This document shows positions 1 through 64,000 of a stretch of DNA of 64,000 bases, in pieces. The notes below the pieces were generated by a model. It searched no databases, was not told the DNA's origin, and worked only from the letters and a program-made list of their open reading frames with translations. The stretch is from Schmidtea polychroa (lineage: Eukaryota): contig CM097885.1 of the NCBI GenBank assembly GCA_044892525.1, positions 3,040,001 to 3,104,000 on the forward strand. The letters are read 5' to 3'. A program made the translations under genes and the position numbers. How positions within the stretch are numbered: the first letter of the stretch is position 1; each line of letters starts with the position of its first letter.

Positions 1-478
1 TTTTTCTAAAAGGTTTCAAATTGTAAATAGAAAAAACAATAATCAAAATATACCATTTACAGATAAAAATGACATTCTCAAATATTACTAAATAAATGAT
101 TAAAATGTTCTTTTATATATACTTATTTTGATACGCACCGTCAACCAATTAGATTCATACCTGGATGACGTAATCATATTGTAACTTTAGTTTAAGAAAA
201 CTTTAAAAATTCCATGTCATCAATTACTGATTTAATATCTTAAATAATTTTATAAACTAGTAAATGATAATGCAATGTTTTTATACCGAGTATAACTACT
301 TTACCACTATTGAATATATTAACACACATTAGGTTGTATTTTATACATCAGTAGGGTAATGTGTGGACCCGGGAACAAAAAACTATTACATAATCGACGA
401 CGCCACAAATGAAATTACATCATACCCCATACCCCCGAGGAGGGTGTATTTTTTAAATTTTTTTTTTAATTAAAAAAT

Positions 479-969
479 TTATGTAATTTTCCAAATTGGA
501 GAATACACATCATTATTATCAACTTTATATCGTTGGATTGCAATTGTTATATACCAATTTTCGTTTTCTTTGAAGCTAATTTCATCAAAGGAATCATAAA
601 ATCTTGCATATCGGTTGTTGAAAAATGCATGTTGATTACATGATATATTCGTATAATAAAAAAAATTGCAATTATCATTCGGTTTTATTTGAATAGTGAA
701 TGGGAAATGGCTCTCATTTGAATACTGCATTGTGAGGTTCTTCACTTCCCATACGAAATCATTAAACAGATCAATTTATATTTGAAAACCTTGTCAATAG
801 ATTTAATATTTATCATTGAAAGTGTGCCGGATAAGAATTGAAATTGAGTAAGAATAATATTGATTTCTTCTTTTAAAATATACATTTTGTGGTTGTGAAA
901 TATTTTAACAGGTTGTACAAGTTCTGGAACAACTTTTGGTTTTTCAGTGCTTGAAAGTTTCTTTGTCAT
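479..969 (-). CDS. Two overlapping short orphan ORFs (742-969, 479-745), possibly one frameshifted gene
   Basis: Non-repetitive ORFs preceded on the minus strand by TGATTGG...TATAAAA...ATG. No recognisable homology. Confidence 0.3.
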
Positions 970-1119
970 CGTGAATTATGATTAAAATGAAATGGTACAG
1001 GGTTTTTATACCTTTGACTATTGTTTATTATCCAATCAGACTGCAGAATGTCTTTTTTTAATTCAAATTGCATTGATATTGCACTGATATTGCATTGTCA
1101 CATGTTTTATATTATTAAA

Positions 1120-1194
<75 letters not shown>

Positions 1195-1301
1195 GATATT
1201 ATTATTATTAAAATTATTATTATTGTTAAAATAATTATTAATGTTATTTTTGTGTCATCTATGTATAAAAAAGAACGCTGAATATATAAAGATTTATTAA
1301 A

Positions 1302-1595
1302 TCAACCAAGGTCAACAATTCTACTAAAGAAATAGGTTCTAAGAGCCTTCAATACAGCCCATTTCACACACCGATGATATCTATCGATGCAGTACGGACA
1401 TATTTTGTTGCAGAGTGCTTCGGTGTCTATTTCATACTGCATTGTGTTTTTCTTCACGTCCCATACAAACTCATTTAACAGATCGAAAATCCTGATCCTG
1501 ATTGCATTATATACTAGGTCAGGAATCTTCTCGACAGATTGATCTTTTAAAATCACTTGCAGCTGTGGATAATAGAATGTTAACCTTTTAATCAT
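1302..1595 (-). CDS. Orphan 97-aa ORF with Cys cluster (CNKICPYC...HRC)
   Basis: Protein-like composition with upstream ATTGG boxes at 1768-1790. No recognisable family. Confidence 0.3.
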   Translation of the reverse strand: MIKRLTFYYPQLQVILKDQSVEKIPDLVYNAIRIRIFDLLNEFVWDVKKNTMQYEIDTEALCNKICPYCIDRYHRCVKWAVLKALRTYFFSRIVDLG

Positions 1596-1835
1596 TACTA
1601 CAGACTACTTATCTGAAAATAAATAGTTGTAAAAATGTGTTTAATAAATTAACATATTTACCATGATGATCAATCTCAGTCATTGACTTTGCAGCGCTTG
1701 GAATATTGTACATTTTTAAAAAACTGATAATAAATGAAGAAACATCATGTTTTAAACAATCAACAGCCAATTAGATATCGACCAATTAGAATGATGCATT
1801 TCAATTGCACTGAATTTTCAATGATAAATAATTAA

Positions 1836-3521
1836 TTAAGTGATAATAAAAAAATCTAAAAATTCCATTCCTTTAATTATTGATTTAATTTCAGATATGA
1901 ATTTATCAACTATATATTTGTAATCAATACTTTTTACTCCAAGAATTACTATCTTACCACTACCGAATATATTAACACACATAGGGTTATATTTTATATA
2001 TCTCAAAGCTAGAAATAATTCTGGTTCGTAAAAGCATGGTACAGTAAACCCTTCAACTGCGCGGTAGATACGTTCCACAAAAACAACGCGCAAACCGAAA
2101 CCGCGCACTGTGAACCCGATTTTATATGTCATTATGGGGTTAGGTTCCAGATATTACAAAAATATTAAAAAATATAATAAAAAGTCTTTATTCAACGACT
2201 AATATACATATTTACATTTATATAAACATAAAAACTAATAAAAACAGTCTCAATTCATTGCTTTTACATAATTAATATTACTATTATAAAAATTAATAAA
2301 AATTTAACATAAATAAAAATTATAAAAAACAATACAAGAACTAAAAAACAGTCTCAATTCAACGACTAAACATAAATAAAAATTAACATAAGTAACGTTA
2401 TATTAATCACTGCTACATGCTGATGAGCTTGATTCTATTGGCTGTGATTGTATAATTTTTTGAAAAAAGCTTGTTAACATTGATTGCTTACCAGCTTTTT
2501 GTTTTTCTTTATAAATTTCAGCATATGGTGCTAAAGCTGCTGTCAGATTTCTCCGAAATTTTAAGGCACGCTCCATATGAGGGTCTATATTAAGAGCTTG
2601 CTGTTCAAGTTGACTACCAAGTTTTAAAAAACTTGATAGTTTTTCGGTAGTAAACTTTTTCTCTTCAGTAATCTGTACATCTTCTTCACTTTCATCATTT
2701 TCATCATTATTACCGCCGAACTGTGTCAAAATATCGTCAACAGTATTATTTTCTTCATTTGACACAAGGACTTCCGTGATATCTAATAATTTTTTATTAC
2801 GGTTATATCTAATGCACACGAATAAGATTTTTTTGAATTAAATACTAATATATTTTTAATTAAATAAACACTTGTATAAATATCTATTAATTAAAACTAT
2901 GTAATTTTACATCCTAATCCTAACCACATCACTAGAAAAATGAAACTGCCTTTATTATTTTTATATAAAAAATACAGTGCATCGAAATACGATGAATCAC
3001 TATTTTCACTACCATATGTATTCGTAGTTTTACGGGATTCACCATAAAAAATTAAATTGACATGATTTTTCTTGTTAAAATAGACAAAAACAAAAAAAAA
3101 CCTCGCAGCTACGAATTTTTAGCGCGCAGATCGAAATTTTGGTATTAAAGGTTTGGCCGCGCAATTGCGAAACCGCGCAATGAAAAACCGCGCAGTTGGA
3201 GGGTTTACTGTATTAATTTAGCCAATTTATTTAAATTAAAAGAAAACCTATATGGGAAGTTACTGTTATCGATTGTATTTCTAAATCATAAACATTATAT
3301 TCACTAGCTTTGATTATTTCCTTACATCCCATAATTCTACATTTACCAGTTTTGAAATATATTATGGGATATTTATTACTTCTATTGATAAGTTGTTGTG
3401 GTTTCCTCAGCGGAAATACCATTTTTGATACATCAGCTTTTGCCCTGTAATTTATATTTGAAAGCTTTTTTAAATGGCAGTGCCTCGAGTTTTTTAAGTT
3501 TTTTAAATAATAATAATGCAA
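1836..3521 (-). pseudogene. TATA-binding protein (TBP)-like gene, intronless, split by a pogo/Tigger insertion and a frameshift
   Basis: ORF 3231-3521 has IIYFKTGKCRIMG and IQSITVT (TBP repeat 1/2 junction). ORF 1836-2132 has YEPELF...VNIFGSGKIVILGVKS (TBP YEPELFPG...IFVSGKVVLTGAK). Removing 2042-3210 plus one TA copy gives NLNKLAKLIPCFYEPELF after a 1-nt frameshift near 3240. Confidence 0.8.
2042..3210 (-). mobile_element. Internally deleted pogo/Tigger-like DNA transposon
   Basis: TIRs CAGTAAACCCTTCAACTGCGCGG / CCGCGCAGTTGGAGGGTTTACTG, with TA on both sides (2040-41, 3211-12). ORF 2403-2819 resembles a pogo transposase C-terminus (acidic tract, KQSMLTSFF). Confidence 0.85.
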
Positions 3522-3699
3522 AATTTATATGAAAAGATTTATTTTTAAATAATAATAAAAATTTATATGAAAAGAGTAGATGGATTGGGCACCGCTGGCA
3601 CAGGGCACCGCTAGCACAGTACCCCCCCTCCCCCCGTCGAAAAGATTTTCAAAAATATTCTAAGTCTAAAAGTACATTTTTTTTCAAGGTCAAATTTAA

Positions 3700-4070
3700 A
3701 CAAAGACATATGACTCATCAAGGTCATTGAAACAAAGACCATGACTCATATCATGACTCATCAAATTTTTCAAGGCCATTTAAACAAAGACCATGACTCA
3801 TCATATGACTCATCAAGGTCATTTTCAAGGTCATATGACTCATACTATGACTCATCAAGGTCATTTAAGAAAAGAACATGACTCATCAAGGTCATTTTCA
3901 AGTTCATATGACTCATCCGATGACTCATCAAAATTTTCAAGGTCATTTTCAAGGTCATCTGGATCATCCCATGACTCATCAAGGTCATTTTCAAGGTCAC
4001 ATGGCTCATCCAAGGTCATTCCCAAGGTCATATGAGTCATCGCGATGACTCATCAAGGTCATATTATTAT
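3700..4070 (+). repeat. Subterminal array of TGACTCA(TC)/TCAAGGTCA units, left arm
   Basis: Many ATGACTCATCAAGGTCA variants; mirrored at 35610-36105. Confidence 0.9.
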
Positions 4071-4217
4071 TTTTAAAAAATATTATTATTTTTATTATTA
4101 TTTTTAAAAATATTATTATTTTATTTTTAATTTTTTCAAAGTTCCCGCCAACGAAAATTAATAATCGATAGCTCATTTTAAAGCTCAATCCAAGACCTTT
4201 CGAATGAGCCATATATA

Positions 4218-4484
<267 letters not shown>

Positions 4485-4629
4485 CTATATACACCGAGTC
4501 TATATACTCTGAGTCTATCCGACAAAATATTTTGTCCCCCTATGGGTAATGCTCACAAGGGTACTGCTCACGCTCAATAACTCGCATTCGATTATTTTAT
4601 TTTTTCAAATTGATATTATTTTTTTTTTT

Positions 4630-5345
4630 CAAGGTCATATTATTATTTTTCAAAATATTATTATTTTCAAGGTCATATTATTATTTTTCAAAATATTATT
4701 ATTTTCAAGGTCATATTATTATTTTTCAAAATATTATTATTTTCAAGGTCATATTATTATTTTTCAAAATATTATTATTTTCAAGGTCATATTATTATTT
4801 TTCAAAATATTATTATTTTCAAGGTCATATTATTATTTTTCAAAATATTATTATTTTCAAGGTCATATTATTATTTTTCAAAATATTATTATTTTCAAGG
4901 TCATATTATTATTTTTCAAAATATTATTATTTTCAAGGTCATATTATTATTTTTTCAAAATATTATTATTTTCAAGGTCATATTATTATTTTTCAAAATA
5001 TTATTATTTTCAAGGTCATATTATTATTTTTCAAAATATTATTATTTTCAAGGTCATATTATTATTTTTCAAAATATTATTATTTTCAAGGTCATATTAT
5101 TATTTTTCAAAATATTATTATTTTCAAGGTCATATTATTATTTTTCAAAATATTATTAATTTCAAGGTCATATTATTATTTTTCAAAATATTATTAATTT
5201 CAAGGTCATATTATTATTTTTCAAAATATTAATAATTTCAAGGTCATATTATTATTTTTCAAAATATTATTAATTTCAAGGTCATATTATTATTTTTCAA
5301 AATATTATTAATTTCAAGGTCATATTATTATTTTCAAGGTCATAT
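4630..5345 (+). repeat. 38-bp minisatellite (AAGGTCATATTATTATTTTTCAAAATATTATTATTTTC), ~19 copies
   Basis: Direct reading; produces 38-aa periodic spurious ORFs. Confidence 0.95.
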
Positions 5346-5444
5346 TATTTTTGTTTTAATTATCGATTATTTAATAATTTAATTTTGTTTAAATCGTTGA
5401 TTATACAATAATATTTTTATTTTTTCTTTTAATTGTCAATTATG

Positions 5445-6521
5445 TGTTAAGGATAGGCCTGGGGCCTGGAGTGTAAAATAAATAAAGAATTACTATATTT
5501 AGAAACAGTATTAATAAAAAATTACTGAAAATAAAAGATAGGTTTTATTAATTACTATTAATAGATTTAGGTAATATATAGGAATATTTGATAATACTAT
5601 TACTATATATAGTAATTATAAAATTACTATTAATATAATAAATAATTATAATGTGATATAAATACTGGTTCAAACGAGAATCAAGGGACGATAAAAACAT
5701 AGACAATAAAATTGACGATAATTTGCGGACGGGAAAACTGACAAGAAAGTTCGAAAAGGAATTGAAACAATAATTTAGAAAATTATTATCATTTTGAAAA
5801 CGAAAACGTGATTAAAGAATCACTGTGTCAATTATTAAGTTTAGAAGTTCAACATTTGTCTACAACAATAAAACGTGATTAAAGAATCACGGTGTTCATC
5901 AATCAACCAGACGATAACTCAACTCAAATTTCAGATCGTTTTACAAATTAGAAAGTGACTATAAATTGTCAAACGGAACAAACTAGAATCAGAGAGAATA
6001 ATTTTGGAGAGAAAATTGGAACAGATTCGTGAAACAATAGAAAGGAGCTATTAATCTAGAAGGTAAAAGAAGTTCTGTACTTGAGTTGTGTAAGGATAAA
6101 TTATTATCCTTGTGAAGTGAGATAATTAAAATAAAGCGAACACAAAGCACAGACAGCGGCTTTCGTGTTACCTGGTAGCCCCAAAATCAGCCCTCTTACT
6201 TTACCGTCATCTTTTCAATTTATTTAGCGATCGTTGTGCTACACAGGAGCCATCGATTTCTTGCAGGCTGTGGTAAACAGTAAGGATTAATAAATCCGTT
6301 TTCTTGTATTCTTTGCACATATATTATAAATATCTGTTGTAAATTATTAAATACATTTTTATAAAAGAGAAAGGCGTTTGTTGTTAATTCAGTGATTTAA
6401 AAACTCATATACGCAACCACATTAAATAACTTATTTATATTTATTTTTATTTATTTATCTTAATTAAGTTATTGGAGTCATTTGTGTTAAGATCTGTAGT
6501 CCCCGTTTTTCGATCTTAACA
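5445..6521 (+). repeat. 5' LTR (1077 bp)
   Basis: TG...CA with 7-bp inverted ends TGTTAAG/CTTAACA; matches 19669-20745. Confidence 0.97.
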
Positions 6522-6524
6522 TTT

Positions 6525-6542
6525 TGGTGAGCCCGACGTGAT
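6525..6542 (+). promoter_or_regulatory. Primer-binding site, tRNA-Trp
   Basis: TGGTGAGCCCGACGTGAT, 3 nt after the LTR; 17/18 match to the canonical tRNA-Trp PBS TGGTGACCCCGACGTGAT. Confidence 0.85.
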
Positions 6543-6659
6543 AGCAATTTTCGGGGGAATAAGAATTTTATTTATAAAAGGCAAACATCTTTTTGAATCA
6601 TTGAGTTAAGAAATAGAAGGGTAATAAATTTAAGACCAGGTAATAGAAACCAGCAAATA

Positions 6660-9600
6660 ATGGCAGAGATAAATAATTTACAAAATCTAAATGAGAATAA
6701 TTTACAAAATAATAATGTGCCAGTAGCTCAACCACCAGCGGTAGATTTTATGAGATACCCAACAATTCCGATTAAACCATTTAGTGGAAACCCAGGGGAG
6801 TTTCCAGAATTTATGTCCGAATATTTTCAGTTAGCCAGAGCATTAGGATTCCCGGAACCGGTAATGATTTTGAGATTACCTTTATATTTAAAAGGGATGG
6901 CACGGGAAATATATAACGATGTTATAATAGCCGAGCATCCAGTTGAATGGAATGTATTACGATTAGCATTACAAAATAGAATATTACCGGGGGATGCAAC
7001 TAGAGTGCTGAGACAACAGTTTTATAACAGGCGACAAAATTCGGGTGAGCATGTTGGGGAATTTTCATATCAAATAATGATGTTGGCAGAGAGAGCATTT
7101 GGTAATAGGGCAGCCTGGAATGATGCAACTAGAGCATTAGTAAAAGATCAGTTTTGGTCTGGGTTATCGTCAGCAATGAGAAATGCACTAAGTTTACACA
7201 TAGGAGATAATTTAGAGGAATTAACTCGTAAAGCGTGTTTAATTGAGAGTAGCATTGAGAAGTCAAACAATTTTGCAATTAGTAGCAACAAGTCAGACAT
7301 TGAGTGTTTTAATTGTCATAAAAAGGGACATATGTCAAAAGATTGTAAAAGTAGGAATAATTCTCCGGGGGACAAATTGTGTACCAAGTGTGGGAGAAAT
7401 AATCATGTGGCATCAAACTGTAGAATTTCGGACCTAAATTGTGAGAAATGCAAGCGCAAGGGACATGTAGCGTCAGTTTGTAAAGCTAGTTTTGGGGGAA
7501 ATAATTCAAATAATAATAATAATAGAAATAGAAGCCCCGATAGGAATTTTCGTGGTAATAATAATAATAATAATAACTTTCAGAGTAGAAATAATAATTT
7601 TAATAATAATATTAAAAGGGATGAAGTAAATTCGGGGGGTAAAATTAAATGTCATAAGTGTGGGAAATTTGGTCATATTATGCGTTCATGTCCACAAAAT
7701 CAGTTATCTAATAACAATGGTAGTGGCAACAATGGTAATAATCGATCAAAACAGACAACGTTTGCAGTAAATTCAGACCACAAATTAACGTATTTGCAGC
7801 AGCTTGAATTAGAAATTCAAGAAGAAAGAAACAGGTTAGCAAGGCTAACAACAAATGAAACTGATGGGTACGATGAAAATGAAGGTGTTTATATGACGTC
7901 AGCCAGAAAAAGGCGAAATAAAAATAATTATGTAGAACTTGAAGTGTTGATGCTTCAAGAGAGTCCAAGGGAGGACAAAGAGGAAAAGACTATGGTCATG
8001 GAACCAGAGGTCTGTGAGGGTTTACAGGTTTCACCCAGGAAAAATCTAGTGGCTGTGGCCATGGAGCCAGAAGCCAACAGAGAAATAGAAGGTTTACCGG
8101 TTTCACCAGTCAAAAATCGTAAGGCTATGGACATGGATCCAGTAGTTAATGAAATTGTTCCAACAGAAGTTTTGGAAAAAAGATGGGCTTCGGTCATTGA
8201 GCCGGAAGTTCTTATAGCCACATCATCCATGCGAGGTGAGTGTGGTAGCGAACCAATAAAGGTTAGAGAAGCATCGAAAGAGGAAAGAAATCCCATCGAT
8301 GACTGTAGAAAAATACTATTACGCAAGAGCGTATGGCAAAGAGAAATGAGACAGAAATTAGAAAATATTCGTTTAAACCCTGTTAATGAGAATGAGGTTG
8401 ACAAAGTAATGGATATCATATCAGAGTTAGACAGAAATGAGGAATATTATCCAGAATTGAGAGAAATTCTGAGAAATATTGGCCTAAATTGGAAACAAAG
8501 AGAGAATCTGGAGGATTCTACAATTTTTGTATCTTTCCCAAAAGGTTGTTTTCGTAGATATACAATTAACCCAAGTGAAAAGGTAGAAGCATTGGCAAAG
8601 AGAGTTTCTGTGGTAAAACCTCAACAGAGATGCAAACTATATTTACTGGGAGAAAGATTATTAGAGGGAGAAACCTTGTTAGATTGTGGTATACTACCGG
8701 GGAAAAATATGGTTATAAAAGCAAAGTTTCACAAGGAAACTGTTACAGTAGTGGACTTGGATAATGTCCTTACTATAAGCGAGATTGAAATTGATCAATT
8801 AAATCAAATATCAGCCGTACCACATAGATTGGGAATTGAACTGATGAAAAACCCAAGAGATGGGGAAGCCATTAAGATGATAATGGATTGGATACTGGAG
8901 TTGCGAATCCCAGTAGATACTCTTAGAGAGATAATGCCATTGGTGGTGCCTTTAGTAAAAGAGACATCACAATTCCAGACACAAGCAAAGATGCTGTTGA
9001 TTAAAAATGGACATGCTATTAGACATTTGGAAGGTAGACAAGGTCCAGTGATGTTAGATATCAGGATACCCAGGAGAGGACACCTGATACAACAATTCTC
9101 ATGTTATCATAGGGTAAAGAAACTGAGAAAAAGGATATCAGAAATATTAAAAGAGTCATTCCTCATAATGATACATGGTTGTCAGGTGGATGACGACGAA
9201 TTTCTAGTAGATGTTGGATGTTTTCCCAATGAGGAAACAGTTGTATTAATATTACTGGTAGAGTTTCCAGAGGATGAATGGGCAACTTTGAGATTGCCAG
9301 ATAATGCAGAAATGGAGGATGAAACAGTACATCCTGAGCAAAAACAAGTAGACGGGAATACTCATCAGGAACCCGTAACCACAGTAGATTTAGATGAAGA
9401 GATAGATAAATATCTCAAGGAACTTGATAACACTGAAGACGAGTTGGTCGAAATATTTCCTACAGAGGAAGATAATGAAGTACAATTAAATCGAGATGAA
9501 ACAAACAACGGAGCTAGTACATCGCGACAAGTCGAGCCACCAAGAGAAAGAGTGAGCCCGAAATTAGTCGAGAATAAAAAGAAAAGGGAGAGAAGGGGTA

Positions 9601-12600
9601 GACCGAGGAAAAGTCAAATGAACCCACCTCCAAGAGAACTTCTAAAACCAGTTACAATACAAAATGTAACTAAGCAGGCTCTAGCAGGGATAGCTAGCCA
9701 AATCGATAAAAGCGTTGGAGACGCTAGTGACAAAACGGAAACATGGAAAAGACTGAATCAAATCTTACGACTGATTAAGCCCGATTGGCAAATCAAGAAG
9801 GATAAAAGTGTTAATGTTGACAAAATTGCAGAAAAAGTCAAGAAAGCTATGGAAAAGATTCCAGGAAGCACTACGGAACAGGAGATGTTCGAAATAGCAG
9901 GGCAATTCATAGATGAAGGCCTGACGAAAGGGAAAATGATAACGATTCTAGCCTTAATGTTTAAAAATGCATTGAGCATAATTAAAGATGATTCGTCGAA
10001 AATTCCAGCAGCCATAGACAAGCTGACTGATATCATCGAAGTGAATTTCAGAACATGGATGACTGAGCACAAGTTTTGGGATATAAAAGAAACGAAAGGA
10101 AAATATGAATTAAATGAAGAATTGTTGACAGAAAATATTTCAAGTAGTCCACGGGGAACAGGTGGATTTACTAGTTGGATGATGATGTTGTTGGTAATGA
10201 TGGGAATACTGCGACAGACAAATTCCCTAACGGCATATGATTGTAGTGAACCAATACTATCGCGAATCTACTCATTAGTTGACACAGTGGAATGCAAGGA
10301 AGCATATCCAGATAAAGTTGCAAAAAGGGAAGACGTAGAATATCATGTTTATCAGCAAACAGAGTTTTACAGAACCAGAGTGAGGGAATGTCGAATACAG
10401 AGAGCGACTTTCGAATATTACTGTGGATCGAATAGTTATTCAGCATTTTTAGGAGCTAAACTCATTCCTATACCGTTAATCATCCCACCAGAGGATTGTG
10501 TAAATGCTTTCCGGTCAAAAACAGTCAAAATAGATCAGGAGGTAACAATTACCGCGGAAGAGGGGAAAAAGTTGGGTATAACTATTACCCGGGGTGGACC
10601 GATAGCAGAAGATGGTTCTTGTCATGGTAGAAAGAAAGTTAGAGGTTCTAATGTAGTAAGCTATGTGGTAACAGTTGAGGACTACACAGTAGAGCTGATA
10701 GAGTACGAAGGAACTTTCGAAGTATCCACGGGAAAAATGATGTCTCATCCAGAATGCAACGTGAAATATGGTTATTGTAAAACCAGTTTAGCAGTATTAA
10801 CGTACCAATCAATGAGAGATTTTTGTGATTTAGGATACCTGAAAAAGGTAGTATTTTCAAGGCTAGATGGGAAGAGTTTTGCGTCTCAGGATTCACAACA
10901 AAGTGGTTGGGGAGACAAGATAACTCACAAAACGAAAAAGGAAGTAGTACCGGAGAAAAGCACAGCAGTAGTATTAGTCTCCAAGGACCCAACAGATGCA
11001 ATTCGTTTAGTCAGAAAGAAACAGACAACGAAATGTGGTGTACCAATATTTGAAACCAACTACAAGGGAATATACTTAGCATACAAATATGTTCCAGCAG
11101 CAGAATCATTACATTTATCAGATATTAAAATAGCCAAGTATATCAATAATAAGATTGATTTCTTGTATCATGATCTGCAGAAACAATTATTAGATGTCTA
11201 TCAGGAAGTGATCCTGAACGACTGTCGTTTGAATCGGGAAATAATACGGAATAGATTAGCAATATCTATAGCTAATCCGGATCTAATAATGCCAATGTTG
11301 ACAGAGGAAGGAACATTCGGCAGAATTTTGGGCGAAGCAATTTATAGCTATCAGTGCAAAGCAATAGAGGTGGAAATTACCAAATATGATCGATGTACAT
11401 TGGAGTTACCAGTGAAATATAAAGGAAAATTGAGATTCCTGATGCCAGTATCACACCAGCTATTAAAGGAGGATACCTCACCATTAACAGCAATTTGCAA
11501 TCCAGCAATGTCACCATTATACAAAATTAACAATATTTGGATTTCGTTGCCAGATAGAAAACCGCCTTCAAAACCAGTTGAAGTGCTTCAAGCGACAAAG
11601 TTAGAAACTAAAATGGAGTTTCAACCATTAAACGAGATGTCAAAAGGAGGAGTATATACTCCGGAAGATATTGAAGAAGCTCGGAGAGCAATCGTATTTC
11701 CCCAAATCAGAGATAGGGGAGTGACGGAAATAATAACAAGAATCTATCAATCATATGATGGAAAACCGGACTATAACTTATTATTTGGACCAGAACATTA
11801 TAAACAAGCTGCATCCAATGTAATACGGAAAATCTGGGGTAGATTTACAAGCTTTGGCATTTTTGTAGCAGGATGTTCAGGTATATATGCAATAGTGATG
11901 ATATTGAAAATAATCATATCGCAATTATTTTCTACCTATAGTATCTTCAAGATCGGGGGATGGTCTTGGAAGTTGCTACTAGGAATGTGTCCAGTTTGTG
12001 CAGATTTTGCAGTATTTCATCATCATAATAAAGAGATTAAAAGAATGAAGAGACAAACTATAAAGAAGCATGAGTTAATAATGTATGAACCTAGTCATCG
12101 AGACGATGACAATTCTGACGAGGGAGGTAACCTAGAGGGCTATGAGACCTCAGACAACACCTCAATAAAACCAGACAACAAAAAACCGAAATTTCAAAAT
12201 TTTGAAAACAGTACTTTACAACAGTACCCTGTTAAAGCAAAAAGGAGGAAACGGCAGGAGTGGCCCGTAAATTACTTGTCTCCATACGAGGGTAGAAAAA
12301 AGATAATACCAGAACGAGTTGAAGAAGAAATGTTAAAGAGGCTCGAGTTTAGAACGAATACAGATATATCACCATCTACCTCATACCCAACGTATAAAAT
12401 GAAGTTCGAGACAATGCCACCCTTGGGTACATCAGTATTTGAGATGGTACCGAAATATCCATTTAGCACGTTGGAACGGCTAAAGGAAGAGTATAAAGAT
12501 GAAATAAAATCAGAAAATGACAAAGATAGTGATGATCAACAAAAGTTCAGAGACAATATTCGAGGAATCTCAACAATATTAATGGTCAATATGGGTAAAA

Positions 12601-15600
12601 AGACTCATAAACCTACGATTAAATTAAAAGTTAACAGGCATACGGTACATGCCATTATTGATTCAGGATCAGATTTGACATTGATCGAAGCAAATTTATT
12701 AAATGAAAAAGAATTACAAGCAATAGTGCCGACATTACTTGTTGCATCGGGAGCAAATGGACAACCTATCAATGTTATCGGAACATTAGATTGCGAATTA
12801 AGGTTGTGTGATCAAAAATTTAGACACGATATCAAGGTCACTAGACAATGTATGGCAGAATGTATCGTGGGAATGGATATATTGAAAAAGTTAAAAGATA
12901 TTGTATTTGATTGTGCAACAGGTGAATTAGTGAAAATGACTGGTAGAAAACGGAAAACCTACAGTGTGGATGTAGTGTTTTTGGATAGAACGGTGACAAT
13001 ACCACCGAGGACCGAAACAGTTTGTTTCGTAGCAACACACCAAGAGGTGGAAGGAGATGTTATTTTCGAACCCAGTGAGCAGTTCGTAAATAGGTATAAA
13101 ACGCCTATGGTGCAAAACTTGGCAACAGTACGGGGAGGAAGGATCCCGATTAGATTAACAAATCTAGCGAGCAAATCATTGAGATTATACCCAGAGACTA
13201 GAGTGGGTAAAGTGATACAACTATCTAACATGCAGAAAGAGTCTGAATCGATATTATCAGTAGAAGAGGATGAACGAGATCCTGATATCGAATATTACGA
13301 CGCACCGAGCTGCGATAGTAAAACCTTATCTAGAAAGGAAAACATCAGAGTTAACCAATTGTTACGTAAATATGACCAAGTTTTCGCAAAACACGAGTAT
13401 GACTTAGGGCAAGTTAATATTTTAGAGCATGAAATTAAATTAACAGAAAATAAACCGATAAAAATACGCCCGTATAGAATACCTCAAAGTATACAAGGGT
13501 CCGTTGATAAACAAATTAAATTAATGCAAAAATATAATATAATCAGACCCAGTAAATCTCCATATTCCTCACCTTTGGTGGTTGTAGCTAAAAGAGACGG
13601 CTCAGTTAGATTATGCAATGACTATAGGAAATTAAATGAACAAACAGTTAGTGATAATCACCCGCTACCTTTGCTAGATTACATTTATGATAAAATGAAA
13701 AATTCAAAGTTGTTTACTGTGATGGATGCACAGAAAGGTTTTTATCAAATAAAGATGAGCGAAGACTCAATTCCTATGACAGGATTTTCTACAAGTAGTG
13801 ATCATTTTGAATACTTAGTAATGCCGTTTGGATTAAAAGGAGCCCCTCCAACTTTCCAGAGGGCAATGAATATCATGTTGATGGATGCACATCACGCAAT
13901 GGTATATATAGACGATATTATCATCTTCTCGGAAGACTTAGATAAACATTTGGATCATCTGGAGGACATTTTCAAAAGATTAATTATGGCAAACCTGAAA
14001 GTAAAGCCAAGCAAATGCAAATGGGCAGAATCGGAAGTGATTTACGTAGGGCATGTAATATCACACGATTGCGTAAGACCAGATCCGGCGAACACGGATA
14101 AAGTAAAGAATTTCCCACAACCAGTGAATGTAAAACAAATCAAAGGATTTTTAGGGTTGACGGGATACTATCGGAAATTTATACGAAATTTTTCAGCAAT
14201 AGCTTTTCCTCTAACTACCTTAGAAAAGAAAGGTATAAAATTTTTATGGGGAGAAGATCAGCAACAGGCATTCGATAAGTTAAAAGATGCACTATGCAAA
14301 CCTCCAATTCTACGATTTCCAGATTTTAAAAGACAATTCATGGTGATGACCGATGCATGCACAAGAGGTATAGGTGCCGTTTTGGGACAGAAAGACGAAA
14401 TTGGCGATGAGTACGCTGTAGCATATGCAAGTCGTGGATTGAAGCCACACGAGAAAAGTTATGCTGTAATAGAATTGGAAGCATTAGCATTAGTATTTGC
14501 AGTGGAAAAATTTAGTCATTACCTATGGGGCAGAAAGGTAATTTTCTATACAGATCATAGACCCTTGCAATGGCTGTTAAAACATAGAGACGAAGCATCA
14601 AAATTAGTAAGATGGGCATTGAGATTACAGCCATATAATATCGAAATTGTATATCGTAAAGGTAAAGCTAATGGTAATGCAGACGCATTATCACGAATGG
14701 AACAAGAGCCTGAGTTAGAAGATATAAAGGAAGGAAGATTAGAAGGAACAATCTTCATGCTAACAAGAGAGGCTAACACTTTGAGCGATATAGTAGAAGC
14801 ACAGAAAAATGATGACGAAATCAATATGATCAGACAAGCTATAGAAGCAAAGGCCATACCAAATGAATTTCAGAAATATTGGGAGAAACATAAAGATAAA
14901 TTCATATTGGAAGAAGGGCTAATCAAATACGTTGAATCAAGGGATAATGTAATATTAGTACCAAAGAAATACAGAGAATCACTATTATTACAATACCACG
15001 ACGGAGCACTGGGAGGACATCTCTCAGCTAGACATACACTGTCAAGATTAAAAATGAAATACTTCTGGCCAGATATGAAAGATGATGTTAAAAAGTGGTG
15101 TCAATCATGTAAGATATGTATAACCAGAAGGAACACAGGCAGGAAACCACATGTTCCATTGAAACCAATGCCAGTACCGTCCTCGCCAATGGAGATGACT
15201 GCTATGGACGTACTAGGGCCTTTTAAAGAATCAAAAATGGGAAATAAATTTATCATAGTATTTTGCGATTACTTAACCAAGTGGCCCGAAGCATTCCCAA
15301 TTCCGAATCATAAGGCAGACACAATTGCCAGAATCTTTGTAGAACAAATTGTATTCAGATATGGTGTTCCAACAAAATTACTTACCGACAGAGGAAAGGA
15401 TTTCATGAGTAATCTGTTAAAAAGTATAAATGATTATTTTGGTATTCTAAAATTAAATACCTCACCATACCATCCACAGACGGATGGATTGGTAGAAAGG
15501 TTCAATGGAACCTTGGCAAACATGTTATCATCATACGTAAACTCAGGTCAGACGGACTGGGATGTACACATACCATCGTGTTTGTTTGCGTACAGAAATG

Positions 15601-17147
15601 CTGTTCATTCAGTAACAGGAGAAACACCTTTCTATCTGATGTATTTAAGGCATAGCAAGATGCCAGTCGATCTTATATTTTATCCGAAAGCTTCACAGAA
15701 TTGTGACGAAGGAAATTACTTATTCGAGATGAGAGAGAGAATGCAAGAAGCCTGGGAGAAAGCAGGTTTGAACATTCGTTATAACCAAGAAACAATGAAA
15801 GAATATCATGATCGTAAAGCGAAGGATCATGGGTTTTTGGTAGGAGATTATGTCATGTTAGAAGGACATTACAACAAAAAAGGTTTATCTCCAAAATTAA
15901 TGAGAAATTACAAAGGGCCGTATCAAATTTTGAAAGTCACAGAAACCAATTTAGTCTTACAGTTAGTGGCAAACAGAAAAGCCGAACCGATAATGGTTCA
16001 TGCAAACAGATGTAAAAAGATAGCCCCACCAGAAAAGGAGAAACCAAAATCAGAAATCAATGAATTCGAAATAGATAAGAAATCGAAAAAGAAAACGTTG
16101 GAATCATACAAAAGTATCCTAAAAGGACAACCGGAACGATACCCCTTACGATCTCGGCAAGTACCGAAAACAGTTACATTTCTAGCAGTGATTAGTTGTC
16201 TTATGATGATTGGACAAGCATTCGAGGTATTCACACCTAAAGCCAGTCAACATCCAGATATCGAATATCAACGAACAGATAGAGCGTTCAGATTTCATTT
16301 AACGAATATACAATGGCATAGATATGATTTATATTTGGTAGCTGCTGAAAGAGGGATATCATTTCACTTGAATACATGGGATCGAGTAAAAGTAATAGAA
16401 GGACTTATGCCGAATACAAGTTATCTATTAGAAATCAAAACATTTTTTGCAGATCCAAACGTTTTTGCAGACGGCGGAGATTGTGTAGATAAAGCAGCAT
16501 GGATTTTGAAGACTGCAAAATTTACCAAAAAAGTAGAGATTTCATATCTCAGGCAGATAGTTAGATTTACTCATCCACGGTGGAAAAGAAATGACACATC
16601 TTCCACTCACGATTGGAGGACGAATAATAAAATTGCGCTAATCGTCATATTAGAAAACGACCAGCGAGTCGAGAGATTAGTGCTCAACCATGCGTATCTA
16701 AGTAGAAGATGGAAAATCAAACCAGACACCGTGACAAAAGCGAATATTTCGTATTTGGAATTTACGGAGAGAACCGGTTGGTATACAATATATCAAGAAA
16801 TAGTAAATCTAATACCTCCCACAAAGGGAGAACTAACTAGCAAAGAAGGAAAGGCTAGATTAGTAAATATTCCTGGTTGTAAAGGAATAAATGCTTTAGA
16901 TTGGTTTAGTATTAGAAAGGTAGCGAGTGTAAAACAGCCCCGCATAACTAAAATAATTAATAATTGTAGTTGTCAAAATACGTTAAAGGGGGCAGCGAGG
17001 GAGAAAACGCCAACATGGCTATTGTTAATTATGATAGGGGGAGTAATTTGCATGATTTTAATTTTGCTTTTAACCACCCTATGGATGTTTAGATTAAATA
17101 TACGAGATATGCGTTATTGGGAAAATATTTACGAAACCGAGGTATAG
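6660..17147 (+). CDS. 3495-aa polyprotein: Gag(4 CCHC)-Ubl-Ubl-AT-hook-Bcl2-like-Env glycoprotein-PR-RT-RNaseH-IN-FN3-like TM protein
   Basis: Four CX2CX4HX4C knuckles; protease IIDSGS (~12654); RT MPFGL and YIDD (~13905); RNaseH TDAC..GAVL..ELE..TDH; IN HHCC plus D,D(35)E (MDVLGP, TDRG, GLVER). Accessory domains are described in findings. Confidence 0.95.
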   Translation: MAEINNLQNLNENNLQNNNVPVAQPPAVDFMRYPTIPIKPFSGNPGEFPEFMSEYFQLARALGFPEPVMILRLPLYLKGMAREIYNDVIIAEHPVEWNVLRLALQNRILPGDATRVLRQQFYNRRQNSGEHVGEFSYQIMMLAERAFGNRAAWNDATRALVKDQFWSGLSSAMRNALSLHIGDNLEELTRKACLIESSIEKSNNFAISSNKSDIECFNCHKKGHMSKDCKSRNNSPGDKLCTKCGRNNHVASNCRISDLNCEKCKRKGHVASVCKASFGGNNSNNNNNRNRSPDRNFRGNNNNNNNFQSRNNNFNNNIKRDEVNSGGKIKCHKCGKFGHIMRSCPQNQLSNNNGSGNNGNNRSKQTTFAVNSDHKLTYLQQLELEIQEERNRLARLTTNETDGYDENEGVYMTSARKRRNKNNYVELEVLMLQESPREDKEEKTMVMEPEVCEGLQVSPRKNLVAVAMEPEANREIEGLPVSPVKNRKAMDMDPVVNEIVPTEVLEKRWASVIEPEVLIATSSMRGECGSEPIKVREASKEERNPIDDCRKILLRKSVWQREMRQKLENIRLNPVNENEVDKVMDIISELDRNEEYYPELREILRNIGLNWKQRENLEDSTIFVSFPKGCFRRYTINPSEKVEALAKRVSVVKPQQRCKLYLLGERLLEGETLLDCGILPGKNMVIKAKFHKETVTVVDLDNVLTISEIEIDQLNQISAVPHRLGIELMKNPRDGEAIKMIMDWILELRIPVDTLREIMPLVVPLVKETSQFQTQAKMLLIKNGHAIRHLEGRQGPVMLDIRIPRRGHLIQQFSCYHRVKKLRKRISEILKESFLIMIHGCQVDDDEFLVDVGCFPNEETVVLILLVEFPEDEWATLRLPDNAEMEDETVHPEQKQVDGNTHQEPVTTVDLDEEIDKYLKELDNTEDELVEIFPTEEDNEVQLNRDETNNGASTSRQVEPPRERVSPKLVENKKKRERRGRPRKSQMNPPPRELLKPVTIQNVTKQALAGIASQIDKSVGDASDKTETWKRLNQILRLIKPDWQIKKDKSVNVDKIAEKVKKAMEKIPGSTTEQEMFEIAGQFIDEGLTKGKMITILALMFKNALSIIKDDSSKIPAAIDKLTDIIEVNFRTWMTEHKFWDIKETKGKYELNEELLTENISSSPRGTGGFTSWMMMLLVMMGILRQTNSLTAYDCSEPILSRIYSLVDTVECKEAYPDKVAKREDVEYHVYQQTEFYRTRVRECRIQRATFEYYCGSNSYSAFLGAKLIPIPLIIPPEDCVNAFRSKTVKIDQEVTITAEEGKKLGITITRGGPIAEDGSCHGRKKVRGSNVVSYVVTVEDYTVELIEYEGTFEVSTGKMMSHPECNVKYGYCKTSLAVLTYQSMRDFCDLGYLKKVVFSRLDGKSFASQDSQQSGWGDKITHKTKKEVVPEKSTAVVLVSKDPTDAIRLVRKKQTTKCGVPIFETNYKGIYLAYKYVPAAESLHLSDIKIAKYINNKIDFLYHDLQKQLLDVYQEVILNDCRLNREIIRNRLAISIANPDLIMPMLTEEGTFGRILGEAIYSYQCKAIEVEITKYDRCTLELPVKYKGKLRFLMPVSHQLLKEDTSPLTAICNPAMSPLYKINNIWISLPDRKPPSKPVEVLQATKLETKMEFQPLNEMSKGGVYTPEDIEEARRAIVFPQIRDRGVTEIITRIYQSYDGKPDYNLLFGPEHYKQAASNVIRKIWGRFTSFGIFVAGCSGIYAIVMILKIIISQLFSTYSIFKIGGWSWKLLLGMCPVCADFAVFHHHNKEIKRMKRQTIKKHELIMYEPSHRDDDNSDEGGNLEGYETSDNTSIKPDNKKPKFQNFENSTLQQYPVKAKRRKRQEWPVNYLSPYEGRKKIIPERVEEEMLKRLEFRTNTDISPSTSYPTYKMKFETMPPLGTSVFEMVPKYPFSTLERLKEEYKDEIKSENDKDSDDQQKFRDNIRGISTILMVNMGKKTHKPTIKLKVNRHTVHAIIDSGSDLTLIEANLLNEKELQAIVPTLLVASGANGQPINVIGTLDCELRLCDQKFRHDIKVTRQCMAECIVGMDILKKLKDIVFDCATGELVKMTGRKRKTYSVDVVFLDRTVTIPPRTETVCFVATHQEVEGDVIFEPSEQFVNRYKTPMVQNLATVRGGRIPIRLTNLASKSLRLYPETRVGKVIQLSNMQKESESILSVEEDERDPDIEYYDAPSCDSKTLSRKENIRVNQLLRKYDQVFAKHEYDLGQVNILEHEIKLTENKPIKIRPYRIPQSIQGSVDKQIKLMQKYNIIRPSKSPYSSPLVVVAKRDGSVRLCNDYRKLNEQTVSDNHPLPLLDYIYDKMKNSKLFTVMDAQKGFYQIKMSEDSIPMTGFSTSSDHFEYLVMPFGLKGAPPTFQRAMNIMLMDAHHAMVYIDDIIIFSEDLDKHLDHLEDIFKRLIMANLKVKPSKCKWAESEVIYVGHVISHDCVRPDPANTDKVKNFPQPVNVKQIKGFLGLTGYYRKFIRNFSAIAFPLTTLEKKGIKFLWGEDQQQAFDKLKDALCKPPILRFPDFKRQFMVMTDACTRGIGAVLGQKDEIGDEYAVAYASRGLKPHEKSYAVIELEALALVFAVEKFSHYLWGRKVIFYTDHRPLQWLLKHRDEASKLVRWALRLQPYNIEIVYRKGKANGNADALSRMEQEPELEDIKEGRLEGTIFMLTREANTLSDIVEAQKNDDEINMIRQAIEAKAIPNEFQKYWEKHKDKFILEEGLIKYVESRDNVILVPKKYRESLLLQYHDGALGGHLSARHTLSRLKMKYFWPDMKDDVKKWCQSCKICITRRNTGRKPHVPLKPMPVPSSPMEMTAMDVLGPFKESKMGNKFIIVFCDYLTKWPEAFPIPNHKADTIARIFVEQIVFRYGVPTKLLTDRGKDFMSNLLKSINDYFGILKLNTSPYHPQTDGLVERFNGTLANMLSSYVNSGQTDWDVHIPSCLFAYRNAVHSVTGETPFYLMYLRHSKMPVDLIFYPKASQNCDEGNYLFEMRERMQEAWEKAGLNIRYNQETMKEYHDRKAKDHGFLVGDYVMLEGHYNKKGLSPKLMRNYKGPYQILKVTETNLVLQLVANRKAEPIMVHANRCKKIAPPEKEKPKSEINEFEIDKKSKKKTLESYKSILKGQPERYPLRSRQVPKTVTFLAVISCLMMIGQAFEVFTPKASQHPDIEYQRTDRAFRFHLTNIQWHRYDLYLVAAERGISFHLNTWDRVKVIEGLMPNTSYLLEIKTFFADPNVFADGGDCVDKAAWILKTAKFTKKVEISYLRQIVRFTHPRWKRNDTSSTHDWRTNNKIALIVILENDQRVERLVLNHAYLSRRWKIKPDTVTKANISYLEFTERTGWYTIYQEIVNLIPPTKGELTSKEGKARLVNIPGCKGINALDWFSIRKVASVKQPRITKIINNCSCQNTLKGAAREKTPTWLLLIMIGGVICMILILLLTTLWMFRLNIRDMRYWENIYETEV

Positions 17148-17347
17148 GGGGAAAGTCTCACCATATACTAGGAAGTGTAAATATATATAGTTATTTATTT
17201 CATATGTTATTTATATTAGTATGTAGACTAATGTGGGCTCAAATGAGCATCGGTAAAATCAGACATCAGCGTATGTCGACTTTGGTTACCCTGCGAGGGT
17301 CTATCACGAAAGTGATAAAAGCTGTTAATTATTTTATTTTTAGAAAA

Positions 17348-19420
17348 ATGAATTATAACAGAGAATCAAAGCCGCCAGTCAAAGCAAATCGACGACACCC
17401 ATTGGCAACGTACAATTCCCAAACTCGAGTTGAAACGGAAGTGTATAGCACCTATAAAGAAGAGTATGTATATCGGTTCATCGGAACCACGGTAGCAGCA
17501 AAGATGAATCACCTCACCTCAAACTATTGGTATTATCCCAGGAGAGTGGATATTCCAAACGACTTCAAATTCCCAGGAGGGCCTCGAAGGCAAATGATGG
17601 TAACGGTTATAAATAACCAAGGTAGATTAAAATTGGCGGAACTATGTAGAGAGTATGGTTCATGTCCGAAAGTAGAAAACATTTGGATCCATGCGATCAA
17701 TAGGCCATTTACTGTGTTTATGGCGGGTTTAGAGCTACCTGTTGAATTAGAAAAACAGTGTACTCTGGAGATATACCACGCTGATGGACGAGAACGGAAT
17801 ATTATGATCCAGGCAGCAGCGGTGGACACCATAATCGTAGTGGAAATCTTAGACTTCAGGAAACCATACTCTATAGTTAGCAAAAACGAGCCAACTTGGA
17901 TTTATAATGTAAATGAAGCTGATATACAGCAGTGTAAATCATTCGTGAGGAAGAAGTTAACCAAAGCCGAGGAGGATGAGGCTACAATTTTCATATCGGC
18001 AGGTTTTGCCAAATCCCGAATCGAATTGAAGGAGACAATTATCCAAATCGCAATTATGGATATGAGAGGAAATAATTTATTGAGTGCGGTAGTGACTCCC
18101 AGAGATCCTGTAAAACACTACCAAACGCACCAATACAAGTTAAAGGAACCCGACATTAGAGGAAACCTCGACGAAGATGATTGTCATCATCTGATAAGAA
18201 AGATCTGCGATAAGAAAATACTGGTAGGTATTTTACTTAAAGATCTGATCTCGGTAGCCAATCTACCAGTGCAGCGAATTTTGGGTATTCGTGACCTTTC
18301 TGCAAATAAACTATTGGAAACCAGAGGAGTCCCAAAGATCCATGGTCATTACAGATTGGGATTCCTGACAAAAACTTTCCTGCGTACGGTTCCCGGAGAA
18401 CCAAGGAATTTAGTGGTCACCAATGAGGCACTGGCAATACGTGCTGTTTATTTACATATCAGAAACGAATGGTTAGACCATATCACGATACCTCAGGAGG
18501 AATTCATTTCCGCAACTACAGCAGCGATAGTTGAACAAGAAATGACGCAGAAGAGGAGATTACCTGAGCAACCATCTACATCAGAGCAACCCCAGCCCAA
18601 GAGGAAATCACCTGTGGATCTACCACCGCCTCCAGCCATATCTATTGGAGAAGAAGATGAATATGAAACATGTGCTAGTGAAATAGAGACAGCAAAATCA
18701 CCTAAACAACCATCAGGAGCTGCCTATCAGCCAAAGGATAAATCGGATAATGCGGTCAGAAAAGAAAATCCAGAAGGAGGCAAGGTGAAAAAGATGTTAA
18801 AGAAAATGTTACCCATTAAAAGAGACAAATCGAAGTTAAAGTTGAAGAAAGTTGTTAAACCGTCGGAAGGAACGACAAAAGATACACCCAGCGGTTCGGA
18901 AGATAGGACTATTAAACCTCAAAAGATATTCAGCGAACCAGATGATGACATTATGGAAGTTGCCTTTCAACCTCCGGTTAAGGAGATGCAGGAAGCAATA
19001 AAGGTTAAATCTGAACCTGTGGTAAGGCAGAAATTGTTAAAGATTGCCAAGGAGAATATCATCAAGAAACCAGTTTCGGTTGATGTGGACGGTTTCGAAC
19101 CAATGTGGTACAAACGTCCGGATAGTAAATGGAAACCCAGAGCGAAGGAGTATGACTGCCAACCAGTCACGAGAATGGCAGTCAATAATAACCAAAAATA
19201 TGATGTTTATGACGTAGACGGGATCCCTTACGTGGTGTCTACAGTCATATTAACAAGTGCTCTGGATGGTAAGCCTTTAGCAGTGAGTTTTGAGCCAGAT
19301 GTCTTACAGAAGAGGAAGAAGAAGTTGTTGCAGCAATACGTCATTGCGAATAGCTACAGCACAAAGGAAGTGCACCTTTACAAAGTTCCAGACCCAGATC
19401 CCGATGATCTGGATATCTAA
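17348..19420 (+). CDS. ORF2: REX4/ISG20-like DEDDh exonuclease fold (probably inactive) plus disordered Lys/Pro-rich C-terminus
   Basis: Open frame 17117-19420; likely start at ATG 17348 after an acceptor-like TTTTTAG. IAIMD..GNNLLSAVVTPRDPVKHYQT...KILVG...IRDLS aligns with REX4-type VSIVN..G..VYD.YVKP..PVTDYRT...ILVGH...IRDT. Confidence 0.7.
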   Translation: MNYNRESKPPVKANRRHPLATYNSQTRVETEVYSTYKEEYVYRFIGTTVAAKMNHLTSNYWYYPRRVDIPNDFKFPGGPRRQMMVTVINNQGRLKLAELCREYGSCPKVENIWIHAINRPFTVFMAGLELPVELEKQCTLEIYHADGRERNIMIQAAAVDTIIVVEILDFRKPYSIVSKNEPTWIYNVNEADIQQCKSFVRKKLTKAEEDEATIFISAGFAKSRIELKETIIQIAIMDMRGNNLLSAVVTPRDPVKHYQTHQYKLKEPDIRGNLDEDDCHHLIRKICDKKILVGILLKDLISVANLPVQRILGIRDLSANKLLETRGVPKIHGHYRLGFLTKTFLRTVPGEPRNLVVTNEALAIRAVYLHIRNEWLDHITIPQEEFISATTAAIVEQEMTQKRRLPEQPSTSEQPQPKRKSPVDLPPPPAISIGEEDEYETCASEIETAKSPKQPSGAAYQPKDKSDNAVRKENPEGGKVKKMLKKMLPIKRDKSKLKLKKVVKPSEGTTKDTPSGSEDRTIKPQKIFSEPDDDIMEVAFQPPVKEMQEAIKVKSEPVVRQKLLKIAKENIIKKPVSVDVDGFEPMWYKRPDSKWKPRAKEYDCQPVTRMAVNNNQKYDVYDVDGIPYVVSTVILTSALDGKPLAVSFEPDVLQKRKKKLLQQYVIANSYSTKEVHLYKVPDPDPDDLDI

Positions 19421-19654
19421 CCCAAGAGCGTTGCCACCCAACATGTGTCGTCAAATTCAAATGTGTACAAAATGACTTAACTATTATTTGAGTTGTGTTT
19501 TTCAGTGTTCTGACATTCATTATTTGTGATCTGAAACATTTATATTTTTTGTGTTTTGTCTTATTTGATTAATTTTTATGTTTTATTGTAATACTGTTTA
19601 CCAAAAGCCTTTCCTTAGTCTTGGTTTTGTCTTGTTTTCGAGACGAAAATCTTT

Positions 19655-19668
19655 TAGGGGGTAAGACT
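19655..19668 (+). promoter_or_regulatory. Polypurine tract
   Basis: TAGGGGGTAAGACT immediately 5' of the 3' LTR. Confidence 0.8.
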
Positions 19669-20745
19669 TGTTAAGGATAGGCCTGGGGCCTGGAGTGTAA
19701 AATAAATAAAGAATTACTATATTTAGAAACAGTATTAATAAAAAATTACTGAAAATAAAAGATAGGTTTTATTAATTACTATTAATAGATTTAGGTAATA
19801 TATAGGAATATTTGATAATACTATTACTATATATAGTAATTATAAAATTACTATTAATATAATAAATAATTATAATGTGATATAAATACTGGTTCAAACG
19901 AGAATCAAGGGACGATAAAAACATAGACAATAAAATTGACGATAATTTGCGGACGGGAAAACTGACAAGAAAGTTCGAAAAGGAATTGAAACAATAATTT
20001 AGAAAATTATTATCATTTTGAAAACGAAAACGTGATTAAAGAATCACTGTGTCAATTATTAAGTTTAGAAGTTCAACATTTGTCTACAACAATAAAACGT
20101 GATTAAAGAATCACGGTGTTCATCAATCAACCAGACGATAACTCAACTCAAATTTCAGATCGTTTTACAAATTAGAAAGTGACTATAAATTGTCAAACGG
20201 AACAAACTAGAATCAGAGAGAATAATTTTGGAGAGAAAATTGGAACAGATTCGTGAAACAATAGAAAGGAGCTATTAATCTAGAAGGTAAAAGAAGTTCT
20301 GTACTTGAGTTGTGTAAGGATAAATTATTATCCTTGTGAAGTGAGATAATTAAAATAAAGCGAACACAAAGCACAGACAGCGGCTTTCGTGTTACCTGGT
20401 AGCCCCAAAATCAGCCCTCTTACTTTACCGTCATCTTTTCAATTTATTTAGCGATCGTTGTGCTACACAGGAGCCATCGATTTCTTGCAGGCTGTGGTAA
20501 ACAGTAAGGATTAATAAATCCGTTTTCTTGTATTCTTTGCACATATATTATAAATATCTGTTGTAAATTATTAAATACATTTTTATAAAAGAGAAAGGCG
20601 TTTGTTGTTAATTCAGTGATTTAAAAACTCATATACGCAACCACATTAAATAACTTATTTATATTTATTTTTATTTATTTATCTTAATTAAGTTATTGGA
20701 GTCATTTGTGTTAAGATCTGTAGTCCCCGTTTTTCGATCTTAACA
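19669..20745 (+). repeat. 3' LTR (1077 bp)
   Basis: No differences from the 5' LTR seen by eye. Confidence 0.97.
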
Positions 20746-21315
20746 TATGTAATAATTTAATTTTGTTTAAATCGTTGATTATATGATAATATTTTTTTTT
20801 GTTTTAATTATCAATTATGTAATAATTAAATTTTGTTTAAATCGTTGATTATATGATAATATTTTTATTTTTGTTATAATTATCGATTACTTAATAATTT
20901 AATTTTGTTTAAATCGTTGATTATATAATAATATGTTTATTTTTGTTTTAATTATCGATTACTTAATAATTTAATATTGTTTAAATCGTTAATTATATAA
21001 TAATATTTTTTTTGTTTTAATTATTAATTATGTAATAATTTTATTTTTTTAAATTGTTGATTAAATGATAATATTTTGTTTTTGTTTTAATTATCGATTA
21101 CTTAATAATTTAATATTGTTTAAATGGTTAAATATATAATAATATTTTTTGTTTTAATTATCAATTACGTAATAATTTAATTTTGTTTAAATTGTTGATT
21201 TTATGATAATATTTTTATTTTTGCTTAAATTATCGATTATGTAATAATTTAATTTTATTTAAATCGTTGATTATATTTTTTTTGGTTTAATTATCGATTA
21301 CGTAATAATTTAATT
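20746..21315 (+). repeat. ~60-65-bp AT-rich satellite (TTTAAATCGTTGATTAT...ATCGATTA), target of the LTR insertion
   Basis: Same unit at 5350-5444; inverted at 33240-33540 and 34660-34905. Confidence 0.85.
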
Positions 21316-21357
21316 TATCATTATTATTGGGAAAGAACGCCCGCGCGGAAGATTACA

Positions 21358-21419
<62 letters not shown>

Positions 21420-21420
<1 letters not shown>

Positions 21421-21628
21421 GCAAATCTTCATAAAACTTAATTTCTACGTCAATTTCATGATTTTCAACATTTTCATCATTTGCATATTTTAATAATTTT
21501 TAATATTTTCATAATTTTTTCCATTTTCAGTATTTTCATTATTATTTCAGGAACATTTTAATTAGTTACATGAACATTTTCATCAAATATTTTTCAAAGT
21601 AATATTTCCGTTCAGTTTTTCAAAGTTC

Positions 21629-21659
<31 letters not shown>

Positions 21660-22440
21660 GATTATTATTGCAAATATTCATGAAACTTAATTTCTACGTC
21701 AATTTCATAATTTTCACGATTTTCAACATTTTCACGATTTTCAACATTTTCATGATTATTATTTTTTCATTATTATTTTCAAAGAATTATTTTCAAAGAA
21801 TTATTATTATTATTTTTTATTATTATTATTATTTTTATTATTATTTGCAAAGTTCTAATTATTATATTAATTTAGAAGTTTCATTATTATTATTTACTTA
21901 AATATTCATAAAACTTATTTTCTACGTCAATTACATGATTTTCAATATTTTCATCATTTGCATGAATTTTAACAATTTTCTACATTTTCAATATTTTCAC
22001 GATTTTCAACATTTTCATGATTATTTCAGGAACTATTCATCGAATATTTTTCAAAGTATTATTTTCAAAGAATTATTTTCAAATTATTTTCAAAGTTTTT
22101 ATCAATATTATTATTATTATTATTTGCAAAGTTCTTATTATTTTATTTTCGATGTTTTATTATTATTTACTTAAATATTCATAAAACTTATTTTCTGCAT
22201 CAATTTACGATTTTCAATATTTGATGATTATTTTAGTGAACATTTTCATAATGTTTAACGTTTTCATCCTTTTCAATATTTTCATCATTTTCAACATTTT
22301 TAATATTTTCAGGAACATTTTCATAATTTTCAACGTTTTCATGATTTTCAACATTTTCATCATTTCCTTGAATATTTTAATAATTTTCAACATTTTCATA
22401 ATTTTCACGATTTTCAATATTTTCATCATTATTTTCTTCA
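21420..22440 (+). repeat. Degenerate 9-bp ATTTTCANN repeat within larger repeated units; mirrored at 31780-32830
   Basis: ATTTTCAAC/ATTTTCATG/ATTTTCACG runs. Confidence 0.8.
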
Positions 22441-22784
22441 AAATTCTTAGTTTATTTATAAAATATTATTATTATCATTTTCAAAATTATTTTCTTATTA
22501 TTTATTTCAAAGTATATTATTATTTTTATTATTATTATTATATATACTCCTAGTCTATCCGACAAAATATTTTGTCCCCCTATGGGTACTGCTCACACTC
22601 AACAGGTTGCAAGGGTACTAGTCATGCTTATTATTATTGTTATACAATATGATGTTATTTAGACATTTGAAGGTTCAACCATGGTTACAATTTCTACATT
22701 TTGAAAACTCTAATTTGATTGGCTATCTCAATTTTTATAAATGTAAAAACAAAAGTAATTTAGTTATTAAGAAATTTATTACTC

Positions 22785-23398
22785 ATGATTTCTACAAATA
22801 AAACTGTTGAATATGTAAATCACAAAACACATTTGGTAACTTTATTATTTTGTCAATATTTTTTATATATGTCATTTATAGCAAGGAAGTCCTACTAGAA
22901 ATAAGGAAAAATTAGGTCCAACCTATTCCGAAATTTCATTGAAAATTTTTAACAACACAGTTGAAGATTTTATAAATAATCATGATACTTACAGTGATAA
23001 GCAAATCATAAATATTTTAAAGATTTTCAAACATTCCTCTATTGAATATTTGATTTTATTTATTTAATTATGATAAATGCGTTTTGAAGTTATCTAGTTA
23101 TTTAATGTATTTAGAAAAAAAAATAGTGGTAAACAACGATTCACTGAATGAATACTTTTGGAGTTGTATGTATTTAATGTTGAAACAGGGATATAGTAGA
23201 TTGATTTATGAATGGATAGCAAAAGCCGATTTGATTGAAAATAAGCTAACGGAAAAACTGAATGATGTTAAGAAAAGGTATTTAACTTGTTCAATTTGTA
23301 AAGAAAATCAAGTTTCGGTTTTGTATTTACCGTGTGGTCATTTAATTGTTTGTTCTAAGTGTCACGAGAAGAATGTTCGCAATTGTTTAACTGATTAA
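22785..23398 (+). pseudogene. IAP/MDM2-type C3HC4 RING gene, frameshifted and truncated
   Basis: ATG 22785, GT-AG intron 22836-22881, frameshift near 23060. CSICKENQVSVLYLPCGHLIVCSKC...NCLTD* lacks the last Cys. Confidence 0.7.
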
Positions 23399-26300
23399 TG
23401 AATATCATACTATATACATGTAAGTTCTCAATACAAATAAATACAATATCAAAGTCAAATGAATTATTAACATACATAATGACGGTACTATAATGTAGGA
23501 AATTTTCAAAACATTGAATAATATGAAATCAGCTTGGTAATTAATTATATTAGGCGCAACTACCAAATGTTGATGATATGATGAAGGGAATGGTATTTAT
23601 AATATTATTTTAAGATTATTCAAAATAAAATATAACCATGAGTTCATCAAAATGGAAAAAGATCTTCGCAAGAACCATGAAGATGCTGGATGTATTGGTT
23701 ATTATTTTTTCGGAAATAAATGTTTTAATTTGTTTTTATAAATTTATTGTTTTATTGTAATACTTTTTGATTAAAATATATTCATTTTGTTTTAATATTT
23801 GTATTAATTTTTTTATATAGTGGTTATTATATATATGGAAATTTACAATTATATATACAATTATATTTACAATTATTATAAATCATAATGACTAAATGAT
23901 GCTTTTCTTCTGTCCATTGATTTTCCTCTGATATTACTGCCATAATCATCTTCGACAAAATGTAAAGATAATATTTCTAGTGTCTTTGTTAATCATGCCC
24001 ATTTATTGCAAAGTCTTTGTTAATTATGCATTTGTATTGCAAATTTATTAGTCATACAATTATATTATTTTTTCATGCCCTGACATAATATTATTATTTT
24101 TAATTTTATTATTTTGTTTAACAATACCATATAGCAAATTTTTAGGCAATTTGATAAATAATACATGGTTATTTTAAATATATAGCAATTTCTTAAGTAA
24201 AATATTTCCAGATAAATTTAAAAATTTAGTTAGAAATCCATGGTTTTTGGCTGTACCATTTAATTAAAATATTCTTGGATTCATAACATTTCTTTTATAT
24301 AGTTGATAGTAATATCAATTATTTAACTAGAAACATAACTGAATTCTTAGTTAATATAGTATTTTTGTGTATTTCTTAGTTAATTTATAAATATTATCTG
24401 ACATTTTGATGTATCAATGCAATATACAACAAATTACTCAATAAAACCATAGCATATTGTAGGTTTTTATATAAAGTCTGAATTTATCCGACAAAATATT
24501 TTGTCCCCCTATGTGTATTTGTCGTAAGGGTACTGCTTACATGTCGCAAGGGTATATTAATTAAAGCACATGTATATTAGTTAAATTTTCTTAGGTAATT
24601 TAGTGAGAAATGGATGATCATAGATATCAGAAATTCGTGAATATTTTGAATGTAACTTACCGAATTCTCATTTCGAGCGACTAATTTATTGGTTAACTTT
24701 GTCATGTTTAGTCATTTAAAATAATATTTAGCAAAAGGTAAGATATGAATATTTAGTATTTCATAGGTAATTTATTCATCTAATGTTCATTACAATAGTT
24801 AATATAACTTCGTGAGAAATGCATGGTTATTAATATATTCATTGATAATTTTGGTAGAAAATCTTTATCATTTGGAGTAAATTTCTATCTTTGTTTGAGG
24901 CAAAAGGAGTCATAATAGAAACATGATCATTTGTTATCAATTTACCAATTAAGGTGCTTATTAGTTAGAAATATAGGGTTACAATTTTTTCTAATTTAAT
25001 AAGATGATCATTGGGTGTAATATATCTTATACATGGTTAACATTTTTAAATAGGGATTTTGAGTAACTTTTACCAAAACAGGGATATTTTGTGCGATCAA
25101 TTTATGAATATTGGTTAATTTTCTCTTTTTTAGTCATTTAAAATAATATTTAGCAAAGGTAATTTAGCAAAATATCATTGAAAGATTTATCCATCCGATA
25201 ACAATATTCCTTCCCTTTACCCTTAATATTCAACCGATTTAATTTCTAGAAATCTAATTAAAATCATAAAATATTTTCAATAAAGATCAATTTTCTTTAG
25301 CTGTTGTCGATTTCCAACTTTTAAGTCAATATTTCTCAAGTTTTGTCACAGATATCCCCACAATGAATAAAATAACTTCTTAAATAAAATAATTTAAAGC
25401 AATAACCTTTGATATCAATCCCAATTAATTCTAAAGATTTCAAATATTTCATTGTCAAAACCAAGTAAATTGATCATTAACCCTAAACGACTTAATAAAA
25501 CAGTGGATAATTAATAAAAACTGGTTCTAAAACCTAATATTACTGTGCCATAACATTCATCACAACCTAATAAAACGATATAATTTCACAGGAACGATTA
25601 TTAATTCATAGCTAAATACTGACTATGTCCCTTTGATATTTTACCAATAAGAACATTGTCGATTTAAATAGAGATTTAAAACATTTCCGCCTTAACCGAT
25701 CCCTCACTAAATATTTCTACCCCATTAAATACCCCCTTTAAAAATCATATATTACCATCTTAACTGAACCTTCACTAAATCCAACCGACTTTAATATATC
25801 AATTCTCTTGAAATCCATAGAAAATTCTTCAAAATATGAATTTTATTTAATTGTTACAGACATTCTTCCATTGAAATAATTTAGTATCTAAATTCATGTA
25901 GTAAGAGCCCACTAAAAGATCACTAAAATCAATATTTTCTACAAATATTTCACCACATTTACCATCAAATACCTAACTAGAAATGAAATATATTGATCAT
26001 AATTCTTCATCGATTCAGCCAATTATAGCAATTATATCTTTCAAAATCACAAATTTCAGTATATTTTACAACAATTTTCAAGTAGATTTCAAATATATCA
26101 TCATGATAAAATTAGCTGGTTTCAACTTTAGATTTTCAATATTTAAAAGTTCATCAATATTCGTAGAAAATATATGAAAGAATTATTTTGTCAATATCAT
26201 TACAAAGTCATCATAAAAATTAAATAATAATCACTTGATTATTGTAAAAACTCTAATTATTAACCTAACTGTCATTAAAAATAATTTTTATTTAAAATTA

Positions 26301-29300
26301 AATTTAAAACAAGTCAATAAAATATAGCAAATTATCAAGAAATTAATTAAATTTGTCTTAGAATTAACACTAAAACCTTAAATTTTTAAATATTTTTTCA
26401 ATTATTCACAAAAAGGTTAGTAATTAATGTTAATAAAAACCCCACAACTCTAAAAATTACCAATGAATTTAATGCTAATTAATAACCAAAAATTTGCCTA
26501 AATAAAATCATTAAAACACACCAGTACCTTTACGACCAGTACCGTTACGAGCAGTACCAATTGTGAACAGTACCCATAGAGGGAGAAAATATCTTGTCGG
26601 ATAAACTCATAGTATATATAATAAAACGAATTAACAATAACTCCATCAAATTGAATCAGTCAAATTAACACAAATTTTGATAAAAAAATCTTATTCTAAA
26701 ATGGTGAGAAGCGTAAAGTCGAAAGATAATTTTAATAACACCGAGATATCAAAAGGGTTAAAATAAGTGTTAGAATTATTCATTATTAGATTATGGAAAG
26801 TCAATGAAAATATACTGAGAAGTGGCTAGATATATATTAATTGTATTTATTTAAAATTATTTCATAAAATTCATAATTTTCATAAAAATTCATAAAATGA
26901 TCACTTTAATAAAACATATTTAATACAATTTTAAAAGAAATATTTGTCGGGAGGATATAAGTGATAATAATTAGTGGGAAATCGAGAATCGACGGATATA
27001 AGTGACGACGATATATAAATAAGATTATTTCTATTATAGGAGTTACTAACGAATTAAAATATTTTAATAATGTGATAAACTTTTATTTAATAAAGTATTT
27101 AATCCCCAAATGATTATTTTATTACATAAGAAACCGTGAATGATATTTGACTGAGTAATTATGATAAATTCATATATTAAATTTTGATTAAATCCTTTAA
27201 TATTAGCAATTTATTATTAAATTTACTATTTTACACTAAATATATCATTTTCAAAAACAAATATTCTAAAAGATAATTTAAGATACATTACTCTTTTCAA
27301 TGAAAATGAGCACTCAAAGTTAAAAGGGACACACGAAAACTTACTCAAATATAATCGAGAGACATAAAACAACAAAGCCAAATTCGTTTAAATATTTTAT
27401 AGCAATTGATAGTTCTTATAATTTCCTCACTTTAATGAAGATTCTTACCACCTGAGATTAATATTTTTAATTTATCTCGGTGTTATTAAAATTATCTTTC
27501 GACTTTACGCTTCTCACCATTTTAGAATAAGATTTTTTATCAAAATTTGTGTGAATTTGACTGATTCAATTTGATGGAGTTATTGTTAATTCGTTTTATT
27601 ATATATACTATGAGTTTATCCGACAAGATATTTTCTCCCTCTATGGGTACTGTTCACAATTGGTACTGCTCGTAACGGTACTGGTCGTAAAGGTACTGGT
27701 GTGTTTTAATGATTTTATTTAGGCAAATTTTTGGTTATTAATTAGCATTAAATTCATTGGTAATTTTTAGAGTTGTGGGGTTTTTATTAACATTATTACT
27801 AACCTTTTTGTGAATAATTGAAAAAATATTTAAAAATTTAAGGTTTTAGTGTTAATTCTAAGACAAATTTAATTAATTTCTTGATAATTTGCTATATTTT
27901 ATTGACTTGTTTTAAATTTAATTTTAAATAAAAATTATTTTTAATGACAGTTAGGTTAATAATTAGAGTTTTTACAATAATCAAGTGATTATTATTTAAT
28001 TTTTATGATGACTTTGTAATGATATTGACAAAATAATTCTTTCATATATTTTCTACGAATATTGATGAACTTTTAAATATTGAAAATCTAAAGTTGAAAC
28101 CAGCTAATTTTATCATGATGATATATTTGAAATCTACTTGAAAATTGTTGTAAAATATACTGAAATTTGTGATTTTGAAAGATATAATTGCTATAATTGG
28201 CTGAATCGATGAAGAATTATGATCAATATATTTCATTTCTAGTTAGGTATTTGATGGTAAATGTGGTGAAATATTTGTAGAAAATATTGATTTTAGTGAT
28301 CTTTTAGTGGGCTCTTACTACATGAATTTAGATACTAAATTATTTCAATGGAAGAATGTCTGAAACAATTAAATAAAATTCATATTTTAAAGAATTTTCT
28401 ATGGATTTCAAGAGAATTGATATATTAAAGTCGGTTGGATTTAGTGAAGGTTCAGTTAAGATGGTAATATATGATTTTTAAAGGGGGTATTTAATGGGGT
28501 AGAAATATTTAGTGAGGGATCGGTTAAGGCGGAAATGTTTTAAATCTCTATTTAAATCGACAATGTTCTTATTGGTAAAATATCAAAGGGACATAGTCAG
28601 TATTTAGCTATGAATTAATAATCGTTCCTGTGAAATTATATCGTTTTATTAGGTTGTGATGAATGTTATGGCACAGTAATATTAGGTTTTAGAACCAGTT
28701 TTTATTAATTATCCACTGTTTTATTAAGTCGTTTAGGGTTAATGATCAATTTACTTGGTTTTGACAATGAAATATTTGAAATCTTTAGAATTAATTGGGA
28801 TTGATATCAAAGGTTATTGCTTTAAATTATTTTATTTAAGAAGTTATTTTATTCATTGTGGGGATATCTGTGACAAAACTTGAGAAATATTGACTTAAAA
28901 GTTGGAAATCGACAACAGCTAAAGAAAATTGATCTTTATTGAAAATATTTTATGATTTTAATTAGATTTCTAGAAATTAAATCGGTTGAATATTAAGGGT
29001 AAAGGGAAGGAATATTGTTATCGGATGAATAAATCTTTCAATGATATTTTGCTAAATTACCTTTGTTAAATATTATTTTAAATGACTAAAAAAGAGAAAA
29101 TTAACCAATATTCATAAATTGATCGCACAAAATATCCCTGTTTTGGTAAAAGTTACTCAAAATCCCTATTTAAAAATGTTAACCATGTATAAGATATATT
29201 ACACCCAATGATCATCTCATTAAATTAGAAAAGAATTGTAACCCTATATTTCAAACTAATAAGCACCTTAATTGGTAAATTGATAACAAATGATCATGTT

Positions 29301-30819
29301 TCTATTATGACTCCTTTTGCCTCAAACAAAGATAGAAATTTACTCCAAATGATAAAGATTTTCTACCAAAATTATCAATGAATATATTAATAACCATGCA
29401 TTTCTCACGAAGTTATATTAACTATTGTAATGAACATTAGATGAATAAATTACCTATGAAATACTAAATATTCATATCTTACCTTTTGCTAAATATTATT
29501 TTAAATGAGTAAACATGACAACGTTAACCAATAAATTAGACGCTCGAAATGAGAATTCGGTAAGTTAAATTCAAAATATTCAAATTATTCACGAATTTCT
29601 GATATCTATGATCATCCATTTCTCACTAAATTACCTAAGAATTTTTAACTAATATACAGGTGCTTTAATTAATATACCCTTGCGACATGTTGAATGTAAG
29701 CAGTACCCTTACGACAAATACACAAATTCAGACTTTATATAAAAACTTACAATATGCCATGGTTTTATTGAGTAATTTGTTGTATATTGCATTGATACAT
29801 CAAAATGTCAGATAATATTTATAAATTAACTAAGAAATACACAAAAATACTATATTAACTAAGAATTCAGTTATGTTTCTAGTTAAATAATTGAGATAAT
29901 TGATATTACTATCAACTATATAAAAGAAATGTTATGAATCCAAGAATATTTTAATTAAATAGTACAGCCAAAAACCATGGATTTCTAACTAAATTTTTAA
30001 ATTTATCTGGAAATATTTTACTTAAGAAATTGCTATATATTTAAAATAACCATGTATTATTTATCAAATTGCCTAAAAATTTGCTATATGGTATTGTTAA
30101 ACAAAATAATAAAATTAAAAATAATAATATTATGTCAGGGCATGAAAAAATAATATAATTGTATGACTAATAAATTTGCAATACAAATGCATAATTAACA
30201 AAGACTTTGCAATAAATGGGCATGATTAACAAAGACACTAGAAATATTATCTTTACATTTTGTCGAAGATGATTATGGCAGTAATATCAGAGGAAAATCA
30301 ATGGACAGAAGAAAAGCATCATTTAGTCATTATGATTTATAATAATTGTAAATATAATTGTATATATAATTGTAAATTTCCATATATATAATAACCACTA
30401 TATAAAAAAATTAATACAAATATTAAAACAAAATGAATATATTTTAATCAAAAAGTATTACAATAAAACAATAAATTTATAAAAACAAATTAAAACATTT
30501 ATTTCCGAAAAAATAATAACCAATACATCCAGCATCTTCATGGTTCTTGCGAAGATCTTTTTCCATTTTGATGAACTCATGGTTATATTTCATTTTGAAT
30601 AATCTTAAAATAATATTATAAATACCATTCCCTTCATCATATCATCAACATTTGGTAGTTGCGCCTAATATAATTAATTACCAAGCTGATTTCATATTAT
30701 TCAATGTTTTGAAAATTTCCTACATTATAGTACCGTCATTATGTATGTTAATAATTCATTTGACTTTGATATTGTATTTATTTGTATTGAGAACTTACAT
30801 GTATATAGTATGATATTCA

Positions 30820-31433
30820 TTAATCAGTTAAACAATTGCGAACATTCTTCTCGTGACACTTAGAACAAACAATTAAGTGACCACACGGTAAATACAAAAC
30901 CGAAACTTGATTTTCTTTACAAATTGAACAAGTTAAATACCTTTTCTTAACATCATTCAGTTTTTCCGTTAGCTTATTTTCAATCAAATCGGCTTTTGCT
31001 ATCCATTCATAAATCAATCTACTATATCCCTGTTTCAACATTAAATACATACAACTCCAAAAGTATTCATTCAGTGAATCGTTGTTTACCACTATTTTTT
31101 TTTCTAAATACATTAAATAACTAGATAACTTCAAAACGCATTTATCATAATTAAATAAATAAAATCAAATATTCAATAGAGGAATGTTTGAAAATCTTTA
31201 AAATATTTATGATTTGCTTATCACTGTAAGTATCATGATTATTTATAAAATCTTCAACTGTGTTGTTAAAAATTTTCAATGAAATTTCGGAATAGGTTGG
31301 ACCTAATTTTTCCTTATTTCTAGTAGGACTTCCTTGCTATAAATGACATATATAAAAAATATTGACAAAATAATAAAGTTACCAAATGTGTTTTGTGATT
31401 TACATATTCAACAGTTTTATTTGTAGAAATCAT
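30820..31433 (-). pseudogene. Inverted copy of the RING pseudogene
   Basis: Identical 104-aa translation at 30820-31134. Confidence 0.7.
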
Positions 31434-32876
31434 GAGTAATAAATTTCTTAATAACTAAATTACTTTTGTTTTTACATTTATAAAAATTGAGATAGCCAAT
31501 CAAATTAGAGTTTTCAAAATGTAGAAATTGTAACCATGGTTGAACCTTCAAATGTCTAAATAACATCATATTGTATAACAATAATAATAAGCATGACTAG
31601 TACCCTTGCAACCTGTTGAGTGTGAGCAGTACCCATAGGGGGACAAAATATTTTGTCGGATAGACTAGGAGTATATATAATAATAATAATAAAAATAATA
31701 ATATACTTTGAAATAAATAATAAGAAAATAATTTTGAAAATGATAATAATAATATTTTATAAATAAACTAAGAATTTTGAAGAAAATAATGATGAAAATA
31801 TTGAAAATCGTGAAAATTATGAAAATGTTGAAAATTATTAAAATATTCAAGGAAATGATGAAAATGTTGAAAATCATGAAAACGTTGAAAATTATGAAAA
31901 TGTTCCTGAAAATATTAAAAATGTTGAAAATGATGAAAATATTGAAAAGGATGAAAACGTTAAACATTATGAAAATGTTCCTTAAAATAATCATCAAATA
32001 TTGAAAATCGTAAATTGATGCAGAAAATAAGTTTTATGAATATTTAAGTAAATAATAATAAAACATCGAAAATAAAATAATAAGAACTTTGCAAATAATA
32101 ATAATAATAATAATATTGATAAAAACTTTGAAAATAATTTGAAAATAATTCTTTGAAAATAATACTTTGAAAAATATTCGATGAAAAGTTCCTGAAATAA
32201 TCATGAAAATGTTGAAAATCGTGAAAATATTGAAAATGTAGAAAATTATTTAAATAATCATGCAAATGATGAAAATGTTGAAAATCATGTAATTGAGGTA
32301 GAAATTAAGTTTTATGAATATTTAAGTAAATAATAATAATGAAAATAATTCTTTGAAAATAATACTTTGAAAAATATTTGATGAAAATGTTCCTGAAATA
32401 ATCATGAAAATGCTGAAAATCGTGAAAATGTTGAAAATCGTGAAAATATTGAAAATAATGAAAATTATTAAAATAATCATGCAAATGATGAAAATATTCA
32501 TGTAAATGATGAAAATGTTGAAAATCATGAAATTGAGGTAGAAATTAAGTTTTATGAATATTTGCAATAATAATCATAATCATAATAATAATAATAATAC
32601 AACTTTGTAAATAATAATAAAAGTAATAATAAGAACTGTTTGAAAATAAGCTAACGGAAATATTACTTTGAAAAATATTTGATGAAAATGTTCCTGAAAT
32701 AATAATGAAAATATTGAAAATGTAGAAAATTATGAAAATGTTAAAAATTATTAAAATAATCATGCAAATGATGAAAATGTTGAAAATCATGTAATTAAGG
32801 TAGAAATTAAGTTTTATGAATATTTGTAAATTATAATAATAATAAGAAGAAGAATTTTCAAAATAACTTTGAAAAT

Positions 32877-33162
<286 letters not shown>

Positions 33163-33549
33163 TTGATTAAAACTTTGAAAATAACATCTTCCGCGCGGGC
33201 ATTAATATCTTTCCCAATAATAATGATAAATTAAATTATTGCGTAATCGATAATTAAACCAAAAAAAATAATATAATCAACGATATAAACAAAATTAAAT
33301 TATTACATAATTGATAATTTAAACAAAAATTATTATTGCATAATCAACGATTTAAACAAAATTAAATTATTACATAATTGATAATTAAAACAAAAAAATA
33401 TTATTATATAATTAACGATTTAAACAATATTAAATTATTAAGTAATCGATAATTAAAAAAAATAAAAAATTATTAAGTAATCGATAATTAAAACCAAAAT
33501 AAAAATATTATCATATAATCAACGATTTTAACAAAACTAAAATAAAATA

Positions 33550-34370
33550 ATAATATGACCTTGAAATAATAATATTTTTAAAAATAATAATATGACCTTG
33601 AAAAATATAATAATATTTTGAAAAATAATAATATGACCTTGAAAATAATAATATTTTGAAAAATAATAATATGACCTTGAAAATAATAATATTTTGAAAA
33701 ATAATAATATGACCTTGAAAATAATAATATTTTGAAAAATAATAATATGACCTTGAAAATAATAATATTTTGAAAAATAATAATATGACCTTGAAAATAA
33801 TAATATTTTGAAAAATAATAATATGACCTTGAAAATAATAATATTTTGAAAAATAATAATATGACCTTGAAAATAATAATATTTTGAAAAATAATAATAT
33901 GACCTTGAAAATAATAATATTTTGAAAAATAATAATATGACCTTGAAAATAATAATATTTTGAAAAATAATAATATGACCTTGAAAATAATAATATTTTG
34001 AAAAATAATAATATGACCTTGAAAATAATAATATTTTGAAAAATAATAATATGACCTTGAAAATAATAATATTTTGAAAAATAATAATATGACCTTGAAA
34101 ATAATAATATTTTGAAAAATAATAATATGACCTTGAAAATAATAATATTTTGAAAAATAATAATATGACCTTGAAAATAATAATATTTTGAAAAATAATA
34201 ATATGACCTTGAAAATAATAATATTTTGAAAAATAATAATATGACCTTGAAAATAATAATATTTTGAAAAATAATAATATGACCTTGAAAATAATAATAT
34301 TTTGAAAAATAATAATATGACCTTGAAAATAATAATATTTTGAAAAATAATAATATGACCTTGAAAATAA
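33550..34370 (-). repeat. 38-bp minisatellite, ~21 copies, inverted counterpart of 4630-5345
   Basis: GACCTTGAAA recurs every 38 nt (e.g. 33673, 33711). Confidence 0.95.
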
Positions 34371-34514
34371 TGAAGTTATATTAATGTTATAATAATAATA
34401 ATAATAATATTAATACCCTTGCGACATGTTGAATGTGACCAGTACCCTTTCTACAAATACACATAGGGGGACACAATATTTTGTCGGATAAACTCGGACT
34501 ATATAGATTAATAC

Positions 34515-34579
<65 letters not shown>

Positions 34580-35098
34580 TTGATTAAAACTTCGAAAATA
34601 CTAATTTTGAAAATAACATTTTCCGCGCGAGCGGTAATATCTTTCCCAATAATAATGATAAATTAAATTATTACGTAATCGACAATTAAATCCAAAAATA
34701 TTTCATAATCAACGATTTAAACAAAATTAAATTATTGAGTAATCGATAATTAAAACAAAACATGTTATTATTACATAATCAACGATTTAAACAAAATTAA
34801 ATTATTACGTATTCGATAATTAAAACAAAAAATAAAAATATTATTATATAATCAACGATTTAAACAAAATTAAATTATTACGTATTCGATAATTAAAACA
34901 AAAATAAACCTCTGGAACAAAAATAGATTTCTTTGTTACTAAAAATAGAATGACCTTGGCGAGTCATCGGATCAATGATCGGATCAAAAATGTTACTAAA
35001 AATATATTCAAAATGTTACTAAAAATAGAACGACCTTGATGATTCAGCGACTGAGTCATGGTCTTTGTTTAAATTACCTTGGTAATTAAAACTTGATG

Positions 35099-35150
<52 letters not shown>

Positions 35151-35446
35151 TATTAATACTATTGATAGTAATAAATAATATATCCCATGGGTGCGTCATT
35201 GTCTTTCTTCAAAAAGTAAATGAGTCATCGATGAGTACTTTTGTATTGCCGTTTGTTTTCAAACAATATTGCTGCGAATAGTAGTACATCAATATTTAGT
35301 TTACCTTTGTTAATTTTACATTATTTTATTGTTTAAATAAATGTATGTTTTGTTGATTTGTTGAGCGTGACCAGTACCCTTGTGAGCATTACCCATAGGG
35401 GGACAAAATATTTTGTCGGATAGACTCGGTGTATATAGATTAATAC

Positions 35447-35563
<117 letters not shown>

Positions 35564-35609
35564 TTTTTTAAAAATAATAATAAAAATAATAATATTTTTA
35601 AAAATAATA

Positions 35610-36105
35610 ATATGACCTTGATGACTCATCGCGATGACTCATATGACCTTGAAAATGACCTTGGTGAGTCATAGGATGATTCAGATGACCTTGAAAATGA
35701 CCTTGAAAATTTTTGATGAGTCATAATATGAGTCATATGACCTTGAGAATGACCTTGAATGAGTCATATAACCTTGAGAATGACCTTAAATGAGTCATAT
35801 GACCTTGAAAATGACCTTGAATGAGTCATATGCCCTTGAAAATGACCTTGAATGAGTCATGGTCTTTGCTTAAATGACCTTGAAAATTTTTATGACTCAT
35901 CGGATGAGTCATATGACCTTGAAAATGACCTTGATGAGTCATAGTATGAGTCATATGACCTTGAAAATGACCTTGATGAGTCATATGATGAGTCATGGTC
36001 TTTGTTTAAATGGCCTTGAAAAATTTGATGAGTCATGATATGAGTCATGGTCTTTGTTTCAATGACCTTGATGGGTCATATGTCTTTGTTTAAATTTGAC
36101 CTTGA
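35610..36105 (-). repeat. Subterminal TGACCTTGA/TGAGTCA array, right arm
   Basis: Reverse complement of 3700-4070. Confidence 0.9.
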
Positions 36106-36585
36106 AAAAAAAATGTACTTTTAGACTTAGAATATTTTTGAAAATCTTTTCGACGGGGGGGGAGGGGGGGTACTGTGCTAGCGGTGCCCTGTGCCAGCGG
36201 TGCCCAATCCATCTACTGAAAAGCTTCATTTATGAGAAGATTATTTATGAGAAGAATATGCAATTATTTATGAAGATTATGAAAAGAAGATTTATGAGAA
36301 GATTTATGAAAATTTATATGAAAAGATTTATTTATGAAAAGACGTATATGAAAAGAAGATTATATTAATAATTTTAATAATTTTTATATTATTTCAAATC
36401 ATAATTTATTGCTTTTATTATTATTTTTATGGTACTATTTAGTTAAATTATATGATGTTTTCTTATAAGATACTAATTAAAAGACAAGTAATATCTTATG
36501 AAAAAATATCTTAAACTTTGAAAATGATTATTAAAATGATCTTAATATTTTTTAAACATTTTATGATAAAAATATTTTCATAGGT

Positions 36586-36840
36586 TTGAAATATCAAAAC
36601 CTTTGCAATAGTCAATATCATAATGACTGTGATGATATAATGGAAAGATATTATAGTCATAAATATAACGGTGTCACCTACATATTATGCCCTAAATGTG
36701 AGGTTATTGAAGTTATATCATATAAGGAATTTTTTAATAAGCATGGGTCCCATCTCCAACAATATAAACCTTCTAAGAAATCTCTTTTCTTTAGCTTATA
36801 TAAATCGTTTGTTAACAACACTAATAATAATATCAACAAC

Positions 36841-36916
<76 letters not shown>

Positions 36917-37287
36917 TTGATATAAACGAAATAAATAATCTAAAAGATCAAGTAAATAAATTAAATGATCAAATAAATAATCTTATTAATACGAATGAAA
37001 GAAAAAATAACGAAAAAATAAATTTAATACCAGTTAAAAAATCGAAAGTTATCGATGTAATCATAATAAGTGATGATGATGAAATTGTTAATAATAATAG
37101 TATTAGTAATAATAATTATAATAACTTTAATCAAATAGGTTTTGGTGTCGTAGATGTCACCAGTGATTTAAATAATAATCATATTATATTGAAATCGGAC
37201 GTTTCGTCTTTAGATTTAAAAACGGTTTCTGTACCAGACATTTTAATAAATAAATTAAATTTCTATGTAAATAATAAAATCATGTAA
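36586..37287 (+). CDS. Orphan ORF with CPKC...H..H motif interrupted by an in-frame (AAT)n poly-Asn tract
   Basis: 233-aa open frame preceded by an acceptor-like TTTTCATAG; no family recognised. Confidence 0.3.
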
Positions 37288-38057
37288 AATTCAATTTTTT
37301 CTAAAGGTGGAATTCATAAAATAATAATGCAAAGCATGTGAATAATTTTATTATGTCTTTGTTAAGTCAACTTTAGCGTCAAAAAGTGTTTTTAAAATAT
37401 ATTTACATTTTAAAATACCGCAAAGTAATATATTTAAAAAGTATGATGAGTCACGTGTCTTTGTTCTCTAAAATTTCTTTGCTACGTAATAGTTCTTTGT
37501 TTAAATTGATGAGGCATATGTCTTTGTTATGTAATATGACTTAGCTTCTTAAAAATATTTATTACGTAATATATTTTTGTTAGGTAACAGGTCTTTGTTT
37601 AAATTGGTAACGTAATATGTTTTGTTTAAATCGATGATGTAATAGGTATTTGTTTCTTAAAACACCTTTTTTACGTAATAGTTCTTTGTCTAAAGCGATG
37701 AGGTAAATGTCTTCATTATTTAATAAACCATTGTTACATAACATGGCATCGTTACACAATAGGTATGTATTACATAACATGTATTACATAATAATTATTA
37801 CGTACTTCTTTAAAAAATTAGTTTTAAGAAAATCCTACCAGGTTAATGGTATAACGTCATTTTATTTATGACGCACTAGATTACACAATAGTTCTTTGTT
37901 CCCGAGTTCATACATTACCCTACTTACATCTTAATATAGGAAATATTTCTGGTTAGTAAATACATTTCATATACACTGATAAATTGATTAGAAAACCTAA
38001 TGGGTAAATATAAACAAAACAAATAAAATAAACAATTTATTTATTATTTATATAGTT

Positions 38058-39033
38058 TTATCGGCAGTTGTAAAAAGTCTTGATCATTTGTAAATCATTG
38101 GCTGTTGTCTCGTGATTGTATCCGATCGCCCCTCCATTTTTCTTCACCACAACTTTCTCCCTAGGATCACAAGCGAATCCTTCACTGTTGTAATGCATGA
38201 CGCTCTCAGTTTCGTACGGTCCATCGGGTACACATCCACCGCATTTTGTAAACTGACTGCATTCTTGATGAATAGAAATATAAATGGAAATCAACGATAA
38301 ATATGAGATGAAAATGACTTACGACTTGTGAGGATTCTGCTCCAGTTGATAGTGATGTAGTTGTCTCTGTCATTTCTCATGTGAGTATGCATGAAGCCGA
38401 GGGCGTGGATAAATTCGTGTTTGATCGTTCCTTTCGAATACATGCATCCTGGATTTTGGAGATTCAACGGCTGGCTAGGACCTCCTGTAACTCCCAACAT
38501 GGAATAGCAACCTTCAGGTTTTGAGTTCACTTCGATGTAATGTCCATTTCTTCCTTCTTGAAATTTTACACAGTTTTGTAAATCTCTCTGCAGTTCTCCG
38601 AGAGATTGTCGCACTGTTTGTATTTTGTCTTGAGCTGGAATGAGAAATCAACAATGAAAATTGTCATTTCAACAATCATCATAAAACGTCTTACGGAAGT
38701 TTTGAGCGAATGAATACGTGACGACATTGTTAGGCCACTTCTTGCTGTCTGCGTAATGATTCTTGAACTAGAAATGAAAGAGTTGAGATAAGTAGATGAA
38801 GTATTATGGAAGATGAAGTACCCCGTTGATGAGCTGTATATCTATCGAATCCAATAGCATGTCTCCCAACCTGACATTATCAAGAGCTCTCGTTCTCAGC
38901 TTCACTGACTGGATAAGACAGAAAGATGGGACATGATAATTATAAATGATCTCACTTGTTTTGGACATCCGCATTGGCTGCTGGCATAGTCGATTGCAAC
39001 GAATCCTAAAAGCAAGAGAATTAATTTTTCCAT
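38058..39033 (-). CDS. Secreted astacin (M12A) metalloprotease, 5 exons
   Basis: Signal peptide MEKLILLLLGFVAIDYASS, propeptide LGDM, HEFIHALGFMH, RNDRD, Met-turn SVMHY; short GT-AG introns. Confidence 0.92.
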
Positions 39034-39306
39034 GAATATGTTGATACTGAATCCTTCCGGATTTTATATGATTTCCCTTGCTGCAACGTAAACAGGAAGT
39101 TCGTTCCCAACGAATGCAATCTAATTGAGGTTTGTTTTCATAACGAATTCTCTACGTTAAATGGCGAAATATTCCAATTAAAAATTGTTTTTGTTTATGT
39201 TATTAAAAAAACATTTATATCGATATTTAGATAAACAAAACTTCATTTGTTTATTGGACTCAGTGAGTATAAATGGGAGACTTGGTGGTAAGATTCTCAA
39301 TTCAAC

Positions 39307-40242
39307 ATGCACAAGTTCCTCATCCTTATTGTATTAGTAATTGCCAAGGAGGTGGCCAGCCAATGTGGATGTAACAAAAAGGTTTCCAATTCATTCTTTC
39401 TTTGGAACTTGGTTAATATTGACTTTTCAGAAATTGATGACACGAGCCATGGAAAACCTCATTGTAGGAGACATGCTACTAAGTAAGGCGGATATCGCTA
39501 TAATCAGTGGGGTATGCTAATTTTCATTAACCTCCTTATCTATTTGTCTTTTTTGTTTTAGTTTAAGCACCATCAAAGAGATGCTCGAGCATGGCCAGGA
39601 GGAAAGGTTTCGTTTGCATTTGGAAATGATTTCCGTAAGCTTATTCTGATGAATAAATTTCATTGTTCATCACCCTTGTAGCTGCTGACAAAAGAAATCT
39701 TGTCAAGCAAAGTTTGTATGAACTGCAATCTGACTTGGGTAACTGCGTTCAATTCTTTGAAAATACCCAAGGTCCCTTCATTGAAGTACATGCTCAAAAC
39801 AGCGGTTGCTTTGCAATGATCGGATTTACTGGTCAGAGGGGTCAATTTCTGAATCTACAAAATCCATGGTGTATGAATTCGAAGGGGACAATCAAACATG
39901 AATTTATTCACGCTCTTGGTTTTATGCATACTCACATGAGATTGGACAGGGATAATTTCATTAACATTAATTGGGGAAATATTCAATCAAATCGTTAGTT
40001 ATGAATGATAGTTGAACTGTTATATGTCTATTACAGAATGCTTTAACTTTGAGAAATGTGGAGGTTGCATTATGGATGGTGATTACGATATCCGCAGTGT
40101 GATGCATTACAGCAGTGACGCCTTCGGGTGCCGACAAGGAATGAATACCATGATCCAAAAGAATGGGCAATTGATAGATTATAACCATAACACTACTCCT
40201 AATGATCTGAGAATGATAAGGAGCCTCTATAATTGTCGTTAA
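39307..40242 (+). CDS. Secreted astacin metalloprotease, 5 exons
   Basis: MHKFLILIVLVIAKEVASQCGC, VGDM, HEFIHALGFMH, SVMHY; same intron pattern. Confidence 0.92.
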
Positions 40243-41168
40243 TTTCATGAAATAAATTTTGCGTTATCCCATTCTTTTCACTTCTTTTGACTTCTGTGCC
40301 TTTATAAAATTATTGTGTTATAAATCCTCTCCTTCGTAGTTCCTATGGTTTATTCATTACGTGTTTAGTCTAAACTCCTTTACCATACAGTTCCTTTGAT
40401 TACTTATTAAGTTTGTAAGAATATATTTCATTTCACAAAGGAAAATACTCCCTCCCAGTATGATAAAATTATGATCAAGGACCTTTTCCTCATGAAAATA
40501 AATAAAAGGTTAAAATATTAAATTAAATGAGTATTGTTTTAAACTAATATTATATATAAATCTATAAATCGGTGGGCATATAAATTGCTCCAATAATATA
40601 TTGCATTAGTAAAACAAAAAACTCATAATATTAAATAAAATGGATGGCAAGTATAAGTAATCTCATAATTAAATTACCTAATTAATAATTCTCGTGAATG
40701 ATTTGATGTGTGTGTATATTATTGATTGTCTGAAATATGTCTCATATTTCATGTTCATTATTACATACTAGTCATCGATTCTAAAGAGATATATATTTGA
40801 ACTGTTATGTAAAAAAATAGATATTAGAAAATTCTAAACTTTGATTTATTTAACAGTAAATAAACCAAATGAAAACCTAATATTAAGGAAAAAACTATGC
40901 AATTTATTAATATTAAAATTTACGCTACAAACATTACAATAGCCACCATTGGATGTTTTTGTTATTTCATTGTTGTTCTAGCAGGATGAGTTTGATTCAT
41001 ATGATTGTACTTTTAGTATTTATAACATCCATTGTTAAATACTAATATTTATTTAATTCAAAGAAAATTTACGTAGATAGAGGAAAATGTTTTGAATTTA
41101 GGAAATTGAACTAGCAATTGAACATAATATCAATTTAAATTTCTCAATTTCATATAATCATCAGACAA

Positions 41169-41600
41169 GTGGTCAAATTGAAAGACAATCTCGGACAATA
41201 CGACACTAGATACTATGTAGTATTAATTATAAGTTGTATAGAAACTGAGAAAAAACACTTCCAAGGTACTAAACATTCCCCAGTGGAAATTATATTTGGC
41301 GAACGCATAAACAAACATTGGCTTGTACAACGAGGCATAATGACAAATGAAAATATTAGAGACTAGATCTAAATTATATTATGTAACATTTATGACAACC
41401 ATAAAATAATTTATAGAACTTTCAACATTGGAGATAAAGTATTATTTTAAATAGATTTATGAAATAAAGATGATTATTGATACAGAGGCCCCATGGAAGT
41501 AATAAGGAACATTCGTGAAAAGAGCTATGAAATGATACATATTTTTAGTTCTAGAGTCATTCAAAGATTTTAATTGGTTAAAACCTTTTAAAGCGGGGGT
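41169..41600 (+). mobile_element. Decayed Gypsy integrase 3' end with PPT
   Basis: KHSPVEIIFG, FNIGDKVL and GPMEVI fragments, then AAAGCGGGGG|TG. Confidence 0.55.
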
Positions 41601-44600
41601 GATATAAATAATTTATGAATGAAATTAATTGATAATTATTTAGAATGATTTTATGTATGTGTATGGCAGTGCTTCCCAACCTTTTCGCCTAGTGACACGA
41701 AGCCAAACCTGAAAATTTTCACGATACACCAAAAACCCCAAAAACTAAGACCACGAACAAAACATATTTTTTAAAGAAAGTTTTTATTTAGTGAAAAAGT
41801 TGGGCTTGTTTTTGACCAAATTGAATCAAATCGAAGTTCCAGGTTCCAAAACAAGTTCACAATTCGTCGTCCATTCGAAACAGTCTTTCTCTTTTCTTCG
41901 ATTTGATTTCAGTTAAAGCTGAGAATCCAAACTCATCCAACCATGACGACGCAAAAGGCAAATAAATTTTCATTGCTTTCATAATTATGGCAGCATAAGA
42001 GTCGTTGATAGAAATCCAAAATACTTCCAAAATTTTCTCGTCAAATGTAGTTTTTAAAAGGCTGAGCTGACTGAATTAAATTGCATATGAAATCGAATTT
42101 GGCTAAATATGTGGATAAGGCATGATAGCTGTTTAGTTAGTCTCACGTTGATTTGTAATCCTTATCTGGCTACGCTGGTTACTTGCCTCATTTGTTATAT
42201 TTTTCGGTTATCAGTGATATAGGAAATTCATGGTACTCTCCGGTTGTATCATGTGTAAATGTGATTACTATAGCTCTCAGTGCATGACAGAAGAAGACTT
42301 AACATTAGAAGAATTACAGAATAGAAGCTGTAGATTACATAAGGGTGAGAATTTCTCCCCTTCGGCAAGATGCCAGTGCGATTGATTAAAATACAATTTG
42401 ATTTTTTTTACTCTCGTGGCCTTAAACGTGTGATTTTCCTAGTGTGTGACAACTAATAAACTGCATGCTATGTGGATCCGTGGTCAATCTTGTGCTTTAC
42501 CTAATGGAAATATGCTCGGGGATTTGTCTGAACTTGAGCCAGCCAATCGTTCGTGATTATGGAAATATTATGCTTATTAGCTCTCTATTATTGCTTCACG
42601 ATTCTCTGTGAAAATGATAGAAGATATGCTAATGTACTAAGGAGTTTGATTCTTCGATGTCATGCAATTATTTCAATGATGATGTGTTCGTCTTCTCGTG
42701 ATTATTATTGTGGATTATGTTTCCTCAGATGTTAGGCCTTTGTCACCTCAATCACTGCGATATTCCCTTCAACTCTAAGCCAATCATTTTTTAGTGAGCT
42801 CGACTCTATACATATGCTTTAACAATGTCTCCTGAGGTTTTTGTTTTACCGCTATACCACTCAACTACCTCATCTTCTGGCGACGGACCCGTAAAGAAAC
42901 TTTCACATTACGGCTTCAACGTCAGCAAAGAGATTGAAGATCCAGCATTTCCACCCGCAAAGCTTCCCGAAGGTACCTTGATTATGGAACATTGTCCTCA
43001 ATTCCGCTTATTTCAATGACATCTCTACTAAATCAACCCGTTGGCAATATCATATATTATTATTTTACTTTATTAAATTATTACGAAATTGTTATTAAAT
43101 GCATTTTATGATTAAATCCTATCGTGATCAAAAATGAAGACATTTACAGTTAAAATATTTAATTAATATTGATATACATGACACAAATTTTATGAAAATA
43201 ATAAAACCCTTACCGATAAGCAAGTAAATTCAAGGTTCCCAAATACAATTGAATTCCTCGTACATTGAATGCTAATTTCTCAAAGAATAAAATGGATCCT
43301 CGAGTGATAATTGCGTCCAACTGAAAACTAGAATGATTCCCGCGAAGCTTTATAGAATAGTAGATAATATTGAGTTAATAGCTCGTGGAAGCCTGTAGTG
43401 ATTAAAAATGACAGTGGAATAATCATTTTAGTCTGTTGTATATATAGTTTTGGGTCGGTCATCTGACCAATCAAAATTAACCTAGTCTGGTTTTATTCAT
43501 TTATTTGCTTATTTATAATTCACTGGATGTGATTGGTTGCACATAATTTATTTTCTAATTATTTTATTTTTATGTTTTCAGATTTTGGTTTTTATGTTTT
43601 GCCTTTCCTTTCCTTGGCTACTTATTATTAATTAAATGGTCTTGTCTTCTTTTTCTTTTTGAATTAGATAATTTGGTTTATTTATTTTTTTCCTCTTAAT
43701 TTCTCTTTTTTATTATTTTACTTGTTTCCTATTTCATTGTTAGCTATTGGTTTATTGTCATTTATACTTGCTCAGTTATTCTTATTTCTTATTTCGGTCG
43801 GTATTTTACATTATTTTATTTATTTATCTGTTTTATTTTCATCTTTATTTTACTTTACTGACTATTCCACTGCACTACCAGGTATTATTTTAACAGGAAA
43901 ATTAAGAAGCGGTGTGAACATCTCAGTTCTCAGCACAACAGAATCAATCAGAATCACTGATTGAAATTGAAATAAAGTAATTTTCCAAAGAAGGTTGTAA
44001 GTTATTAAAGTGGATTTAATGTCTGTGGAAACCTTTGTCTTTAGGCTTGATTTGTTGACTTCAGAAGTTTTTTCGGAGATTTCTCTTGCCCACAAAGTAA
44101 GCTTTTCATCAAAAGGCTTGATTATTGAAGTCGCAGTGATAACATTCTTTGCTGGTCCTTGCAGTTGGTTTAATTTTTCCAAAAGATCTATTAAAAACTG
44201 CACTTTCAACTACCAAATCGGATCATGGAGAAAATTCCAGTTACTTCGGTTTCAAAAATTATTATAACTTCAATCTTCAGATTAACCAGCCGCTTTATAA
44301 TCTTTCCATTCGATAACCAACGAACTTCAGTATGAAACAATAGACATTTGAAATCAGATTCCCTTACATTACAGTGTTGAGCAAATATTCGCGTTCGAAG
44401 TGGACGAGTTTTGATGAAATTCACCACCTGAATTCCTTGATCCATTACTGAAGTTATTATGATTATGAAACAAGAGCTTCTCGGTAAATCATGCAGTAAA
44501 CGCCAGAGATTTTCGAGTTCTTCTGTTGTGCCAAAGAAACAAATCCTTTATTCCTTCCAATCATTGAAGTACATCCATCAGTGAAAATGCTCACACAATT

Positions 44601-44835
44601 TTTCCAGTGCAAATTAAAATGCGAAACATTCTCATGAATAAGATCAAAAATATTTTGTCCTTTTGTTGTTTCTTTCAAATCTTTCTAGAACAGAAATTCA
44701 TTGAAAGGTTTTCCATCTTTCACAAAAGCCATCAACTACGCTTTTCCACTTATATCAGTTGATTCGTCGACCTTGAAATGTTGTTGTTGACCTTATCAAA
44801 ATGTTCACAAAGTAGATCTTGGAAGTCTTCAAATA

Positions 44836-45098
44836 TCTCTCTATATAAAAAGGCTAAGGGTCCCCTCCATCCGAATTTTCTTTTTCTTTTTCTTTTTTTT
44901 TTAAAATTTTTTTTAAAATTTTTTTTAAAATTTTTAAATTTTTTGTCAAATAAATAAAATAGTTTTTTATTAGTTTAGCTGTTTTGGCGCAAGTCTTGTT
45001 AGTTATTTAACGGGTTTACGTTTAATCCATACCTAAACATCATTAACCCCACGTTCTAACGGGGTTGGTGAAGTGAAGCGCAGGGGCAGAGCCCCTAG
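44836..45098 (+). mobile_element. Non-autonomous Helitron
   Basis: 5' TCTCTCTATATAAA, 3' hairpin GGGGCAGAGCCCC and CTAG, inserted between A and T. Removal restores the hAT frame RIKDIFED. Confidence 0.8.
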
Positions 45099-45501
45099 TA
45101 TCTTTAATTCTGCGAGAAATCATATTATTCTTATTTATTTTCTCCGCAGCTTCAGATCCCACCAGAGTTTCAACACAGATATGTAAATCTGGAGTTATAA
45201 TTGACTTTGCATCCGTATAAGGTTTTATCCATTTTGCAAGTACCTGAGAGACTTTGTAGTTAGCAATTATTCCTTTCACAGCTTGATTTACACCAGTTTT
45301 GAGAACTTTTGATTATTTTTGATAATTTGGAGCAGCAGCAAGACTTTCAAAATATTCTTTTGTCTTTCCTATGCGATTTGGATGTTTAGTTTTTAGATGT
45401 CCTTTAAGTTTATTTGGATTCAATTGAAAGGTTTTGACAAACAAATCAAACAGAATGGAACTTGAGAATCATTAGATCCTTGAGCATTAAATCCATATTG
45501 A

Positions 45502-45911
45502 CAGGGCCGTAACAAAGGTGGTGCGAGCGGTGCAGTCACACCGGGCGCACATCTGAATGGGGCGCAAAACTGGGATGTAACATTTTTTAATGTTAATAAA
45601 AAATAAAAAAAATTATCAAATTGCATGCACGAAAAAAGGGCACCCTAGCTAGCTTATCTTTAACATTGCTGGTTGGACTGGTTCACTAACATGCCCTCGT
45701 AGGTGTGTAATTTGTAAAATGTTGGTCCACAAAATGAGTTCCTGTCATTTTTTCAATTTTAAGAGCATTACCACCTATTGTAATAGCTGGAGATGAATAC
45801 ATAGTTAACAATCTTAACATGAACATTATAATTATTATAGTAGGCTGTTTTGAATTGGGGACCCCAGATATATGAACCGCACAGGGTCAATAATGCCTTG
45901 TTAAGGCCCTG
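45502..45911. mobile_element. Non-autonomous hAT-type element (MITE)
   Basis: TIR CAGGGCCGTAACAA / TTGTTAAGGCCCTG; 8-bp TSD CATATTGA. Confidence 0.9.
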
Positions 45912-46189
45912 CATATTGAATATAATATTTCCGTTTTTTTTCTTTATTTGAGTTTGATGATTTCACCAAAGATTTATCCACCCCTGTCTAGTAAACTGTT
46001 CGATTATTATTATATAAATTATTTATAGAAAAATGCATCTAACCACAAAGCTCTTAGTATTGTAAAAAATTGCAGCAGTCACTATATACCAAAGGGACTT
46101 GCAGTTGTGGAACTTGTGTATCTCCTAACCAAAATCACCGGTTAAATACAACCATGTGACCAAGAAATTATTGCTTGTTATTATTATTG

Positions 46190-46272
<83 letters not shown>

Positions 46273-46328
46273 GTAATGGATTAAAATATTTTTTTACGGA
46301 TGTCTAACAATAAAATAAGATAAACATT

Positions 46329-46711
46329 ACAAGCTTTGTGATACCCAGTGCAAATCCCAATAGTAGACTAGTTTCGAGCTTTTGGATCTCATCAGTACTA
46401 TGCAGGAGACGCGAAGATTTCTTTTCGCTAAAAATGCTAAAGGTTTACGAATGCATTTGTAAACAGTTTCTGTGTATGCTGGTGTCTCCAGAGACGAATA
46501 TGATTTTTCATACGCCATGTTTGCAGATATTTTTTTCTGTGATTTACCGAATTTGCAAGTGATGTGATTTCCAGTGTAGCAGGTAAAGTATGCAGTAGAG
46601 TTGAATCAGCAATATTGTATACTTACCTAGCGCGAAGAGAAATCTTCGCGTCTCCTGCATAGTACTGATGAGAGCCAAAAGCTCGAAACTATTGGGTATC
46701 ACAAAGCTTGT
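46329..46711. repeat. Inverted repeat from a Penelope-like element end, next to (ATT)n
   Basis: 46329-46430 is the reverse complement of 46628-46711 with small indels. Confidence 0.8.
46360..46401 (-). ncRNA. Minimal type I hammerhead ribozyme (Penelope-type)
   Basis: Minus strand reads ATAGTA CTGATGA GATC-CAAAA-GCTC GAAA C-TA-GTC TACTAT: stem I 6 bp, intact core, palindromic stem III, GUC cleavage triplet. Confidence 0.75.
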
Positions 46712-46719
46712 CACGTTTA

Positions 46720-46767
<48 letters not shown>

Positions 46768-46973
46768 GCGATCAAATAATAAGATCAACAAATGAACCTA
46801 AATTGATCCTTATCCAAATAACATTTAGAACGATTTTAATTTCCTTACTATTCAAACAAAGTTTCAGACTGATTTACATTTGTTTACCTCTTCAAAATGT
46901 TTGTTTAATGGAATGGCCGGTAAAATCCCATTATAAAAGTTGGCGGATCCGGAGTCCATTAATTCCAATTGTC

Positions 46974-47926
46974 ATGAGAAGTTTATTTTGCCTTTTGTTG
47001 ATAGTTGCGGCAGTTAGCTACGTATCTGGCCAATGCGGATGTCCCCGCCAAGTATTCAATTGCCTATCATTACCATGGCTAAATGTATAATTGTATTGCT
47101 TCTGTAGAAACTGCTCAAACGAGGCCACGACAGCATGCAACTGGGAGATATGGTGCTTGACAAGAGTGACATTGCACTGATCAATGGGGTAAATATCATA
47201 TTATATACCTTCATCATTTGATCCCATTCAAGTTCAAAGCTCATTACTCGAATTCCAAAAGATGGCCAAATAATCAAGTTTTGTTTTCATTTGCTCCAGC
47301 TTTCCGTTAGTTTATTTCATTGATAAAGGTTTTCTATATTTTCATTGTGCTCCATTGCAGCTGGTGACAAAAAGGGCATCGTACGAGAGTGCTTAGTGGA
47401 ATTGCAAAGGGATCTGGGAAATTGTGTCAAATTCAGTGAATCAAGTGCCAGCCATTATATTGAGGTACAATCTCTCAATCAAGGTTGTTACTCTCTCTTG
47501 GGTTACACCGGAGGACCGAAACAGCCATTGAACTTGCAGAATCCTGGATGTATGTACTCGAAAGGAACAATCAAACACGAATTCATCCACGCCTTGGGAT
47601 TCATGCATACCCACATGAGAAAGGATAGAGATAACCACATCACTATCAAATGGGATAGGATCTTGACCACTCGTAAGTTTCATCTTTTACCTACATCAAG
47701 TTAGTAATTTGTATTTGATGCAGACTGCAGTCAATTTGTGAAGTGTGAAGGTTGCGAATTGGACGGACCGTACGAAACCAACAGTGTAATGCATTATCCA
47801 AGCTACGGATTCGCTTGCGTTCCCGGAGAAAATGTCGTATTTAAACGAGACGGAGGACTGATTGATTACAATCACGTAACAACAAGAAATGATTTGGACA
47901 TGGTCCGAAAATTTTACGAATGTTAA
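46974..47926 (+). CDS. Secreted astacin metalloprotease, 5 exons
   Basis: TATAAAA at 46932; MRSLFCLLLIVAAVSYVSGQCGC; HEFIHALGFMH; SVMHY; introns approx. 47052-107, 47189-232, 47306-360, 47673-723. Confidence 0.92.
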
Positions 47927-48339
47927 ATTTTGAACAATAAATACTTTACCCAGATGCGTGCTTTATTCCTATTTTCTATTATATTTCTTCCTATCTCATC
48001 TTGGACTCCAACATGAGTTCCCCCTAATAAGAGTTTCGTCCCAAAAATTGAAGTGGTAAAGACAGAACTATACGCAACCCCAAAAATAAAATAAAACAGT
48101 ACAACAAAAAGATAATACAATATAGAAATCAAACTGCGAACATTTATACAAATCACAGAAAATTATTTTCAGTATTTTTCTATCACAATGATAAATTATT
48201 GTTCACAGAATGGCTCGCACATAGCTAGATAGCTAGGATTTGAATTGAAACTGCGATTGTTGAACTGAGGACGTATAGCTTATTGTTAGATGGTTAATCT
48301 TTGATGGTTGCCACCTCATTTTCCGTTTATAAATCTGGG

Positions 48340-51300
48340 AAGTGAGGTGCCTCCTTTCCGGTTACCGTCTTTGATTAGTATGTCAAAGGGTAATAGCCGT
48401 TGGATGTTTTCATATCTCTACTTTTGAGACACTTAGTGGATCCCAATTCACGTATTCCAAATGCGCGTTGGGTGGGAAATTTGACTACGTCTAATAATTC
48501 CTTTACCAGTAATTCCACAAGGATTTTCCCGTCGCATATTTCCCGTATTCTTTCGGCGCAATAATCTCCGATAAACTGACCTGTTACAACTCTCTCGATC
48601 ATACCATGCGCATAATATTGGTAATGTTTGACCTGTTGCCTGGGGGTGACCCGTGTATTGAGTATTATATCACCACTGAAGTGAGCGATGGATATCGCCA
48701 CTAGCGTCGACCTGAGAAACTGTCATAGTGTCACATAATGAGCAGCAACGATGGTCATGCTATCTTTTTGTTTTGGATTCAATAGCTGCCGAACAAAGGA
48801 CGTAAAAGTATATAAATCATAGTTGTTGACGTTATACGACCAAATATTTTCATTCACCATTCTAATTTGGGGTTCCATATTAGGTACTATAATAGGCAAA
48901 AACGTATGCATGAGTCTCTTTATAAGAGATATTCGTATACTAAATTTTATTACTACCTAGAGCTTTAGGTAAGTATAGATTTTAAGATATATATAAATAT
49001 TCATGTGATTTTTCCCTTGAGGGAGTCTGTAGTTTTCATAATTGAGTCATAAGCACTCCATCGCAAACATCCCTGACTTATTTGAAATAGAGCTTTGTCC
49101 AAGTGCCAAATGCCCATAGCCACTAGAGTGGTTGCTAATGATAACACTACTGACATTACAATCGAAATAGTTTGTCCAATTTGGAGTAGTTGGGAAAGAT
49201 ATTCGTTTCATATTTGATAATTGTCTGAGATGTTGCCACATAGAGGGATATATCAACATAATCTCCTTAACTACCCTTTTAGTGACATTAGTTAAGATAG
49301 GTTTTCTAAGAGGTAATGTTTCCCTCAACACCTCAAACCACTCATCAAGTCCTCGAATACGCTTTGGACTGATTTAGATACGTTCGTTTTGAGTAGCCAT
49401 TCTTCACTAGTAATTCAACTAATTTATCTAAACTTTTTATTGAATTTTTAAAAGTGGAAGATAAATTTCTGTCTCATATTGTTCATCTTTACATTTAATT
49501 AACAAGTCAAGAAATGCTATGGATGAATCTTTCTCAGTTTCACATGTGAATTTAATGTTCTTATGCAATCCATTCATGTAATGTAAAAAGGGTTTTACAT
49601 GTTCCTCATTTTTAAATATCAGAAAAATATCATCAACATACCTTTTATACACAATTGGTTTTTCATATTGAAAAGAAACAATTTTCTTTTCTAAACATGC
49701 CAAAAATATTGACGCCATTGTTGGTGCTAAGGACTAACCCATAGCCAAATCAATTAAATTAAAAATAAATAATTACACACAGTCATGTATGCGTGCAAAA
49801 GTAATTCAAATTTTACTGCATTCTGATTGGATGTAGTGGCAGAGAATGCATGGATGCACAGTCAAATCAGTATAAATACTGAATAAAAATTCAGTTAAAC
49901 AACACAACAACTAGTAGTTTTTCAACTTGAACTTGTAACTTGTTTTGATTTTGATATTAATTAGCTCTCAGTTTTCGGTTTATGTCATCGTGATAAGTTT
50001 GAATTGGATTTGGTAATTTTATAAAATTTGTAATTTTTATGTAATTTTTTAAGGTAAACAATCTTTGTAATAAATTTAGTTCTAGCTATCTTATTTTTTG
50101 TTATTTTTAATTGTTAATTTGTCGTTTTAATTTTTAAGTTTATTAATTTGGAACAACAGTTACAGTTTAGTGGAAATTCAGCCTACCACGGTTTGGGATA
50201 CCTTCGGCATGCTTAGACTGGTGGGTATGCTGATTTTTCGACCACGCAGCTGGCTTCTCCACGGGTGTGTCGCTGTAAGAGTTTTAGTAGAACATAGGTT
50301 AGAATTAGAAATACAGGCAGATCCTTGCTCAAAATGTTTGAAAAGTAATTTGAATATTGTAGAAAGTATAGAACAAAATTTATGAACTTGGAAATAAAGG
50401 CGTATCCCTGTTCAAAGGTTTTTGAAGGATTAGTTAAATATTCATAAATATTACGGAAAACACATGGTAACATTTATTAACAGAAAAATAAGGGCGGATC
50501 CCTGCGCAAAATATTTGAAGGTAACTTTAGCAAACATCCAGAAATGAGGACCACAATGAAAGGTATACAAGAGAGTAATCTAACAACAGGATAGATAATG
50601 AACAATAACGTAGGGCCTTTTACCAGCAGTCCAGAACCCGAAAATAAAAATATCATGAGAAGTAGTTTTAGCAATGTAGCTCACCTGCTCATGGATTTTC
50701 AGCCATTGTGTACAGAACCAATATGGTCGTCGCCATGGGTACACAGATGGTATAAAGACAATAGTCATGAGGGCATTTAGGAAGGAGTCAATTCTACATC
50801 TATAAGTAACACTAACACATCTTAAAATTAAAATGAGACATCCCTAAGACACAATACTCTGATCCACACACGAATTAAACGTTATTGGCTTCTAGCTGCG
50901 TGAATGGGAAAGCTATTACCGAAATATTTCGTATGAACTTGCTGTAGAAAACCCACTAGGCCCAAAAACCCTTTGATGTGTTTAACGGTTTTGCCTCGGG
51001 GATATTCTTTACTTTCTCGACGTTCGCTGGGTCTGGTTTAACCCGGTCGCGTGAGATGATATGGTCGACATATACCGCTTCCGGTTTTGCACACTTGTAT
51101 TTCATCGGTTTCACTTCCATTGCATTAATCAATCTTCTGAATACATCCAGATATTCTAAGTGCTCTTCCAGATTCGGCGAGAATTGCTTTGACATCGTCG
51201 ATGTATACCATCGCATGGTGCACGTCCATAAATTAATTGCTCGTTGAAATATTTCAAGGGCTCCCGTGATTACGAATGGCATAACATTATGTCCCATACT

Positions 51301-53345
51301 GGTAGAAAATGCCGTGATTTGTATGGTCTGATCTTTTAATTTGATCTGGTAGAATCCTTTTTGAGCATCTATTACCGAGAAGAACTTCGTGTTTCTTATT
51401 CGCCCATAAATGTAATCTAATAATGGTATTGAGTGACTAACCTTGCATGTTGCCTTATCACCATGGGTTAGTCATGGCACAAATGAACAATCTGTCTTTC
51501 GTTTTCAACTACTATCATTGGTGATTGATATGATGATTTACTATGTCTGATTATTCCATGTTTCAACATCAAATTCACCAGCTTATCCACTAATTCCTCC
51601 AAACTGAATGGGATTCGGTACGGTCTCAACATGATGGGTTCCTGTTATTGAGGATAATCTTGTTTTTTAAAAAAAATTGTCTTTCCCAGGTCATATTCAT
51701 ATTTCGCTTGATCGTATTTTCTTAATAACATATTGACCTGGATATTTTCTTTTCTGATAAGAATCTTGCTATTGGCTGTGGAAGCATCATAATACTCAAC
51801 ATTTGGGTCCCTTTCCTTCCCTTTTATTGTAAGTATTGATCCTTCTCCCGTGGCTTGTGATTCCTTTTGGTTCCAAATTCTACCCACTCTGGTATCCGGG
51901 TATAAGCATATTGGTCTCACGTCCAAATGTACTACCCTAATTGGTATTCTGACATATTCTGACTACGAGACCCACGCTATGAGTAACTGGTATATTGTAT
52001 TTCTCAGAGAACTTCTTACCTGGTTCGAATACAATTTCACCTTCCCAACTATTACTTGTGGCTATAAGGCATACGGTTTCTGCCCGCGGTGGTATTATAG
52101 TTGTATGATCTATATATGCTGTATCATCGTTATAAATTTTCCTTTTTACCCTCGTGCTCGGATTAACAATCCCGTTGCACAATCGAATTCTACTCCTTTT
52201 AATCTTTTTAAAATGTCCATTCCCAATAGACATTCTGCCGGGCAGCTTCTCATCACTATGATGTCGTGATGAAGCTCTTTATCGCACAGCTTAATCTGAC
52301 ATGATAATGATCCTATAATATTTAATGAGGATTCACTTGTTCCTGTTAATGATACTCCGACCGAATTCAAAGATTGTAATTCAAGTTAGTTTAACATTTT
52401 TGCCTCAATTATGGTACCGTCTGCCTCTAAATCAATCACTGTGTTGACAGAGTGCCGGTTGACTTTTATTTTTATCATTGGTTTCTTGTCTAAATTCACC
52501 AGATTATTCACCACAAAGATTGTATTATGCGAAATACCGATTGTACTCGCTTTGGTTTGTTCTTCTTCCAATATTGCCGGATCACGAAATTGAGGATTAT
52601 ATTCTTTGAATTTTTCTTTAAGTGTTTCCAACGCTTCCTTTGGATAATACATTTGAGGTGTTTCCAGTAAAGCGCGTTAGATTATTGAATATTGCATCCT
52701 ATCCGATCTTCCATTGGTGTTGCCCTGTTCTGATGGTTGTTGCATATGAATGTTTAAACCCGTCTTTCGGTGCGGATGGTAAACTCATCAGGGCTGGCAA
52801 CTGTACATATCGTAGATTTCTTTTAAGTTTGGGTGATAATATAGCAAATTTCGGATCTGAGCTTTCGTGTTCTCCTTCTGAAATTTGTCTTTTCCCTTAA
52901 ATTTCCTTTGCTTGTCGTATATTCTTAAAATTGGGACTTTTTTCGGTGACTGTTCGGTTTTTTGTTATAGTTTTGTTTTCGAGATTGATTTGGTCTCGAT
53001 GATTTGTTTCGAGAGTCTATATTACCTCTTACCTTCTGTCATCGTCCAGGTAACTAGAATACTCCTCCATCTCTATTCCAACTACTTCGTGTTTTACCAA
53101 ATTTCTCTGTCGAATCTCTTTGATCTCTTTTCTGTAGTGTTTAAATAATGCAATTCTGCACACATCGAACATAGTCCTAATAGCAGTTTCCATGACCAGC
53201 CTCCAATTTATATATGCTGTTAATCGACATTAGTTGTGTGATTAACAACTTTAAAATTACAAATATTGCATAGATTCCGGCGACGAAAATACCAAAATTC
53301 GTAAATCGCCCCCATATTTTCATCATCACATTCTTGGCTGCTTCT
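48340..53345 (-). mobile_element. Decayed relative of the 5445-20745 element (Env TM - PR - RT - ORF2 fragments)
   Basis: KIWGRFTNFGIFVAG and WSWKLLLG (53170-53340); IKVNRHSV..ID; YPDTRVG..ERDPNVEYYDA; RT PDPANVEKVKN; ORF2-like VTPRQQVKHYQ..ICDGKILV. Confidence 0.9.
49360..49750 (-). mobile_element. Penelope-like RT fragment
   Basis: PTMASIF...YKRYVDDIF...NIKFTCETE...IAFLDL. Confidence 0.8.
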
Positions 53346-53429
53346 GAAAGGCTTAAATTATCACTTTATTATTTTAAATAATAAATGCTGCTACCAAGAA
53401 ATCATCACCTTATATGTGTAATATTATTA

Positions 53430-55000
53430 TTATGGCCAGTTGTATTTTTTTGAATTTATTGTTAGGGTTAGTAAATGTTGGCCAAATCTTTTAATACTGA
53501 AGCCATTTGCAGCGGTTAGTAATTTTTCTGTAATTTTTGCATTTTTGTACATGTAATGGGGTCGTAAAGAGATCACAGAGCTGTGTCGATTAGAAAATCG
53601 GTATTGTTTGAATGCATCATGAAAGTGTTATTTTTGTCACCAAATGTGGGTGCTATCAATGTCTCCAATATTATTTTGGAAATAGCAATGATTTTTCTTT
53701 AAAAAATCGTTTCTTAATTCTCTTTCTGGGCTATTGTTCCGCTAGTTGTGGTATCGGTTTGAAATATTCGACCGGCTTTTGTAGTGATTGTTTGAGAATT
53801 AACTGCGACTGTATTTTTGCTTTTTGTTTCTGTGATTCGTTTTCACCTGAGAATTAAATATTTCAATGACTTATTAAGATAATTTTAAATGATAAATAAT
53901 GGACTATTAAAATAAGTTTTAAAATAATTTTTAAATTGAAAAGAGATTTTGGGTTATATCGAAATTTTAATAAATGGATTTTTGAAAAATTTTTTTTCAA
54001 CGCTGAAAATTTGTTTGAAAATTAGACAATATTTCATTAAATAAATACTTGTACTTGGAATTATGGCGTTAACTTTTGAACCGGGTTTAAAAATAATTTA
54101 GAAGATGTGTTAGCAGCTTTTAATAGTTTCTATTGTATCAGTCTGTAGTTTGGTTTGAACTGAAGTTTTGCCTGTTGCATTTCTCTTTTATTTCAGCCAG
54201 TTCTGCTTTTATTTGTCTGTTTTTGACAGTTATTTCGTCGAATTTGTTAGTTTATGTGTTTATTAGTTGGTTTGATATTTTGTTTGATTCAGTATTTTTA
54301 TTGTTTGTCTGGTTGTTGTAATTTGTTTTGTTTCTGTTGTAGGTTTGAGTACTAGATATTGTAGGTTAGATTTCCTCATTGGTTTTGTCTGCTATGTCCG
54401 CAAGTATGTCGACATTCGCGTTACTACTAACGGTTATAATGCGTCTGATTTCCGGTGGCATCACACGCACAAAATTTCCTTCACTAATTCGATTGAACCG
54501 AAGTTTGTTATATTTGGTTTTAGATACTCAAATTTTTGTTTCAATTGTCGTAGGAAATCAGTGGGTTTGTTGTCCCTTAACTGTGTATTGTTGAGGCATG
54601 ATTCGAACATTTGCCTTCTGTTGACTTTGTTTTTGTTAGTGATGATATATCACAGTTTTGCAAAAGGGTTATAGCCTTTTGAGATCTAATCTATTTGGTC
54701 AGAGATTTCGTTTAGTTTGTTGCTAAGCAGTGCTGATATTATGTTGGAGCATAGAGATTTTGTTGAATTGACTTCAGATAGCGTTAATGTTTGTTTCACG
54801 AATTCTAACCATTTTTGTAGTGTTCCGTTATCGTCGGAAAAGTAGTTAAGGATATTTGTTTTGTGGTTGATTATTGAGTTAATGGCGTGTGTGTGCTTTC
54901 TGTGCTGGTATTGGGGTTATAATAATAGCTAGTGTTTTCCGTTGTGTGAGCGTTTTTGTTGTTGTTGGGTATCTGGAGAGTGTTTGATGAGTTTTTTTGA
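53430..55000 (-). mobile_element. Heavily decayed retroelement (gag-like fragment)
   Basis: Minus strand QLRDNKPTDFLRQL (54545-54590) resembles the LGDRKPS.FLR gag motif; otherwise interrupted by stops. Confidence 0.35.
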
Positions 55001-55479
55001 TTTGATACCATTTGTTTGTTTTGTTGTAGTTTGTTAATGTTTGATGTGATAAAAAATGAGTTTATTTGAAGGATATGGCTTACTGTGTCCAGCGAAAAAA
55101 GTTACTAGCCTTTATAGTTCTAAATTAACTATGCTAAAAGGTTTCGTCATTGAAGAACAGGTCTGTCGAATGCTAGTGTGTTGTTTTGGATATGTTTGAC
55201 CACTAACACCAGTTATGTTGGTGTTCTATTAAATACTTGTTTGGGAATAATTTTTAATGATAAAAGGATTTTAATGTTTATAACAAATTGTAGGACCCAA
55301 CAGAGTCTCTGCAAAAAATTGTTTGGGACAGTTGGATTTAATATAAATGAAATATAATTAACATCAAAAAAATCCTATACAGAAACGGATATCAAGATTA
55401 AGACATTGCAAGAATGAATTCAACCCAAAATAGATCTAGGGAAATAAAACAAATAAAGAATAAATATTTTTATCTGAAT

Positions 55480-55860
55480 ATATAATTCATCAGTGACGTT
55501 CTCGACTTCAAGGTCCTAAAAGAATTGAAACACACCGGCCTTCCAATTCGTATAGCACATTAATCCTGGACATTGAGAGAAAACTGTCAGACACCAAAAG
55601 AGATGTGGTTTCGTAAAAACATTGTCTATTGCATAACGTCCAATGTATGCAAGGAAATATACATTGGAAGTACGCTCAGAACCTTGAACCAAAGAGTTAA
55701 AGAACACCTGGATCTTGGTGGAAAATTCTCGGTATACAGATATCTCCAACAATGTCAGCCAAGAAAAGAAAGAAAAAATATTTCTTTCAACATCTTAGTC
55801 AATGGAAGCATCCAATAAAATGTCAGATATAAAGAAGCTATTGAAACACTAAAGAAAAGA
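55480..55860 (+). mobile_element. Penelope-like GIY-YIG endonuclease fragment
   Basis: KNIVYCI..C.EIYIGST.R.L..RVKEH. Confidence 0.8.
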
Positions 55861-56257
55861 TCAATGAAATCATCAATCTGATTTGTTGTTTTTGACCTTT
55901 TTATAAAAAGATAAATGAAAAATTAAAAAATAATAATTTAAAATTTAAAATAATATAGATAAATATATCAAATATACTTTTAAAAGATCATTAAGACTAA
56001 AAATAAAAAATAGAAATATTTTTTAAAAATATTTAAATTGCGTGCATAAATAGTTATTGGAATACATATTTTATAAATATCTATGATAGTATTTATTAAA
56101 ATAGGTTTCTATGAGCTAAATATAGAAGCTTTAAAAATTTAACAAATATTTTTTAGTTTCATTTTGAATTTAAGAAAATATTAAATAAAAGAAAATTTTT
56201 TAATTTAAAATTCTTCAAAAAAGAAACATGATTATTATTATGATTATAATTATTATA

Positions 56258-56419
<162 letters not shown>

Positions 56420-56734
56420 TGTTTCGACCAGTCAGAGGGGGATTGCCTCTGACTGGCATTTATTTGGCTTTTTTCTATCGCGTCTGTGTGCGCGGTCTGG
56501 TTAGACCAATTCTTGTTGGTGTGCGCACACAGACGCGAGAAGTAGGTTTTGATTTTTTGTACAATGTGATTTATGAATTGATTTTTTTAGGGTTTTAATA
56601 GAAATTCTGTAATTTTGGTAGAAATTAGATTTTGGTTTGATTTGTTTTAAACGGAATGATTGGTGGGGTTTTTAAATGGAAAATTCGGGAAGTGGAATAA
56701 TAGTTTCGTTTATTGGAATAAATTTTGAATTTGG

Positions 56735-57085
56735 TGGAGTATTGGTTCACTGTCGTGCTGGAATATCAAGAAGTGGAACTATTTTGACGGCTTATTTAAT
56801 GAAACATTTTAAAGTTGGTCCAAACGATGCGATTGAGAAAATTAAGGAAAAGTCATTTATATGTCCAAATGATGGATTCATGAAACAATTAAAGATATAT
56901 TTCAACATGAATTGTAGTGGTGATTACAAAAGTGATGAGTACAAACAATTTATCCGCTTATTTTCTCCAGATGAAATCAATTAATGCACAAATACAGTTT
57001 CTCAAGCTCAATTTAATTTATCAGCATCTTCAAAAGATTTAGTTCAATTCAACTGTAGAAAGTGTCGATTTTTATTATTCAACAA
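56735..57085 (+). pseudogene. DUSP12/YVH1-like phosphatase fragment in the 5' LTR
   Basis: VLVHCRAGISRS, CPNDGFMKQL; premature TAA at 56982; then CRKCR. Confidence 0.8.
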
Positions 57086-57093
57086 GACAGTAC

Positions 57094-58812
57094 TTGGAAG
57101 GGAAGCCGCTGCAATTAATTGCCTATATTGGATATGGCTCGCAGGCTTTCGAGGCGGCGATGAAATTACTTGATGAAAGGTATGGGGGACCAGAAAGATC
57201 CTATTCCATGATGCTGGATGCGGTGCAGAGGTTCTTCCCAGTGAGGCTCAACGTCTTGGAGGACCTAGAGTGGTTTGAAGAGCTGCTAGGAAACCTCATC
57301 CTGAATTTCAAGGATCAGAAGAGGGAAGGCGAGTTGAACAACGGAATGTTGTATCACCAACTGCTGAAGAAGCTGCCAGAGACCATGCTGATTCAGTGGT
57401 CACGCCATTGTGATTCGGGGAGAGAGGGAAATGTGCAAACGCTAGCCGAGTGGATCAAACAAGAAGCCGATAGGCATCGAAAAGCCTTGAATATATTGTT
57501 TGGGGAGAGAACTCCAGGGAGTAGGAAGGATTTGGGGACATTGAAAAAGTTCACAAACTTCATGGAGAGAAAACCAATTGCGAGAAATCAAGCTCCAAGA
57601 TGTTCGCATTTGGCTCAGAGCTATTTTGCAGTAACTGAAATGTTAAATGACGAGTTACATGCAGTTCGGGGAATTGAAGGCACAAAACTCGACAGGAGTA
57701 AGTCATCTAATGAAGAGCAAGGAGCTCAGAGTCATTTAGATGGGCAAATACCCAATTCTGGGGATACTAACGAATTAATTAACGGCATTGCAATCAGACA
57801 AAATTTCTTTGAGAATAACGAAATAGATTCCATAGATGTAATAAATCCTTCCGATTCAAAAAATGAGTCAGATATCGAAAATAATGAAGATGAAAATGAC
57901 GGAGAAATGATTATTCATGATGTAGATAATTCTGAAGAAATGGATTATATTAAAGAATGTGATGAAAATGATGAAACACATGAGAACAAAAATGCTAGCG
58001 AAGATGGAGATAGTGAAAGCAATGAATGTGATAATTTACAATCTAACGATATTATAAATCAAGATGACATAGAGCAAAATCGAGTCAATGAGAACGAGAA
58101 TAAGTATTCTGAATTTGTAAAAAATAATACTGAACTATTAGACAAAGATGTTGATAAAGGAGACCAAGTTACAGCAGATGAATTAGAAAATATTGTCAAA
58201 AGTCACAATCAAGAAGAAAATTTTGAAAGTAAACATAATGAAACTGAAGTAGATGTGTCAGACAAGAATGAAAATCATAATAGTCATGTAGGCACAGATG
58301 TTGTCGACATTAATGTTATCGAAAGACCGAATTCTTTGGTAGAAGATAATTTTCAAAACATGGAAGACTTGGTTAATGTTCAAACGGATTCTGCTTCCTC
58401 AGAAAATCATTTAGAAGCTGATCGAATTATGCCAGATTCTGAGAGCAATGACAGTGATATTAGTGGCGATATTGTTAAAGATCATACATCCGACACAGCT
58501 AAAGATTCTGAACAAAATACATTCACTCAACCAACGTCTGCTGTAGATGATACCATTGAAGACTATTCACCTGGTTCCCCTTCATTAAATGAAATGCAAC
58601 AGGGAAAAGTGGGGACTATTGAATTGGCGAAACATGCAGGAAGGATAATGGAGATATTGCAGCGAAACAGAATGAAAAGTGGCAGGGGCTTGGTCGAGTA
58701 TGGCGATGGTGGGAGGAGAATCCACCATGATGTATCCAGAAAGGTGCGTGGTGCGGCGGCCTACACCATAGCAAGATGGGTGTGTGAGGGGTATTGGAGA
58801 TATGCAAAATGA
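57094..58812 (+). CDS. Pao gag (DUF1759-like) fragment fused to a long acidic low-complexity region
   Basis: 572-aa frame with no RT, RNaseH or IN core. Confidence 0.55.
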   Translation: MEGKPLQLIAYIGYGSQAFEAAMKLLDERYGGPERSYSMMLDAVQRFFPVRLNVLEDLEWFEELLGNLILNFKDQKREGELNNGMLYHQLLKKLPETMLIQWSRHCDSGREGNVQTLAEWIKQEADRHRKALNILFGERTPGSRKDLGTLKKFTNFMERKPIARNQAPRCSHLAQSYFAVTEMLNDELHAVRGIEGTKLDRSKSSNEEQGAQSHLDGQIPNSGDTNELINGIAIRQNFFENNEIDSIDVINPSDSKNESDIENNEDENDGEMIIHDVDNSEEMDYIKECDENDETHENKNASEDGDSESNECDNLQSNDIINQDDIEQNRVNENENKYSEFVKNNTELLDKDVDKGDQVTADELENIVKSHNQEENFESKHNETEVDVSDKNENHNSHVGTDVVDINVIERPNSLVEDNFQNMEDLVNVQTDSASSENHLEADRIMPDSESNDSDISGDIVKDHTSDTAKDSEQNTFTQPTSAVDDTIEDYSPGSPSLNEMQQGKVGTIELAKHAGRIMEILQRNRMKSGRGLVEYGDGGRRIHHDVSRKVRGAAAYTIARWVCEGYWRYAK

Positions 58813-59188
58813 AAATTTCCCCTGAAGTAATTGGGTGGTTGATCCGCTAGAAGGGATCAAGGAGGGGGGAAATGTTTCGACCAGTCAGAGGGGGATTGCC
58901 TCTGACTGGCATTTATTTGGCTTTTTTCTATCGCGTCTGTGTGCGCGGTCTGGTTAGACCGATTCTTGTTGGTGTGCGCACACAGACGCGAGAAGTAGGT
59001 TTTGATTTTTTGTACAATGTGATTTATGAATTGATTTTTTTAGGGTTTTAATAGAAATTCTGTAATTTTGGTAATAAATTAGATTTTGGTTTGATTTGTT
59101 TTAAACGGAATGATTGGTGGGGTTTTTAAATGGAAAATTCGGGAAGTGGAATAATAGTTTCGTTTATTGGAATAAATTTTGAATTTGG

Positions 59189-59610
59189 TGGAGTATTGGT
59201 TGACTGTCGTGCTGGAATATCAAGAAGTGGAACTATTTTGACGGCTTATTTAATGAAACATTTTAAAGTTGGTCCAAACGATGCGATTGAGAAAATTAAG
59301 GAAAAGTCATTTATATGTCCAAATGATGGATTCATGAAACAATTAAAGATATATTTCAACATGAATTGTAGTGGTGATTACAAAAGTGATGAGTACAAAC
59401 AATTTATCCGCTTATTTTCTCCAGATGAAATCAACAAATGCACAAATACAGTTTCTCAAGCTCAATTTAATTTATCAGCATCTTCAAAAGATTTAGTTCA
59501 ATTCAACTGTAGAAAGTGTCGATTTTTATTATTCAACAATTCAAGTGTTGTTGAGCACAGTAAAATGAAAGCTTCGAAAGCAATAAATGAAAACACAGTT
59601 TGCAACACGG
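59189..59610 (+). pseudogene. DUSP12/YVH1-like phosphatase fragment in the 3' LTR
   Basis: VLVDCRAGISRS (H->D), PNDGF, FNCRKCRFLLF...H (start of the YVH1 Zn domain). Confidence 0.8.
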
Positions 59611-59863
59611 AAATCAGAAATTATTCAATTGAAGAATTATCCAACCGATTTTCTCAGTTGTCAGAATTATATGACTATCAGGGTACTTTGACGTTTATTT
59701 CTTGGATACCAGAAACAATGAAAATCAATCGTCTGTCCTTCTTAATTAGTTTAATGACATTTGTTTTCTCTGACAATTGCAATATTATTAAAAGTTTTAA
59801 GTCAATATCCTATTTTGAGGAAAATAAAAGCTTGATTCAGGCGTTTGAACTTTATCTAAAACA

Positions 59864-59941
<78 letters not shown>

Positions 59942-61003
59942 GTTGTTGGGTTTTTAGTTAATTTAAGTCGATTACCTCTGACTCCTCGTGTCTTTTAAAT
60001 CAAAATAATAATGACCCAACGTATATTGAAATAGCAAAATTCACAATCTTTTCTCACCACTTTACAATCAATAATCAAAGTTACGTTTGACCGATTCTCA
60101 GCACGGTGTTGATGCTTTGTAAATAGATAATATTAAACTTTTATTTCTTTAAATTCTCTTAACCCACGTTTTCCTCTTTTTTCTGTTTGATTTGATTCTT
60201 TTTCACCTTTTCGTATTCCTATTCTATATCTTCTTTTCCCTAATCTCCTTAATTCATTTTTACCTATTCCTAATTCGGTTTCTTTTAACCCTAGCTGAGG
60301 CAAAATGCCGATTTGCTCTGATTTTTCCCTTCATTATATACTTCTCAAAATCGGGATGACAAATGGTTATTGCCGAGCCAATCTTTCACTTGACATTTGC
60401 TTCCACGTATCTGCTTCGGCTGTCACCCGTAATGGTCCAACGAACAAAGATAATTAATGGCCTGTCCGGCCTTTCTACACGCACTATCGTCTCCTTGCTC
60501 TTTTCCAAATAATTATTGTGTCAAGCAATGGGCCCAAATCTTCCTTCTGTTTACTTTTCTTCTTGTTTACCCAGCTCGGGTTTCCTTCATCTCTCGGGTT
60601 CTTCATTGGCTCGGGTTTCTCATTAGCTAGGGTTTTCTATATGTCAATTAATTAATTAATTTACGTTTTCTGTTTTTACACATTTGAATGCTTTTCGACC
60701 CTTCCTAACCATTTTCTGATAAATCCCTAACAATCATCTTGTTCACCATTAGCTAATCTATACCTGTCCCATTTTCCCAATTCGATTTCGATGATTTTAC
60801 AATTTATTGATTTTTCTCGGATTTCCGGATTCTTGCCTTTCGTAATTGCTTTAGGCATTTTTTAATACTGCTTCCATCACACTTTCCTTTACTATTGATT
60901 CTGTGCATGATCACGCTTTTATTTGTCTTTTTTCTTCACTTACTTATTATTTAAATTATTAACCTAAATTTCATTTCAATTTATTTTAATTTACGGACCT
61001 CAA

Positions 61004-61081
<78 letters not shown>

Positions 61082-61085
<4 letters not shown>

Positions 61086-61276
61086 TAAAACAATAAAATA
61101 ATAATTTAAGCCTTTTACTGCAAATAATGTATTTAATGAAAGAATTTTCGACTATAAGATAGTCCTTGTCAATCTTTGACAGATATTGACAAGGACTATC
61201 TTATAGTCGAAAATTCTTTCATTAAATACATTATTTGCAGCAAAAGGCTTAAATTATCATTTTATTGTTCTAAATA
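61082..61276. repeat. Near-perfect palindrome (~92-bp arms) between (ATT)n tracts
   Basis: ...GACTATAAGATAGTCCTTGTCAAT / ATTGACAAGGACTATCTTATAGTC... Confidence 0.9.
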
Positions 61277-61308
61277 GTAAATGCTGCTACCAAGCAATCA
61301 TCATTTTA

Positions 61309-61390
<82 letters not shown>

Positions 61391-61443
61391 ATTATTATTA
61401 CAATTATTATTACAATTATTATTATTACTATTATTATTATTAT

Positions 61444-61809
61444 TAATACAGAAACGCCAACTCAATAAATTCAACATAAAAGCGATATATTTCAATTGTA
61501 CAACAATCTTCGTCAGGCCGCAATCTGGATAATCAATAATAAGACATAAAATATGCAATATCTAAACAAATTAACTAATAATTATCATCTCCAAACTGTA
61601 TCAAAAATTTTAAAAACATTTCACAAAAAAATGTTTTTAAAAAATCTTTGAAACAGTTTGGAGATGATTATTATTAGTAAATTTGTTTAGATATTGCATA
61701 TTTTATGTCTTATTATTGATTATCCAGATTGCGGCCTGACGAAAATTGTTGTACAATTGAAATATATCGCGTTTATGTTGAATTTATTGAGTTGGCGTTT
61801 CTGTATTAT
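61444..61809. repeat. Inverted repeat (~165-bp arms) between (ATT)n tracts, with a hammerhead-like core
   Basis: AATACAGAAACGCCAAC... / ...GTTGGCGTTTCTGTATT; CTGACGA...GAAATATATC at 61736-61768. Confidence 0.85.
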
Positions 61810-61836
61810 TAAATCATTGCCACGTTTTTTTGATTA

Positions 61837-61907
<71 letters not shown>

Positions 61908-62113
61908 GCGATCAAATAATAAGATCAACAAATGAACCTAAATTGATCCTTATCCAAATAACATTTAGAACGATTTGAATTTTCTTCCTATTCAAACAAA
62001 GTTTCAAATTGGATTACACTTGTTTACCTCTTGAAAATGTTTGTTTAATGGAATGGCTGGTAAAATCCCATTATAAAAGTTGGCGGATCCGGAGTCCATT
62101 AATTCCAATTGTC

Positions 62114-63061
62114 ATGAGAAGTTTATTTTGCCTTTTGTTGATAGTTGCGGCAGTTAGCTACGTATCTGGCCAATGCGGATGTCCCCGCCAAGTATTCAAT
62201 TGCCTATCAATTGCTTAATGTATAATTGTATTGCTTCTGTAGAAACTGCTCAAACGAGGCCACGACAGCATGCACCTGGGAGATATGGTGCTTGACAAGA
62301 GTGACATTGCACTGATCAATGGGGTAAATATCATATTATATGCCTTCATCATTTGATCCCATTCAAGTTCAAAGCTCATTACTCGAATTCCAAAAGATGG
62401 CCAAATAATCAAGTTTTGTTTTCATTTGCTCCAGCTTTCCGTTAGTTTATTTCATTGATAAAGGTTTTCTATATTTTCATTGTGCTCCATTGCAGCTGGT
62501 GACAAAAAGGGCATCGTACGAGAGTGCTTAGTGGAATTGCAAAGGGATCTGGGAAATTGTGTCAAATTCAGTGAATCAAGTGCCAGCCATTATATTGAGG
62601 TACAATCTCTCAATCAAGGTTGTTACTCTCTCTTGGGTTACACCGGAGGACCGAAACAACCATTGAACTTGCAGAATCCTGGATGTATGTACTCGAAAGG
62701 AACAATCAAACACGAATTCATCCACGCCTTGGGATTCATGCATACCCACATGAGAAAGGATAGAGATAACCACATCACTATCAAATGGGATAGAATCTTG
62801 ACCACTCGTAAGTTTCATCTTTTACCTATATCAAGTTAGCAATTTGTAATTGATGCAGACTGCAGTCAATTTGTGAAGTGTGAAGGTTGCGAATTGGACG
62901 GACCGTACGAAACCAACAGTGTAATGCATTATCCAAGCTACGGATTCGCTTGCGTTCCCGGAGAAAATGTCGTATTTAAACGAGACGGAGGACTGATTGA
63001 TTACAATCACGTAACAACAAGAAATGATTTGGACATGGTCCGAAAATTTTACGAATGTTAA
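62114..63061 (+). CDS. Secreted astacin metalloprotease, near-identical duplicate of 46974-47926
   Basis: Same exons, introns and promoter with few substitutions. Confidence 0.92.
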
Positions 63062-64000
63062 ATTTTGAACAATAAATACTTTAAATAAATGCGTGCTTTA
63101 TTGCTGTCTTTTAGTTCTTTGGTAAATCCTTCAAAGCGTATATTTTGTCAAGTAATATTATGAAAATGACAAAGTAGTTATAGGAAGCTGCTTGATGACT
63201 TATTTCCTATGAACGTGTCAGTATGGCATGAAGCTTATATATCACATTCCCACAAAAGGAGGAAATATGTCTAATTCACTGATCTACATGACCCTCAAAA
63301 TGTACTACATGACCTTGGAATAGTCCAGTTTTATCGTTATGCGATATTTATAGATTTGCGTTTCAATAAATATAAAAATATTGATAAGCTCTAACTGCCC
63401 ACATTTCTGCTATAATTAAAACAAATTTATTATCCAATCAGATCATTCAAAGGATGGCCAACCAATTGACAATTTTATCAACACTAAGTTTCATATTTTC
63501 AAATCAAATTGCGGGTTAATAATGATATTACCTGATTTTATTTATAATTATTTATATGTATAATGTATGAACGATAACAACAACCCAAATAAATATATAT
63601 TTAAGACCACCATGAGTAGGTATTTATTAGCGCCCTGCATCACAACCATTTTGTGTTAATCCCTTCTAGGAAAACTTATTTTGTTGCTGCAGAGGGCTCC
63701 CGTATATTATTTATAAACAAAATTGAAAACAAATAATAAAACTAACTATGGCATTTTAAAAAGTAATTGTTAAAAACATTATCGTTCCGGTTGTTTCCAA
63801 AACATTTAATGAGAAAACAAAACGTAGTAAGAAAAGTAGGAAAAGTAAGAAAGGGAACAAACAAACTAAGATATGGTTAAATTATAAACAATCTAGCCAG
63901 TTAACTAATGATAGTAATGAAATTTGAACAGAGTTTACCAAATTTTAATGCCTTAATAAAAAGAAGTAATTGTAAATGTGGTACGTTACTATATATGGGC

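Follow-up and report, generated by a model that had tools for sequence, protein, structure and literature searches.

The window, by which we mean the whole 64-kb stretch of Schmidtea polychroa DNA that was analysed, carries a recently inserted, apparently intact, retrovirus-like Gypsy element of a planarian, in which Gag, an envelope glycoprotein and Pol are encoded in a single open reading frame. The element is very probably a young, apparently intact and provirus-like Ty3/Gypsy member of the described planarian lineage with in-frame env (Burro relatives, or GAG-ENV-POL 'errantiviruses'), and its polyprotein very probably works in the manner proposed below. The stop-free 3495-aa frame reported by the initial annotation is present exactly as it was described, on the forward strand. 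The other two forward frames contain 349 and 312 stops over the same interval, and the chance of a stop-free run of 3495 codons is ~1e-123 from the base composition of the region. In order, this frame (ORF1) comprises Gag with CCHC knuckles, two ubiquitin-like (Ubl) domains, a probable Bcl-2-like domain, a signal peptide, a fusion glycoprotein, a transmembrane (TM) segment, the protease (PR), reverse transcriptase (RT), RNase H and integrase (IN), and a second signal-ectodomain-TM unit. Of the anatomy claimed earlier, Gag, the signal, the glycoprotein, the TM segment and PR-RT-IN in one frame are borne out, whereas the undescribed lineage, the FN3 module and the exonuclease module are not. The coordinates of the features are collected in Table 1.

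Table 1. Features of the element and the evidence on which they are placed (positions in the window; residues are those of ORF1).
Feature	Position	Strand	Basis or remark
Complete LTR element	5445-20745	+	15.3 kb; ORF1 lies inside
5' LTR	5445..6521	+	1077 bp; TG...CA ends; terminal inverted TGTTAAG/CTTAACA
Putative primer-binding site TGGTGAGCCCGACGTGAT	6525..6542	+	Read from sequence; begins TGG, 3 nt past the 5' LTR
ORF1, 3495-aa polyprotein	6660..17147	+	Single stop-free frame
Gag with CCHC zinc knuckles (residues about 214-346)	6660..7799	+	Pfam zf-CCHC E=7.5e-15, 4 stretches
Ubiquitin-like domain 1 (residues about 624-695)	8529..8744	+	Profile and Pfam, sub-cut-off
Ubiquitin-like domain 2 (residues about 795-865)	9042..9254	+	Profile match to ISG15
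Probable Bcl-2-like helical domain (residues about 1025-1145)	9732..10094	+	Several concordant weak lines
Internal signal peptide or signal anchor FTSWMMMLLVMMGILRQTNS	10167..10226	+	Hydropathy; predicted cut before LTAYDC
Env ectodomain, Monjiviricetes (chuvirus/mononegavirus-type) fusion glycoprotein homologue	10227..11858	+	Pfam PF24664
Env transmembrane segment (residues 1734-1763)	11859..11948	+	Hydropathy; conserved GWSWKL...CP membrane-proximal stretch next
Aspartic protease (DSGSD)	12606..12896	+	Pfam RVP E=8.6e-7, residues 1983-2079
Reverse transcriptase (YIDD) and RNase H	13587..14636	+	Pfam RVT_1 E=3.2e-30, residues 2310-2467; RT_RNaseH E=2.3e-34, residues 2555-2659
Integrase (H2C2 zinc domain plus core)	14958..15521	+	Pfam Integrase_H2C2 E=1.3e-19, residues 2767-2825; rve E=2e-7, residues 2842-2939
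Post-integrase membrane module	16167..17144	+	Hydropathy; RYPLRS motif, signal-like segment, ectodomain, TM, short tail
ORF2, ~690 aa from ATG 17348	17348..19420	+	Open frame from 17117; start placed by alignment with diverged copies
Polypurine tract AGGGGGTAAGACT	19656..19668	+	Read from sequence; adjoins the 3' LTR
3' LTR	19669..20745	+	1077 bp, 100% identity to the 5' LTR

The features that characterise an LTR element, namely direct LTRs with TG..CA ends, a target duplication, a primer-binding site and a polypurine tract, are all found. The target duplication is 4 bp long, TATG being present on both outer flanks, and the region starting at the 5' LTR matches 19669-20746 exactly over 1078 nt, the last matching base belonging to the flank. 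ARAGORN found no tRNA gene within the 64-kb window. The order PR-RT-RNaseH-IN in Pol, together with the CCHC Gag, both seen with Pfam, is that of Ty3/Gypsy. The Pfam family Retrotrans_gag reaches no better than E=0.14 in Gag.

The envelope (Env) part is, by its sequence, a homologue of viral fusion glycoproteins of the Monjiviricetes type. PF24664 ('Monjiviricetes_fusion, viral fusion glycoprotein') matches it in two stretches, scoring 275.8 bits where the cut-off is 27 (E=7.1e-82); in the best stretch, residues 1428-1814 align with positions 240-626 of the 653-position profile. The same family gave 0 matches in 14 control genomes, and the Env sequence gave no match among PDB chains. The signal-like segment WMMMLLVMMGIL comprises residues 1173-1184 (window position 10176) and is followed by TNS, the predicted cleavage point and LTAYDC at 10227. 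This motif, a hydrophobic run ending in (S/T) before the cut and continuing with (L/M)(T/V)AYDC after it, is kept in the homologous proteins P0003, P0007, P0021 and P0038. The stretch from signal to TM spans ~545 aa, and residues 1190-1850, the region counted as Env ectodomain, contain 17 Cys. Hydropathy and the cleavage-like motif together give the layout of a type I protein, with an N-terminal signal, an ectodomain and a single C-terminal TM segment. The initial annotation had placed an internal signal, a ~550-aa Cys-rich ectodomain and a TM segment between Gag and PR, and had named two checks, a viral fusion glycoprotein within 10170-12050 and the presence of the env segment in other genomic copies. 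The three segments are present, the family match in that interval was found by sequence, and other copies do carry the segment.

For the Ubl and Bcl-2 modules, likewise proposed earlier, several weak lines of sequence and model evidence concur in suggesting both assignments, but every single line falls below curated cut-offs. Against PDB sequences, profile A1 aligns with ubiquitin/NEDD8 at positions 65-136 (Ubl 1; E 0.011-0.05) and with ISG15 at positions 236-305 (Ubl 2; E 0.038), and neither stretch matches any PDB proteins other than Ubl proteins, at E 0.011-0.05. The same profile retrieves true polyubiquitins (P0010 and P0014) at ~1e-14 to 1e-15 among 1.84e9 proteins searched, and the Ubl 2 region is covered by many fragment homologues. 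The Pfam ubiquitin model scores E=0.012 (15.8 bits) in the element and 2.5e-5 (24.4 bits) in a sister family, against a cut-off of 25.4. The Pfam Bcl-2 model scores E=0.03 (15.3 bits) and 0.0025 (18.8 bits), respectively, its curated cut-off of 31.4 being reached in neither. Other indications for the Bcl-2-like part include a PDB profile match to BCL-2-related protein A1 (E 0.22), Atlas matches of which 21 of 30 are Bcl-2 sets (top score 0.91), and an AF2 model of low confidence (pLDDT 51.5) with 6-7 helices. When this low-confidence model was submitted to Foldseek, all 46 PDB rows listed among ranks 1-50 belonged to the Bcl-2 family (E 0.01-0.04, TM-score 0.29-0.47). We also note a W..GGW motif resembling BH2 in the sister family and in P0008. 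A homologue search with residues 560-1172 gave no protein at E<=0.001 in the length ranges covered. A hydrophobic segment lies ~25 residues past the Bcl-2-like domain.

Downstream of IN, ORF1 continues into a second membrane module, predicted to consist of a signal-like segment (residues 3170-3190), a ~260-aa ectodomain, a TM segment (3450-3479) and a terminal ETEV. The layout is common to the sister family (read on L045), P0037 and P0038, and the tail RYWENIYETEV is unchanged in the copy L046. Neither Pfam (E<=10, element and sister family) nor PDB sequence searches assigned the module to a family. The FN3 module of the initial annotation was sought in this ectodomain and given up: a single faint PDB row (E=0.75) was returned with profile A5, none with profile A7, no Pfam match appeared at E<=10, and nothing else supports it. 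A class I PDZ-binding C-terminus was also considered and is not general; ETEV (element and L046) and ETRL (sister family) fit, whereas the ends of P0037 (...SVLL) and P0038 (...DALF) do not.

ORF2 begins ~200 nt past the ORF1 stop. It is open at 775 aa in 11 of 68 matches, and it is open in copies 75-77% identical; it is subfamily-specific, as the sister family lacks it. Searches of Pfam and PDB gave no match, and no homologous protein was obtained (residues 100-500, E<=0.001, length windows searched). A -1 frameshift into ORF2 through the 31-nt overlap at 17117-17147 was considered and dropped because diverged copies begin ORF2 at an ATG aligned with 17348. The exonuclease that had been counted among the modules of the polyprotein lies outside ORF1, in ORF2, and comes down to an Atlas lead: the likeness to RNase_T (PF00929) exonucleases scores 0.84-0.86 with 146-155 shared features, which is under the tool's own trust level. 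The AF2 model of ORF2 residues 100-485, built from three sequences, is unusable (pLDDT 32.4). Judged by eye, the acidic pair of DEDD motif I seems to be missing.

At least ten genomic copies keep the whole frame open. In the search with residues 560-1172, 10 of 75 protein matches belong to frames that are open over 3516 aa, and a copy at 87% identity has a frame open over 3513 aa; the env part is ~100% identical in 13 of 40 scored DNA matches, drawn from 449 candidates. Some copies form shared-LTR tandem arrays with a spacing of 14,218 bp. The sister family, found in the same genome, keeps frames of 3334 aa open at 8 of the 68 places scored. Read through on L041/L045, it repeats the module order of the element, with 38% identity across 2658 aligned positions, and its Env ectodomain (P0003) is nearly equal, by eye, to the printed Smed_errantivirus_2 sequence, a likeness by which the genome resembles that of Schmidtea mediterranea. 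In three public predicted proteins (3181, 3865 and 2296 aa), zf-CCHC, PF24664 and PR occur on a single chain, which in two of the three also includes RT, RNase H and IN. Divergent families retain the frame and all of its modules, on which coding-sequence comparison shows purifying selection: dN/dS is 0.05 for gag (compared with copy L039), 0.12 for the Ubl region (8520-9260), 0.11 for the Bcl-2-like domain, 0.05 for Env over 10176-11672 and 0.19 for the post-integrase module (against L046).

Co-translational entry of the polyprotein into the endoplasmic reticulum (ER) is the most economical reading of this arrangement, since even families that share no more than 38% identity retain the in-frame layout. 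The genomic RNA would be translated into one polyprotein, of which Gag and the Ubl and Bcl-2-like domains would remain cytosolic and the internal signal peptide would carry the Env ectodomain into the ER lumen. After a signal peptidase cut before LTAYDC, the signal peptide would stay on the Bcl-2-like domain and anchor its C terminus in the membrane, comparable with the flavivirus capsid anchor. The Env TM segment would bring the chain back to the cytosol, where PR, RT and IN would be made while tethered to the Env tail, and the post-integrase signal and TM segment would place a second ectodomain in the lumen. With one TM segment after each ectodomain, every enzymatic domain would come to lie on the cytosolic side. 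The protease of the element would then cleave the cytosolic junctions, and Gag, Pol and two membrane proteins may reach the same membrane, from which budding and cell-to-cell or germline spread could follow. The Ubl and Bcl-2-like modules may target the ubiquitin and apoptosis pathways of the host, as has been suggested for Burro.

The predicted topology is based on Kyte-Doolittle windows and on the -3/-1 rule judged by eye. P0001, the sister family (P0003 with L045) and P0038 have four hydrophobic segments in corresponding positions; P0037 has three of the four at the threshold used, and none lies above threshold after its Env. A further moderately hydrophobic stretch, LLLGMCPVCADFAVF, follows the Env TM segment at residues 1772-1786; if it spans the membrane, Pol becomes lumenal and the topology model fails. 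The full form of the proposal is a retroviral polyprotein threaded four times through the membrane, with the Env signal serving as the tail anchor of the Bcl-2-like domain, a second, conserved type I protein of no known family after IN, and a conserved ORF2 of possibly degenerate exonuclease-like fold. We offer this full form tentatively, as a possibility that we judge less likely than not. We also note that an equal 1:1:1 output of Gag, Env and Pol is awkward for capsid assembly and that differential turnover would be needed. The signal peptide opens with a run rich in Met (MMM.., as in P0007 and P0021), which would be consistent with translation starting internally, from a shorter mRNA.

A rival account, to which we assign a minor but real share of the likelihood, holds that Env, and perhaps the post-integrase module and ORF2, are expressed mainly from subgenomic mRNAs, cis-spliced or spliced-leader trans-spliced, with a start at the Met cluster of the signal peptide, and that the continuous frame serves Gag-Pol read-through only. 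Retroviruses and Drosophila gypsy as a rule express env from spliced mRNAs, planarians allow spliced-leader trans-splicing, and ORF2 needs some separate route of expression anyway. Met clusters open the signal peptide in three lineages (WMMMLLVMM in the element, NMMMMMLVMM in P0007 and STMMLMMIMM in P0021), but the signal of the sister family has one early Met only (WLMISVIM). Weighing further against this account, no stop lies between the Env TM segment and PR in any family read, so that an mRNA starting at the signal peptide would still yield an Env-Pol fusion unless pol were spliced out. GT..AG joints were not seen in contigs from four runs, none of them on record as RNA, and this result weighs neither way. 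The ends of the joints listed in those contigs are non-canonical, and the joints resemble copies with deletions; loose contig ends at 17335 coincide with the ORF2 start of the sister subfamily.

It is unlikely that the element is a purely intracellular retrotransposon, whose Env-like and post-integrase modules would serve membrane-associated assembly or host manipulation and not infection. This reading draws on the fact that all evidence is genomic, on the shared-LTR tandem arrays, which can arise by recombination without infection, and on the presence of one N-x-S/T site only in residues 1190-1850. It is opposed by the constraint on Env, which with gag is the most constrained module (dN/dS 0.05), and by the retention of Env over deep divergence (38-46% identity); this is difficult to account for if the element can propagate without Env. 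The initial annotation's proposal of an undescribed enveloped invertebrate retrovirus lineage, with a gag-env-pol polyprotein without precedent, is highly improbable: the subfamily is not among the six S. mediterranea representatives printed in PMC13524379, and the element has none of the Burro extras (MATH/TRAF, BIR, ankyrin, dUTPase), but the same module order was printed for Burro in 2019 (PMC6431247), 14.5-18-kb elements of the same kind were catalogued in S. mediterranea in 2023/2026 (PMC13524379), and the Env ectodomain is ~70% identical, by eye, to that of Smed_errantivirus_4. The novelty claim therefore fails, because the gag-env-pol architecture is already catalogued, and the elements printed in these two sources also contradict the premise that env always forms its own 3' ORF.

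The provirus hypothesis is thus already in print, as are the architecture, a mononegavirus-like env and modules of Ubl and BCL2-like type. What is added here is an explicit topology model, purifying selection resolved per module, and a conserved post-integrase membrane module together with a subfamily-specific ORF2. No mention of the four-segment topology, the conserved post-integrase module or ORF2 was found in the available parts of the printed sources, and Fig. 2A of PMC6431247 may draw some of them. If the membrane-threaded reading is true, particles or infected cells would bear two element-encoded surface proteins, and the gene-expression logic of a retroelement would have converged on flavivirus-like polyprotein processing. 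A very young, apparently fully coding element with env in frame, present in at least ten open copies, makes the lineage a practical system for studying how one frame can give Gag, Env and Pol. The element is also relevant to the question of whether the PIWI control of planarian somatic stem cells is in part a defence against cell-to-cell spread of such elements.

Among known systems, flavivirus-type polyproteins provide a functional analogy only, with no homology: they cross the ER membrane several times, are cut by signal peptidase on the lumenal and by a viral protease on the cytosolic side, and leave a signal as the anchor of the upstream protein. They differ in being RNA viruses with a serine protease, and the topology of the present element is a predicted one. 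Drosophila gypsy and the insect errantiviruses (Metaviridae) share a Ty3/Gypsy Pol combined with an envelope gene and an endogenous retrovirus-like lifestyle, whereas their env forms an ORF of its own 3' of pol, is translated from a spliced mRNA and belongs to the F (class I) type (PMC13524379). A captured Jingchuvirales (chuvirus) glycoprotein is carried by mosquito BEL/Pao and arthropod Gypsy elements (Dezordi et al. 2020, PMC7642597; PMC13524379), which resemble the present element, linked to this group via PF24664, in having a Monjiviricetes-type glycoprotein, and differ in superfamily (BEL/Pao) or host. Nematode ERVs (Sacco et al. 2022, cited in PMC13524379) also have the gag-env-pol order and a gB-type Env, in a different host phylum.

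The closest likeness is found within planarians. Burro/GYPSM1 are giant Gypsy-like elements of Schmidtea mediterranea and other Dugesiidae (PMC6431247, which cites Grohme et al. 2018 and Jurka 2007). Arkhipova and Yushenova (2019, PMC6431247) described Burro with Gag, Ubi/SUMO-like and BCL2-like domains and an in-frame env before PR, likened this env to mononegavirus fusion glycoproteins, advanced the provirus hypothesis and suggested interference with apoptosis and ubiquitination. As far as that description goes, Burro and the element share a giant single ORF1, the core order Gag/Ubi-like/BCL2-like/in-frame env/PR-RT-RH-IN, accessory ORFs and a planarian host. Burro exceeds 30 kb with an ORF1 given as 4873 aa or about 4900-5100 aa, in contrast to 15.3 kb and 3495 aa here, and adds MATH_TRAF_C, BIR, ankyrin, AIR1, Smc and dUTPase, none of which is found in the element with Pfam at E<=0.1. 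Chary and Hayashi (eLife 2026; bioRxiv 2023; PMC13524379) reported GAG-ENV-POL Ty3/gypsy elements in Nematoda, Bryozoa and Platyhelminthes, which are not monophyletic on the Pol tree. Their six Schmidtea mediterranea elements, Smed_errantivirus_1 to 6, are multi-copy, have an Env of the HSV gB type (class III) and fall in RT clade E and IN clade Y; an AlphaFold model of the Smed_errantivirus_3 Env was classed as HSV/gB type. The words 'single ORF', 'fused', 'polyprotein', 'frameshift' and 'splic' are absent from the main text of PMC13524379, and its available parts give no PBS tRNA for the Smed elements and do not treat Ubl, Bcl-2-like, post-integrase or ORF2 modules. The Env ectodomain of the present element is identical to none of the six printed Smed ectodomains, and its peptide YHVYQQTEF is absent from the supplements. 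The gag-env-pol order inside an LTR element, the multi-copy state, the platyhelminth host and the size class are all common to the Smed errantiviruses and the element, and Smed_errantivirus_4, compared by eye on the printed rows, appears to be its nearest catalogued relative.

ORF1 is contained within a complete LTR element, the features of which are collected in the table. The initial annotation had reported one stop-free frame of 3495 aa, and it is present as claimed. With the base composition of this stretch, a stop is expected about every 13 codons and a frame of this length has a chance of ~1e-123; the other two forward frames contain 349 and 312 stops. The LTRs start with TG and end with CA in inverted ends, TATG is found at both outer flanks, and the exact match between the LTRs runs to 1078 bases, the final one of which belongs to the flank. 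The identity of both LTRs indicates a very recent insertion. A 67-72-bp tandem repeat (family D5) lies on both sides of the element (5266-5494 and 20714-21364), so that a satellite array seems to have been the insertion site. Farther upstream are an array with a period of 38 bp (4430-5490) and an extended ATT microsatellite (~4150-4550). Elsewhere in the window, a stretch of strong positive GC skew (54000-60000) may represent either a further mobile element or a gene of the host; it contains a 572-aa ORF without Pfam match (57094-58812) and a 275-aa ORF with a dual-specificity phosphatase domain (59130-59957, E=1.2e-16).

Features of the LTR element and of the ORF1 polyprotein
Feature	Strand	Window position	ORF1 residues	Remarks
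5' LTR		5445-6521		identical to 3' LTR over 1077 bp
Putative primer-binding site				TGG at start, 3 nt past 5' LTR
ORF1	+	6660-17147		single frame, 3495 aa (ORF listing, translation)
zf-CCHC knuckles, Gag				4 stretches, E=7.5e-15 (Pfam, Gag scanned alone)
Hydrophobic run WMMMLLVMMGIL			1173-1184	followed by RQTNS/LTAYDC
PF24664, "Monjiviricetes_fusion, viral fusion glycoprotein"				2 stretches, E=7.1e-82, 275.8 bits vs cut-off 27 (Pfam, whole ORF1)
Env TM segment		11859-11948	1734-1763	
Retroviral aspartic protease (PR)			1983-2079	Pfam
RVT_1 (RT)			2310-2467	Pfam
RNase H			2530-2659	Pfam
Integrase (IN), zinc and core domains			2767-2939	Pfam
C-terminal end (...YETEV)		17133-17144		
ORF2	+	17348-19420		between ORF1 and 3' LTR; putative start
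Purine tract				directly abuts 3' LTR
3' LTR		19669-20745		

The PF24664 match is flanked by a short hydrophobic run upstream and a 30-residue hydrophobic segment downstream. Hydropathy and the Pfam match thus confirm the signal, Cys-rich ectodomain and TM segment proposed between Gag and PR, at the coordinates given in the initial annotation. Judged by its sequence, the Env ectodomain is a genuine homologue of viral fusion glycoproteins; a relative was not found in a sequence search of the PDB. Met codons cluster at the start of the Env signal peptide (MMM..VMM, 10176-10200) and may serve as internal start sites; similar clusters occur in two predicted proteins from a public collection, P0007 and P0021.

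A genome scan with PF24664 (136 matches, 68 of 2581 candidates scored) brought up a different, more abundant sister family. Of the 68 scored places, eight fall within open frames of 3334 aa; the open frames around other places measure 3361, 3235, 3217 and 3214 aa. Read from one copy (L041, with L042/L045), the frame runs Gag, Ubl, Ubl, Bcl-2-like domain, signal (...NTTNS/LVAYDC), Env, TM, PR-RT-RH-IN, RYPLRS, signal, ectodomain and TM, and is 38% identical to ORF1 over 2658 aligned positions; in the copy read, no second ORF of at least 100 aa follows it. A single chain likewise joins zf-CCHC, PF24664 and PR in three predicted proteins of the public collection (3181, 3865 and 2296 aa; Env identity to the element 46%, 38% and 38%, respectively), two of which also include RT, RNase H and IN. 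Because the sister family and the public proteins keep the order, the in-frame layout is old and maintained rather than an accident of one copy. P0021 and P0038 possess several tandem aspartic-protease domains past Env (gag-asp_proteas in 2 and 3 stretches, respectively), and no Bcl-2-like part is recognisable by eye ahead of the signal peptide of P0021. In P0007, part of a close relative of the element (Bcl-2-like region, signal, Env pieces) is fused to an ion-transport domain, most likely as an artefact of a gene model that spans an insertion.

Copies were searched in the 781-Mb assembly, in which four very large contigs dominate. Among 40 env DNA matches scored of 449 candidates, 13 are ~100% identical, the window's own included, and the remainder include groups at 94-97% and 87-88% identity; env is thus present in other copies as well. 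A search with residues 560-1172 gave 75 matches, 10 of which fall within an open frame that extends over 3516 aa between stops, and one copy of 87% identity has a frame of 3513 aa. Pairwise Nei-Gojobori dN/dS against the diverged copy L039, compared from gag to Env, is 0.05 for the C-terminal part of gag, 0.12 for the Ubl region, 0.10 for the linker, 0.11 for the Bcl-2-like domain and 0.05 for the N-terminal 497 codons of Env; against a second diverged copy, L046, it is 0.19 for the post-integrase module, with the C-terminal RYWENIYETEV unchanged, all these ratios being rough because dS is near saturation (0.8-1.25) in several comparisons. The low dN/dS throughout therefore indicates that all modules are kept by selection on replicating lineages. 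Between 6840 and 11672, dS to L039 is 0.09-0.15 across gag and the Ubl region and 0.8-1.2 from ~9261 onward; L039 is accordingly a mosaic, and the subfamilies recombine. Three near-identical copies (G000:C2:100878395, 100892613 and 100906831) are spaced at 14,218 bp, about the element length minus one LTR, and form a head-to-tail array, presumably with LTRs in common.

Several weak lines agree on accessory modules in the part of ORF1 that separates the knuckles from the signal peptide: two Ubl domains plus one Bcl-2-like domain. The Pfam scores of these modules stay under their cut-offs. In a profile of two sequences, the element and the sister family (A1), positions 65-136 match only ubiquitin/NEDD8 among PDB sequences (E from 0.011) and positions 236-305 match ISG15 (E 0.038). 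The same profile retrieves 33 proteins at E<=0.001 from 1.84 billion protein representatives, and Pfam annotation of 22 of these reveals three true polyubiquitins and several Gag- or Env-bearing fragments. Against a cut-off of 25.4 bits, Pfam ubiquitin reaches 15.8 in ORF1, while the sister family scores 24.4. Two ubiquitin-like domains are thus likely. Pfam Bcl-2 yields E=0.03 in ORF1 and E=0.0025 for the sister family, neither of which passes the cut-off, and the profile matches BCL-2-related protein A1 in the PDB at E 0.22. In the protein atlas, 21 of the 30 clusters nearest to the Bcl-2-like part belong to Bcl-2 sets (top score 0.91, 209/256 features common), and its neighbours include poxvirus M11L and adenovirus E1B-19K clusters. 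The AlphaFold model of this part is all-helical and of low confidence (pLDDT 51.5, 6 sequences); all 46 Foldseek PDB rows listed within ranks 1-50 are Bcl-2-family chains, with TM-scores of 0.29-0.47 and none of the 46 at E<=0.001. A Bcl-2-like domain is therefore probable.

Past the integrase, a RYPLRS motif in ORF1 is followed by a signal-like segment (3170-3190). After ~260 residues come a strong TM segment (3450-3479) and a 16-residue tail, a layout also present in the sister family (L045) and in the public polyproteins P0037 and P0038. RYPLRS(R/K)Q (16140-16160; also L045), just upstream of the signal segment, is a putative processing site and is kept in two families whose identity in this region is 26%. 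The C-terminus of the polyprotein reads ...YETEV in the element's family and L046 (74% nucleotide identity) and ...YETRL in the sister family (L045); these ends resemble a class I PDZ-binding C-terminus, and the terminal ETEV resembles that of HTLV-1 Tax. Such an end is not kept in P0037 and P0038. The FN3 module of the initial annotation is not supported: the post-integrase part is without Pfam match in the element and the sister family, a single PDB row has E 0.75, and a three-sequence profile returned no PDB row. The exonuclease label points to ORF2, outside the reported frame, and Pfam, PDB and homologue searches with ORF2 gave no match. RNase_T clusters come up in the atlas as leads at 0.84-0.86, under the atlas's own trust level, and the AlphaFold model is unusable (pLDDT 32.4). 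Of 68 matches to ORF2, 11 have an open frame of 775 aa, and copies with an identity of only 75-77% still keep the frame open over 675-727 aa.

With the coding order, conservation and hydrophobic segments observed here, the polyprotein would be threaded four times across the ER membrane, placing Gag, Ubl, the Bcl-2-like domain, PR, RT and IN on the cytosolic side and both ectodomains on the lumenal side. Signal peptidase would cut before LTAYDC, and the hydrophobic run with its cleavage motif is kept in five lineages; the element's own protease would cut the cytosolic junctions. Cellular Bcl-2 proteins have a C-terminal tail anchor. The Env signal peptide begins ~25 residues past the Bcl-2-like domain and, after the signal-peptidase cut, would become the tail anchor of that domain. 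The model has weak points: past the Env TM segment lies an extra stretch of moderate hydrophobicity (1772-1786), and equimolar output of Gag, Env and Pol does not suit assembly well. The Met-rich start of the Env signal peptide would also fit internal initiation from a shorter transcript, a rival route that alone cannot separate Env from Pol because no stop intervenes. Threading and cleavage of one polyprotein is a plausible mechanism with partial support.

The claim of an undescribed lineage falls by the initial annotation's own criterion, since the gag-env-pol architecture is already in print (PMC6431247, PMC13524379). The available text of Arkhipova and Yushenova (2019, PMC6431247) describes planarian Burro with a 4873-aa ORF1, in which Gag, with its three CCHC knuckles, is accompanied by MATH_TRAF_C and by Ubi2/SUMO-like and BCL2-like motifs; its env region, between BCL2 and PR, matches arthropod and fish mononegavirus fusion glycoproteins. 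Burro-like elements were proposed there to be integrated proviruses interfering with apoptosis and ubiquitination. Chary and Hayashi (eLife 2026, preprint 2023, PMC13524379) report errantiviruses of Nematoda, Bryozoa and Platyhelminthes with HSV/gB-type Env in GAG-ENV-POL order, six S. mediterranea elements being listed (14.5-18 kb, 1 to 215 copies). Compared by eye with the sequences available there, the sister family Env is nearly identical to that of Smed_errantivirus_2, and the element's Env ectodomain is closest to Smed_errantivirus_4 (an estimated ~70% identity); the exact peptide YHVYQQTEF of the element is absent from the available files of that paper. Explicit membrane topology, a post-integrase membrane module and ORF2 were not found in the running text covered by the literature searches, and it is rather doubtful that topology, second glycoprotein and ORF2 amount to something not yet described. 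The element is about half the size of Burro, as the initial annotation had it, and is without Burro's extra domains as published in the available text; it is therefore a compact element of Burro's kind rather than Burro itself.
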